A stretch of 64,000 nt of DNA. It comes from Malacoraja senta. Taxonomy: Eukaryota. Under the pieces are notes generated by a model that was given only the letters and a program-made list of their open reading frames with translations, was not told the origin of the DNA and made no database searches. The DNA is taken from NCBI GenBank assembly GCA_038087875.1, contig JAXLNO010000831.1:124001-188000 (forward strand), read 5' to 3'. The translations under genes and the position numbers were made by a program. Numbering within the stretch: position 1 is the stretch's first letter; each line of letters opens with the position of its first letter. Shown piece by piece: positions 1 to 64,000 of the stretch.

Positions 1-350
1 TGATGGCGCCGACCAATGGACGAGAACGGACTCGTGGAATTGAGGACGCTGCTGCTGAGGGAAGGAGCAAAGGAGGACCCGGCGTGGGGGACGGAGATTT
101 GTAACTTTGTAAACGCCCTTTATGAGCAAATATTTCCATACCTTGTGTGTGCAAGCAAAGAATGTCACTGAGACTTGTCACATGTGACAATAAAGTATTC
201 AATTCAATTCAATCAACAGCCACCTCTCATAATCTATTGATAACAGGCCTTTTGTTACAAGATGGCATTCTCTGGAAAGGCGTAGGTTATTTAAAAATGT
301 TTTAATCAATTTCTCTGATACAAGTGCACTGACCTCTTGTTCTGCTTTAG

Positions 351-419
351 CTGTAAGTAGACACACTCTCTACAATACCTTTCTCACACGACCGAACTTT
401 GAGGATCAGTTTGCACATG
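351..419 (+). CDS. Candidate 69-nt internal exon of an unidentified upstream gene (xVSRHTLYNTFLTRPNFEDQFAH)
   Basis: Acceptor cctcttgttctgctttag|, donor atg|gtatgt. Length is a multiple of 3 and only the phase 1-1 frame is open. Non-repeat context. Confidence 0.35.
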
Positions 420-1124
420 GTATGTTTGAGAGCTATTTCCATTTACTGGGAGACATCACAGCCTAGCCTGAACTAGACTGCATGCTACTCTATAGTTAAT
501 GGTGAGATCAAGGCTTTTTGTCTGTCAGTCTGATATTGATTACAGTTGAATTCAGGAAACCCAATACCAAACACAGCCTTTCACAAGGAAAAGCAAACAA
601 ATTGTGGCATTTACTTCAAGAAATACTCACACTCCCTATTGGACAATGTTAATGAATTCTGCTTTCAAACAATGAGTTCAAACCATGCTAAACAAGTCCA
701 AGGAATTCTTAATGTAAACAAAGGAACTGCAGATGCTGGTTTAAGCTGAAGATAGACACAAAATGTTGTAGTAACTCAGAGGCACAGGCAGCAGCTCTGG
801 ATAGAAGGAATGGGTGATGTTTTGGGTTGAGATCCTTTGGGGAAAAAATCATCCTGGCCTATGTGTAAATCGCATGTCAATGAGAATGGAGATGTTGACT
901 GAAATGTGAGTCAGTGGGATTTGGATGGAAATGTGAATGCACAGAATTTAAAAGTAGTCTATTGGATCTGAACACATCTTGGTCTGAAGTAGGGTCTCGA
1001 CCCACAATGTCACCCATTCCTTCTCTCCAGAGATGCTGCCTGTGAGTTACTCCAGCATTTTGTGTCTCTCTCCCGTGTAAACTGGCATCTGCAGTTCCTT
1101 CCTACACATTTGGTATGTGAATCA

Positions 1125-1270
1125 GTATTGTGTGAATGGATAATTTTTTGAATGGGTATAAGCTTCAGAATGGTGTTGGTGGGGGCATTTTTGAATGGGG
1201 TATGTGATTCAGAATGGTGTGAATGGAGGAATTTTTGAACGGGCATGTGATTCAAAATGGTGTGAACAGA
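1125..1270 (+). repeat. Minisatellite, about 3 units of about 45 bp
   Basis: tttttgaa.ggg.atgtgattca.aatggtgtg repeated. Confidence 0.7.
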
Positions 1271-1817
1271 TCAAGTTTATCAATGACAGATACATTTATG
1301 CAATTAATCTATATTTATCATATCTAATTTTATAACATAAATATGAACCAAATTGAATTAATTACGTTCCACCCTGTTACTTGATCTTTTAGATAGTTGA
1401 GAAGGTATTGAAAGAGTTCCTTGTTCACTCAAGAACCCAGGCAATAGTGGACAGTTTATCAGCAAACACTTGGCCCAGTGCCTGAGGTGCTCCAGTCACT
1501 AAGTGATGGAAATGTATTTGTCATTCCACAAATCTCACATTGTGTAAGAGGTTGGGGTTGGAGTCTCAGCCCAACAGATCAGTCAGAAGAGGTACAGGAA
1601 CAGAGGCAGGGTGAATGTGTGATTTGTAGACTATCAGATACAGAATATTACAGGTCAGGAACTCACCCTTTGGCCCACAATGTATATGCTGAATGTAATG
1701 CCAAGATAAACTGACCTAGTCGAATGCAAACAGAAATTTTACATTCGATGAACACTTTCACATCATACAACCCATCTCCAATGAAAATTATCTCCTTCCT
1801 TCCATGACTTTTAGTTA

Positions 1818-3022
1818 TGGAGTCATAGAGTGATACAGTTTGGGAACAGGCCCTTCAGCCCAACTTGTCCACACTGGGCAACATGTCCCAGCTACACTAG
1901 TCCCACCTGCCTGCCTTTGGTCCATATCCCTCCAAACCTGTCATATCCATGTACATGTCTAACTGTTTCTTAAACGAGGGGATTGTCCCAGCCTCAATTA
2001 CCTCCTCTGGGAGCTTGTTCCATACACCCACCACACTTTGTGTGAAAACGTTACCCTTCAGTTTCCTATTAAATCTTATCCCATTGACCTTGAAACTATG
2101 TCATCTGGTCCTCGATTCCCCTACTCTGGGCAAAAGACTCTGTGCATCTACCCGAACTATTCCTCTGATGGTATTGTATACCTCTTACAAGATCACCCCT
2201 CATCCTCCTGCGCTCCAAGGAATAGAGACCCAGCCTACTCAACCTCTCCCTATAACTCACACCCTCTAGTCCTGGCAACATCCTTGTAAATCTTTTCTGA
2301 CCAGTTTCAAGCTTGACAATATCTTTCCTATAACATGGTGCCCAGAACTGAACACAATATTCTAAATGCGGTCTCACCAACATCTTATACAACTGCAACA
2401 TGACCTCCCAACTTCTGTACTCATTATTCTGACTGATGAAGGCCAATGTGCCAAAAGCCTTTTTGACCACCTTTTCTACCTATGACTCGACCTTTAAGGA
2501 ACCTTGCACTTGTACTCCTAGATCCCTCTCCTCTCAACACTCCCCAGAGACCGACCATTTACTGTGTTAGACGTCCCAAAAAGCAACACCTCACACTTCT
2601 CTGTATTAAATTCCATCAACCATTCCTCGGCCCACTGGCCAATCGATCCAGATCCTGCTGCAATCGTTCACAACCATTGTCTACCTGCAACCGTTCACAA
2701 CCATCTTCACTATCTGCAAAACCACTCCCTTTTGTATCATCAGCAACCTTGCTAATCTTGCCCCGTATTATATCATCCAAATCAATTATGTAGATGACAA
2801 ACAGTAACGGGCCCAGCACCGAACCCTGAGTCACACCACTAGTCACACGCCTTCAATCAGTGAAGCAACTTTCCACCATCACCCTCTGCTTCCTTCCATG
2901 GAGCCATTTGCTATCCATTCAGCTATCTCTCCTTGGATCTCATGTGATCAAATCTTCCAGAGCAGCCTACCATGCGGAGCCTTTTCGAATACCTTTCTGA
3001 AATCCATGTACACAACATCTAC
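1818..3022 (-). mobile_element. CR1 LINE 3' fragment
   Basis: TSGVTQGSVLGPLLF...VADDTK; RPHLEYCVQFWAP; CR1-type 3' tail. Confidence 0.88.
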
Positions 3023-4144
3023 AGCTCTGTAGAGCTTCCACAGCTTGAGTTGTGCAAAGTCATGGAGAACACATCTCCGGTCAGTCAGCTAATTTCCATT
3101 GTGTTCAGTGTGTTGGACTGAGGGAAAAAATGGGATTAAAGGATGAGATTCTTTCTCCAGTTGCTGTGATACATTGTAAATGGATCGATTGTAATGTGTA
3201 CGAAGGAACTGCAGATACTGGTTTAAACAGAAGATAGTCATAAAAAAGCTGGAGTAACTCAGCGGGGCAGGCAGCATCTCTGGAGAGAAGAATTGAAGAA
3301 AGTCTCAACCTGAAACGTCACCCATTCCTTCTCTCCAGAGATGCTGCCTGTCCTGCTGAGTTACTCCAGCTTTATGTGTCTATCTTCAGATCGATTACAA
3401 TCATGTATTGACTTTCTGCTGACTGGTTAGCACACAACAAAAGCTTTTCACTGTAAACAGCTTTCACTATTTCACAATAAACTAAACTGAACTGAGACTA
3501 TTAATACTTCATACCTGTGCATAAACCTGGGCAAATGAATTTTAAAATAATTCTTGTCTATAACCTGCTTATGTATTCAAGTGACAGTGGGTGCATTGAT
3601 TCAATGGTTCAATGGTACTTTATTGTCACATATACCTGGGTTCAGTGAAATTACTTTTTGCCTACAGTTCTGTCAAACATTTACAATACACAAGGACAAT
3701 CATACTTTAGTACAAGACTACAGGAATATAGATTACATTGAGACAATACACAATTTGTATTGATTTCCATTAACATTTTGCATAAATCAAAACTCCAAAG
3801 TTATAAACAATGTAGAGATTTAACTTGACCTGATAACCTATTGCTTTGGTGGCAGCACCGGTTTGGAGCTGCAGGGTTTAGCCCACAATGTTTGGTATTA
3901 GTGTAAAGTTCATAATATCAGGATTCTTCTTGCATGGAACAGACACTGGTCCACAACCCCAACTTGAATCTGATTTCATGAATTAATTGGCCATTGTACA
4001 CTTGGCCAGACATTCCTTATCAAGATTACCATAAGGGACAACCTGCCCTGCCAATGTTACCTCAAAGTGACTATGAGTGTGGTGAACATGGATTGACTTG
4101 GAAAGTTTCCTGAAAGATCAGCACACATTGAAATGATAACGCAA

Positions 4145-4452
4145 TCAACTGTTATTCGATGCACAGAGACTTTGCCCAGAGTAGGGGAATCGAGGACCAG
4201 AGGACATAGGTTCAAGGTGAAGGGGAAAAAGATTTAATAGGAATCCGAGGGTCAACATTTTCACACAAAGGCTGGTGGGTGTATGGAACAAGCTGCCAGA
4301 GGAGGTAGTTGAGGCTGGGACTATCCTATCCTTTAAGAAACAGTTAGACAATCGCAGGCAAGTGGGACCAGTGTAGCTGGGACATTGTTGGCCGGTGTGG
4401 GCGAGTTGGGCCGAAGGACCTGTTTCCAAACTGTATCACTCTATGACTCTAT
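4145..4452 (+). mobile_element. CR1 LINE 3' end
   Basis: Matches the reverse complement of the 3' end of the 1818-3022 copy, including the (ctatga)n tail. Confidence 0.8.
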
Positions 4453-4522
4453 GATATTATTAATAAAATTAATTAACAACAATCAAGTAGATTGTTTGAA
4501 GCTGTTCCCATTCCTTATGCAG

Positions 4523-4542
4523 ATCCAAGTAACCCAATCAAG
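4523..4542 (+). CDS. Candidate 20-nt micro-exon (D-PSNPIK)
   Basis: Acceptor ttcccattccttatgcag|, donor aag|gtaaat; phase 1 to 0. Confidence 0.25.
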
Positions 4543-4707
4543 GTAAATCAATGTTAGGTGCCTGGAAGATGTGGAGTACTCAATAATCAAGATCTGGTAC
4601 TTTAGTGACCTTCCTTCCTTCCTTCCATTATAAAGTCAAAAGTGATTGTCTGTTGTTGATTGCACAATGCTCAATTTCATTTCCTCATTTATTCACTGCA
4701 CCACAAG

Positions 4708-4798
4708 CTTCAACCAGTGACAAAACACACTGCAGATACGTGTCATCTAGTCCATCAGAACATTCCAAACTCAACATCTCAAGCACAAGAACAACAAG
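4708..4798 (+). CDS. Candidate 91-nt exon (LQPVTKHTADTCHLVHQNIPNSTSQAQEQQ)
   Basis: Pyrimidine-rich tract ending in an atypical AAG acceptor, donor aag|gtcagc; phase 0 to 1, open frame. Confidence 0.2.
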
Positions 4799-5489
4799 GT
4801 CAGCAGATGTGTGGGAACCTGACCTGGGATCCATCCTGACTTAGAAATGAATCACCATTTGTTCATAATTGAGTTTGGTTTAGAGATATGTCATGCCAGC
4901 AGTTCGAAATAAACAGGTCGGGAGAGGGTAGAAGGCTGGCACAGGGGGTCAAAGAGGATGGGGTTTGTAGGATAAGGAGGACTGTGTTTTCACCGGGAGG
5001 TGAGGACTCCTTCCCGTAGAAAAAGGCTTGGAGGCGGAGGCAACTGAAGAAGATCTCTACATCATGGTGAGCCCTGAATTTGTTGAGGTGGGGGCGTAGG
5101 GATACAAAGATAAGGCCTCAGTTGAAGACTGACTGTTCTGTATCAGAAGGAAGTCGGGGGGGAAGGACCCCGGAGAGCTTTACTGTATATTGTCAGGGCC
5201 AGCAGCGTAGAGGCCCAAGGCCGGAAAAGGGGCTTGCAAACCATGTGTTGATGTCTTTGGCCGACTGGTGGCCGGTGAAGAGGCGAGGATCGGCGGAGTC
5301 AATGGGCCCACGAGTGGCTAGAGTACAGGTAAAGGTTGGCGGCAAACATGGCCTGGAAACTTTGTGGGCCGATGGTGGCATGATCAACAGTGTCAGTAGG
5401 TCAGGCCTGGAAGCTCCATTAACCATTCTTCAGCCCACTTGTCTCACTGATCACGATCCAGCTGTAATTTTTGATAACTATGTTCACTG

Positions 5490-6295
5490 TTTATGATACC
5501 AACTAGGTCAATGTCATCTGCAAAGTTTCTAATCATGCCGCACATTTTCATCTAAGTTGCTTATATAAACCACAATCAGCAATGGGCCCAGCACTGATCC
5601 CTGAGGGACACCTCTAGTCACAGGCCTCCAGTGTGAAAAGCACTTCCACTATCACCCTATGCTTCCATGAACGTAATTCTTTGTTTAGGCAGCTAGTTCT
5701 CCCTGAATTCCATGAGCTCTAATCATCCAGAGCAGCCTACCATGCAGAAACTTATCAAAGGCCTTGCTAAAGACCATATGTACAATGTCTATGACCTTAT
5801 CATCATCAACCTTCTTGGTTACTTTTTCCAAAAACTACCAGATTGGCGATGCATGATCTCCCACGTACAAAACCACACTGACCAGCCCCTGTCTCTACAA
5901 ATGCATATTTACCCTATCTCTCAGAATCCTGTCCAGTAACTTACCTACTGCAGATTGTAGGCCCACTGATTTATAGTTTCTAGGCTATGCCCTGTAGTCC
6001 TTCTAACAATGATTCATATCTCTCAGTCAGGGCGCTTGCAATTTTTTCTCTAGCTCCCCACAGTGTCCTCTGATATATCTGATCAGGTCTGGGTGAATTA
6101 TCTACTTTCATATGTCTTAGGATGTCCAGCACATCATCGGCCATAACACGGACTGTCCTCCAGACATCTCCATTTCCTGTTGCAAGCTCCCTCATCTTCA
6201 AATCTTTCTCCACAGTAAAAACAGGGGAGAAATACTCATTGAAAATCTTGCTCATCTCATGCAGCTCCTCACAGAGATGACAGCTTTTATTTTCT
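5490..6295 (-). mobile_element. Degenerate CR1 RT fragments
   Basis: VDNSPRPDQIY..LWGAREKIA; PQGSVLGP-like sequence at about 5580-5620. Confidence 0.7.
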
Positions 6296-6639
6296 GAGTG
6301 GATTTATTCTTTATCAAGTTACCCTCATTCATTTAATATAGGAGCGAAGAAGACTGTAAAAACTTGTGAACACTGCCCAGTCCATCACGGGTTCTGACCT
6401 CCCCACCATCGAAGGAAGCTCAAAAAGGCAGCAAGGATCATCAGAGACCCACACCACCCTGGCCACACACTTATTTCACCCCTGCCATAGGGTAGAAGGT
6501 ACAGGAGCCTGAAAATTGTAACATCAGGTTCAGCAATAACTTCTACCCTACAGCCTTTAGGCTATTAAACACTACAGCCTTAAACAAGCTCTTAACTACA
6601 TAGACTATTATTGTTATTGTTGCACCATTATTGTTTGTT

Positions 6640-6735
6640 TTTTGTGTGTACATATGAGTGTGTGTGTGTGTATATATATATACGAATATGGTCTCTATAT
6701 ATGTGTATTTGTGAGTATGTGTATACATACACACC
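6640..6735. repeat. (TG)n/(TA)n microsatellite
   Basis: Visible dinucleotide tract. Confidence 0.85.
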
Positions 6736-7963
6736 CAGATATTTTTATTTCATGTTTCTTATATTGTTTACAGTGTACTATGTTTACATATTCTGTTGTG
6801 CTGCTGCAAGTAAGAATGTCATTGTTCTATCTAGGACATCTCTATATAACTAAAAGTCTTTGGCTTGTTTGTGCCCACGATGTGTCTGTGTGTGTGTCAA
6901 TCTGGTAAATTCCTGTCTTCTTCCTAATGCTAGGCCACAGCCTTCCTATTTTCACACATCTTACTCACATTTTTCCCGTGGTGGCAATAAACATCTTCCC
7001 ATCACATTTCCACCTATATTTCCGAAGTTATTAATCGTTAAATTTTAAAAACAGTTTGATTTCTTCAAACTCCTCCATTTTGGAAACAAAATCCGAGTGA
7101 CTTCACAATGCACTCGCGAGGCAGGACAGGGCCACTCCAGGAGGGACGGACACTCCAGTGCTCCAACCCTCCTTCCCCCCTCCCCACCCCCCTCCAGTGC
7201 ACCAATCACGATGGGCTCTCAAGCTGCCGAGTGCCACACCCCCTGCCCCCTCCCCCTCATCATGATTAAAGTGTTTTTTTAAGCCAAACGGGTTGCGTTG
7301 GGGGAACGGGTGAGTGCTGGAATATTGCGTTGGGGGAGCAGACCCAACGGGTCTGCACTTGGTCTGGTATGACAATAAAACAATATTGATTCTTGAATGT
7401 ACATAAAGTATCTTTGGATTCTTCTTTGCCAGAGTTGACAACAAAATTGATAAGTATATTAGGTAATGATAATTGTTATCTAAGATTACAAAATAATGTT
7501 GATCAACCGGAAAGGTATGGAGGTGAGGGGATGGGAGGTGAGGGGGGGCGGGAAGGAATGCCAGTTGAAATCTAACTCAAACAAGTGTGATTTGATGCAT
7601 TTTGGGAATTCAAATCATGACTGGCCAAATCTATTGCAGGATTGTAAATGGAGCTGTACCTTGGTGTACAATTACATAGTTCCCTGAAAATGGCATCATA
7701 GTTTGATAGGGTAGTGAAGGGAATATATGTCTGAAGAATCGCCTCAATCCAAAACGTCACCCATTCCTTCTCTCCAGAAATATTGCCGCTGAGTCTCTCT
7801 AGCTTTTTGTGTCTATCTTCGGTTTACATTAGCATCTGCTGTTCATTCCTACACAGAGTATATGTTGTGCCTTGTTTCCTCAGCCATGGTACTGAGGACT
7901 AGGGTTGGGGTGTCGTGTTACAGTTGTACAGAATGTTGAACAGGCAACCATTAATCTGTCCAG

Positions 7964-8064
7964 GGGCTCAGCTGATTTGTTGCACAATAGACTCTAATCC
8001 AAGTTCTGAACTCCGAAAAGAAAATCAAGAAATTCAAGTTGCCACTCATCCAGGGACTGAATAA
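7964..8064 (+). CDS. Candidate terminal coding exon (G-AQLICCTIDSNPSSELRKENQEIQVATHPGTE*)
   Basis: Acceptor tctgtccag| (weak tract), phase 1, open to TAA at 8062-8064, AATAAA at 8144-8149. Confidence 0.25.
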
Positions 8065-8239
8065 CAAAACACATCTTAGTGTTGCTTATCTGGCTTGAGA
8101 ACTCTTAACATTGATCTATTTTGCTTCATACTGTAGTCCATTTAATAAACTGGTCATCCCCAGACATCCTGTGTCCACACTTTCCCAAGGGCACCTCACC
8201 TATTTTCAGCTCTGCTCTCAACAAGTATCAATCACATTA

Positions 8240-8370
8240 TCCCTCTCTCTATCTATCATCTCTCTCCATCTCACTATATATCTCTCTCTCTCTATCTCCC
8301 TATTTCCCTCCATCTATTTATCTCTCCATCTCTCATCCCTCAGCTCTATCTCTCTTTCCTTCATCTCTTT
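8240..8370. repeat. Degenerate (TC)n tract
   Basis: Visible pyrimidine dinucleotide tract. Confidence 0.8.
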
Positions 8371-8611
8371 CATTTCTGCAAATTGAAATCATTAATCAGT
8401 CTGAGAGCACTGTGTGTGACTGAATGACATCAGAGCATCAGTCCCTGAGGCATACCACTGGTCACAGGCTTCCTATGTAAAAAAAACAACCCTCCACTAC
8501 CACTCTCTGACTCCTACCACCAAGCCAACTTTGTGTCCAATTGACTAGCTCACCCTGGATCCCATGTTTTCCAACCTAATGGACCAGCCACCCATGTGGG
8601 GCCTTGCTGAA

Positions 8612-8925
8612 GGATGGCATGGTGGCATAGTCGTAAGGCTACTGCATTACAGTGCCAGAGATCTGGGTTCAATCCTGACTACAAGTGCTTTTCTATATGG
8701 AGTTTGTACGTTCTCTCCGTGACCTGCGTAGGTTTTCTCCAAGATCTTCGGTTTCCTCCCACACTCCAAAGACGTACAGGTTTGTACGTTAATTGGCTTG
8801 GTATAAAAGGTAAAATTACCCCTAGTGTGTGTAGGGTAGTGTTAAAATGTGGGGATCGCTGGTCGGTGCAGGCCCGGTGGGCTGTAGGGTCTGTTTCCCC
8901 ACTGTATCTCTAAACTAAACTAAAC
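8612..8925 (+). mobile_element. V-SINE (HE1-like)
   Basis: Same head, V-domain and tail as 45456-45752. Confidence 0.85.
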
Positions 8926-9167
8926 ATAGACAACATCTGTCATCCAATCACACACTGGGCAATTTACAAAATTCAATTAACCAACCAACTCGCATGTCTT
9001 TGAGATATAGGAGGAACGGAGCATTTGGTGGAGATCCACGTGTCATAGGGAGAACAAGAAAATGATACACGTTGTACCCGAGATCAGGATTGAATCCAAG
9101 TTGCTGTAGCAGAGGGGCACCAATTCTGCCAGTTGCCTCAATGTACTGCCTTTTAAAAAGAAAATTC

Positions 9168-9485
9168 AAAGCCTGTCCCAATGTACGAGGTAATTCAAGA
9201 GCTCTCCCGAGTTTAAAAAAAATCAAACTCGTGGTAAGCACGTAGATGGTACGTAGCGGGTACGTCGGAGCTCGGGACATCTCCTAGCGGCTCGTAACGC
9301 TAACGGCAGGTACTCGGGAAACGCGGTAAGCTCGTGAAGACTCGTGAAGATTTTTCAACATGTTGAAAAAAGTCCACGAGAGCCCCAAGTACCTACGAGC
9401 GGCTATTACCGTAATTCTCCGAGTTCGAATCAGGGGAAACTCGGGAGAACTCTTGAATTAGCTCGTACAGTGGGACAGGGCCTTT
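9168..9485. mobile_element. MITE with TIRs of about 45 bp (PIF/Harbinger-like ends)
   Basis: gcctgtccca-tgtacgag-taattcaagag-tctcccgagttt is mirrored at both ends; CpG-rich interior. Confidence 0.75.
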
Positions 9486-9529
9486 AAGCTGTGTCTGCGT
9501 TGTCCATGCACACACTCTCAGGGCAGAAT

Positions 9530-9833
9530 TAGTTTAGTTTAGTTTAGAGATACAGCATGGAAACAGGCCTTTCGGCCTACCAAGTTTGCGAAGACCAATG
9601 ATCCCTTTACATTGGCACTATCCTACACACACTAGGTACAAATTACAATTTACAAACCAATTAACCTACAAACCTGTACGTCTTTGGAGTGTGGGAGGAA
9701 ACTGGAGCACCCGGAGAAAACCCATGCGTTCACCCAACATACAAACTCCGTGTGGACCGCACCCATAGTCAGGATCGAACCCTGGTGTCTGTTGCTATAA
9801 GGCAGCAACTACCGCTGCGCCACCCCGCCGCCC
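9530..9833 (-). mobile_element. V-SINE (HE1-like)
   Basis: Reverse-complement match to the same family. Confidence 0.8.
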
Positions 9834-10249
9834 CTAAGTATAGATATAGGGAAAGATACAGCAGCCTGAAAACCGTGACAACCAGATTCAAGAATAGTCT
9901 CTTCTCAGCAATCATCAGGCTCTTCAACACCACACAAAACTAACTTCAGCATCTATGATCATCTACGGACTGTCTTTGAATGTAATATGAATTTAGTTTT
10001 TTGCACTATTATGATAGTCCAGTATTACAGTTATTAATTTATTGTTATATTGGTTGTTTTATATTATCTCTGTGTTATTGCAGTTACATGCAGGTGAAGC
10101 TGCAGCAAGTCAGAATTTTGTTGTTCTATTGTTGATACATATGACAATTAAACAACTCTTACCTCGCATTTGATTTTGGGTAAAGCTCACTCCATATTAC
10201 CCCCACCATACACTCAGGAAAAGTACAAGGAACAAGTACATGTTTAAGA

Positions 10250-11280
10250 AAGAACTGCAGATGCTGGAAAAATCCAAGGTAGACAAAAATGCTGGAGAAA
10301 CTCAGCAGTGAGGCAGCATCTATGGAGCAAAGGAATAGGTGACGTTTTGGGTCGAGACCCTTCTTCAACCTGATATGGGGGTGTGGGGCGGGAAGAAGAA
10401 AGGAAGAGGTGGAAATAGTAGGCTGTGGGAGAGCTTCGAAGGGGAGGGGAAGGAGGGAGAAAGCAAAGACTACCTGAAAATGGAGGTCAATGTTCATACC
10501 GCTGGGGTGTAAACTACCCAAGCGAAAAATGATATGCTGCTCCTCCAATTTGCGGAGGGTCTTACTCTGGCCGTGGAGGAGACCCAGGACAGAAAGGTCG
10601 GATTCTGAATGGGAGGGGGAGTTGAAGTGCTGAGCCACTGGGAGATCAGGTTGGTTAATGCGGACTGAGCGGAGGTGTTGGGCGAAGCGATCGCCAATCC
10701 TGCGCTTGGTCTCACCGATGTAGAGCAGTTGACACCTAGAGCAGCGGATGCAATAGATGAGGTTGGAGGAGGGGCAGGTGAACTTCTGCCTCACTTGGAA
10801 AGACTGCTTAGGCCCTTGGATGGAGTCAAGGGGGGAGATAAAGCGACAAGTGTAGCATTTCCTGCGGTTGCAAGTGAAAGTGCCAGGGGAGGGGAAGGTT
10901 AAGGAACGGGGCTTCTTCTCTTCGACTGTAGATGAGGCTCTCAGCAGGGTCTCTTCTATATCTCGTTGCTCCGCTCTCACTCCCCATCCCCCCACTCGTG
11001 ACAAGTCCCCCTTGTCCTCACATTACACCCTACCAGCCGTCACATACAACAGATAATCCTCCGACATATTCGCCACCTCCAACGGGATCCCATCATTGGC
11101 CACATCTTCTCATCTTCTCCCCTTTCAGCTTTCTGAAGAGACTGCACCCTCTGTAACTCCCTGGTCAATTTGTCCCTTCCCACCCAAACCACTCCCTCCC
11201 CTGGTACTTTCCCTTGCAACTGCAGGAAATGCTACACTTGTCGCTTTACCTCCCCCCTTAACTCCATCCAAGGACCTAGG
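10250..11280 (-). mobile_element. Penelope-like element fragment (GIY-YIG) with terminal repeat, plus an inverted (+) upstream piece at about 10930-11280
   Basis: LIYCIRCSRCQLLYIGETKRRIGDRFAQH; the GTFxCN..KCYTC segment is present in both orientations. Confidence 0.88.
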
Positions 11281-12080
11281 CATGCCATGCTATCCAAACA
11301 GATTGGATATACCATACACAGATATAATCAATTAAAAGGGGAATAATATCATGCAGCATAACAATCTCAGCATTGTAGCGCATCAGTTCCAGTGAGAAAC
11401 ACCAATGATCTCGGTGGATAGAGGTAAATCATACTTACCATAACCTACAGAAAAACTGTTCAGTAGCCAGATAACAGAGGGGAAGAAGCTGTCGCTGAGG
11501 CTGGTGGTACGTGCCTTCAATCTTCTGCACCTTCTGCCAAACGGGAGCCAAACTTATCCATGCCCTTCATAATTTTACATACTTCTATCAGGGCTCCCCT
11601 CAACTAATTGGAGCAGGGAACCAATGTAAGGACAGTTTTGGCAATGATACAAAAATAGATGAAATGGCACGGTTTAATGAGGAAAGTATGATTTTACAAC
11701 AGGATATAGATAGCTTGAGTGATTAGTCAAAACCTGGCTAATGTGTTTAATGTGGGAAACTGTGAGGTCATGCTGAAGATAGACACAAAATGCTGGAATA
11801 ACTCAGCGGGACAGGCAGCATCTCTAGATAGAAGGAATGGGTGACGTTTCAGGTCGAGACCCATTTTCGGACTGTAGAACTCTCGTTGGAGAGAGGAGAA
11901 CTTCTTCAAAGTAGGCATACCTTGAGGAGATTTCTCAGTGGAGCAGCCAAATTGTGTAGGAAGGAACTGCAAATGCTGCTTCACACTGAAGGTAGACACA
12001 AAATGCTGGAGTAACTTAGCAGGACAAGCAGCATCTCTAGGTAGAATTGGTGATGTTTCGAGTCATGCTCTTTGGCATAA

Positions 12081-12600
12081 GGAATCAAGTCAGCTTGCCC
12101 CAATCAGTATCAATGGTGCCAAAGTAGAAATGGTTGAGAGCTTAAAATTCTTTGGTGTAAATATTACCAACGAACCTTGATGGACCAACCACATTGAAGG
12201 GACAGCCAAGAAGGCACACCAATGCCTCCATTTCCTCAGACGACTGAGGAAATTTGGTATGTGTCCAATGACTCTTACCAACTTCCATAGATGCACCATA
12301 GAAAGCATACTATCAGGTTACATCACAGCTTGTTTTCAGAATAGCTTTGCCCAAGACCACAAGATATTGCAGAGAGGTGTAGATGTAGCACAGTCCATCA
12401 CACAGACCAGACTGCCCATCATTGTCTCCATTTACACTTCCTGCCTCTTCAGGAAGACAGCCAACATAGTCAAAGACCTTTCTCACACTAGTGATTCCTT
12501 TTTTCTCCACTTCCATCAGGCAGAAGATGCAGAGCTTAAAGGTGTAGAGCACCAGACACAGGAACAGCTTCTTCTCCTCTGTTATCAGGCTTTTGAATGT
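12081..12600 (+). mobile_element. Rex1/Babar-type LINE 3' fragment
   Basis: VESLKFFGVNI...LTNFHRCTIESILSGYITACF; similar short fragments at about 6341-6610(+), 9850-10150(+), 11340-11540(-) and 26790-27050(+). Confidence 0.8.
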
Positions 12601-12859
12601 TCCATGTGCTAGGACCCATTCCCAATTCTCCTTTACCTCAATATGGCCATTGGATTTTGTCTCTGGAACTGTTGTACAATAATGTTGAGAGCTATATTCT
12701 TCACTCTGTATCTTATCCTTCAGTCTGCCTATTGTACTTGCATTTGGCTTGATAGTATTTATGTATACAACAGCAAACACAATGCTTTTCACCGTACCTT
12801 GGTACACATCACAATAACAAACCTCAAGCTAAACCTTAAATGGTGGATTCTTGTCTAAA

Positions 12860-13450
12860 TGGAGAGAGACTGTAACTGAGTGAAGTTCAGATGGGATCTT
12901 GGTATTCAAGTGCATGCATCAAATTAAGTTAGTAGCAGGCCCAGTAACCAATGGAAAAAATGCAGTCTTTACTGCAAAGGGGATGGAATTTAAGAACAGG
13001 GAAGTTATATTGGAATTATGCAGGATGATAGTGAGTCAATAACTGGAAAACCGCACACAGTTTAACATTAAATAGGGTATAGGAGCATTGGATGCAGACC
13101 AGGTGAAATTCACCAAACTAAGTCAAGAGATGAAAAGGTTGTCCCATCAAGAGCGGTAAACACTTTAGGTCTGCATTCCTTGGAGTGTAGAAAGTGATGA
13201 GTGACCTTATTCACACATGCAATATCTTAAGGGGCTTTTCATGATAGATGTTGAGATGTTTCACTGGTGGGAAAGTCTAAAAACAATGGGAAACAACTAC
13301 AGAATAAGGGACCAGTTGTTTAAAAGTGAGGTACATAAAAATTACTTCTTTCAGAACGGTGTGGATCGCTGGAATTCTGTGCCCAGAGGTGGTGGTGGCT
13401 AAGGCATTAGATATGCTTATGAACAGATAGAGAAATCTTTGAAAGATTCA
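12860..13450 (+). mobile_element. Degenerate CR1 3' fragment
   Basis: Decayed match to the CR1 C-terminus seen in the other copies (KNYFFQNGVDRWNSVP). Confidence 0.65.
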
Positions 13451-13577
13451 GGCAATTGACGGTTTTGGGGTAAAGGAACAGAGGAGTAGTCCACTTCTGC
13501 TATTTTTACTTGTGTTGTGGACGATTACCCTCATGAATAAAGTTAGAACTTGCAACCAACATTTCAATCAGAGGGGC

Positions 13578-14090
13578 ACAGCAGTGGAGTTACTTCCTTG
13601 CAGTACCTGTGACTCCGGTTTGATCCTGACTAAGGGTGCTGTCTGTACCAACTTTGTATGTTCTCTCTGTGACTGCATGGGTTTTCCCTGGTGCTTTCGT
13701 TTCCTCCCAGTTCCAAAGACCTGCAGGTTTATAGGTTAATTGGCATCTGTAAATTGTCCTATGTGTATAGGATAGAACTGTGTAGGCAGCATGGTGACGC
13801 AAAGGGGTGGCACGGAGTAGCAGCGGTAGAGTTGCTACAGTGGCAGAGACCCAGGTTTGATCTTGACCATGGGTGCTGTATGTATGGATTTTTTACGTTC
13901 TCCCTGTGACCTGTGTGGGTTTTCTCTGGGGCTTCCAGCTTCCTCCCACACTCCAAAGACATGCAGGTTTGCAGGTTAATTGCCCCAGGTGTGTGTAGGA
14001 TAGTGTTAGTGTGGGGGGATCACTGGTCAGCACAGACTCAGTGGGCCTAAGGGCCTGTTTCAAGGCTGTACCTCTAAACCAAACTAATCT
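13578..14090 (+). mobile_element. Two tandem V-SINE copies
   Basis: Heads at about 13578 and 13805. Confidence 0.8.
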
Positions 14091-14964
14091 AAGGAGCTGA
14101 GGCCAACTGAACAGTGATCATTTTATTGAATGGTGGGACAAGTTTGGTGACTATTCTCAGGGGCTGATAGCCTACTACTGTTCTATTTCCTCCTGTTCTT
14201 GATAGTTCCCCTCATGGAGGAAACTAGACCTTGGAGGCCAAGGTTTCAAACTGAGGAGAAAATTGTTTTATTTTTCGCCCAGATGATAACGAATCATGGG
14301 AATTTTCAACTGCAGAGTGTAGATTCATTACGTTACTGAGAAGGATGGATTTGTTTCTTTGGGAAGTTGTTGGTTACTGGCTACAGAGTCTTCTGGTCAT
14401 GAGTAGATCAGTCATGACCTAATTGAGCTGCAGAACAGACTTTACTCATGGCCAACAAGTACTTCATTTTTCTTGTGATCTCTACAATTACCCACTACAA
14501 TCATTGCACTCTTACTTGTTTATGATTGCACTCACGTATGGTGTATTATGACTGGATAGCATGCAAAACATGGTATTTCACCGTATTTTTGTACACATTA
14601 CAATAATAAACTCAACTTTAGGGAGAAGGGAGCAGAATAATGTGGCCTCTATCAGTGGTTGAGTAATATGGACTAAAACATTGGTTTGGACTAATTCTGC
14701 CAGTGGCTTGTGGGCCTATTCCTGCTTCTCCTTTCTTGTGTTCATGTATTTGATGTCTCTTGCTTACTGTGGTCACTGCTGTGAGTTATAACTTCAGTAA
14801 CATAAGCAAATTAGTTCAGCACTATCCGAGCAAAATTAAAAGCATTTTTAAAAATGCAGACTTAAATCTGATGTAGTGAGGGAGAAACACAGACATCTTT
14901 GGGTTGATTGAAATGATTTTGGTTAAGAGCTGAAAATTAAAATGAATAGAAATTAACATTTTGA

Positions 14965-15262
14965 CATTAGACTTCAGAGGTACATCACGGAAGCAGGCCC
15001 TTCGGCCCACCGAGTCCTCGCTAACTCCCCGTACAATAGTACTATACCACGACAGGTGACAATTTACAATTTTACCAAAGCAAATTAACCTAAAAACCTG
15101 TACTTCTTTGAGATGTGGGAGGAAACTGGAGCACCCAGAGAAAAACAATGCAGTCACGCATGGAGATGCAGGGAGAATGTACAAACACCGTACAGACAGC
15201 ACCGTTAGTCAGAATCGACCCGAGTCTCTGCTGCTATAGGCAGCAACTCTACCGTTGCAACA
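14965..15262 (-). mobile_element. V-SINE (HE1-like)
   Basis: Family match; a partial copy also lies at about 15640-15890. Confidence 0.75.
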
Positions 15263-16670
15263 CTGAGGATATCTTGAATTACAAAAGCAATATTTTGGGC
15301 TCATCACCAACCATACCAGCACCTGCATTCTTTATATGGTACATTGATATGGAGTTTATTGCATTGAAACAGGCCCACAAGCCTGCCCTGTTGTTCAATA
15401 CAATCCCTCAGTCATTCCTGATCTGGTTTGATTAGGATGCAAATAAAAGCTTTTCACTATATCACAATACAAGTGACAATAATAAACCAATACCAATGCT
15501 ATTGTGTAAGTTCTCCCCATATCGGATATAGATCCTTGATAAATTTGTAGACACCATCGCCGTCTATATCCACCACCATTTGCTCCACAGTTTCAATGTC
15601 CAAACTAGCTTCCAATATAACTGTTTTACAGAATTCCATTTTGAGTTGAAAGATACAACATGGAAACAGGCCCTTCAGCCCACCATGCTGACCACCAGTC
15701 ACCCCTTCATACTAGTTCAATGTTATCCCACTTTTTTGTCCAATCCCCACACACTAGGGGAAATTTACAGATGTCAATTAACTGACAAACCCACACACCT
15801 GTGGAATGTGGGAGAAAACCAGAGCACCCGGGAAGAACCCAGATGGTCACAGGAAGAAGGAACAAAATCTATACAGTAGCTAGACAAAAATGCTGGAGAA
15901 ACCCAGGGGGTGAGGCAGCATCTATGGAGCGAAGGAATAGTTTTGGGTCAAGACCCTTCTTGGAGGGTTTCGACCAGAAACATCGCCTATTCCTTTGCTC
16001 CATAGATGCTGCCTCACCCGCTGAGTTTCTCCAGCATTTTTGTCTACCTTCGATTTTTCCAGCATCTGCAGTTCTTTCTTAAAGAAAATCTACACAGACA
16101 ATACCAGAGGTCAGGATCTAACGCTGGTCTCTGGTGCTGTGAGGCAGCAGCTCTACCTGCTGTGTACAGTGTTTGGTTTCCTCCTTTTTGTTCTGCATTG
16201 TAATGATTCAAGTCAGGATAGGCATTGGATTTATGGGTCTCCTGAATCATAACATAAGGAGCAGTTAGCAGCATAAGAATGGAGCGTTATCTGAAACATA
16301 ATTACAGTTCCAGGCAACTATGCCCTGCCTTTCCATTCCATTTGCTATAGAGTGCGATAAAACCAAAGTGCTGGAGTAACTCAGCAGGTCGGGCAACATC
16401 TCTGGAGGACATTGACAGGCGCTGTTTCAGATTGGGACCCTACTTCAGACTGACAATAGTCACCTATCCTTTTTCTCCAAAGATGCTGCTCGACCCGTTG
16501 AGTTACTCCAGCGCTTTGTGTCTATCGTCACCTATCTATGCCCTCCGGAGTTGCGACCTGACCTGTTGAGTTACACCAGCACTTTGTGTCTTTTGTTGTT
16601 GTAAATCAGCATCAGCACCTCCTCGTGTCTCCATTACAGTCAATTGTTTCCTGCTGGTTCAATGACATCG

Positions 16671-16713
16671 CTCGACAACTGGTGACGACCCGTGGTATTT
16701 TTATTCTGATTAC
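16671..16713 (+). promoter_or_regulatory. X1-X2-Y-like MHC promoter module with degenerate Y box
   Basis: CTCGACAACTGGTGACG...CTGATTAC, about 55-95 nt upstream of the first ATG. CAAC-to-CTGATT spacing is 30 nt versus 29 in the HLA-DRA X/Y module as recalled from memory. TGACG (CRE-like X2) at 16683-16687. Confidence 0.45.
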
Positions 16714-16766
16714 ATGATAAGATCCTGCTTTGATGTTGGTGAAGTTTGGCTCAGTTGCTGCTGTTG

Positions 16767-16839
16767 ATGCGTGAGGTTGTGCGTGAAATGATGCTGTTCA
16801 TCTTGTTGAGTTTCTTCCGCGTACAAGGGGCTGAAGCAG
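16767..16839 (+). CDS. MHC class I leader (signal peptide) exon: MREVVREMMLFILLSFFRVQGAEA + first base of Gly1; alternative ATGs at 16788 and 16791
   Basis: Charged n-region, hydrophobic core LFILLSFF and an A-E-A cleavage motif. Ends in phase 1 at CAG|GCAAGT (GC donor). Lies in a CpG-rich non-repeat patch. Splicing to 46122 gives G-P-H-T-L, matching the class I GSHSL start. Confidence 0.75.
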
Positions 16840-17130
16840 GCAAGTTAATGATTCTCATTGTATTCGCTACTGGCTAAAAGCGTCTTGGCTTTATCTCAAT
16901 CTTGACCGGAGGCGACTGAGTTTAAACAAGCGCGCAATACACATTCAGTCTGGTTCATGGTTCACGTTAAAAGGGTTTAATCTCCACTGTTTCAGTACAA
17001 TCCAGACTGGAATTTCTGCATTGATTTGCACAATGCCCCGTTTCCTCTGTGGAAGAAGGAACTACAGATATTGCTTTAAACTGATTTTTAACTCGTGTAA
17101 AACAAACAGGAGCGAGGCATTCACTAGGGT

Positions 17131-18030
17131 TTCCTCGCTGCTCCGCTCTTGCTCTCCCTTCCCCCCACATTCATAACAAGGACAGAGTCCCCCTTGTCCT
17201 CACCTTCCACCCCATCAGCCGTCGCACAGCATATGATCCTCCATCATTTTTGCCACCTCCAACAGGATCCCAATACTGGCCACATCTTCCCATCTCCACC
17301 TCTTTCTGCTTTCCGTGGAGACTGTTCCCTCCGAAATTCCCTGGTCAACTCGTCCTTTTCCACCCAAACCACCCCCTCCCCAGGTACTTTCCCCTGCAAC
17401 AGCAGGAGATGCAACACGTGTCCCTTTCCCTCTCCCCTCAACTCCATCCAAGGACCCAAACAGTCTTTCCAGGTGAGGCAGAGGTTCACTTGCACCTCCT
17501 CCAACCTCATCTACTGCATCCGCAGTTGCAGGTGTCAACGTATCTACATCAGTGAGGCCAAACACAGGCTCGGCAATCATTTCACTGAACTACTCCGCTC
17601 TGTCCATCTTAACCTACCTGATCTCCTGGTTGCTCAGCACTTCAACTTCCCCTCCCATTCACAATCTGACCTTTCTGTCCTGGGCCTCCTCCATGGTCAG
17701 AGTGAGGCCCAGTGCAAATTGGAGGAACAGCACCTCATATTTTGCTTGGGTAGTTTACACCCCAGCGGTATGAACATTGACTTCTCTAACTTTAAATATC
17801 CCTTGCGTTCCCTCTCTATCCCCCCCCCTTCCCAGTTCTCCCACCAGTCTTAATGTCTTCAACTACATTCCATCTTTGTCCCGTCAACTCCCCTGACATC
17901 AGTCTGAAGAAGGGTCTCGACCCGATAGGTCGCCCATTCCTTCTCTCCAGAGATGCTGCCTGCCTGCTGAGTTACTCCAGCATTTTGTGTCTACCTTTGA
18001 GTTAAACCAGCATCTGCAGTTCTTTCTTAC
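17131..18030 (+). mobile_element. Penelope-like element 3' fragment (GIY-YIG) with terminal repeat
   Basis: FTCTSSNLIYCIRSCRCQRIYISEAKHRL...LHPSGMNIDFSNFK, followed by the hammerhead-bearing repeat at 17901-18030. Confidence 0.9.
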
Positions 18031-18164
18031 ACAAAGTGCATTGTTTGACAGGTTCATGTTTATGGCCAAATGTGGGAAGAGAGTGAGGCACTAGTACAAT
18101 GCGAAATCAATAAAAGATTAGCACACACTGTGGATTTGTTATTGACTGAGTGACAACTCTTAGC

Positions 18165-19125
18165 TCCAAACGTGCGGTCGTCACGTTTACATGGTTTATT
18201 AATGATTTGGATAAGGGGATTGAATGTTTTGTGGCCACGTTTGCAGATGATGCTAAAATAGGTGGAGGGGCAGGCAGTGTAGAGGATGCAAGGACTTTGC
18301 AGAAGGACTTGTTCGGGTTAGGAGAGTGGGCAGAGAAGTGGCAGATGAAATTCAGTATAGCAAAGTGTGGGAGACATGCATTTGGTAATAAGAATAAAGG
18401 CGTAGATTATTTTACAAATGGAGGGAGAATCCAGAAATCGGAGGCACACAGTGACATGGGAGTGTTGGTGCAGGACTCCCAAAAAGGTTAATTTGCAAAT
18501 TGAATCGGTAGTCAGGAAGGTGATTTATATCAAGAGGACTGGAATACAAAAACAGAAATGTCATTCTGAGGCTTCAAAAGCGCTGGTCAGGCCACGTTTG
18601 GAGTACAGTGTACAAATTTGGGCCCCCTATCTGAGGAAGGATGTGCTGGCTCTGGTTCAGAGGAGGTTTACAAGAATAATTCCATGAATGAGTGGGTTAG
18701 CATGTGATGATAGTTTGTCAGGACTGTGCCTCTACTCGCTGGAGGTAAGAAGGTTGAGGGGGGAACCTCATTGAAACTGACAGAATAATGAAAGGCAAAG
18801 ATAGAGTGGATGTGGAAAGGATGTTTCCACTGGTTGGTGAATCTAGGACCAGAGGTCATAGCCTCAGAATTAAAGGGTGCTCTTTTAGAAAGGAGGTGAG
18901 GAGGAATTTCTTTAGTCAGAGGGTAGTTAATCTGTGGAACACATTGCCACAGAGGGCTGTGAAGGCCAAGTTGGTGGATATTTTTAAGGCAGACATCGGC
19001 AATTTTTTGATTAGAACGGGTTATCATGGAGAGAAGGCAGGAAAATGGGATTAGGAGGCACAGATCAGCCATAATGGAATGGTGGAGTAGACTCGATGGG
19101 CCGAATGGCCTAATTCTACTCCTGT
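18165..19125 (+). mobile_element. CR1 LINE 3' fragment, followed by a local re-duplication (about 19140-19385 copies about 18315-18560)
   Basis: TFADDAKIGG, RPRLEYSVQIWAPYLRKD, ESRTRGHSLRIKG; the duplicate shares the same internal deletion. Confidence 0.85.
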
Positions 19126-21572
19126 AACGTGAACGTGTACAGGTTAGGAGAGTGGGCAGAGAATTGGCAGATGAAATCCAGTATAGCAAAGTGTGGAGAC
19201 ATGCATTTTGGTAATAAGAATAAAGGCGTAGATTATTTTACAAATGGAGAGAGAATTCAGAAATCGGAGGCACACAGTGACGGGAGTGGTGGTGCAGGAC
19301 TCTCAAAAGGTTAATTTGCAAATTGAATCGGTAGTCAGGAAGGTGATTTATATCAAGAGGACTGGAATACAAAAACAGAAAATGCTGCCCGATTTGTAAG
19401 AGTGTCAAAGGTCACAGGGAGATGACAGGGGAACGGCACTGAGAGGTAACGATAGGTCAGCCATGATTAAATTGTGGAGTAAACTCGATGGGCTGAACAA
19501 CCAAATTCTGCACCTTTGACTTATGAAGTGAGTCAAAGTTCAGAACATGAGGGATGGTCTTTTTATTTCTCCCCAGACTGGTGTGTCTGGAACCAACATT
19601 CACAGTTTAAAAATAAGGGTTCAGACATTCTTATGGCACCAAAACAATGGTGACACTTGTGTATTGCCTAGGTTAGGTCTGCTATATGATTTTACCGAGT
19701 TGTATACGGAACGAAGCATTTCACTGTACCTAGTTGTATGTGACAATAAAATATCATTGAATCATTGAATTCAGTGCAGTAATTAGATGAAATTAGTTTT
19801 AATTAGTCTTTCAAATTCTCTGTCCAAGAAGGCTGTGGGCATTCAGTCAATCAGATGCTTGAGGCAGGGATAGGAATATGCTTGGATACAAAAGGAATCC
19901 GGAATTCGGAAAAATGGTGGTCTGCTAGAGGATCGGTTATGATCTTATAGAATATCAGAGATTGGGAACAAAGGATGAATGGCAACATTTTGCTTATGTT
20001 AGGTTTGATCCCACTCCACAAGAGAGTCCAGAAGGAAAGAGAGTATAGAGTGTTCAATTGTCATATGTGCTGACTACAAAACAATGACATTCATGTAGCA
20101 GACCTGTAAGACAATACAAATAGATAACATACTAAAAATCCAGTTAATTGATAATCCCAATACATGTGCAAATACACCGCAAATGCTTAGTTTAACCAAA
20201 GACAGTCCATAGGTCCACAGGGTCCGACTCGACACATTACCTATCCATTCTCACCAGCGATGCTGCCTGATCTGCTGAGTTACTCCAACACTTTGTCTTT
20301 ATTTTGTTCATTAATCATAGCTGAGTATAGTGTCGTTCAGGGTTCAATATATGGGAAGATTTTAATGATCACATTCCAGCACGCATCTCCAGAGCCAAAC
20401 AAAACAATGACATTCTCCTTTGATGGTAATAATCTAATTTGGTGAATAGAATAGAATAGAATAGAAACTTTATTTGCCACACGACCAGGGTTGGTGGTAA
20501 TTGGGTTTGGTACATGATGGTACACTGCTTTAGCACATTAACACTAATAACAACACAGATCATAATAATAAAGCACATCACAAATCACAAATCTCACCAA
20601 CAATACATAGTGCAAAAGAACAGACAAAAACCATAGACAAGACACTGTATACATCAAAGTCAAAAAGTTATTGGAGGGAATTAAGTGTTCTTATTGCTGA
20701 GGGGAAGAAACTATTTTTAAAACGGGTGGATTTTGTAGCAAGTGACCTAAGGCGCCTCCCTGAAGGGAGAGACTGGAAAAGGTGGTTTGCTGGATGGGAG
20801 GGGTCCGAGATGATCTTTGTTGCCCGTTTTGAGGTACGTTGGAGGTAAATGGAATGGATTGAGGGGAGGGGAGAGTTGATGATCCTAGAGGCCTTGGAGA
20901 CAATGCGCAGTATTCTGTGTAGTGAATGACTGTCAGTGTTTCCGTACCAGACTGTGGTTGAGGAGGTGATGATGCTTTCAATGATGGATTGATAGAAGCG
21001 TACCAGGAGGTGTTTGTGGACTCTGAACTTCTTGAGCTGTCTGAGGAAGTATAGGCGTTGTTGTCCTTTCTTAATGATGTGGTCAGCATTGATGTGCCAT
21101 TTTAGATTATTGCAGATATAGGTGCCCAGAAACTTAAATAAGTTCGTGGAGGTTATGGGATGGGAGTTGACATGGACCGGGGGTTTGAGGTTTTGTTTGC
21201 GTCTGAAATCTATGATGGTTTCTAAGGTTTTTGAGGTGTTAAGCTGGAGGTTGTTGTCTGCGCACCATTTGACTGCGCTGTCCACTGTTTGATGGTATTG
21301 TGATTCGTTGTTGTCTGAGATGAGGCCAATTATTGTTGTGTCGTCTGCATATTTGAAAATTTTAACTGAGCTGCATTGGGATGTGAGGTTGTTGGTGTAA
21401 AGTGAGAAGAGCTGAGGTGACAGAACGCACCCTTGAGGGGCTCCTGTATTGATAGTCTGGAGAGTTGGAGAGTTTTTCACGCACCATGACTCTTTGTTGT
21501 CTGTTTGTCAGAAAATGTAAAATCCAATGGCACATGGCTAGGTGAATGCCCATGTCCAACAGTTTATTGTAG

Positions 21573-24500
21573 ATTTTACTTCGGAGTCACGTGAGTGAAT
21601 ACGTGAAGAAGCCCGTCAGTGCGCCTGCGCGTCATTACGTCAGACGCCTTGACGCAAACGGACGTGAGGAGCAGTGCTCCTCGAGTGGTTTGTAGTTTTT
21701 CAACTACAAGGTAAGTAAAAACTTTTTTACAGGTTTTCCAGGTCCGTTTACTGTGGGTCTATGGCGATTTTTTCCACAGACGCCATGGGAAAAAACGGAC
21801 AGGGGGAAGAGGCGAGCGACATAGCCGACAGAAGTCGGGAAAGTCGGGAGTCCGCGGTTAGAGACCAACCGCCTCTAAACCCCGGTACAGTCGCCAGCGG
21901 TGAGCATAGCGACTGTGGACCTGGGGCTGGTGAAAACACAGTCAGTGCCTGTCGGGCAAAAGACAAAGTTTAAATCCCAACGGAGGGAGTCCCAGGCAAT
22001 GAAGAAGCTCCAGGGCTAGATACTGCTTTAGAGCGTATTGCCCAAATAGAAAGCCTTTTACACAGGCTGTTGGAGCAACGTTCACTCAGTGAGGAGTGTT
22101 CTGAAAGCCAAGCTGCTAGAAACAGCTCAAACAGCTCCTGGTACAGGGCTAGATACTGCTTTCGAGCGTATTGCCCAAATAAAAGCCTTTTTCATAGGTT
22201 GTTGGAGCAAAAGTTCACTCAGGAAGGAGTGTACTGTAATCCAAGCTGCAGGAGCAGCTTAACAGCACCTGGCTCAGGGCTGATGGAATGCACCCTCAGG
22301 AATGAGGAGCGTGCTACGGGTCATGAGATTTCAGACCCCGACTCTGACGGTGAGGCTGTACAAGGCGATGAAAGGCAGCTGCCAGATGTTCCAACCCTGG
22401 TAGTAGGATTCGCTGCCCCGTCAGCGTCAGGAGAGCAATTAGGAAGAACTGGCCTCCTTAATAAATTACTTGGTTTACCATTAGCTGGAACAGCATGAAA
22501 TGGATGAGACTGCAAGAGTATCTGGAATCAGTTGCAGAGAATATTAAAGCTGCTGGGTTCTGGAATAACTGCTTTTACCAGAATAGCAGGTAACAACCAA
22601 AAGATGACGAAGTTGCATCAGCAAGCACTGGGGTTGCTATGCAGCACCCACTTCGAGAAGTGCTATACGGTCTACTATGAATCCGAAATTCGCAGCACTC
22701 TGCAAACCAAGTAATATACAAATTACCCAACTTACTCTTTGGAGAGATCTCGGGAGACGTATTAAAGAGTTGGAAGATGAAGCGAAAACAGGATTGATGA
22801 AGACATCAATGGTTGTGAAGTCTGTAAAGAGGAAGTATCCTTTCAGACGTCATACGGATCCTGGACCAAGTCGCTCATCAACGCAGGGACGTAGTTGGCG
22901 GCCTGCAGCGGGAGCAAGAACCAGTGGGCGTGCTTCCGGGAGAACCCAGGAATCTCAGGGTACTGAAATGACTCAAGAGGTAGGTGGACCTGGTTCTCAT
23001 GGGAACATACTAACTGGATTAAGTCCAAAAGTTGGAGGCAGGTTACATTTCTTCTATAATAATTGGAAGAAAATTATTTCAGATGTGGTAATCCTGAATA
23101 ATATACAAGGATTTCGAATTGAATTCAATCCAAATTATGATTTGCCTGTTCAGCATGTTCCTAGCCGAACTCTGCACTTTGTACAAAAAGAAGTGATGGA
23201 GGTTCAGGTTGCAATTGAAACCCTATATATAAAAAAAAAGGGGTTATTGAAAAATCAGTCTATCAAAGTCACCAATTTGTGTCAAAAATATTCCCTCGAT
23301 CAAAAAAGGATGGAGGATGTAGGATTCTTGTAGATTTGATAAATCTGAATCCTTTTGTGCAATTTAGACATTTTAAAATGGAAACATTTGTGACTGCCAA
23401 ACAGCTTATTTCAGAAGCATGTTATATGGCAACTATAGACTTGAAAGATGCATATTATTCAGTGTCTGTTCATTCACAAGATAGGAAGTATCTTAAATTT
23501 AAATGGATGAACCAGTTGTGGCAGTTCAAAGCTCTGCCTAATGGGTTAATATCTGCACTCAGAATATTCACAAAAATTGTTAAAACCAATTCTGGGCTTG
23601 CTGAGTAGCCAGGGGCTTGTACTAATGGCATATTTGGATGATGTCTTGATTATAGGAAAGACAAAACAGTCAACAGAAGTATCTGTTGCAGTTGTGAAAT
23701 CAACTTTTGAAAAGTTGGGGTTTCTAATTCATCCACAGAAATCTAGGTTAACACCATGTACCTCTATTAATTATTTGGGGTTCACAATTGATTCAGTCCA
23801 AATGAATATCACTTTGCCCAGGGAAAAGGGTGGATTTGATTAAAGATTGCAGTAATCTCCTAAACGAGCAAAAACCTTCAATTAGACAGGTGGCTCGTGT
23901 ACTGGGAAAATTAGTAACAGCATTCCCAGCAGTCCAATTTGGACCATTACATTATCAACAGCTGCAGAGACTTAAAGAACAGGCACCGAGAATGCATGTT
24001 GGTCATTTTGATAGAACCATGCAACTAACAACAAATGCTGTTTCTGGTCTGCAGTGGTGGATTCTACATGTCTCAAGCAGTTCCAGCAAAGTGCTGATTG
24101 AACAACCTTCCATGATATTACAAACTGATGCCAGTGCACCAGGATGGGGTGCAACTGACTTAACGTCTAGCTGAGGAGGCAGATGGAATCAGGAAGAGTC
24201 ATTGTTACTGCAGACATGGGGAATTAACTATTTGGAGCTTCTAGGATGTTTCTATGGGCTCCAAGCTTATTGTTCTAACACAACTAATAAGCATGTTCAA
24301 GTTCAAATTGATAACACAACAGTAGTTGTTTATATTAATGATATGGAATTAAGTCGGTGTCTTGTGACAACATGGTTAATCAACTTTGGGCTTGGTGTAT
24401 TGAAAAGAACATTTGGATTTTAGCTATCTATCTACCAGGTAGAATGAACGATAGCAGACACCAAGTCACGAAAAGTTCCATGATAATAAAGAATGGATGT

Positions 24501-26366
24501 TGAATCAAGAGGTATTGAATGATATAGTCATCAGATTTGGAATGACCGACATCGACTTGAATCATCAGCTATCGAGATATGTCTCATGGAAACCAGATCC
24601 AGGAGCAGTGGCGATTGATGCTTTCTCGCTACATTGGGGTGGTATGTTTTCATATATATTTCCACCTTTCTGCCTCATAAGCCAATGTTTGCTTAAAATC
24701 AGGCAAGATGCTGCTTCAAGGGTATTGGTAGTACCAGATTGGCCTACACAGCCATGGTATCCGTTGATATTAGAATTAACAACACAAATGTTGATGAAGT
24801 CCCAAAAAAGAGTAATTTATTGCTGCTCCCTGTACAGGGGAACAATATCCATTATATGATCGTTTGGATTTGTTGATTTGCAGGTTTTAAGAATGCCTTT
24901 TTTGGGACGAGGACTGTCTGAGCATACTGTGGACATGCTTACGGCAGCCTGGAGGAAGAGCACTCAAAAACAGTACCTTTCTTATATTAAGAAATGGGAA
25001 AAGTTCTGGGTACAAAAGAATGTGCAATAAAGTACTGCAGATATTTCAAATGTTTAGAATTTCTGTCAAAACTTTATTATGATGAAGGTCTGAGTTGTAG
25101 TGTAATTAATTCAGCCAGAAGTGCATTGTCCTCATATTTGGTTCTGGATTCAGAAAGAAACTCAATTGGGTCACACCCAATTGTTTCCAGACTAATGAAA
25201 GGAATCTTTAATTCCAAACCACCGAAACCTAGGTACGTGACAATCTGGGATGTAAGTGTGGTACTGAAACTACTTTGTGATGGTTATCAAGTGTGTCTTT
25301 ACCTTTGGTCAAGCTCAGTATGAAAGTATTCATGTTTATGGCATGAGTGACAGCACAACGAGTGCAAACACTTGGAAAATTACAAATAGATAGTATGGAA
25401 GTAACTGAAGACAAGGTTACATTCTATATCTATGACCTAATAAAGCAAATTAGGCCAGGTGTGACAGGATTTAAAATTATGCTGGCAGCATATCCAAATG
25501 ACCCATGTCTTTGTATTAAGACATATTTATTACAATACATTGAGGTCACAAAGAATTTGAGAATACGGAAACTGGGTTTTTGATCACACACAAGAAACCA
25601 CACAAGAGAGTTTCAATACAGACTATTTCCAGATGGATTAAAGAAGTCTTAACAGCTGCTGGTATTAACACTTATGTTTTTACGTCTCACTCGACTAGGG
25701 CAGCAGAAATGTCGGCGGCCAGGGCAAAAGACGGCCCCGTCGACCATATCCTCGCAGCCGCCGGGTGGTCCAATGAGTTGATGTTTCAACATTTTTACCA
25801 TCGGCCTATTGTTAATGCGGGGTTGTTTGCAGAAACTATTTTAAGTTCTGTGTAAATTCCTCTGGTTTAAAGGGGATCTGATTCATTTCATTCTTGAAAT
25901 GAATTACTGCATTTGTGGTACAAATGTTATTATGAATGCATGATTGATTATTCTCGTTCCGAGTCAATCTATGCAGTGAGAAGCCGGGATTGATCCACGG
26001 CATGAAATCACAAAGCTTTAAAATCTTCACGTAGTCACTCACGTGACTCCGAAGTAAAATAGTAAGATTAAACGAGAACTTACCTAAGTTTGAAGTTTGA
26101 TCTTTATTTTATGAGGAGTTACGTAGGTGATTACGTGCCCGCCACGACCCTACCCTCTATCATAAAGGTCAGATGGAAGTTCTTGTATTACTCGTTTTAG
26201 TATGAGACTATATTACTTCGGTTCTTGTTTTTTGTGATTTCACACCGCTGCTTTGAAGATTGACGCGCAGGCGCACTGACGGGCTTCTTCACGTAATCAC
26301 CTACGTAACTCCTCATAAAATAAAGATCAAACTTCAAACTTAGGTAAGTTCTCGTTTAATCTTACT
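21573..26366 (+). mobile_element. DIRS1-type tyrosine-recombinase retrotransposon, structurally complete, ORFs degenerate
   Basis: Inverted terminal repeats (21599-21634 vs 26261-26295). Internal complementary region 26025-26137 is complementary to both termini. Gag-like region about 21760-22800; RT with YLDD (about 23630); RNase H-like (ILQTDASAPGWGA); MT-like segment (DAFSLHW...FPPF...PDWPTQPWYP); tyrosine recombinase (HSTRAA...AGWS...FYHRP, 25580-25855). Confidence 0.95.
26025..26137 (+). repeat. DIRS internal complementary region (ICR); circle-junction template at 26060|26061
   Basis: 26061-26137 is the exact reverse complement of 26290-26366 (77/77). The left part complements 21573-21607 with 1 mismatch. 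Confidence 0.95.
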
Positions 26367-29300
26367 AGTTTAATTGGGTGTATAGTATTAAAGGCCGAGC
26401 TAAAATCTATAAACAGGATGCGTGCATAAGTGTTCGGTGATTCCAAATGATGTAGGGAGTAGTGAAGAGCTAGGTTGATAGCATCCTCCACAGACCGGTT
26501 GGCGCTGTATGCAAATTGAAAAGGGTCCATGCAAATTGAAAAGGGGAAACAGGCTTAGATATAAAGAATAACATTTATAGCAGTTCCAATGTAGGAAAAT
26601 GCTTCAATGCGATTCGTAAGAATATTATTCTGTAACATTTTACTTCGAGCAGTATAATGGCATGACATGACAATTAGCAAAATAAACATTTAAGGTGCAT
26701 CTTAAAGGAAGAATAAGAGGTAGGGATATTTAGAGAGCAATTCTATGACTTAGGTCTGCTCTTCAGATGAAATACTTAAATTTGTGAATAATCTGGAAGT
26801 TATACTGCCCGGTTCATCGTGGGTTCTGACCTCACCACCATCGAAGGGATCCACACGAGGCGCTGCCTCAAAAAAGAAGGCAACATCATCCCCCTGGCCA
26901 CGCTTTCATTACCTCCCACCATGGGGAAGAAAGTATAGGTGTTTGAAAACCATGACCTCCAGGTTCAAGAATAGCTTCTTCCCAACATCTATCACGCACG
27001 TGAACAATACACAACGCTAACCTCAACTGTGAAATTGTATGGACTGTATGCATGCCGAGGGAGGAGCTGCGTAGGAAGGAACTGCAGATGCTGGTTTAAA
27101 CCGAAGATAGACACAAAATGCTGGAGTAACTCAGCGGGTCCGACAGCGACTCTGGAGAAAAGGAATAGGTAGCGTTTCAGGTCGAGACCATTCTTCAGAC
27201 TGATAGTCAGGGGAAAGGGAAACGAGAGATACAGGGGGTGATATAGAGATATATAAGAACAAATGATTGAAAGATTTGCTTTGAATGAAAGAGCTGTTGG
27301 TCTTACATATTTAAATACAATGATCAGAGTTTAAAATCTGAATATTTTTCAATCAGAAAGATGATGGGTGAATGGGATGGAGCAAGTTAGCCCAATGATG
27401 ACAAAGTCTGAAGAAGGGCCTCAATCTGAAACATCACCCATTCCTTCTCTCTGGAGATTCTGCCTGTCCCACTGAGTTATTCCAGCATTTTGTGTCTATC
27501 GCTATGTGCTGGAGTAACTCAGCTGGTCAGGCAGCATCTCCGGAGAACGTGGCTAGATGACGTTTAGGGTAAACACCCTTCCACAGAGTGAAGAAGGGGT
27601 CTTGACCCGAATCATCTATCCATCATCACATATCCATGATCTCCAGGGATGCTGCCGGACCCATTAAGGTGCTCCAGCACTTTGTGTCTTTTTGTGAACC
27701 AACATTTGTAGTTCCTTGTTTCTACAGTGTAAATTGACTGTCATTTGTAGGTAAGTGATAGAATCTGGAGAGAGATGATGGGAATTTGCAGAGAATAAGA
27801 ATGGGTTGGTCAAGAGCAAGAGTTTAATTGTCATCTGTACTGGCAATGGAACAATGAAATTATTATACACATATTAAATATACAACAATCAATGGTAAAA
27901 TAAATTAATATTAGTTATACTCGGTAACCAGACCATAACAGTGGAAAAACAAAACATCCTTACTGCAACCAAAATAAAGTTATTGCAGATCAGAGTTGTT
28001 GAGGTAAGGTTGTGGTTCGTGTTGTGCAGTGTTTAAATGCCTGCTGCTCATGAGAAAAAAGCTGCTCTTAAACCTGGAGCTAACAGTTCTCAGGCTCTCT
28101 AACCTCAGAGGCAGTTGATTGGTTCAACGGTATTTTATTTGTGGCATGTACCGAGGTACAGTGAAATTCATTTTTGTATACAGTTTAGTACAAGTATCAC
28201 TATATATAAGCCCTTAGATACGTCTGAGATAAGCATCGCAGATACAGTACAAGTGTATAGCAGTAGTATGCTGAGACAGTATACAGTGTCGCCAGTTTAT
28301 GGTGCCATATCCAAGTCACTCAAGTTGTAAGTGAGGGTTCTTGGCCTGACCATGAGGCCCATTGTCCTGGTGTTTTGCAGGGTTGACCTGGCCAAGCGAA
28401 GCTGTGGTGTCCTCTACTGCTGCAGGGTGCAACTGGTCCATGCGCCCGGCCTCTTGGAGCAGCACCTGGAACAGCCAAGCCCCAGGCTGCTGCAGGGCCT
28501 CCAGCGCCCACTCCACTGTTGAGGCCGTGCATTCCCTCCCGCAGCCAGTCTGCCTATAAGCCATCCATCTGACTCCTTCCACTCTGGGCGGGCGAGCTGG
28601 GCCTTCCAGGTGGGTCCTCCATCCTTGGTCCACAGCGAGCAAGAACTCGGTCCATGATGGATGGGCCAGATCTTCCGGGCGAATTCCTGGTCCAGGGTGG
28701 CCGGCCCTGAGAGTATGGCCAGGGTGGTGTGGGTCTCTGATGATATTAGCTGTATTTCTGAGGCAGCACCTCCTGTAGATCAATGGTGGGATGGAATGGT
28801 ATGGAATGAGTGCTTCATGGTCAGAGTGGACTGTCGGCTGAAGGTTCTGTTTGTGTGTCTCTGTGACTATATGTGTGGAGAATGCTTTGAAAGAGTAGGT
28901 GAAGGGGCATTCTAAATGATGGGATGCACATATCATTGTAAACGGGGCCCTCAAAGTATTGATCTGTAAAATGCTGAATCTGCATTTTATTGCAGGGGAC
29001 TAGAGTTTAATGGTAGCCAATCCACATAAACACTTGTCTCGTCTATGAAGAGTTTTGCAGACTGCTCCAATTACAATAAATTAATATATAACGAGTGGGA
29101 TACTAGAAGGTACATTCCTTTTATCCATAGATGCTGCTTGTTCCACTGCGTTACTCCAGTATTTTGTCTCTATCTTTGGTGTAAGCCAGCATCTGCAGTG
29201 CCTTCCTACACAGACACAAGAAGGATCCCAACAATGGGTTCTGTTTGTATGGAGTTGATACGTTCTCCCTGTGACCGCTCGGGTTTCCTCTGGGTGCTCA

Positions 29301-29865
29301 GAGGGCGGTGGAGGCTGGTTCTCTGGATACTTTCAAGAAAGAGCTGGATGGGGCTCTTAAAGATAGTGGAGTCAGGGGATATGGGGAGAAGGCAGGAACG
29401 GGGTACTGATTGGAGATGATCAGCCATGATCACATTGAATGGCGGTGCTGGCTCGAAGGGCCAAATGGCCTACTCCTGCACCTATTGTCTATTGTCTATT
29501 GTCTATTGTTTCGTCCCACGTTCCAAAGACGTGTGGGTTTGTAGGTTTATTGGCCGCTGTAAATTGCCCTGAGTGTGTAGGATGTGAAACAGGGAAAACA
29601 TAGAACTAGTGTATGGGTGATTGATGGTCAGTGCAGACTCAGTGGGCAGAAAGGCCTGTTTCCATGCTGCATCTGTTAAAAAAGATTGGTGAGCATGATA
29701 CCAGAATTCAAAGGTTACAGAGAGACCAACACATTTTAGTTTGTACAGAGAAGAACACCCAAGAATGTTTGTATTCAAAGAGACCAACAAAGTAATAAAG
29801 GTTTGCAGGTACAACGTCCAACAGTGAGCATTGCTTAATCTAATCTGATACTTAGAACATTGTAG

Positions 29866-31092
29866 GCAAGGCAAGGCAAGGCAAGGCAACTTTATTTATA
29901 TAGCACATTTCATACACGAGGCAGACTCAAAGTGCTTCACATAAAAACATGTCATACAATAAATGAAATAATAAAATGAAATAAAATAGAAGAACTAAAA
30001 GAAAAGAAAAACAAAATTAAAAATGCATTATAAAAAGTGCAAAAGTTAAAAGTGCAATGTAGTTAAGATTTAGCTGAAAGCTAAAGTAAACATAAAAGTT
30101 TTCAGTCTTGTTTTAAAAGTGGTCAAAGTTGAGGCAAGTCTTAAATCTTCAGGAAGTTTATTCCAGCTATTTGTTGCATAGTAACTAAATCCTGCTTTCC
30201 CATGTTTTGTATTTACTCTGGGAATCACTAGCAGATTGGTTTCAGAAGATCTTAGCGGTCTAGAAGGCTTATATAGTGGAAGCATGTCAGTGATATACTT
30301 TGGCCCTAAACCATGTAGTGATTTATAGGTGAGCAGCAGGATTTTAAAATCAATTCTCTGACATACAGGGAGCCAATGTAAGGATTTAAGAATTGGTGTA
30401 ATATGCTCAAATTTTTTGGTCTTTGTTAGAACTCTAGCAACAGCGTTCTGAACAAGCTGTAGCTGCCTGACAGTTTTTTTTGGAAGACCTGCAAGGAGAC
30501 CGTTGCAATAATCTAGCCTACTATTAATAAAGGCATGTACAAGTTTTTCTAAATCTTGAGCTGACATGAGTCCTCTTAATCTTGCTATGTTTTTGAGGTG
30601 ATAGTAGGCCGATTTTGTTACTGATTTGATGTGACTGTCGAAATTTAAATCTGAATCCATAATGACCCCAAGATTTCTGGCTTTGTTTGAAGTTTTCAGG
30701 GACAGAGAGTGAAGGTGTTGGGTTACTTTAAGCCTTTCTTTTTTAGCACCAAAAACAATTATCTCCGTTTTGTCCTTATTTAGTTGGAGAAAATTTTGGC
30801 ACATCCAGTCTTTGACTTGCTCAATGCACTGGCACAACAGATCTATGGGGCGATAATCATTTGGTGATAGCGCTACATAGATTTGAGTGTCATCGGCATA
30901 GCAGTGGTGGTCAATATTATTATATCGCATGATTTGCCCTAGTGGGAGCATGTAGATGTTGAATAAAGAGGGCCCTAAGATCGAACCTTGCGGTACTCCA
31001 CACGTCACGTTTGTTGGTTCTGATACAAAGTCTCCAATGGAAACAAAATAGTTCCTATCTTGTAAATATGACCTGAACCAACTTAAGACTGT
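29866..31092 (-). mobile_element. 5'-truncated L2-clade LINE with intact RT C-terminal ORF
   Basis: About 340 uninterrupted codons (GVPQGSILGP, YADDTQIY, SRLDYCN, LHWLPV); (ttgcc)n 3' tail at about 29866-29890. Confidence 0.92.
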
Positions 31093-31696
31093 AGACGTAG
31101 GGCATTCAGCACAGGGAGGCTGTCCCATTGAGGGGGACGAGAACAAATGGGGTACTGTGGGGATGGGGGCGCCACCAAGAATGAAGGGGGAACTGGTGGG
31201 GATGGTGTCTGCTGCCATGTGTGGCAACAGGCAGTGGATAGGACTGTTCGGTACTTTGTAACTTTGTCTGCGCCAACACATGACGACATTTTTGTACTGC
31301 CTAGGTTCAGTTTAGTTTATTGTCACGTGTACCGTGGTACAGTGAAAAGCTTTTTGTTGCTTACTAACCAGTCAGTAGAAAGACAATACATGATTACAAT
31401 CAATGCATTTACAATGTAGAGACACATGATAAAGGAATAATGTTTAGTGCAAGGTGAAGCCAGCAAAGTCCGGTCAAGGATAGACCGAGGTTGTATGGAA
31501 AACAAAGCATTTCACTATACACAGGTACCCTGGGTACATGTGACAATAGAGTATCATTCAATCATTCTTTCATTCATCAGTCCTATTCCTCACAATTTAT
31601 TTTCCATATAACACAGGCACCCATGGCCGCCAATGCTCCTTTGATTTTCTTTGCCATTTACGTGTGTTGATCTGGCTAATGGGTTTTGTGAAGTAC

Positions 31697-32010
31697 AGCA
31701 CAGTGGTGCAATGGTAGAGAGTTGCTGCCTCATAGCGCCAGAGACCCAGGTTCAATCCTGACTTCAGGGCTGTCTATGTGGAGTTTGCACATTTTCACTG
31801 TGACCGAGTGGGTTTCCTCCAGGTGCTCCGGTTTCCTCCCACAACCCAAAGGCATGCAGGTTTGTAGGTTAATTGGCCTATGTAAATTGCCCCTAGTGTG
31901 TAAAGAGTGGACGAGAAAGTGGAATAACTAGAGTGAATGGGAGATCAATGGTCAACATGGACTCAGTGGGCCGAAGGGCCTGTTTCCGCTGTAACTCTAA
32001 ACTAACCTTA
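31697..32010 (+). mobile_element. V-SINE (HE1-like)
   Basis: Family match. Confidence 0.8.
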
Positions 32011-32277
32011 AAAACCACTAAAATTACTGATTTATTGCAAGTAGCTAGATTCAAAACTATTTAAACTACTGAAGACGGGTCCTGACTCAAAACGTTACCT
32101 GTCCATTCCAGCCACAGATGCTGCCTGACTCACTGAGTTCCTCCAGTATTTCATTGCTCAAGATTCCAACATGTCTCGATATTAACTACTTGTTTGAATA
32201 ACACTGTTGTTTGGTATTTTTATGATATTTTTACTGTTGAATTGCATGCTGAAATGTTCATACCTTGAACATAGTTG

Positions 32278-33730
32278 AATAATAATAATAATAATATCTT
32301 TTATTGTCATTGCACGTCAGTGCAACGAGATTTAGTATGCAGCTCCACCGATGTACAAGAAAAGTAAAATAAATAAATAAGCAAGCTGAGTGACGTGACC
32401 ATCCGAGGGAGACTGTCCAGGGGGGGTGGGTGGGGGGGGGGGCACTCAGCAGGGCCGGTTCAGAGCTACTATAGCTCTTGGAATAAAGCTGTTTCTGAGT
32501 CTGGAGTTTCGGGCGTAGAAGGCCTTATAACGTCTGCCGGAGGGAAGTAGTTCAAACAGTCCGTTACAAGGGTGTGATGAGTCCTTATGGATGCTGACGG
32601 CCTTCCTGAGGCACCGTGTGTGGTAGATGCCCTCCAAGGCTGGTAGCTCTGTCCCAATGATCCTCTGCGCTCTGTGGACGACGCGCTGAAGAGCTCTCCT
32701 CTCCGCCTCCGTGCAGCAGAGATACTACACAGAGATGCCATACGTTAATATGCTCTCTGTGGTGCAGCGGTAGAACGTTGTCAGCAGCTGTTGGGGCAGA
32801 CCAGTCTTTTTTAATGTCCTCAAGAAGAACAGTCATTGCTGTGCCTTCTTGACCAGCGCAGCGGTGTTGGTGGACCATGTGAGGTCCTCTGAAATGTGAG
32901 TGCCCAGAAACTTAAAGCTGGACATTCTCTCCACACTTTCCCCGTAAATGGAGATTGGGGCATATTCTCCATTATGGGACCTCCTGGTCAATAATAATCT
33001 CCTTGGTCTTGGAGGTGTTTAGTGACAAGTTGTTATGAGCGCACCAGTCCGCCAGGTTCGGCACCTCCGCTCTGTATTTTGTTTCATCACTGTTGGTGAT
33101 CAGCCCAATCACTGTTGTGTCATCTGCAAACTTCACGATGGTGTTGGTGTCGAATGCAGGGACACAGTCGTGAGTGAAGAGGGAGTAGAGCATGGGGCTT
33201 AGTACACAGCCCTGTGGTGTGCCGGTGCTCAGGGTGATAGTGGAGGACAGGTGCGGGCCCAGTCTCACTGCCTGCGGTCGCTCCATCAGAAAGTTCAGGA
33301 TCCAATCGCATATCGGCGAGCTGAGGCCTAGCTGGTGGAGTTTGGTGGTGAGCTTGGTGGGGATGACCGTATTGAATGCAGAGCTATAGTCAATGAAGAG
33401 CATCCTCACATACGTGCCCTGTCTGTCCAGGTGAGTCAGGACAGTGTGAAGAGCCAGAGAGATGGCATCCTCTGTTGATCTATTTGCCCTGTATGCAAAT
33501 TGATGGGAGTCCAGTGAGGCAGGGATGCTGGATTTGATATGGGAGAGGACCAGCCTTTCAAAGCACTTCATTGGGATTGGAGTTAGGGCAACCGGGCGGT
33601 AGTCGTTCAGGTTGGTGACTTTGGACTTTTTCGGCACCGGCACTATGGTGGCTGTTTTCAGGCACTTGTGGACCGTTGCCAGAGATAGAGACAGATTGAA
33701 GATTCTCGTGAATACCTCCGCCAGAAAAGG
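32278..33730 (-). mobile_element. 5'-truncated Rex1/Babar-type LINE
   Basis: [12 protein letters not shown]...[10 protein letters not shown]...PQGCVLSP...KFADDTT; C-terminal LPSGRRY; (att)n tail. Confidence 0.9.
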
Positions 33731-34514
33731 ATAGTAATTCATTAATGCATGCAGGAATAGTATTATTAAAATTGACTTTAGTAAAATACCGAATACACTG
33801 GCAATATGCAGTAGGTCAGGCCTCATCTGTAGGCAGGAAAGCAGAGCTAATGTTTCAGGCCAGAGACCCTTCAGGACTGGGAAGGAGGAGAAAGAAGAAA
33901 GGAGGAACTGAAGATGCTGGTTAACATAAAAAGACACAGTGTTGGAATAACTCAGTGGGACGGGCAGCATTACTGGAGAACGTGGGATGCTAAAGTTTTG
34001 GGTCAGGACCATTCTTCAAACTGATTGTGGGAGCTGGAAGAGAGGAGGGGCAGAACAAAGTTTGGCAGATGATAGGTGATAGATACCAAAATGAGAGAGC
34101 AGTCCTGAACTACTTCTGCCTCATTTGTGACCCTCGGACTTTCTTTGATCGGACTTTACTGACTTTACCTTGCACTAAATGTTATTCCCTCATCATGTAT
34201 CTCTACACTGTAAATGGTTAGTTTGTAATCATGTATTGTCTTTACGCTGACTGGTTAGCAGGCAACAAAAGCTTTTCACTGTACCTCTGTACACGTAACA
34301 ATAAACTAAACTAAAATGTTGCAGAGAGGATTTTCCGACAACAAAGGCCAGAGATGAAAAGACAAAAGGAATTAAAGAATGGTGAATTGTGAAAATAGAG
34401 GAATGGATGAAGGGGATGGGGGAGGGCAGAAATGGATGCAAGTCCAGATGGGGCACAGGGGAGGGCAAGAAATGGGGGGGGGGGGGGCATAGGTTACCTA
34501 AAATTCTCATCACT

Positions 34515-34945
34515 TCCCACACAAACCATTGCATCCCAGGTAATCTCCCCTGCAACTGCGGATGTAACATCTGATCCTGTACCTCCTCTGTGGTCTGCCT
34601 CGAGGGACCATAGCAGTCCTTCTAGGTGAGACAAGATGTTCATGTACACCTTCTCTAAACTGATCTATTGCATCCGGTGTTCCCAATGTGGCCTCCTGTA
34701 TATCGACGAGACCAAGCATTGACTCCACGACCATTTCGCCGAAAATATGCACTGGATCTGCCATGGACTTCTGGATCTCCTGGTTGCTAACCACTTGAAC
34801 TTCCTTTCCCATTGCCATATTGACCTTTCTGTCTTGGGTCTCCTCCATTGCCAGTGTGAGGTCACATGCAAACAGCCCCTAATATTCTTCTTGGGTAGCT
34901 TTCAACCTGGTGGTGTGAACATTGAACTCGCCAATTTTAGGAAAC
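34515..34945 (+). mobile_element. Penelope-like GIY-YIG fragment
   Basis: Decayed match to the 17131-18030 copy (LIYCIRCSQCGLLYIDET). Confidence 0.8.
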
Positions 34946-35946
34946 CTAAGCCTTACTCTCCTCCTCCTCCTCCTCCCCTTTCTCCCCCACACCCATATTT
35001 CTCCCCACCGTTGACCCGCTCCCCTGTAGCCCACCTGGACTTGCACCTATTTCCCTCCACTTCCCTTTCCTTCTAAATTTGCCATTTGCAACTTTTCAAT
35101 TATTTTGTTGCACACCTTCTGTATTTTTATCTCTGGCCCTTGTCCAATAATCTCCCCATCAACTCCCCCCATTACCGCCTCCTCACCTATGTTCACCTAT
35201 TACCTGCCCCGCCTTTCATCCAGTTTCCTTCTTCTCCCCCTCCCACTCCCCCTCTACAATGCCCATATCACCCCCCCCCCCCAACCTCCCACATTTAGTC
35301 TGAAGAAGGATCCTGTTCCACAACACCACATATCCATGTTTTCCAGTGATACTGCCTGACCATCGAGTTTGTGTCTTTTTCTAGGAGAAAAAAAGAAGCA
35401 TATTAAGCTGCAGGAAGTGTGGGGGAGGGAGAATGTCTTTCAATGATAGACACAGAAAGCTGGAGTAACTCAGCGGGACAGGCAGCATCTCTGGAGAAAA
35501 GGAATGGGTGATGTTTCGGGTCGAGACCCCTTTTCAGACTTTACAAGCCTTATCTGGTAGAATTTAATGAGATGGACATCTGTTTGTGGTCGAATGCATT
35601 ATCTGAAAGCTGAATGTAAATTGTACTGTTAAGGCTTTACAATACGTCATTGGTTAAAATGTGCATGGATTGAGCATATGGGCTTAATTGTCCTCCTGCT
35701 TTGAAGGAAAGCTCACAGCATGTCTCAATTGCATGTCAACCTAGTATCATAAAAACAACTACTGTAGGAACTCAGGTGGTAGAGGAACAACTTTGTAAGA
35801 AGAAACTGCAGATGCTGGTTTACACTGAAGATAGACACAAAATGCTGGAGTAACTCAGTGGGTCATGCAGCATTTCTGGCAAAAAGAAATAGGTGACATT
35901 TCAGGTTGAGACCCTTCCTCACATCTTCAAGAGACAAGAGTGTTAT

Positions 35947-36689
35947 AGACAATAGGTGCAGGAGTAGGCCATTTGGCCCTTCGAGCCAGCACCGCCATTC
36001 AATGTGATCATGGTTGATCGTCCCCAATCAGTACCCCGTTCCTGCCTTCTCCCCATATCGCCTGACTCTGCTGTTTTTAAGAGCCCTGTCTAGCTCTCTC
36101 TTGAAAGCATCCAGAGAACCTGCCTCCACTGCCCTCTGAGGCAGAGAATTCCACAGACTCACCACTCTCTGTGAGAAAAAGTGTTTCCTCGTCTCCGTTC
36201 TAAATGGCTTACTCCTTATTCTTAAACTTTGGCCCCTGGTTCTTGACTCCCCCAACATCAGGAACATGTTTCCTGCCTCTAGCGTGTCCAAGCCCTTAAC
36301 AATCTTATATGTTTCAATGAGATTTCCATTCATCCTTCTAAACTCCAGAGTGTACAAGCCCAGCTGCTCCATTCTCTCAGCATATGACAGTCCCGCCATC
36401 CCGGGAATTAACTTTCTAAACCTATGCTGCACTCCCTCAATAGCAAGAATGTCCTTCCTCAAATTAGGGGACCAAAACTGCACACAATATTCCAGGTGTG
36501 GTCTCACTAGGGCTCTCTACAACTGCAGAAGGACCTCTTTGCTCCTATATTTGATTCCTCTTGTTATAAAGGCCAACATGCCATTCGCTCTCTTCACTGC
36601 CTGCTGTACCTGCATGCTTACTTTCATAGACTGATGTACAAGGACCCCCAGATCCTGTTGTACTTCCCCTTTTCCCAACTTGACTCCAG
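35947..36689 (-). mobile_element. CR1 LINE 3' fragment
   Basis: RPHLEYCVQFWSPNLRKDILAIEGVQ...RVVSLWNSLP; CR1 tail; similar pieces at 38925-39215(-), 42282-42860(-), 41960-42275(+), 48185-48510(+) and 29300-29510(+). Confidence 0.88.
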
Positions 36690-36884
36690 TTAAATCATCT
36701 TGCGAGTGGGATTTTGTGGAACGCGCTGGTTTTATTGTCATATGTCCCAGATAGGACAATGAAATTCTTACTTGCTGCAAAACAGAAGGGAATGAAATTT
36801 GGAGGGAATTACATTTTTCACAATGATTTTTAACTGGTACAGTAAGTTTCTTCTATTATTCATAAACCATTTGCTGGAGTATGT

Positions 36885-37909
36885 AGCAATGTTACAAAAT
36901 TTTGAGATTTTAAAAATCAAGTCTGCAATTTATCCCATCAGATAAAGCATAAAAAGAAGTTTAATTTGACACCTAATTCACTTTCATATCTTCAGTATTA
37001 AAAAGGTTATGGCTATTTTCATACTCGGAAATTAGCTTCTTGTTCCCTATTGCTTTTCCATTGACTTAACACAAAAGCTGTGATCAAGGACAGTCAAAAG
37101 CCCATAACTTTCTTAAAAATTAAGAGCTTAATGAAATTTTCAGTTATTATAGATTGAAGCATTCTGAAACAAATATGAAACAATCTTACTTGGATGACCT
37201 GAAATTAAAGCATATAATTAGTTAGTTACCCAATTGTAGCTAATTACAAAATTCAATTACTAGATCTAAATATCTATCCATTTCTCAAGAAAAAGTTAAC
37301 ATTTTTAAAAAGCCTAAGTGTCCAAATAACATTCACACAAGAATTCACAATATAACATTATTTTTAAATCTCATTGTCATTAATTTATAGGCCAAATGGA
37401 AGGAATTTAGTGTTTAATTCCTGTAAATTAATGGCCATTTAAATCATCTTGCGAGTGGGATTTTGTGGAACGCGCTGGTTTGGAACGCTGCAGTTGCACT
37501 GAATTAAACCCCAATATCGGCAGGAAAAATACTGCCGGTTGGTATATTTAAATAATCACATTTTCGCAACTTGAAATTTTTATTAAAGGCATCCTAAGAA
37601 GCAAGTTTATATGAAAAAATAAACAGTGTACCTTGCCTTGTCCCGTGCATGAAATCCGTCCCCGTTGTCGGCGTTGACGGCATTTGAAGATGATTTTAAT
37701 TTTACTCTAACAATTAAATTATAATGCGCTAATTTTAATAAACTTAATAAAACGGCAGTCGAAGTGATTTTTCTTCATGAACTATTTAACCTGTTCAAGA
37801 TCGTTTAGAACAGGCTGCCGAAATATCGCATTTAAAACCCGGCCCCCTCTCAAAGGCGCCAAAGTCGCGCACACCGGCAGTGACAGAACTGCAGCTTTTG
37901 TAACATACC
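36885..37909. mobile_element. Putative non-autonomous DNA transposon of about 1 kb, superfamily unassigned
   Basis: Imperfect TIR ag(c/g)(a/t)atgttacaaaa at both ends, possible TA TSD; AT-rich left half, CpG-rich right half. Confidence 0.45.
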
Positions 37910-38029
37910 TAGAGTGTGTAGTAATATTTTCAAAACAATATTTGAAATGACATAAGACCAAGATTGCATGAGAAGTCATCTTCTGATACAGTTTAGGATT
38001 TGGCAGGAAATGCTAAAAAATATGGTTCA

Positions 38030-38325
38030 GCACGGTGGTGTAGCGGCAGAGCTGCTGCCTTACAGCGCAAGGGACCCGGGTTTGATCCTGACTACGGTTT
38101 CAGTCTGCATGGAGTTTGTACGTACTTCCCATGACCGGCACGGGTTTCCTCCGGGTGCTCCGGTTTCCTCCCACACTCCAATGACATACCAATTTGCTCA
38201 GTAAAATTCTAAATTGTCCCAAGCGTGAATAAAATAGTGATAGTGTGCGGGGATCGCTGGTCGGAGTGGATTCGGTGGGCTGAAGGACAGGTTTCTGCAC
38301 TGTATCTCTAAATTAAACTAAATAC
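38030..38325 (+). mobile_element. V-SINE (HE1-like)
   Basis: Family match. Confidence 0.8.
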
Positions 38326-39271
38326 CCAGAAAGCAAGGAAAAGTTCAAGCTTAAGGAGAGGAAATCTGAATTCACGTTCTAGACCTTCATCATTTAATTT
38401 GGCAACTAAATTGTTGCAACTTTATTTACCTCCACAGATGCTGTTGGATCATTTCCAACATGTTATATTTCTGTGTCAAGTTTATAGCACCACGTCATTA
38501 TTTTACCTTATTTTCCACTGAAAATGGAAAGGTTGTTTGATAGATTTGTAATGTAATCATAGCCTAGAACATGGGTCTTTTGCTGATTAATATTGAGTCG
38601 AGTCCAGCAATACATTCCTCAGGGCTTGAGCAATTGTGCTCTTGACCTGCTGTGAATTTATCAGAGAGAAGTGTAAGGATGTGTAAAAGTGTAGTTATGC
38701 CGGCTGAAGTATGTACATTTTTGAGATGGTAGAGAAAATGGGAAGATTAATCACTTCTGTTCAGAAGACATTTAACAAGGTTACACTTAAAGTGTTTATA
38801 AACATTTGTGAGGTAGGATCAGATTATTTGACTGGAAGGTAATTTTCCCCAAGTGAATGTGGGTGGTGGGAAAATTGAGAGAGGAGGGAAGTTCATTGGA
38901 ATGTGAGATTTACATGGAAACATAGAAAATACTGTAGGTGCAGGAGTAGGCCATTCGGCCCTTCGAGCAAGCACCGCTATTCAATATGATCATAGCTGAT
39001 CATCCAAAATCAGTACCCCGTTCCTGCTTTTTACCCATATCCCTTGATTCCATTAGCCCTAAGAGCTAAATCCAACTCTATCTTGAAAACATCCAGTGAA
39101 TTGGCCTCCACTGCCTTCTGTGGCAGAGAATACCACAGATATACAACTCTCTGGGTGAAAAAGTTTTTCCTTATCTCACTCCTAAATGGTCTACTGCTTA
39201 TTTTTAAACTATGACGCAAGTTTCTGTGTTCGATGACTTTATTCTCCTCAGTGATTTGATACACACGTTAA

Positions 39272-39582
39272 TAGTTTAGTTTAGAGATATAGAGCAGAAA
39301 CAGGCACTTTGGCCCACCGAGTCTGCGCTGGCCATCGACTCCCGCACCTTAACGCTGCCCTACACACAAACTTGGGACAATTTAATATTTACACCAAGCC
39401 CATTAACCTATAAACATGTACGTCTTTGTACGTGGGAGGAAATCGATGGTCTTGGAGAAAACCCATGCAGGTCACAGGGAGAACGTACAAACTCCATACA
39501 GACAGCACCTATAGTTAGGATCGAACCCGGGTCTCTGGCACTGTGAGGCAGTTGCTCTACCTCTACTGCACCGTGCCACCCA
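39272..39582 (-). mobile_element. V-SINE (HE1-like)
   Basis: Family match. Confidence 0.8.
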
Positions 39583-39599
39583 TAATAGTGCTGCCCAAA

Positions 39600-40500
39600 A
39601 GTCAAGAGAGTTTTATTGTCATGTGTCCCAGATAGGACAATGAATTCTTGCTTGCTGCAGCACAACAGAATATGTAAACATAATACAGAGATAAAAGTTC
39701 AGTGTGTCTATATACCATAGACCATATATATACACAATAAATAAACATATAAAGTGCAATAGGCTGTTATTGTTCAGAGTTTGTTTGATATCGTGTTTAA
39801 TAGCCTGATGGCTGTGGGGAAGAAGCTGTTCTTGAACCTGGATGTTCCAGATTTCAAGCTCCTGTGCCTTCTTCCCGATGGCAATGGAGAGATGAGTGTG
39901 TGGTCAGGATGGTGTGGGTCTTTGATGATGTTGACAGCCATTTTGAGGCAGCGACTGCGATGGATCCCTTCGATGGAAGGGAGGTCAGAGCCGAAGATGG
40001 ACTGAGCAGTGTTTACAACTTTCTTCATTCTTTTCCGCTCCTGGACGATCAAGTTGCTGAACCAAGCCACGATGCAACCAGTCAGCATGCTCTCTACTGT
40101 GCACGTGTAGAAGTCCGAGAGAGACCTCCTTGACATACCGACTCTCCGTAATCTTCTCAGGAAGTAGAGGCGCTGCTGTGCCTTTTTTATGATTGCATCA
40201 GTGTGCTGGGACCTGGAAAGATCTTCTGAAATATGCACGTCCAGGAATGTGAAGTTCTTGACCCTTTCCACCATCGTCCCGGGATATAAACGGGATTGTG
40301 GGTTCCTATCCTACCTCTTCTAAAGTCCACAATCAGTTCCTTGGTTTTACTGGTGTTGAGGGCCGGGTTATTGTGCTGGCCGATCTCACTAATATACTCT
40401 GACTCATCACCATCAGTGATTCGTCCCACAACAGTGGTGTCGTCGACGAACTTGATGATGGAGTTCGGACTATGTCTGGCTACGCAGTCATGAGTTTAGA
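39600..40500 (-). mobile_element. Rex1/Babar-type LINE 3' fragment
   Basis: KFVDDTTVVG...KAQQRLYFLRRL...LPSGRRHRSL...RFKNSFFP. Confidence 0.85.
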
Positions 40501-40916
40501 GTGAGTACAGTAGAACAGTTTTCTTATTTTTCAGTCATCAATATTCTCACTAGAATGGGCCATAAAAAAGTACTTCCTGTGGAAAAAGTTCAGTAACTTG
40601 GGGGAAAAAGATTTAAACTAATTGGTCAACTAAATTGTAAAAGACAACGTAAAAAGAATACACATGTGATCCATGAACTAGTTCAAAGAGCTGCCTTGCC
40701 TCAGGCACCATCCACTGAATGCTGCCGAGTGGTGTATTGTGGGATACTTTGTAGGATTGCATGGAATAAAAATATACATCAATCATAATTAATTTAAATG
40801 GCACAGAGGATGCCAGGTTTTATTTACACTCTATTTGTAAACACAGAACAATGCTATACAAGGCAGGATGTACAGGAAGGAACTGCTGATGCTGGTTAAA
40901 ACTCTCCAGTGAGTCC

Positions 40917-41583
40917 CTCAGCACGTACTCCTGCAGTCTGGAATGGACAGATGATGTTTTGGGTCAGACGCTTCTTCAGACTGATTGTAATAGAAAGCTG
41001 AAAAAGAGATGTGGAGCTGGGACAAAGCCTGGCAAGTGATACAGGTGATAAGACACAAAAAGCTGGAGTAACTCAGCGGAACAGGCAACATCTCTGGAGA
41101 GAAGGAATGGGTGATGTTTCGGGTCGAGACCATTCTTCAGACCCTTTGTCACCTTTTCACCTCTAGCCGTTGCCACTTACTCCACCCGTCTATTTATCAA
41201 AATCCGTTCTCTAGTCGCACCAGCTTCTCGTTTTCACCCAACAAATAGCTTACAATGGCCTGTTTCCTTTATCATCGTTACTTTTTTGCATATCTTTCAT
41301 TCATTGTTCTTTATCTCTCTACATTTTCTATATCTCTTGTTTCCCTTATCCCCAACTAGTCTGAAGAAGAATCTCGACCTGAAAAGTCACCCATTCCTTC
41401 TCTCCAGAGATGCTGCCTGTCCCACTGAGTTACTCCAGCTTTTTATGTCTTATCACCTGTATCACTTGCCAGGCTTTGTCCCAGCCCCACATCTCCTTTT
41501 CAGCTTTCTATTACAATCAGTCTGAAGAGGTGTCTGACCCAAAACATCATCTGTCCATTCCAGATTGCAGGAGTACGTGCTGA
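40917..41583. repeat. Inverted repeat with arms of about 225 bp (40917-41142 and 41359-41583)
   Basis: Both arms share the same composite junction (gatacaggtgata|agacac) and each holds two hammerhead-like motifs. Confidence 0.9.
41109..41144 (-). ncRNA. Minimal type I hammerhead ribozyme motif in a Penelope terminal repeat (one of the best-preserved copies, still imperfect)
   Basis: Minus strand reads gggt CTGAAGA a tggtctcgaccc GAAAC ATC accc: 4-bp stem I, intact CUGANGA and GAAA cores; stem II and stem III each carry one substitution. Confidence 0.6.
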
Positions 41584-43183
41584 TGGAGTCACTGAAGCAT
41601 GATGCAGTCAACACCAAGGCTCAGTGGGGGTCTACAGTCTAGGGTCCTTCGTGGCAATATATTGGGGGGCTGCAACTGGTGAAGACGCCCCTCAAACAAG
41701 GGAAGGGCTATTAACCCAGGAGGGCTATATGAGCGGCAAGGGTGCTTGATATAAGGATAGTTTGTGAACACAACCAAAAATAACCGTAATTAATCCATGT
41801 GTGGACACTGAGAATGGCAGAAACGTTGTTTGCCCTGTTCTTGTTTTGTATATATTTCATTATTCTGAATAATGTTTATTTTTGGCGGGGATAAAGTCCC
41901 TCCAGATATTACCTGACCTGCTGAGTCTCTGCAGCCCTTTGTGTTTTGCAGTGAATAGTATATATGATGTGGATGTGAATATTGGTGGTTTGATTAGTAG
42001 GTTTGCAGATGACATGTACATTGAAGAAGGTTGTCTATGGATCCAGTGGGATAGAGATTAGCTAGAGAGCTGGATGGAGCAATAGCAGAAGGAATGTAAT
42101 CCAGACATGTGTGAAGTTGTACGTGTCGGGATGTCATGTTCTGGTAGGACATAAACGGTAAGAACCTGAGGGGTGATAATATACAGAGTGTCCTTGGGTT
42201 GCAAGTTCATAGTTACCTGAAAACGCCGACAAGGGTAGACAGGAAAGCAAAGAATGCACTTTGGCATATTTGTCCACCTAGACATAGAAACATATAAAAA
42301 TTGGTGCAGGAGTAGGCCATTTGGCCCTTCAAGCCAGCACCACCATTCAATATGGTCATGGCTGATCAACCAGAATCAGTACCCTGTTCCTGCTTTCTCC
42401 CCAATCCCTTGATTTCGTTAACCCTAAGAGCTAACTCTCTCTTGAATACATTCAGTGAATTGGTCTCCGCTGCCTTCTGTGACCGAGAATTCTACAGATT
42501 CACAACACTCTAGGTGAAAAGGTTTTCCCCATCTCAATCCTAAATGGCCTACCGCTTATTCGTAAACTGTGACCCCTGGTTCTGGACTCCCCCAACATTG
42601 AGAATATTTTTCCTGCATCTAGTCTGTCAAATCCCTTATTAGTATTCGGTTTCTATCTGATATCCTCTCATCCTTCTGAATTCCAGTGAATATAAGCCCA
42701 GTCGATTCATTCTTTTATTATATGTCAGTCCTGCCATCCTGGGAATTAACCTGGTGAACTTTGCTGCACTCCTTCAATAGCAAGAATGTCCTTCTTCAAA
42801 CTAGGCGACCAAGACTGCACAAAATACTCCAGGTGCAGTCTCACCAGGGCCCTGTATAACTGAATAGACTCTGGCATCAAGTATAAGAGTTGAGAAATCA
42901 AACAAAACATTGGTTAGGCTGCACATGGAGTATTGTGTAGAGTTCTGGTCGCTCCTCTACTAACGTTACTGTGCGGGGATCACTGGTCAGCGTGGGCCGA
43001 AGGGCCTGTTTCTGCAATGTATCTCTAAACTAAAAAGGATGTGATTGCATCAAAAGTAGTGCAGAAGGGTTTTGCCAGGTTGTTGCCTGGAATAGAGGTC
43101 TGGTGTTATGTGAAGAGATTGGATAGGCTGCATTTATTCTCACTAGAATGCAGGAGTGAAATAATGAGGGCTATAGATTGTGT

Positions 43184-43630
43184 CGGAAGGATCTGCAGAT
43201 GCTGGTTTAAACCGAAGAAAGACACAAAAAGCTGGAGTAACTCAGTGGGACAGGCAGCATCACTGGAGAGAAGGAATAGGTGATATTTCGGGTCGAGACC
43301 TTTTCGGGTTGAGTCCCTTCTTCAGGAAGGAACTGCAGATGCTGGTTTACACCGAAGACAGATGTAAAATGCTAGAGTAACTCAGTGGGACAGGCAGCAT
43401 CACTGGAGAGAAGGAATGGGTGACATTTCGGGTCAACATCCTTCTTCAGGAAGGATTAACAGATGCTGGTTTACACCGAAGACAGACATAAAATGCTGGA
43501 GTATCTCAGCAGGACAGGCAGCATCTTTGGAGGGAAGGAATGAGTGATGTTTCTAAACATCATCCATTCCTTCTCTCCATAAATACTGCCTGCCCTGCTG
43601 AGTTACTCCAGTATTTTGTGTCTATCTTTG
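43184..43630. repeat. Three head-to-tail Penelope terminal-repeat units (about 124 nt) followed by an inverted copy
   Basis: Junctions ttcttcag|gaagg at 43325/6 and 43449/50; fold-back begins at about 43556. Confidence 0.85.
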
Positions 43631-44084
43631 GGGTATAGATAGGATAGAGTAATAGTCTCTTTCCCGGGGCAGTGGAGACTAGAACTGGAGATTTAAGGTG
43701 ATAGGAGAGAAATGTCAAGGGGATCTGAGCAGACGTTTCTCACCACAGTAGTTATCTGGAATGAGCTGCAGGGGAGATGGTAGAGGCAGATATAATCACA
43801 ATGTCTATAAAGCATTTGGACTTTTGATAGGAAAGTCAGGGAGGGATAAGGGCGTAATTCATGTAATTGTAGATAAACATCTCGGTCAGCATAGACAAGG
43901 TTGGGCAAATGGGCCTGTTTATATGCTGCATGATTCAGTTAATTTTAAGATTCTTTCTGTGGTTTTCATGTTGCTATCTCTATTAGCCAGAATAAGCACT
44001 GAAAATGGCTCAATCAGTCTACACCAGAGAGAACACTGTGTGAACCAAAGGAAGTGAGATATGTAAAATAGGTTCTTTAGATTT

Positions 44085-44400
44085 TTAATTTAGATACACA
44101 GCGCGGAAACAGGCCTTTCGGCCCACCAAGTCTGCACCGACCAGCGACTAACCCGCACACCAACACTATCCTATGTACACAAGGGACAATTTGACACATG
44201 CATCAAGCCAATTAACCTACATTCCTGCACGTCTTTGGAGTGGGAGGAAATCGAAGATCTCAGCGAAAATCCACGCAGGTCACGGGGAGAACGTACTAAC
44301 TCCATACAGACAGCACCCATAGTCAGGATTGAAACCGGGTCTCTGGCACTGCAAACACTATAAGGCAGCAACTCTACCGCTGTGCCACTGTGCCGCCCTT
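44085..44400 (-). mobile_element. V-SINE (HE1-like)
   Basis: Family match; further copies at about 44770-45035(-), 47260-47480(+) and 58955-59154(+, the last interrupted at its tail by the hAT). Confidence 0.8.
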
Positions 44401-45455
44401 ATTGGTAACTTTGTATGATCTTATTTTGTTAGGATGCAAATTCTATGGGAACGCTTTCTCAAAGAGATAGATAATGATGTAGAAACAACGAACTGCAGAT
44501 GCTGGTTTGTACCAAAGAGAGTCTGTGAGAGTAAACAGTTGAAAAACTAGTCTAGCAGGAAATGTGTGGTATTTGAGTAAGTGTGAATGTGGGGCGATAG
44601 GGGCACTCGCTGACAAAGGGGGATGTGGTGAACAAGTCACCAGGAGGTCATATCAAAGCAGAAGTTAAATGTTACATTGATATTTTTAGTCTGCTCTTGT
44701 TGTACTGGCATGGTGCAATCTGATTTGGACAACTTACTGTATATTGCAGCTGAAGATGATATAGATATATAGCATTGGAACAGGCTCTTCAGCCCACCAA
44801 GTCCACGCTGAACAGCGATCACCGTACAGTAGCAATATCCTATAGACTAGCAACAATTTATCATCTTTACCAAACCCTATTAAACTACAAACTCATCTTT
44901 GGAGTGTGGGAGGAAGCTGGAGCACCCAGGGAAAACCCACAGGTAGAATGTAAAAACTCCATGGTCAGGATTGAACCTGGCGGTCTCTTGAGCTGTAAGG
45001 CAGTAACTCTACCGCTGTTCCACCGTGTCACCCTTTTGTGGGGGATCATGCAGAAGCCTCCTCGTGGCGATCCACGGAACCGACGACACGATGCACTCTG
45101 AGACACGTCGGGCGACCAATTCTGTCAACATGTTGGACGACGACAGAAGCCAACAGTGAGCTACACCTCGTCTGACACACGAGCGAATGAACCCTTGTTA
45201 GACTAATCAACTAAATTGAGAGTGCAGCATAGAGAGTGCAGCACAGAAACAAGCCCTTTGACCCATCAAGTCCATACTAACTATTTTGGGACCTGATCTC
45301 TTTTTATCTTCCTGATATTTCCAATACCTACCCCTAGATTTTACTCTTTAACGACACACGGAGCAATAAATGGTGGCCTGTGAACCAAATAACTGCCGTG
45401 ACTTCCCTTTGTGGGTGGAGTAGCTGAATATCATATTTCCAAATGTTGATCAGTA

Positions 45456-45752
45456 AGGGCGGCACGGTGGGGCAGCGATAGAGTTGCTGCCTTAAAGTGT
45501 CAGAGCCCCGGGTCCGATCCTGACTATGGCTGCTGTCTGTATGGAGTTTGTACATTCTCCCCATGACCAGTGGGTTTTCGCCAAGATCTTCGGTTTCCTC
45601 CCACACTCCAAAGACGTACAGGTTTGTAGGTTAATAGGCTTGATATAAATGTAAATTGTCCTTCGTGTGTAGGATAGTGTTAATGTGCGGGGATCTGTGC
45701 AGACTTGTGCTGAAGGGCCTGTTTCCACACTGTATCTCTAAACTAACCTAAA
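45456..45752 (+). mobile_element. tRNA-derived V-SINE (HE1-like), full length
   Basis: A-box-like ggcacggtgg..cagcg and B-box-like gggtccgatcc head, V-domain-like tctccc..tgggtttt...ggtttcctcccacactcc, CR1-like tail ending in (taaac)n. Confidence 0.85.
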
Positions 45753-46121
45753 ATAATCTAATTAAGCTTGACATTTAGAATCGTGTACAGCATAGAAACA
45801 GGCCCTTCAGCCCAGCTTATCTATGCCAGCCAAGATGCCCCATCTACCCTTGACCCACCTATCTATATTTTAGCTTAGTTTAATTTATTATTAATGTGAC
45901 GTGTACTGTTTTACAGTGAAAATGTTTCTTGTGTGCTATCCAGTCAGTGAAAAGACTACATTACAATGAAGCCGTTCACAATCTATAGATACAGGTTAAA
46001 GGGTATCATGTTTAGTGCAATGTAAATCCAATTGGTGTTTTGCCGATTTCCCTCCAAACCTTTCCTATCCATAGAAATGTCTATTACTTGACAATAATTG
46101 TATTATTTTCTTTGTGTCTAG

Positions 46122-46380
46122 GGCCTCACACACTCCTATTACTACACCCTGAACCACGGGAGTACTCATCTACCAGAATATAGTGTTGTGGGTGTTCTGG
46201 ACGGTTGTGAGATACTGTATTATGACAAAAACATGGTCATTACAGTTCCAAGACAGAAATGGATGGCGGCTGCATTTGACAGGAATTACTGGGTAACAAA
46301 TACGGTCTCTGAAACTGGTTTCCATGGAATCATCAAAGGGCAAGTCGATGAATGGATGCGGCGGCAGAACGAAACAGCAA
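46122..46380 (+). pseudogene. MHC class I alpha-1 domain exon with a frameshift at codon 6
   Basis: Acceptor ttttctttgtgtctag| and donor a|gttagt (phase 1-1). Reads GPHTL-x-YYYTLNHGSTHLPEYSVVGVLDGCEILYYDKNMVITVPRQKWMAAAFDRNYWVTNTVSETGFHGIIKGQVDEWMRRQNETA. Class I hallmarks: H3, Y7, LDG, YYD, PRQxW, YW (59-60), R84, N86 glycan site. Length is 259 nt (261 expected); the spliced frame stops at TAG 46181-46183. Confidence 0.88.
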
Positions 46381-48514
46381 GTTAGTTCATTCATTTCAAT
46401 ACATTTGGAGTGTGATCAATGTTCATAAAAAAACATCTCAAAGAAATTTCTCGCTGTGCCAGAGACCCAGGTTTGATCCCGACTACATGTTCTCCCTGTG
46501 AACACAGATATTTCCTCCAGGTGCTCCGGTTTCGTCCCATATCTTGAAAACGTGAGAGTTTGTAGGTTAATTGGGCTCTGTAAATTACTCTTGTGTGCTG
46601 AGAATGGGTGAGAAAGTGGGATTACATAGATGTGTAGGAAGGAACTGAAGATGCTGGTTTACAGCAAAGATAGGCACAATGTGCTGGAGTAACTCAGCGG
46701 GACAGGCAGCATCTCTGGATACAAGGAATGGATGACTTTTCAGGTCAAGACCCTTCCTCAGACAGTGTTTCCCCTGACTTACTCCAGCATTTTGTGTCCA
46801 TTTTGGGATAACATAGAACTAGTGTGAAAGATGATCGATGGTTGGCATGGAATTGGTGGGCAGAATGGCCCGTTTCCATGCTAAGTCACTAACCTAAGAA
46901 CTGCAGATGCTGCAAATGTGAAATAAAAACCAAAAATGCCATTGTCTGATGGCTTCATTGTCAGTTTATCACCATGGAAACCTGTCATTACCTTATTAGT
47001 GATACCCGCTATGTCCAACCATGCCTCCCACTCCTGTCTGTAACTTACACATTCTCACAATTCTGAAGCATTAATTTTGTTTCTCTTTCCATAGGTTCTG
47101 TTGAACATGCTGTGTGTTCCAGCATTTTACAAATCATTGAAATGTTGGCAGCTTTTTGAATGGTTAAAATCCCTTGCGTACCTCACCAATTGTTTTTACT
47201 TTTATTGACAAATGTTGAAAGAAAAGTTGAGTGAAATATTTAAAGGGTAACGTAAATGGCATTGTGGTTCAGCCATAGTGATACTGCCGTAGTGCCAGAG
47301 ACCCAGGGTTGATCCTGGCCTCAGGTGCTGTCTGTACATAGTTTGTACGTACTCCCCGTGACCTGCGTGGGCTTTCCCCGGGTGCTCCAGTTTCCTCCCA
47401 CACTCCAAGCCTGTATGCCAAAGGGGATCACTGGTCACTGTGGACTCTAAGGGCTGTTTTCGTGCTATATCTCTAAATTATCTTGGGCACCAATTGTAAA
47501 GTAGGCTGTCCAAATCCGTCTGCACCACACTTGTATATCCATATAATTTGCAATTGGACATGTTTTGTATTGTAAATCAATAAGTCCTATCACCATTACT
47601 GTGTTAATTCAATGACATTCGTAGTGTACCATTGAACAAAGCAGGACTAGGCATGAGGGGACCATCGTGAGGTGGGGGTGGGGGGACAAAGGAGGACCTG
47701 GTGTGGGAGACTTTCTAACTTTGTCGGTGCCCTTTATGTGAAGAATCTTGACATACGTTGGGTTTACAAAACAAAGACTTTCACTGTGACTTGTCACATG
47801 TCACTATAAAGTATCATTCATTCATGATTAATTATTTCTGAAAACATTGCTTTTTGTTACCTCTTTGGTTACACATTAAACAAATTATATTATTAATCTT
47901 TAACTGGACTAAAACAGGGTGAGGGTACAAACAGGGAACAATACATCAAAATATTATGCACTGGGCATAATTTCTATCAATTTTCCACATCTTGCAATAT
48001 TTATTATTATTTTCAAATTATATGTGAATACATGTGAATGACGTTTATTACATTATCATCTGATTCATTGAACCATGTTTATTGAATCATATTGCCTTCA
48101 AAAATGTTTTTTATATTTGCATTATTTATGGTGCACATATTATCTGCAACATTGTTATGTTTATGAGATTGATGAGCATATTGTCGGGGCTCAAGGGTGT
48201 GAACAAGAGGGAGAGATTGGGCAAGCCAGGGCTTTATTCCATGGAGCACAGGAGGCTGAGGGGTGATCATATAGGGGTGCTTAAAATCATGAGGGGAATT
48301 GATTGAGTGTATGCCCAGAGCCTTTTACCCAGAGAAGGAGAATAAAATAACCAGAGGACATGGGTTTAATGTGAGAGGGGGAAGATTTAATTGGAACTTG
48401 GGACAATCTTTGTGCTCAGAGAGTGGTCAGCATATGGAATGACCTGCCAGAGAATGGAGTTGCGGCAGGTACAATAACAATATTTAAAAGACACATGGAC
48501 AGGGACATGCATAG

Positions 48515-48992
48515 GTAGATAAAAGTCCTGGAGAAACTCAGCGGGTGAGGCAGCATCTATGGAGCGAAGAAAATAGGCAACGTTTTGGGTCGAAAACCCT
48601 TCTTCAGACTGATGTGAGGGTGGGGGGAGTGGGGCCGGTGGGGGGGGGCAGGAAGAAGAAAGGAAGAGGTGGAGCCAGTGGGCTGAGGGAGAGCTGAGAA
48701 GGGGAGGAGAAAATAAGGACTACCTGAAATTTGGGAAGTCAATGTTCATACCGCTAGGGTGCAAACCGCCCAAGCGAAATATGAGGTGCTGCTCCTCCAA
48801 TTTACGGTGGTCCTCACTCTGGCCATGGAGGAGTCCGAGGGCAGAAAGGTCGGATTTGGAATGGGAGGGGGGAGTTGAAGTGCTGATCCACCGGGAGATC
48901 AGGTTGGTTGTTGCGAACCGAGCGGAGGCGTTCGGCGAAACGATCGCCAAGCCTGCGCTTGGTCTCACCGATGTAGAGCAGCTGACATCTAG
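48515..48992 (-). mobile_element. Penelope-like GIY-YIG fragment with terminal repeat
   Basis: SDLSALGLLHGQSEDHRKLEEQHLIFRLGGLHPSGMNIDF. Confidence 0.85.
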
Positions 48993-49904
48993 AGAGAAAC
49001 GTTTTGAATGATGTCTACCCATTGCAGGGTAAATGGGACTAGCTTAAATGGGGTATCTTGATTAGCTTGGACAAGTTGGGCCAAAGGGCTTGTTTCCCTG
49101 CTGTGTGACTCTCTATGACTGCTTTATAGCAAAGAGCGCTGCTGCCTCACAGCTCCAGTGATCCGGGTTCAATCATCTCCAGTGCAGTCTGTGTGGAGTA
49201 TAAGCATTCTCCCTGTGACAATGTTTGTTCTCCAGTTTCCTCCCACATACCAAAATGTGCTGAATTAGTAGATTAAGCCACCGCTGCAAATAGGTGGATT
49301 TGTGGCATTGATAGAAATGAGAAAGATCCGTTTTGGGGGAAATTAGTGTTGGAATGGTTTTGTTCTCTGGGCTAGAGTGGGCTCAGGAGGCTGAAAGGCC
49401 TCTTTCTCTGTCACATGGAATTATGGGCAGTTATTTATCCTTGAACTGCCTTCTTTCTCATTTTAGTCAACAGTGTAAAATTGAAGTAATTGACTGGATT
49501 GAACTATTTAACAATTGTAGATGAAAGGAAGAGCAGAGGTTGCTTTCCTCCACACACAAAGTGCTGAGGAACTCAACGGGTCAAGCGGCATCTTTGGAGA
49601 ACATGGGAAGGCAGATATTTCGGGTGAGGATCCTACTTCAGACTGAAGTTGGGTCACGTTAGAACATGCTTTGTACTCACACTCGCAGTCCAGTGTTAGT
49701 TTTCAAGTTTTTTTTGTTATTCACAGCTTGTAGTTGTTACATATTCAGCAGAGAGAAGATGAGACAAACTAAAGCACCTGCAAAACACAACTAAAAGACC
49801 GCAGAAAGAAGCTTGAAAAGAAGGCTCTTATCTAAACAACGTACTTTCAAGAGAATTAGATTTAGCTCTTAAGGCTACAGGAATCAAGGGATATGGGGGA
49901 AAAG

Positions 49905-51375
49905 ATTAGTTAAAACAAATGTAGGTCCCTTGCAGTCAGAAACAGGGGAATTGATCATGGGGAACAAGGCCATGGCAGACCAATTGAATAACTACTTTGG
50001 TTCTGTCTTCACTAAGGAAGACTTAATTAACTGCCGGAAATAGCAGGGGGCCGGAGGTCAAATGAGATGGAGGAACTGAGTGAAATCCAGGTTAGCCAGG
50101 AAGTGGTGTTAGGTAAATTGAATGGATTAAAGGCTGATAAATACCCAGGGCCAGATAGGCTGCATCCCGGAGTACTTAAGGAAGTAGCCCCAGAAATAGT
50201 GGAAGCATTAGTGATAATTAGGGAGAGAGAAAACGGGGAATTACAGACCAGTTGGTCTAACGTCAGTAGTGGGGAAACTGCTAGAGTCATTTATTAAAGA
50301 TGGGATAGCAGCACATTAGGACAATGGTGAAATCATTGGACAAAGTCAGCATGGATTTATGAAAGGTAAATCATGTCTGACGAATCTTATAGAATTTTTC
50401 GAGGATGTAACTAGTAGAGTGGATAAGGGAGAACCAGTGGATGTGTTATATCTGGACTTTCAGAAGACTTTCGACAAGGTCCCACATAAGAGATTAATAT
50501 ACAAACTTAAAGCACACGGTTATGGGGGTTCAGTATTGATGTGGATAGAGAACTGGCTGGCAGACAGGAAGCAAAGAGTAGGAGTAAACTGGTCCTTTTC
50601 AGAATGGCAGGCAGTGACTAGTGGGGTACCGCAAGGCTCAGTGCTGGGACCCCAGCTATTTACAATATATATTAATGATTTGGACGAGGGAATTGAATGC
50701 AACATCTCCAAGTTTGCGGATGACACGAAGCTGGGGGGCAGTGTTAGCTGTGAGGAGGGTGCTAGGAGGCTGCAAGGTGACTTGGATAGGCTGGGTGAGT
50801 GGGCAAATGCATGGCAGGTGCAGTATAATGTGGATAAATGTGTGGTTATCCACTTTGGTGGCAAAAACAGGAAAGTAGACTATTACCTGAATGGTGGCCG
50901 ATTAGGAAAAGGGGAGATGCAACAAGACCTGGCTGTCATGGTACACCAGTCATTGAAAGTAGGCATGCAGGTGCAGCAGGCAGTGAAGAAAGCGAATGGT
51001 ATGTTAGCATTCATAGCAAAAGGATTTGAGTATAGGAGCAGGGAGGTTCTACTGCAGTTGTTCAGGGTCTTGGTGAGACCACACCTGGAGTATTGCCTAC
51101 AGTTTTGGTCTCCTAATCTGAGGAAGGACATTCTTGCCATAGAGGGAGCACAGAGAAGGTTCACCAGACTGATGCCTGGGATGTCAGGACTTTCATATGA
51201 AGAAAGACTGGATAGACTCGGCTTGTACTCGCTAGAATTTAGAAGATTGAGGGGGGATCTTATAGAAACTTACAAAATTCTTAAGGGGTTGGACAGGCTA
51301 GATGCAGGAAGATTGTTCCCGATGTTGGGGAAGTCCAGAACAAGGGGTCACAGTTTAAGGATAAAGGGGAAATCT
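49905..51375 (+). mobile_element. CR1 LINE RT fragment
   Basis: KGKSCLTNL...YLDFQKTFDKVPH...SGVPQGSVLGP...KFADDTKL; about 340 open codons, 3' end lost. Confidence 0.92.
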
Positions 51376-51850
51376 TTTCAAGCTGCTTTCTGCAGTCTCT
51401 CAGTTGTTCTGCAGATCCTTTACATTCTCTCGTCTTCGTGTTTTCAAGAAACACCACAAATAGCCGAATGTATACTAATTATAGAAAGATAGAAAAATAG
51501 GCACAGGAGTAGGCCATTCGGCCATTTGAGCCAGCACCGCCATTCAATATTATCATGCCTGCATCTAGAATCAGTACCCCATTCCTGCATTTAGGGCCAT
51601 GCTCCTCAGGGGGAGGGGGGGTGTCGTGGCTGTGACGGTGGGTGTCGAGGAGAGGCGTGTACATGGAGCGATTCCGGACGAGCTTACCCCCGCTCAGTCA
51701 GAATTGTTCATAGGGCCCACATCGACCGCCTGCTCTTTTTTTTTTTTTTTCCGTAAATGTTTTTTTTTTAATTAGATTTTTAAACAAATGTACAATTTAC
51801 AAGGAAGGGTAGAAAGCTCACACAATTTAAAAAACATTTACACAAAATTA

Positions 51851-54800
51851 TCAAATTAAAATATTAACATTTTTATCTATAATATATTCAACCTCCTGCG
51901 GTGACCAGCGTTCACAGAAGGCCTCCACAGTCCCCGTGGACACCGCGTGTTCCCTCTCTAGGGACACGCGGGCACGGACGTAACCCCGGAAAAGGGGCAG
52001 GCAGCCGACCGCTGTGCGGCCATCGACCGCCCGCTGCCTGGACCCGCGAATGGCCATCTTGGCCAGGCCCAGGAGCAGTCCGACAGGGAGACCCCCTCCT
52101 CCCTCCCGACCCTCCCCCCTCTGTACCGGGTGCCCATAGATTAATAGCGTTGGACTAAAATGTAGCCAAAACTTGAGGAGCAGCCCTTTCAGATACTCGA
52201 ACAGGGGCTGCAACCTCTCGCACTCTATATACACGTGGAACACGGTCTCTTCCTCACCGCAGAAATGACACGCAGGGGAAGAGTCCGTGAACCGGCTCAA
52301 GTACTATTACAGGCCACGGCTTTGTGCAAAACTCTCCACCCCAGGTCCCCGATGTAAAGGGGGAGGACTCCCTTGTAGAGAGACCTCCACTGAGGACCGC
52401 TCCCCTCGTCAGGTGGTAACACGGACCGCCAGGGTGTGTCTGGATGGAAGACGAGGGCGAGGAAGTGGAGAGTGTGCAAGAGCAGCCTGTACAGTACGCG
52501 CCTCTCCGCGCCACGGAATGGCACACTGGGCATCTCAAAAAGGCGGCTCATGTTGCATGGGGCCGGCTCTCGGGGAGGGTCCTGGGCCATGGGCCCTATG
52601 AACAATTCTGACTGAGCGGGGGTAAGCTCGTCCGGAATCGCTCCATGTACACGCCTCTCCTCGATACCCACCGTCACAGCCACGACACCCCCCTCCCCCT
52701 GAGGAGCATGGCCCTGGCTGAAGGTGACCAAATTCCTGGCCTTCAGGAGTTCACGGTAAAAGCCAGGCAACTCCCGCCTAGCGCGTCGACTCATGCCCGC
52801 TACCGGGAGCCGGGAGCCCTCCTGAAGGCACCGTCCCTGACGGAAAAAGTACGTCGCCAGCACGTGCCATTTAGGAGGGTAGTCCGAGTAGACGTACCTC
52901 CGCAGGGTCCTGAGTCGGTGAGCCGCCACCTGGGTACGAATACAGACCAGCGCCTGACCACCCTCCTCCAACGGGAGACTCAGAACCCCAGCAGAGACCC
53001 AGTGGTTCCTCTCCCCCCAGAAGAAGTTGACCAATCTCCTCTGTAACATGGTTATAAAATAAGAGGATGGGACCATAGTGGCCATCCGGTACCACAGCAC
53101 AGAGGCCACCAGCTGGTTTATAACTACAGCCCTGCCCCGGTAAGAGAGCACACCAAGTAGGCCTGACCAACGTCCCAGCCGGGCGACCACTTTCGCCTCC
53201 AGCTCCTGCCAGTTCGCCGGCCACCCCTCCTCAGCGGGACTCAGGTAGACCCCCAGATAGAGGTGGTGCGTGGTACTCCACGCAAAACCTGCCATCTCCT
53301 CCGGCAGGGAGTCCACCTGCCACCCACCCATCAAGAGACCAGAACACTTCCCCCAGTTGATCCTGGCGGAAGATGCAGCCGAGAAAACCTGCTGGCACTC
53401 ACGCATCCTCCGCAGGTCACCAGGGTCGGTGAACATCAGAAGGACATCATCGGCGTAGGCCGAGAGAACCACCTCCATCCCCGGCCCCGGTAAAGCCAGG
53501 CCTGTCAACCGCCTCCGGAGAAGGCACAGGAAAGGCTCGACACAGATGGAATACAGCTGGCCGGACATGGGACATCCCTGACGAACCCCCCTCCCAAAGG
53601 GAATGGGGGCCAACAAAGAGCCGTTGACCTTAACAAGGCATTCTGCAGCAGTATATAACAATCGGACCCAGGCCACAAAATGCGGTCCAAATCCGAACGC
53701 CTGCAGAGTCCCAAGAAGGTAGTCGTGCTCCACCCTGTCAAACGCCTTCTCCTGGTCGAGGGGGAGAAAGGCGACCGACTGACCAGCCCCCTGGGACAGA
53801 TGGATCAGGTCCCGGAGCAGATGGATATTGTCCTGGATGGACCGGCCCGGGACTGTGTACGACTGGTCAGGGTGGATCACCTGGGACAGCACGGGACCCA
53901 GGCGATTCGCCAATGCCCGTGCAAAGACTTTATAGTCCGTGCTGAGGAGAGAGACCGGGCGCCAGTTCTTCAAAAGGCGAAGATCGCCCTTCTTGGGCAG
54001 CAGGACAACAACTGCCCTGCACCAAGAGAAAGGCATCTCCCCGGTCGCCAGGCTCTCCCCCAGGACCTTCATATAGTCGCCCCCCCAGGACATCCCAGAA
54101 GGCTCTAAGGTACTCCACAGTCAGCCCATCCAGCCCTGGAGACTTGCCCCTCCTGAGCTGGTGCAGGGCACCAGTCAACTCCTCCAGAGTTAGGGGATCA
54201 TCCAGGTGTTCAGCCACATCATTGCACACAGCGGGTAAGCCCTCCCACAGGACTTCTTTTGCCTCCCCACTCGATGTGCCAGCCGAGAACAGAGTCCTGT
54301 AGAACGACCGAACTGAGGCACCAATGCTCTCTGGATCTGTGACAGAGGAGCCATCATCCGCAAGCAACTCTACAAGCTGCCTGCGGGCTCCTCGCCCCTT
54401 CTCCAGAGAAAAGAAAAAGGGGAAGGCGCGGTCCAGGTCGTGCAACATCTGGACCCGCGACCTCACATACGCACCCCGGGACCTCCTAAGCTGCAAGTCC
54501 CTCAGTGCTCCCTTCTTCTCCTGGTATTCCTCCCACTCACACGAAGCCCCACCAGTCTGATCCAGACGAGCCTCCGAGTCGAGTAACTCTCTCTCAAGCC
54601 GTCCGATCTCGGATTCCCGCCCCTTGGTCGACCCCCTCGCATAGTCCTGGCAAAACTGATGGACGTAGACCTTCCCCACGTCCCACCACTGCCTTAGGGA
54701 AAGGAAAAGCCCCTGCCTCTCTCTCCACCTCGCCCAGAACTGCCTGAATGAATCCCGGAATCGGCAATCCTCCAACAGCTGGCTATTAAAATGCCAGTAC

Positions 54801-55528
54801 GCGGACCCTGCCCGTGTGCGCGCTGGGATAAAGTCCACTCGCAAAAGGCAATGGTCCGAGCATGGCGCCGGCTGCATGGAGGCCGCCGAAACACAGGAGA
54901 CATAGGCCTTGGACACGTATAAATGATCAATACGGGAACCACCACCCTCAAACCTGTACGAGAAGGCGTTGGAGTCAGGATGGAAATTCCGCCATGCATC
55001 TACCAGCTCAAAAGAGTCCCCCATCTCCCTCAAAGTCTTCACTGCTCCCGGGTCACGCTGAACGCCAGAGCGATCTCTTGTCTCGAGGGCACAATTAAAA
55101 TCTCCCCCAAGGAAAACACACTCCCCACGGTCGATAGTGTTCAACAACGTGGTCACTTCCCTTGTTAAGCGCGTCTGCATTGCGCCGATCTTGGGGGCGT
55201 ACACATTAACGAAGTGTAATGGCACACCATCCAAGCGCACGGCCAGATACAGCAAACGGCCTGGTACAACCTCCTGCACTTTGAGGATCTCCGGCTGGAA
55301 AGACGGGGCCAACAGGAAGGCTACTCCACTCGATTTGGAGCTGAGATGACTCATGTAGACCCCCCCTTCCCACTCCAGGAGCCATGTGGGTTCATCACTA
55401 GCCACAGTGTGTGTTTCCTGCAGGAAGCTCACCGCATACCTCCCGTCCCTGAGCACTGAGAGATGGTGAAACCTACGGAGAGACCCCCTGCCCCCATTGA
55501 TATTCAGGCTGGCTATAGTGAGCTTCAT
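51851..55528 (-). pseudogene. Tx1 ORF2 (APE-RT), frameshifts at about 54080-54086 (G7 run) and about 52303
   Basis: Track ORFs 53930..55528, 52297..54093 and 51851..52300 form one continuous pol with two 1-nt shifts. Confidence 0.9.
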
Positions 55529-57632
55529 TTTGAAAGTACACTAGATCTTTTACCCGTCCCCGGTGATGGATTGGAGCCTCCCCTACCCTTCTTCCCTCTC
55601 TTTAGGGCCTTAAAAAGCTCTTGGAACTGGCGCCTCTCATTTCTTACTAGCCCCGCCTCATTCCCCTTCTTCTGAAGGATGGCATGAATGGACTGCATGG
55701 GCGCCATCAGGTCCGACCAGCGGTCAACAGCCAAATCCACCTTATTCCTACTCCCTCCAGTTTCCTTTAAGAACTTCCGAAGTTCCCAGACTTCGACAAG
55801 TCGAGACACGGGGCCACGGGTGGAGCAGTCCGTCAACTCACTGTCAACGGACTCCGCGTACCCTTCCTCCTCGCACTCAATGTCCGAGCCCGAGTCCAGA
55901 AGGTTACTACTCTCAGCCGCCTCGCTCACCCCTCCCTGTGAGGTGGGCATTCCAGCCACATCACACAGTCCCTCCTCTGTCACCATCCCACCCCCAGGAT
56001 CAGTGACAGGGGCAGGTACCAGTGCCTCTGACCGCGGCAAACTATCTGACAATTGGCCAGTCTCCTGCACGCTCCCATCGCCCTCTGTAACCGGATTGGG
56101 AACAGTGAAGTCAGAGCAAGTCTCCAGGCCTTGCTGTAAGCGGGTCTGTCTGGAGTCCGACCTAAGGACACGATCCAAAATGATCTTGCCCTCCTCCGCA
56201 CCCAGGGTATCCGCCCCTGCACCGTCACCCAGAGAGTCCCCGTCCCCCACCACCAGGTGAATCACCCCACTGTGGCCCTCAGGGGCCGATGTTACTGGAG
56301 TCTCCCCTGCTCCCTCAACCAGTGGGGCATCACACCCCTCAACTGGGCTTGTAGCCTCAACGGGGAGCTCATGTTGGGGACCCACCCCCTCACCCAAGTC
56401 CCCCCTTCAGGCTGCCCCTGGTCATCCACTAAGCTAGCAGACGTGTTTTCTGGGGGAACAGCCCCCAAGAGCAATATATCTCCACTCTCAGGTGGTCCCA
56501 GACCTACAGAGGCATCCTCCCCCTCAGAGGAAATGTGCCCTGGGTACCCCACCTCAACAGGAGGGGAAGGCTCCCCTTCAGGTTGCCCCTGAACTTCAGG
56601 GCCCTTCTCTGTATCGGAGGACCCATGCCTCCTCCTCTTCGAACCACTGGCGTACGGTGGTACGGTGAGCTCCATTGCAGAAGCCTCTACCTCCACACTA
56701 CCGTCTATCTCAGAGGCTAGCATGAAATTATCTGCTGCCTGGGGTCCCGCTTGGAGGTGATCATCTTCTAGGGGATCAGCCTGGAGATGTTTCTTCTTTT
56801 TCTTGACTTTCCTCCCCTGCTGATGCTCCCAAACCTTCCCATCCACCCGACGCACTTCTCCGGCATCCACCGCCACAGGTGCGGGACATGGGGGTGGTGG
56901 GGGGATAGGGGTTGGGGGTAGGGGAGTAAAGCCTTCACGGGCCACCGTGGTAAAACCAGCAGCCCCAGATGGGCCAGTAGTGCTTTCCCTTGCCATCGTG
57001 GTTGAACTGGCAGCCCGGGTCCTGGGACAATTCTTGCGAAAATGCTCCACCTTTTTGCAAGCGTGACAACGCACTTGGCCCGCATTCCAGAACACGCGAT
57101 AGGAGAAATCATCCACCTCCACCTCAAAACTCCCCTCCGTGTCCGTCCCCTGTGCCAACTGTATATACACGCGACGCTTGAACGTATATATATGCTGCAT
57201 CTCAGGATCGTCAAACCTGTACAACAGTTTGGTGAGCCCTGACCGCACCTCCCCCAGCTTCCTTACATGTGGGAGCAGGAGCGCATCCGGAACAAAAGTG
57301 GGAACGTTGGACAGAATGACCGGCAAAACGGGACCCCCCCATGGGTCCACCGCCGCGAAAACCCCCCCTGCTGTTACCCCCCTTTCCAGAGCCAGAGCCA
57401 GAGCCACCGCCTGTTCAGTCTTTAGTAGAACCACAACCTTCCCACTGACCACCGCGCCCGAGACTATGGCTTTCTTGCCAACAGTCTCACCCAACGCATC
57501 TAGAAAGGCCTTTAAGGGCAGGTTGCTCTGCATGTACATTTTTACACCATATGTGCGCCCCATCAACTCGTGGCCCTCAGTCTCGGAGACTGCCGACCGT
57601 GCAACAGCTGCATAACTCTGAGGGGCCGCCAT
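55525..57632 (-). pseudogene. Tx1 ORF1 (gag-like zinc knuckle), one frameshift in a G6 run at 56400-56405
   Basis: Track ORFs 56292..57758 and 55525..56397 join across the homopolymer; MAAPQS start at 57632. Confidence 0.85.
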
Positions 57633-58345
57633 CTTTAGGGCGTGGCACAACACACAAAGTATCAGTAGTTTATATCCAAAGCAGTCTTTCTGCTGTTGCT
57701 GCACCTCCACTCTTTTGCAGCAGTTAAATAGTCTTGTGAAGGCTTTCTTGGTAAGCAACAGAAGCAGTCTCCTCCTGATAAGATAGGAATGTCCGTGCCA
57801 ATCCTCCCCGTCGTCAAAAATGGAGCTTCCTTATGCTTCTTCCCCAGGCCTCCGGCACCTCCCCGGCTTCAACGAAATCCAAGGCACTGTTGCCGTTCTT
57901 ACCCAGCCCACCTGGACCGGGCAAGTCAGTTTAGGAGGGAGCTTTCCGATGTTACTGACCACAAACACCACTCTAGACTCAGCTCCCACTCGTTCAAGTG
58001 TAACTTGGCCTTCCGCCAGCCACTGCCGCTCCTACGACTTTACAGATACACGGACAAATCCTCCCTAATTAGAGGAATCTTTGAACAAAGAAAGTCTCTG
58101 CAGATCGACAAAACTCTGAACTGCAAAGTCTGACTGCTTTTGTTTCTCCCCGCCAAACAAAACCTTCCGAAAAGTTCATCAAATCCTCCCCGCCAGCAGA
58201 ACAGCTCCTCACCTGGCCCCGCTCTGGGAGTAGAAGTGGGGGCGGATCTGGACCACAACGGCCGTGAGCCCCAGGCCGAGCTCGGCGATCGTTTGCCTGC
58301 TTCTGCTGTTGTTGGAGGTGAGACGTTGCGTCGCGCCAGGGCCTT

Positions 58346-58571
58346 GGGCCTGTCCCACTTTGGCCGTCAGTTCCGCGACAGACCGTTGGCGCGCGAAGAT
58401 TTCGTTCACTACAAAATTATTGGAGCCCCGCGCAATGTCGCGCACAACTACATACCCCTCCGCGCTTCTCAGTGAGACCGGTCCCGCGCGGCCATACAGT
58501 GCCCGTGAGCCTCAACGCGACCACGAGGTCACATAATTTGTGTGCCAAGGACAAGTAAGTGGGACAGGCCC
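58346..58571. mobile_element. MITE with perfect 15-bp TIR GGGCCTGTCCCACTT
   Basis: 58346-58360 versus 58557-58571; shares its terminal motif with the 9168-9485 MITE. Confidence 0.75.
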
Positions 58572-59588
58572 TTAAAAATACCAAGGAAGGGTAGCGCAGC
58601 TACACATCACTGGATATCTTTAACCTGTTCAATCACTGGATATCTTTAACCTGTTCAATGCCAACGCCGAGTACACTAGGGATCATGGCCAATAGTGAAA
58701 AATAAACTTGGCAGTGAACAGCTTAATGGTCTCCATATTTTAGAGAAAGCCTTCAATGCCCATGAGGGGTGAGCCTTATTATATCTATGTTTCTCTAAAT
58801 ATAGGAAGCACTTTTGTGGTAAAAGATGGGGCAGCTCGGGCCTCGAAAAGATCCAACCTTATGTGTAGCTTTACATTTGTTTATATGCAATAAGCAAAAA
58901 GAACACAATAGAAGATAAAACATGATAATAACTATGAGCAAAGCCAAGAGATCGTGGCCTTACACGAGTTGCTGCCTTGCAGCACCAGAGACCCTGGTTT
59001 GAACCTGACTACGAGTGGTGACTGTACGGAGTTTGCATGTTCTCCCCGTAATCTGTGTGGCTTTTCTCTGAGATGTAGGTAAATTGGCTTGGTGTAAATG
59101 TAAATTGTCCCTAGTATGGGCTGAAGGGCCTGTTTCAGCAATGTATCTCCAAAGCAGTGGTTCTTAACCTGGGGGTCGTGACCCCTATGGGGGTCATTTG
59201 GGGGTTTTCCGGGGGTCATGAAGGGGTTGTAAAGAACATCAATTTGTTGAGCCTATTTTGAGGAACCTAACAAAGGTACATACCACACACAGTATTTTGT
59301 TCACGAATGCGCGTACGTATACACAGGGCCTATGAGAGGGGGGTGCAGGGGGTACATCGTACCTGGGCCCAGAGTCCAATAGGAGCCCGGGAGCTGAAGG
59401 AGGGGGGGCGGGAATTTCGTGAAATCTCAGAAAATGTTTGCATATATTTTGTGAAGACAAGCATTTACATTTTGTGCCTTCAGAGTTTTATATATCGTAA
59501 TTCGTAGAAATTGTGATCCATAATATAGCAGGGAATTTTAACTGGCGGGTGTGTGGTCGGGGTAACCTGATTAAAAGAGAGGGAAGGG

Positions 59589-59755
59589 GATGGATCTTCC
59601 CTGTAGGAGGAGGGAGAGCACGAGGACCCAACAGAGTCATCACTACTGATGGATCTTCCCTGTAGGAGAAGGAGGGGGGAGAGCACTAGGACCCAGCAGA
59701 GTCATCACTACTGATGGGTCTTCCCTGTAGGAGGGGGGGGAGCACTAGGAGCCAG
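59589..59755 (+). repeat. Minisatellite, about 3 units of 60-65 bp
   Basis: gatgg(a/g)tcttccctgtagga...gagcac.agga.cc..cagagtcatcactact repeated. Confidence 0.85.
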
Positions 59756-60054
59756 CAATTAGACCATGTGCTCTCTGCATGGTTTAGGTTGTGGGCCTGG
59801 TGCTATGCTGGGAATTCTGGTGAGGTGACGGCTCTGGCCCGCTGGTGGCCGGTGGAGAGGCGAGGGTCGGCAGAGTCGCTGGTGGAGGCCCGTGGGGAGC
59901 TGGAGTAGAGATATGGGCAGCAGCATCATTGGCTTTCTGAAGACAGTGAAGGTCGGCGACAGTGGCTGCGGTGGCCTCGCCCGGGGAGGTGGTGAGAGTC
60001 GGCAGCCGCGGCTGTTTCAGTGGTCCGGGCCTGGGTTTCGGACAGTGTGTGGAT

Positions 60055-60160
60055 GGGTGGGTGTGAGTGAGTGGGTGAGGGTGTGTGTGTGTGTGTGTGG
60101 ATGTGTGTGGGTGTATGTGAGTAGGTGAGTGAGTGTGTGTCTGAGTGTATGTGTGTGTTA
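60055..60160. repeat. (TG)n/(TGAG)n microsatellite
   Basis: Visible tract. Confidence 0.85.
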
Positions 60161-60387
60161 GTGGGAGGGTGAATTTTATAAATGAAGTTAAATCCATTAG
60201 ATCTGTTGAACTTGTTAACAGACTATTGACTTGGTATCCTGTTTCCAAATGTTTGTGTTAGCTTCAGAATACTATTAACAATTCCAGCAACAGTAGCTTC
60301 TGCAGAGAGGTCATTTAGCAAACTCAAGCTGATTAAGAATTATTTAAGGTCGACATTGTCTCATGAACGTCTTGTGGATTTGGCCAG

Positions 60388-60885
60388 GCTAAGTATTCAA
60401 AGTCAAAGTCAGTGTTATTCATCACATACACCCGAAGGTGCAGTGAAATGAATTTGCCAGCAGTGATACACGTAAAAAGAACACACAATACACAATAAAA
60501 TTGAACACAAACATCCACTACTGCATTCTTCACTGTGGTGGAAGGCAACAAGTTTCAGCCAGTCCTCCTCCTTTGTTCACCCGTGTTCGGGGCCATAACC
60601 CCTCCGTAGTCGCATCTAGGGACGGCCCGATGTACAAGGCCCTCTCGTTGGGATGATCCAAACTCCGACGTTGGGACGGACAAACACACTCTGCGGCTTG
60701 GAGGTCCCGACTCGGCACTTTCCTACTGGAGACCACAGCTTCAGGATGTTATAGGCCGCAGGCCAGCGGTTCAAGCTCGTCTCTGGTGATCCCCGGCAAG
60801 GGATCCCAGACTCCGGATGGTAAGTCCACGCCACGCCCACGGCTAGAAGCTCCGCAGACCACAGCTCCACGGTGTCAACGTATTG
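60388..60885 (-). mobile_element. Unclassified GC-rich interspersed repeat with LINE-like 3' tail; related copy at about 63480-64000
   Basis: Shared blocks ttc(c/t)tcactgtg(g/a)tggaaggcaa, ctgcggcttggaggtccc and atggtaagtccac; splits the inner hAT remnant. Confidence 0.6.
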
Positions 60886-61498
60886 AATCAATAGTATCGA
60901 ATCAAACATTGCCAGAACAATACATTTTCATGCTGTGATTTGACATTTTTCACAAAAAAGGCCAGGAAACCTCTTTATATAAAATAAATTTATATAATAA
61001 AAGTAAATCTTTTGCTTTTTACTAATAATTATGTCTTTTGACGATATAAACTGCATTGAAACATAAAAGGATGTTTCAATGTGAATTCTTTCTCCTTATC
61101 TGTATTGTAGCATAAACAAAGATGTTCAAAACAAAGGTAGATAAAATGCTGGAGAAACTCAACGGGTGAGGCAGCATCTATAGAGTGAAGGAAAACAAAT
61201 GTGCTTTCTGATCCTTTTATGTTATTTATACTTATTTATATTTATCATGGAGGGTGTATAGGGACATAAGGCCTCAAATGCAGAAAATCAACAGAGCGCC
61301 CCATTCCAGCCCTCTCTCATCTTCCATACCCCTTTTTGCCGTGCAGGCTACAGCTCATGGCATAAAACTGTAGCATAGTGGATAAAAACAGGATGACTAA
61401 TGGAGAAGGGAAGGGGGCCCAAAAGATACTTTGTACCCACTGATAAAATTCCTCTGAGGCCCTGCGTATACACGCACAAACAGTGTATGTTGTGAACC

Positions 61499-63272
61499 AT
61501 GTCTTCCAAGGTGCGCACGTATAGTGAAACATTTCTCAAGTTGGGCTTCACAAGCATTGTTCCAAATCCGTGGTCAAACCGCAATGTGTTCTCTGTGCCA
61601 AGGTTTTGAGTCACGAGAGCATGAAGCCCAGCAAACTGAAGATCCATTTGGAGTCTTGTCACAGTAACCTGGCGGGGAAGAGCGTGGACTATTTCAAACG
61701 AAAAGAAGCCGTACTCAAGGGTTCCCGCATCTATTCAACGGGTCACTGTGCTCATCAAAATGAAGCAGCGTTGGAGGCTTCATACCAGATTGCTTATCGA
61801 ATCGCACAGACTAAGAAACCTCACAGCATCGGTGAAGAGCTTATCAAGCCATGCCTTCTCGAAACAGCGAAGTTGATGCTGGGGGAAGAGCAGTCAAACA
61901 AGTTCAGGCAGATTTCCCTTTTGAATGACACAGTCAAAAGTTGAATCTCAGATATGAGTAATGATATTCTGCTGCAAGTAGTGAGGGCTGCGACGAGCAG
62001 TCCAGTGTATTCACTGCAACTGGGCGAGTCAACAGATGTTGCCTCATGTTCCCAACTGCTAGTCTACGTTTGTTACCTCAATGGAGAAGCCATGTGGAGG
62101 AGTATCTGTTCTCGGAGCCATTGGCTACTACCACTCGGGGAGAAGATGTGTTCAGAATGCTGGTAGCCTTCCTCATCAGACATGAGCTTGGCTGGGAATG
62201 CCTTGTCGGGATGTGTACAGATGGGGCACCTTCCATGGTCGGTTGCAGATCCGGTTTCCAAGCCTTCGTGAATGATGTCACTCCCCATGTCTCCTTCACC
62301 CACTGCATGATACATCGCCATGCTTTAGCGATGAAGACTCTCCCTCTTGGTCTTCGAGAAGTGCTTTCAGATGTGGTGAAGATTGTGAACCACATCCGAG
62401 AGAGCGCAACAAACTCAAGAATCTTCAAAGCGATGTGTGAAGAAGGCGCCGATTTCACTATTCTGTTATACCACACATGAGGTGCGCTGGCTTTCACGTG
62501 GTAAAGTTCCCAATCGTGTGATTCAACGTTGAGAGGAAATAGAGTTGTTCTTGGAGAGAGGATGAAGGAGAATCAGCTTCATGAAAAGATGCAGGTTGAA
62601 CTGTTCGTGATGAAGGTTGCTTACTTGGCTGACTTCTTCACATAGGTGAATTCCTTCAACCTGTCATTTCAAGGAAACATCCCAATGCTACACACAGCTT
62701 GTGGCAAAGTGGCAGCGTTCAGGAGGAACCTTTACCAGAGAAGAGTCCAGGATGGTGACTCGACTATCTTCCCTGAGATGACGACTCTCCTGGATGCTAT
62801 GCCTGATGCTGAATGCCACTTCCACGAGGAGATCTCAACCCACCTTCTGGCAATTAGTAAAGCCATCGAACGTTACTTCCCCGGACTGGATGACCGCTCT
62901 CATGATCAGTGGATCATCTGACCCTTTTCCGTTGAAGGCGGTGCTATCAGTGATACTGATGTGACTGCGAAGGTTGCATTTTACCGAATTTGTGAAGATG
63001 CGCAGCTCAAGAGTGACTTCATGGAACAAGGGCTCGCCACGTTTTGGCTGAAAGTGAAGGACTGTCCTGCTCTTTCGAAGAGGGCCCTGACCCTATTGGT
63101 CCATTCCCCCTCAACCTCTCACTGTGAGGGTGGATTCTCAACTATGGTAACTCTGAAAACGAAGGTACGCAATAGGCTTGTGATCGACACTGACATGAGA
63201 TGCTGCCTGTCGAGCATTCGTCCATGTTTTGATTGCCTGATGACTGCGAAGCAATTTCAGCCATCCCATTGA
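61499..63272 (+). pseudogene. Degenerate Buster-type hAT transposase
   Basis: MSSKVRTYSETFLKLGFT..KPQCVLCAKVL (BED-like), LQLGESTD, HCMIHRHAL, HT*VRWLSRG, C-terminal CEGGFSTM...RCCLSSIRP; multiple stops and frameshifts. Confidence 0.9.
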
Positions 63273-64000
63273 CTGAGCATTGGCAGACATGTTTTAATAA
63301 ATCGGGCTGTTTTTTTTCAAATTTTGTTTCAGAGGTCACGGTACTGATCAAGAATGCCTGATGGGGTCATGGGGCCAAAAAGGTTAAGAACAACTGCTCT
63401 AAAGCTTAAAATTAAAGGGGCTAATAAAGGCCACAAAGTGGCTTTAGTGAGTCGGATTACAGAAAATCCCACATCTTTTTCAAGGTTTCATGGTTAGTTT
63501 ATTGTCACATATACCAATTAAGGTACATCGAAATGCAGACTACCATACACCATACAAAAAAAAAGCAACAAGACACACAATAACGTAAAAGTTAACATAA
63601 ACATCCACAACAGAGGAGCCCGCACGTTCCTCACTGTGATGGAAGGCAATAAAGTCTAATCTCCTTCCTCTTTATCTCCCGCGGTCGGGGCAGTCAAACA
63701 ATCTGCAGTCGGTGGTTGAAACCCCCGTTGGGGAATCGAAACTCCCGCATCGGAGCGGTCGAAACTCCTGCGGCTTGGAGGTCCCGGATGTCGGTCTCGA
63801 CCGAGGACCGCGGGCTCCGCGATGTTAAAGTCTTGCAGGCTCTCACAGTTGGAGCCCTAAAGTCGATCCCTGACAAGGATCGCGAGCTCCATGATGGTAA
63901 GTCCACAGGCTCCTGCGATGGATCTCCCGGTCGATCTCTAGCAAAGGCCGCCATTCCTCAATGTTAGGCCGCATTGTGGACAGAGATACGATACAGAAAA

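What the first reader, a model, noticed from the sequence alone, without database searches (positions are those of the whole stretch)
46122..46380. Hidden MHC class I alpha-1 exon of a divergent lineage that keeps the peptide-anchor residues
Seen: a 259-nt phase 1-1 exon encoding a class I alpha-1 fold with H3, D of LDG, YYD, PRQxW and the N86 glycan site (NET). The alpha-1 anchor positions Y7, Y59 and R84 are retained, but the helix (VTNTVSETGFHGIIKGQVDEW) is unlike classical UAA as I recall it, and there is an extra Cys (LDGC). Known: chondrichthyans have several class I lineages (UAA, UBA, UCA, UDA, UEA), and UDA is reported to keep most anchors while being non-classical. Inference: a UDA-like, or possibly unassigned, non-classical class I locus.
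Basis: partly seen in the sequence, partly recalled or inferred. Interest (0 to 1): 0.75.

Follow-up and report, generated by a model that had tools for sequence, protein, structure and literature searches.

The report
Frameshifted skate UGA class I exon
This is a real exon for the first groove domain of UGA, an already described CD1-like (reportedly lipid-binding) non-classical MHC class I gene of sharks and rays, but in this skate assembly the exon lacks two bases and so cannot be read through from its signal-peptide exon.

Summary
The exon at 46122-46380 (+) is real. It has an AG acceptor and a GT donor and encodes a class I alpha-1 domain (E 4e-36 to PDB 9CH4; E 1e-40 to a little skate protein).

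The lineage is UGA, not UDA-like and not unassigned. 9CH4 is titled 'shark nonclassical MHC class I, UGA'. In a maximum-likelihood tree the window's domain falls inside a skate clade, a batoid clade and a shark-plus-ray clade, each with 100/100 support.

RefSeq already annotates orthologues in Amblyraja, Leucoraja and Rhinoraja. This scan has also met UGA copies on other pieces of this genome.

I found the signal-peptide exon 29.3 kb upstream, at 16767-16839. The alpha-2 exon and later exons lie beyond the window.

Orthologous exons are 261 nt, and the window lacks 2 nt at 46135/46136. Read from the leader, the frame stops at 46181-46183.

The intron-1 donor is also GC instead of GT. Contigs from four public runs, two about 99% identical to the window, carry the intact form.

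This copy is therefore a recent null allele or pseudogene, or less likely an assembly slip. The alpha-1 anchors are kept, but in orthologues three alpha-2 anchors are replaced by A, F and L. It is a new member of a known kind, of modest interest.

The parts
16767..16839 (+). Exon 1: start codon and signal peptide (24 codons plus 1 base, phase 1). It reads MREVVREMMLFILLSFFRVQGAEA, plus the first base of a Gly codon.
   Evidence: tblastn with the Leucoraja and Amblyraja proteins, translation and sequence, and alignment to the Amblyraja leader exon. Position -2 of the signal peptide is E here and L in the other skates.
16840..16841 (+). Intron-1 donor is GC (CAG|GCAAGT). Amblyraja and both Rhinoraja loci have GT here.
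   Evidence: GC donors in this context can work (general knowledge). Its use here was not tested.
16840..46121 (+). Intron 1, 29,282 nt, filled with LINE and other retroelement remnants.
   Evidence: The window is colinear with Amblyraja locus L001 at about 85-93% nucleotide identity. ORFs in the intron carry reverse-transcriptase domains.
46122..46380 (+). Exon 2: the alpha-1 domain of a UGA-lineage class I heavy chain. It is 259 nt here and 261 nt in orthologues.
46135..46136 (+). Site of the 2-nt deletion, with an adjacent substitution, that shifts the frame relative to exon 1.
   Evidence: Alignments to Amblyraja and Rhinoraja. Contigs of runs X1 and X3 have 'AT' inserted behind 46135 plus C>G at 46135. 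X14 has 'GA' inserted behind 46134. X1 and X2 also show T>C at 46139, and the X2 contig stops aligning at 46136.
46181..46183 (+). First in-frame stop (TAG) when the exon is read in phase from the leader exon.
   Evidence: Translation of the frame starting at 46124, with the sequence.
46371..46379 (+). N-E-T glycosylation sequon, equivalent to N86 of classical class I.
46381..64000 (+). Start of intron 2, which runs off the end of the window. No alpha-2, alpha-3 or transmembrane exon lies in the window. A GC-rich LINE at about 52.3-57.8 kb has no match in the Amblyraja locus fetched.
   Evidence: tblastn found no further class I exons. Colinearity with L001 stops at 48405 and only repeat matches follow. 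Unchecked earlier scan notes place the alpha-2 exon 1815 nt beyond the window end.

Best explanation
The stretch is exon 2 (the alpha-1 domain) of the skate orthologue of UGA. UGA is a non-classical, MHC-linked class I heavy-chain gene conserved in sharks and rays.

The gene starts in this window with a signal-peptide exon at 16767-16839. It is interrupted by a 29.3-kb intron 1 and continues beyond the window end.

In an intact copy, alpha-1 supplies four floor strands and one helix of the ligand groove. The mature protein would pair with beta-2-microglobulin. It carries a C-terminal Y-x-x-hydrophobic tail (DYQNI in skates) that would route it through endosomes. The literature reports that it binds lipids much as CD1d does.

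Shown here: the identity, orthology, gene structure and anchor pattern. Inferred or taken from the literature: beta-2-microglobulin pairing, endosomal routing and lipid binding.

In this assembly the exon has lost 2 nt just after the fifth codon. A transcript spliced from the leader would end after about 20 residues of mature sequence. The intron-1 donor has also changed from GT to GC. This copy is therefore most likely a recently inactivated allele or young pseudogene (about 55%). Otherwise it is an intact gene with a local assembly error (about 35%).
For: Identity:
- 9CH4_A matches at E 4e-36 and is about 65% identical over 80 residues. Its title is 'shark nonclassical MHC CLASS I, UGA'.
- The zebra shark protein P0172 is about 88% identical to 9CH4 and sits in the same 100/100 clade as the window's domain. 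The skate and batoid sub-clades are also 100/100.

Orthology and synteny:
- The window is colinear with the Amblyraja radiata gene locus at about 90% nucleotide identity, from upstream of the leader through exon 2.

Gene structure:
- The leader exon was found by tblastn and alignment.

Frameshift:
-.
- Public-run contigs, two runs about 99% identical to the window, carry the intact form.

Past constraint:
- Alpha-1 dN/dS is 0.38 against Amblyraja and 0.18-0.21 against Rhinoraja.
- The exon is 95% identical to Amblyraja, while the surrounding 1.6-1.8 kb is 88-90% identical.

Function:
- A Y-x-x-hydrophobic tail is present in 12 of 16 family members.
- Classical anchors 123, T143 and Y159 are replaced by A/I, F and L in both the Amblyraja orthologue and 9CH4.
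- PMC12562908 states that UFA and UGA are CD1-like, and that crystal structure and mass spectrometry suggest they bind lipids comparable to those of CD1d.
- PMC10751288 places such genes in the elasmobranch MHC-Ib cluster.
Against: - Only two of the gene's exons are in the window, so the integrity of the rest is unknown here.
- No RNA evidence was obtained for this species. The nature of runs X1 and X2 is unclear: their depth is too high for whole-genome shotgun data, and introns are covered.
- The organism of X1 and X2 is coded, so 'same species' rests only on about 99% identity.
- Logan contigs drop rare variants, so the absence of the deleted form in those runs does not prove it is absent.
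- The lipid-binding claim rests on a review citing a personal communication and on the PDB title. I could not read a primary paper.
- My AlphaFold model of the orthologue was poor in the alpha-1 helix (mean pLDDT 68, below 50 over residues 61-90). It gives no independent view of the groove.
Confidence: 0.85

Rival explanations
1. The gene is intact and functional in the animal, and the 2-nt gap at 46135/46136 is a local assembly or consensus error.
For: - All four public runs laid on the exon show the 261-nt form or are consistent with it.
- The rest of the exon is under purifying selection, with dN/dS of 0.18-0.38.
- Splice sites and the leader ORF are intact.
Against: - The change is not a homopolymer slip. 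It is a 2-nt loss with an adjacent substitution in non-repetitive sequence.
- The window also carries other private changes nearby: Q>L at 46216, the GC donor, and L>E in the signal peptide. That looks like a genuinely different haplotype or copy.
- Earlier scan notes report other decayed UGA copies in this genome (not checked by me).
Confidence: 0.35
2. It is a UDA-like or still unnamed class I lineage that presents a conserved set of peptides.
For: Y7, Y59 and R84 are kept in alpha-1. K146, W147 and Y171 are kept in the orthologues' alpha-2.
Against: - The nearest structure is named UGA.
- Orthology with that lineage has 100/100 support.
- Three anchors are replaced by hydrophobic residues.
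- A CD1-type sorting tail is conserved.
- No chimaera member appeared among the relatives found. From my memory of Almeida et al. 2020, UDA is present in chimaeras. I could not read that paper here.
Confidence: 0.03
3. It is an orphan exon relic with no gene around it, like other class I scraps noted in this genome.
For: No alpha-2 or alpha-3 exon lies in the 17.6 kb downstream within the window. The exon is frameshifted.
Against: - A matching leader exon sits at the syntenic place 29 kb upstream.
- The whole stretch is colinear with the 78-kb Amblyraja gene, whose intron 2 is 11 kb before the extra repeat sequence seen here.
- Unchecked notes place alpha-2 1.8 kb, and the tail exon 23 kb, beyond the window end.
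Confidence: 0.04

Closest known systems
Shark UGA (PDB 9CH4, 'Crystal structure of shark nonclassical MHC CLASS I, UGA', released 2026-03-18)
   Same: - The alpha-1 domain is about 65% identical over 80 residues, and the Amblyraja orthologue is about 60% identical over the whole ectodomain.
- Both have the LDGC cysteine, the GFHGIIKGQ helix motif and the sequon at the same place.
- Both show the same anchor pattern: Y7 and Y59 kept, F143 and L159.
- Both fall in the same 100/100 clade, using the zebra shark proxy that is 88% identical to 9CH4.
   Different: - This is the skate member, not the shark one.
- R rather than K at the position-84 equivalent.
- No second cysteine in the alpha-1 helix; several galeomorph sharks have one (W-E-x-C-T).
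- In this assembly the exon is frameshifted.
RefSeq skate genes annotated 'class I histocompatibility antigen, F10 alpha chain-like': Amblyraja radiata XP_032898133.1, Leucoraja erinacea XP_055521885.1, Rhinoraja longicauda XP_078272153.1 and others
   Same: - 84-94% amino-acid identity in alpha-1.
- Same exon boundaries, same leader, same long introns, and a colinear locus.
   Different: The other skates have a 261-nt exon and a GT donor. The window has 259 nt and a GC donor.
CD1 (lipid-presenting class I-like molecules of tetrapods)
   Same: - Reported lipid binding (PMC12562908).
- A tyrosine-based endosomal sorting tail. The skate tail ends R-R-D-Y-Q-N-I, which from general knowledge resembles the human CD1b tail.
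- Low polymorphism and low copy number are claimed.
   Different: - By sequence the family is nearer to classical class I and MR1 than to CD1. The best non-UGA PDB sequence hits are MR1 and fish or bird classical class I.
- It keeps 6 of the 9 classical anchors.
- It is MHC-linked.
- Orthology with CD1 is not shown.
Chicken YF1*7.1 (class I-like molecule that presents lipids and lipopeptides)
   Same: Both have a class I-type sequence with a partly hydrophobic groove, and YF1*7.1 is among the top structural matches (Z 17.8-17.9).
   Different: About 31% identity. It is a bird-specific lineage with no orthology.
Chondrichthyan UDA (Almeida et al. 2020)
   Same: Both are non-classical, MHC-linked and conserved across elasmobranchs.
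   Different: It is a different named lineage. From memory, UDA keeps 8 of 9 anchors and occurs in chimaeras, whereas this family keeps 6 of 9 and no chimaera member was found. I had no named UDA sequence to test directly.

Membership tests
MHC class I heavy chain (alpha-1 domain) | Significant match to the class I alpha-1/alpha-2 profile and to solved class I structures | tested here: met
   Pfam PF00129 at E 8e-5. The score of 22.7 bits is below the whole-protein cut-off of 28.3, as expected for half a domain pair. There are 45 PDB class I chains at E<1.
MHC class I heavy chain (alpha-1 domain) | Phase 1-1 exon of a multiple of 3 nt, joined in frame to a leader exon | tested here: not met
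   The exon is 259 nt. Reading in phase from 16839 runs into a stop at 46181-46183. The orthologous exons are 261 nt and meet this feature.
UGA lineage of elasmobranch non-classical class I | Groups with the sequence of the structure deposited as UGA, apart from other class I lineages | tested here: met
   9CH4 is the top hit by 27 orders of magnitude over the next PDB hit, 6LUP at E 2.6e-9. The clade has 100/100 support with a shark proxy 88% identical to 9CH4. Within the batoids, the skates and then the rays group as the species tree would predict.
UGA lineage of elasmobranch non-classical class I | Family motifs in alpha-1 (LDGC, GFHGIIKGQ, sequon N-x-T at the end) | tested here: met
   All are present in the window and conserved in alignment A1.
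UGA lineage of elasmobranch non-classical class I | Alpha-2 with F at 143 and L at 159, and a Y-x-x-hydrophobic cytoplasmic tail | not testable with these tools
   These exons lie beyond the window. They are met in the Amblyraja, Leucoraja and Rhinoraja orthologues and in 9CH4. Earlier unchecked notes report both features downstream of this window.
UGA lineage of elasmobranch non-classical class I | MHC linkage, next to a second divergent CD1-like class I gene | tested here: inconclusive
   No other gene lies in the window. In Leucoraja the orthologue (P0157) and the sister-lineage gene P0005 share one 127-kb contig. An unchecked note reports a divergent class I gene 18 kb upstream of this window.
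UGA lineage of elasmobranch non-classical class I | Binds lipid ligands | not testable with these tools
   Literature statement only (PMC12562908, which cites a personal communication).
   The orthologue P0154 aligned to nurse shark UAA keeps 6 of 9. Positions 123, 143 and 159 are A, F and L. Caveat: the criterion comes from memory, and the alpha-2 residues come from orthologues, not from this window.
Classical UAA | Nests among classical class I sequences | tested here: not met
   About 30% identity to nurse shark UAA 6LUP. It falls outside all other class I sequences in both trees.
CD1 | Sequence membership of the CD1 family | tested here: not met
   No CD1 chain appears among the 60 best PDB sequence hits shown for the orthologue. 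Chicken CD1-1 appears only as a general fold match, with Z 17.7 and 24% identity.

The most novel reading that the evidence does not exclude
The syntenic, ancestral UGA locus of this skate is a naturally inactivated copy, with a 2-nt frameshift and a weakened GC donor, in a group where UGA has become multicopy. Rhinoraja has at least 9 distinct UGA-like proteins, and other copies and remnants are noted in this genome. CD1-like genes in skates would then evolve by birth and death rather than as the 'single- or low-copy' genes described so far.
Probability: 0.35. Interest if true: 0.4.

Novelty: new member of a known kind. Interest (0 to 1): 0.25.

Why it matters
UGA and its sister UFA are the oldest candidates for CD1-like lipid presentation. 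They push that function back to the origin of jawed vertebrates.

A further skate orthologue adds a data point for conservation. It shows which alpha-1 residues are fixed, such as LDGC and GFHGIIKGQ. It also shows that the locus keeps its 70-80 kb, repeat-filled structure.

The frameshift, if real, would show that this supposedly conserved gene can be lost or can vary in copy number within skates. That matters for anyone using a skate as a model for lipid presentation.

For genome annotation, the practical point is that this exon will be missed or flagged as low quality because of the 2-nt gap.

Tried and rejected
- Alpha-2, alpha-3 and transmembrane exons: tblastn with four family proteins found none in the window.
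- A weak alpha-1-like hit at 26712-26909 (25% identity, E 0.08) is part of a retroelement tail and not a class I exon.
- A GPR139-like gene, fused to UGA in some Leucoraja models, has no match in the window.
- A literature search for '9CH4' returned only unrelated hits. Three further searches for a primary UGA/UFA paper found only the 2023 MBE paper and a 2025 review.
- The two J Immunol papers on UDA and UEA are not held in the library, so the UDA criteria could not be verified.
- The supplementary tables of PMC10751288 label genes only as 'MHC-Ib', without lineage.
- The AlphaFold model of the Amblyraja orthologue had mean pLDDT 68, below 50 in the alpha-1 helix. I used it only to obtain PDB titles, not to judge the groove.
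- An ISRE-like motif search found nothing near the promoter and no excess in the window.
- An Rfam scan of the window found nothing.
- Read laying was limited to one call, so the leader exon and its GC donor could not be checked against reads.

Full report
**The observation**

The stretch 46122-46380 on the + strand is bounded by a pyrimidine-rich tract and AG (46120-46121) and by GT (46381-46382). The frame that starts at 46122 is open for 86 codons. The other two frames have stops.

It matches Pfam MHC_I (E 8e-5) and 45 solved class I chains. By far the best is 9CH4_A, at E 4e-36 and about 65% identity over 80 residues; nurse shark classical UAA 6LUP follows at E 2.6e-9. Among 1.84 billion representative proteins the best hit is a Leucoraja erinacea protein at E 1e-40 and 84% identity. 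The exon is therefore real and not a chance ORF.

An exon of 259 nt cannot be phase 1-1. tblastn with the skate proteins found the signal-peptide exon at 16767-16839, 29.3 kb upstream. It ends with one base of a Gly codon, so it is phase 1.

Entered in that phase, exon 2 reads G-P-H-T-L. That matches the orthologues' GPHTLIYYYT only as far as the L. The frame then shifts and reaches TAG at 46181-46183.

DNA alignments show why. In Amblyraja radiata (locus L001) and in two Rhinoraja longicauda loci (L002, L003) the exon is 261 nt. The window lacks 2 nt between 46135 and 46136 and has a substitution next to the gap.

The window has two more derived changes:
- The intron-1 donor is CAG|GCAAGT, where all three comparators have GT.
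- Position -2 of the signal peptide is E instead of L.

**Evidence from public reads**

Contigs of four public runs were laid on 45400-47100. Runs X1 and X2 are from one coded organism, and their unique pieces are about 99% identical to the window.
- X1 carries 'AT' inserted behind 46135, C>G at 46135 and T>C at 46139. That gives CTG ATC TAC, which reads L-I-Y and keeps the frame intact.
- X2 shows the same T>C, and its contig stops aligning at 46136.
- The more distant runs X3 and X14 also carry two extra bases.

The window also differs from all of these runs at 46216 (Q>L). It differs from three of them (X1, X2 and X3) at 46362, a synonymous site that X14 does not cover.

There are caveats. 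These are assembled contigs that drop rare variants. Their depth is too high for whole-genome shotgun data. The organism is coded. They show that the intact form exists in a near-identical source. They do not show that the deleted form is an error.

**What it is**

A VIA-align comparison of an AlphaFold model of the Amblyraja orthologue returned the PDB titles. 9CH4 is 'Crystal structure of shark nonclassical MHC CLASS I, UGA', released 2026-03-18.

The Amblyraja protein is about 60% identical to 9CH4 over the whole ectodomain (E 8.6e-118). A zebra shark protein is about 88% identical to it.

A word-indexed search found 17 relatives in skates, sawfish, stingrays, manta and seven shark orders, and none in chimaeras.

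In a maximum-likelihood tree of 47 class I proteins the window's alpha-1 lies in three nested clades, each with 100/100 support:
- a skate clade of 8 rows;
- a batoid clade of 13 rows;
- a shark-plus-ray clade of 20 rows that includes the 9CH4 proxy.

A Leucoraja gene (P0005) that shares a contig with the Leucoraja orthologue is the sister lineage, at 97/90. An alpha-1-only tree of 119 domains gives the same placement.

The window is colinear with the 78-kb Amblyraja gene, from 7 kb upstream of the leader through exon 2, at about 90% nucleotide identity. It is about 85% identical to Rhinoraja. It is therefore the syntenic orthologue in another rajid skate.

**Constraint**

Alpha-1 dN/dS is 0.38 against Amblyraja and 0.18-0.21 against Rhinoraja. 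The exon is 95% identical to Amblyraja, against 88-90% for the surrounding 1.6-1.8 kb. The domain was under purifying selection for most of its history, so any inactivation is recent.

**How it most likely works**

In an intact copy the exon encodes the alpha-1 half of the groove of a heavy chain that pairs with beta-2-microglobulin.

Aligned to nurse shark UAA, the family keeps Y7, Y59, R84 (K in 9CH4), K146, W147 and Y171. It replaces position 123 by A or I, T143 by F, and Y159 by L. This holds in both the skate orthologue and 9CH4.

The cytoplasmic tails end in a tyrosine motif in 12 of the 16 aligned sequences: DYQNI, DYQTI, AYENI, DYNTV and similar. This is the type of signal that sends CD1 through endosomes (general knowledge).

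[quoted passage not shown] It adds that crystal structure and mass spectrometry suggest they bind lipids comparable to those of human CD1d (PMC12562908, citing a personal communication). The 2023 MBE paper places such genes in the elasmobranch MHC-Ib cluster (PMC10751288). Lipid binding and trafficking are therefore taken from the literature and from sequence motifs. They were not shown here.

**Status of this copy**

With a frameshift, a GC donor and several private substitutions, I put:
- about 55% on a real, recent null allele or young pseudogene;
- about 35% on an intact gene with an assembly error;
- the remainder on other readings.

The change is not a homopolymer slip, which argues mildly against an error. 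Earlier notes of this scan, which are unchecked AI notes, report the following:
- an alpha-2 exon 1.8 kb beyond the window end;
- a YQNI tail exon 23 kb beyond the window end;
- a divergent class I gene 18 kb upstream of the window;
- other UGA copies and remnants on other pieces of this genome.

I reached the UGA assignment independently, through the PDB title and the trees.

**Comparison and novelty**

This is a new species' member of a named lineage with a solved structure. RefSeq already annotates it in three other skates. It is not UDA-like, not classical and not a new lineage.

The only mildly new elements are the lesion in the syntenic copy and a side observation. Rhinoraja longicauda has at least nine distinct UGA-like proteins on one chromosome, with two loci 13 Mb apart. 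That sits uneasily with 'single- or low-copy'.

Noticed in passing
L002 and L003 (Rhinoraja longicauda CM130181.1, 39.66 Mb and 26.42 Mb): Rhinoraja longicauda has at least 9 distinct, more than 90% identical UGA-like proteins on one 41.5-Mb chromosome, and two of the loci lie 13 Mb apart. UGA looks multicopy in this skate, unlike the 'single- or low-copy' description in the literature.
   Followed up: partly
window 45457-45855 and 46426-46824: The exon is flanked on both sides by very high-copy short repeats. Contig depth there runs up to millions in all four runs, including distant organisms, which suggests SINE-like elements.
   Followed up: no
window 52297-57758 (- strand): A GC-rich (0.57-0.60) LINE with long open frames lies in intron 2: 598 aa with a reverse-transcriptase domain, 532 aa upstream of it, and a 488-aa ORF1-like frame. 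It has no match in the Amblyraja locus fetched, so it may be a young insertion.
   Followed up: partly
window 61570-63272 (+ strand): A run of ORFs (124, 144, 91 and 103 aa) looks by eye like a decayed hAT/ZBED-type transposase. The first piece has no Pfam hit.
   Followed up: no
window 10159-11004 (- strand): A 281-aa ORF has a weak GIY-YIG match (E 3e-4), which may be a Penelope-like element remnant upstream of the gene.
   Followed up: no
Leucoraja erinacea proteins P0152, P0153, P0155, P0169 (not in the window): RefSeq isoforms X1-X4 of LOC129716032 fuse the UGA leader, alpha-1 and alpha-2 with a GPR139-like seven-helix receptor. This is probably a read-through gene model. The receptor has no match in this window.
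   Followed up: partly
Leucoraja erinacea P0005 (same 127-kb contig as P0157): This is the sister lineage of UGA, about 39% identical, with extra cysteines in alpha-2 and an insertion before alpha-3. It may be the skate UFA. An earlier unchecked note reports a similar gene 18 kb upstream of this window.
   Followed up: partly
alignment A1, alpha-1 helix: Several galeomorph sharks, and 9CH4, have a second cysteine in the alpha-1 helix (W-E-x-C-T) that could pair with the LDGC cysteine. Skates lack it, which leaves the LDGC cysteine unpaired.
   Followed up: no
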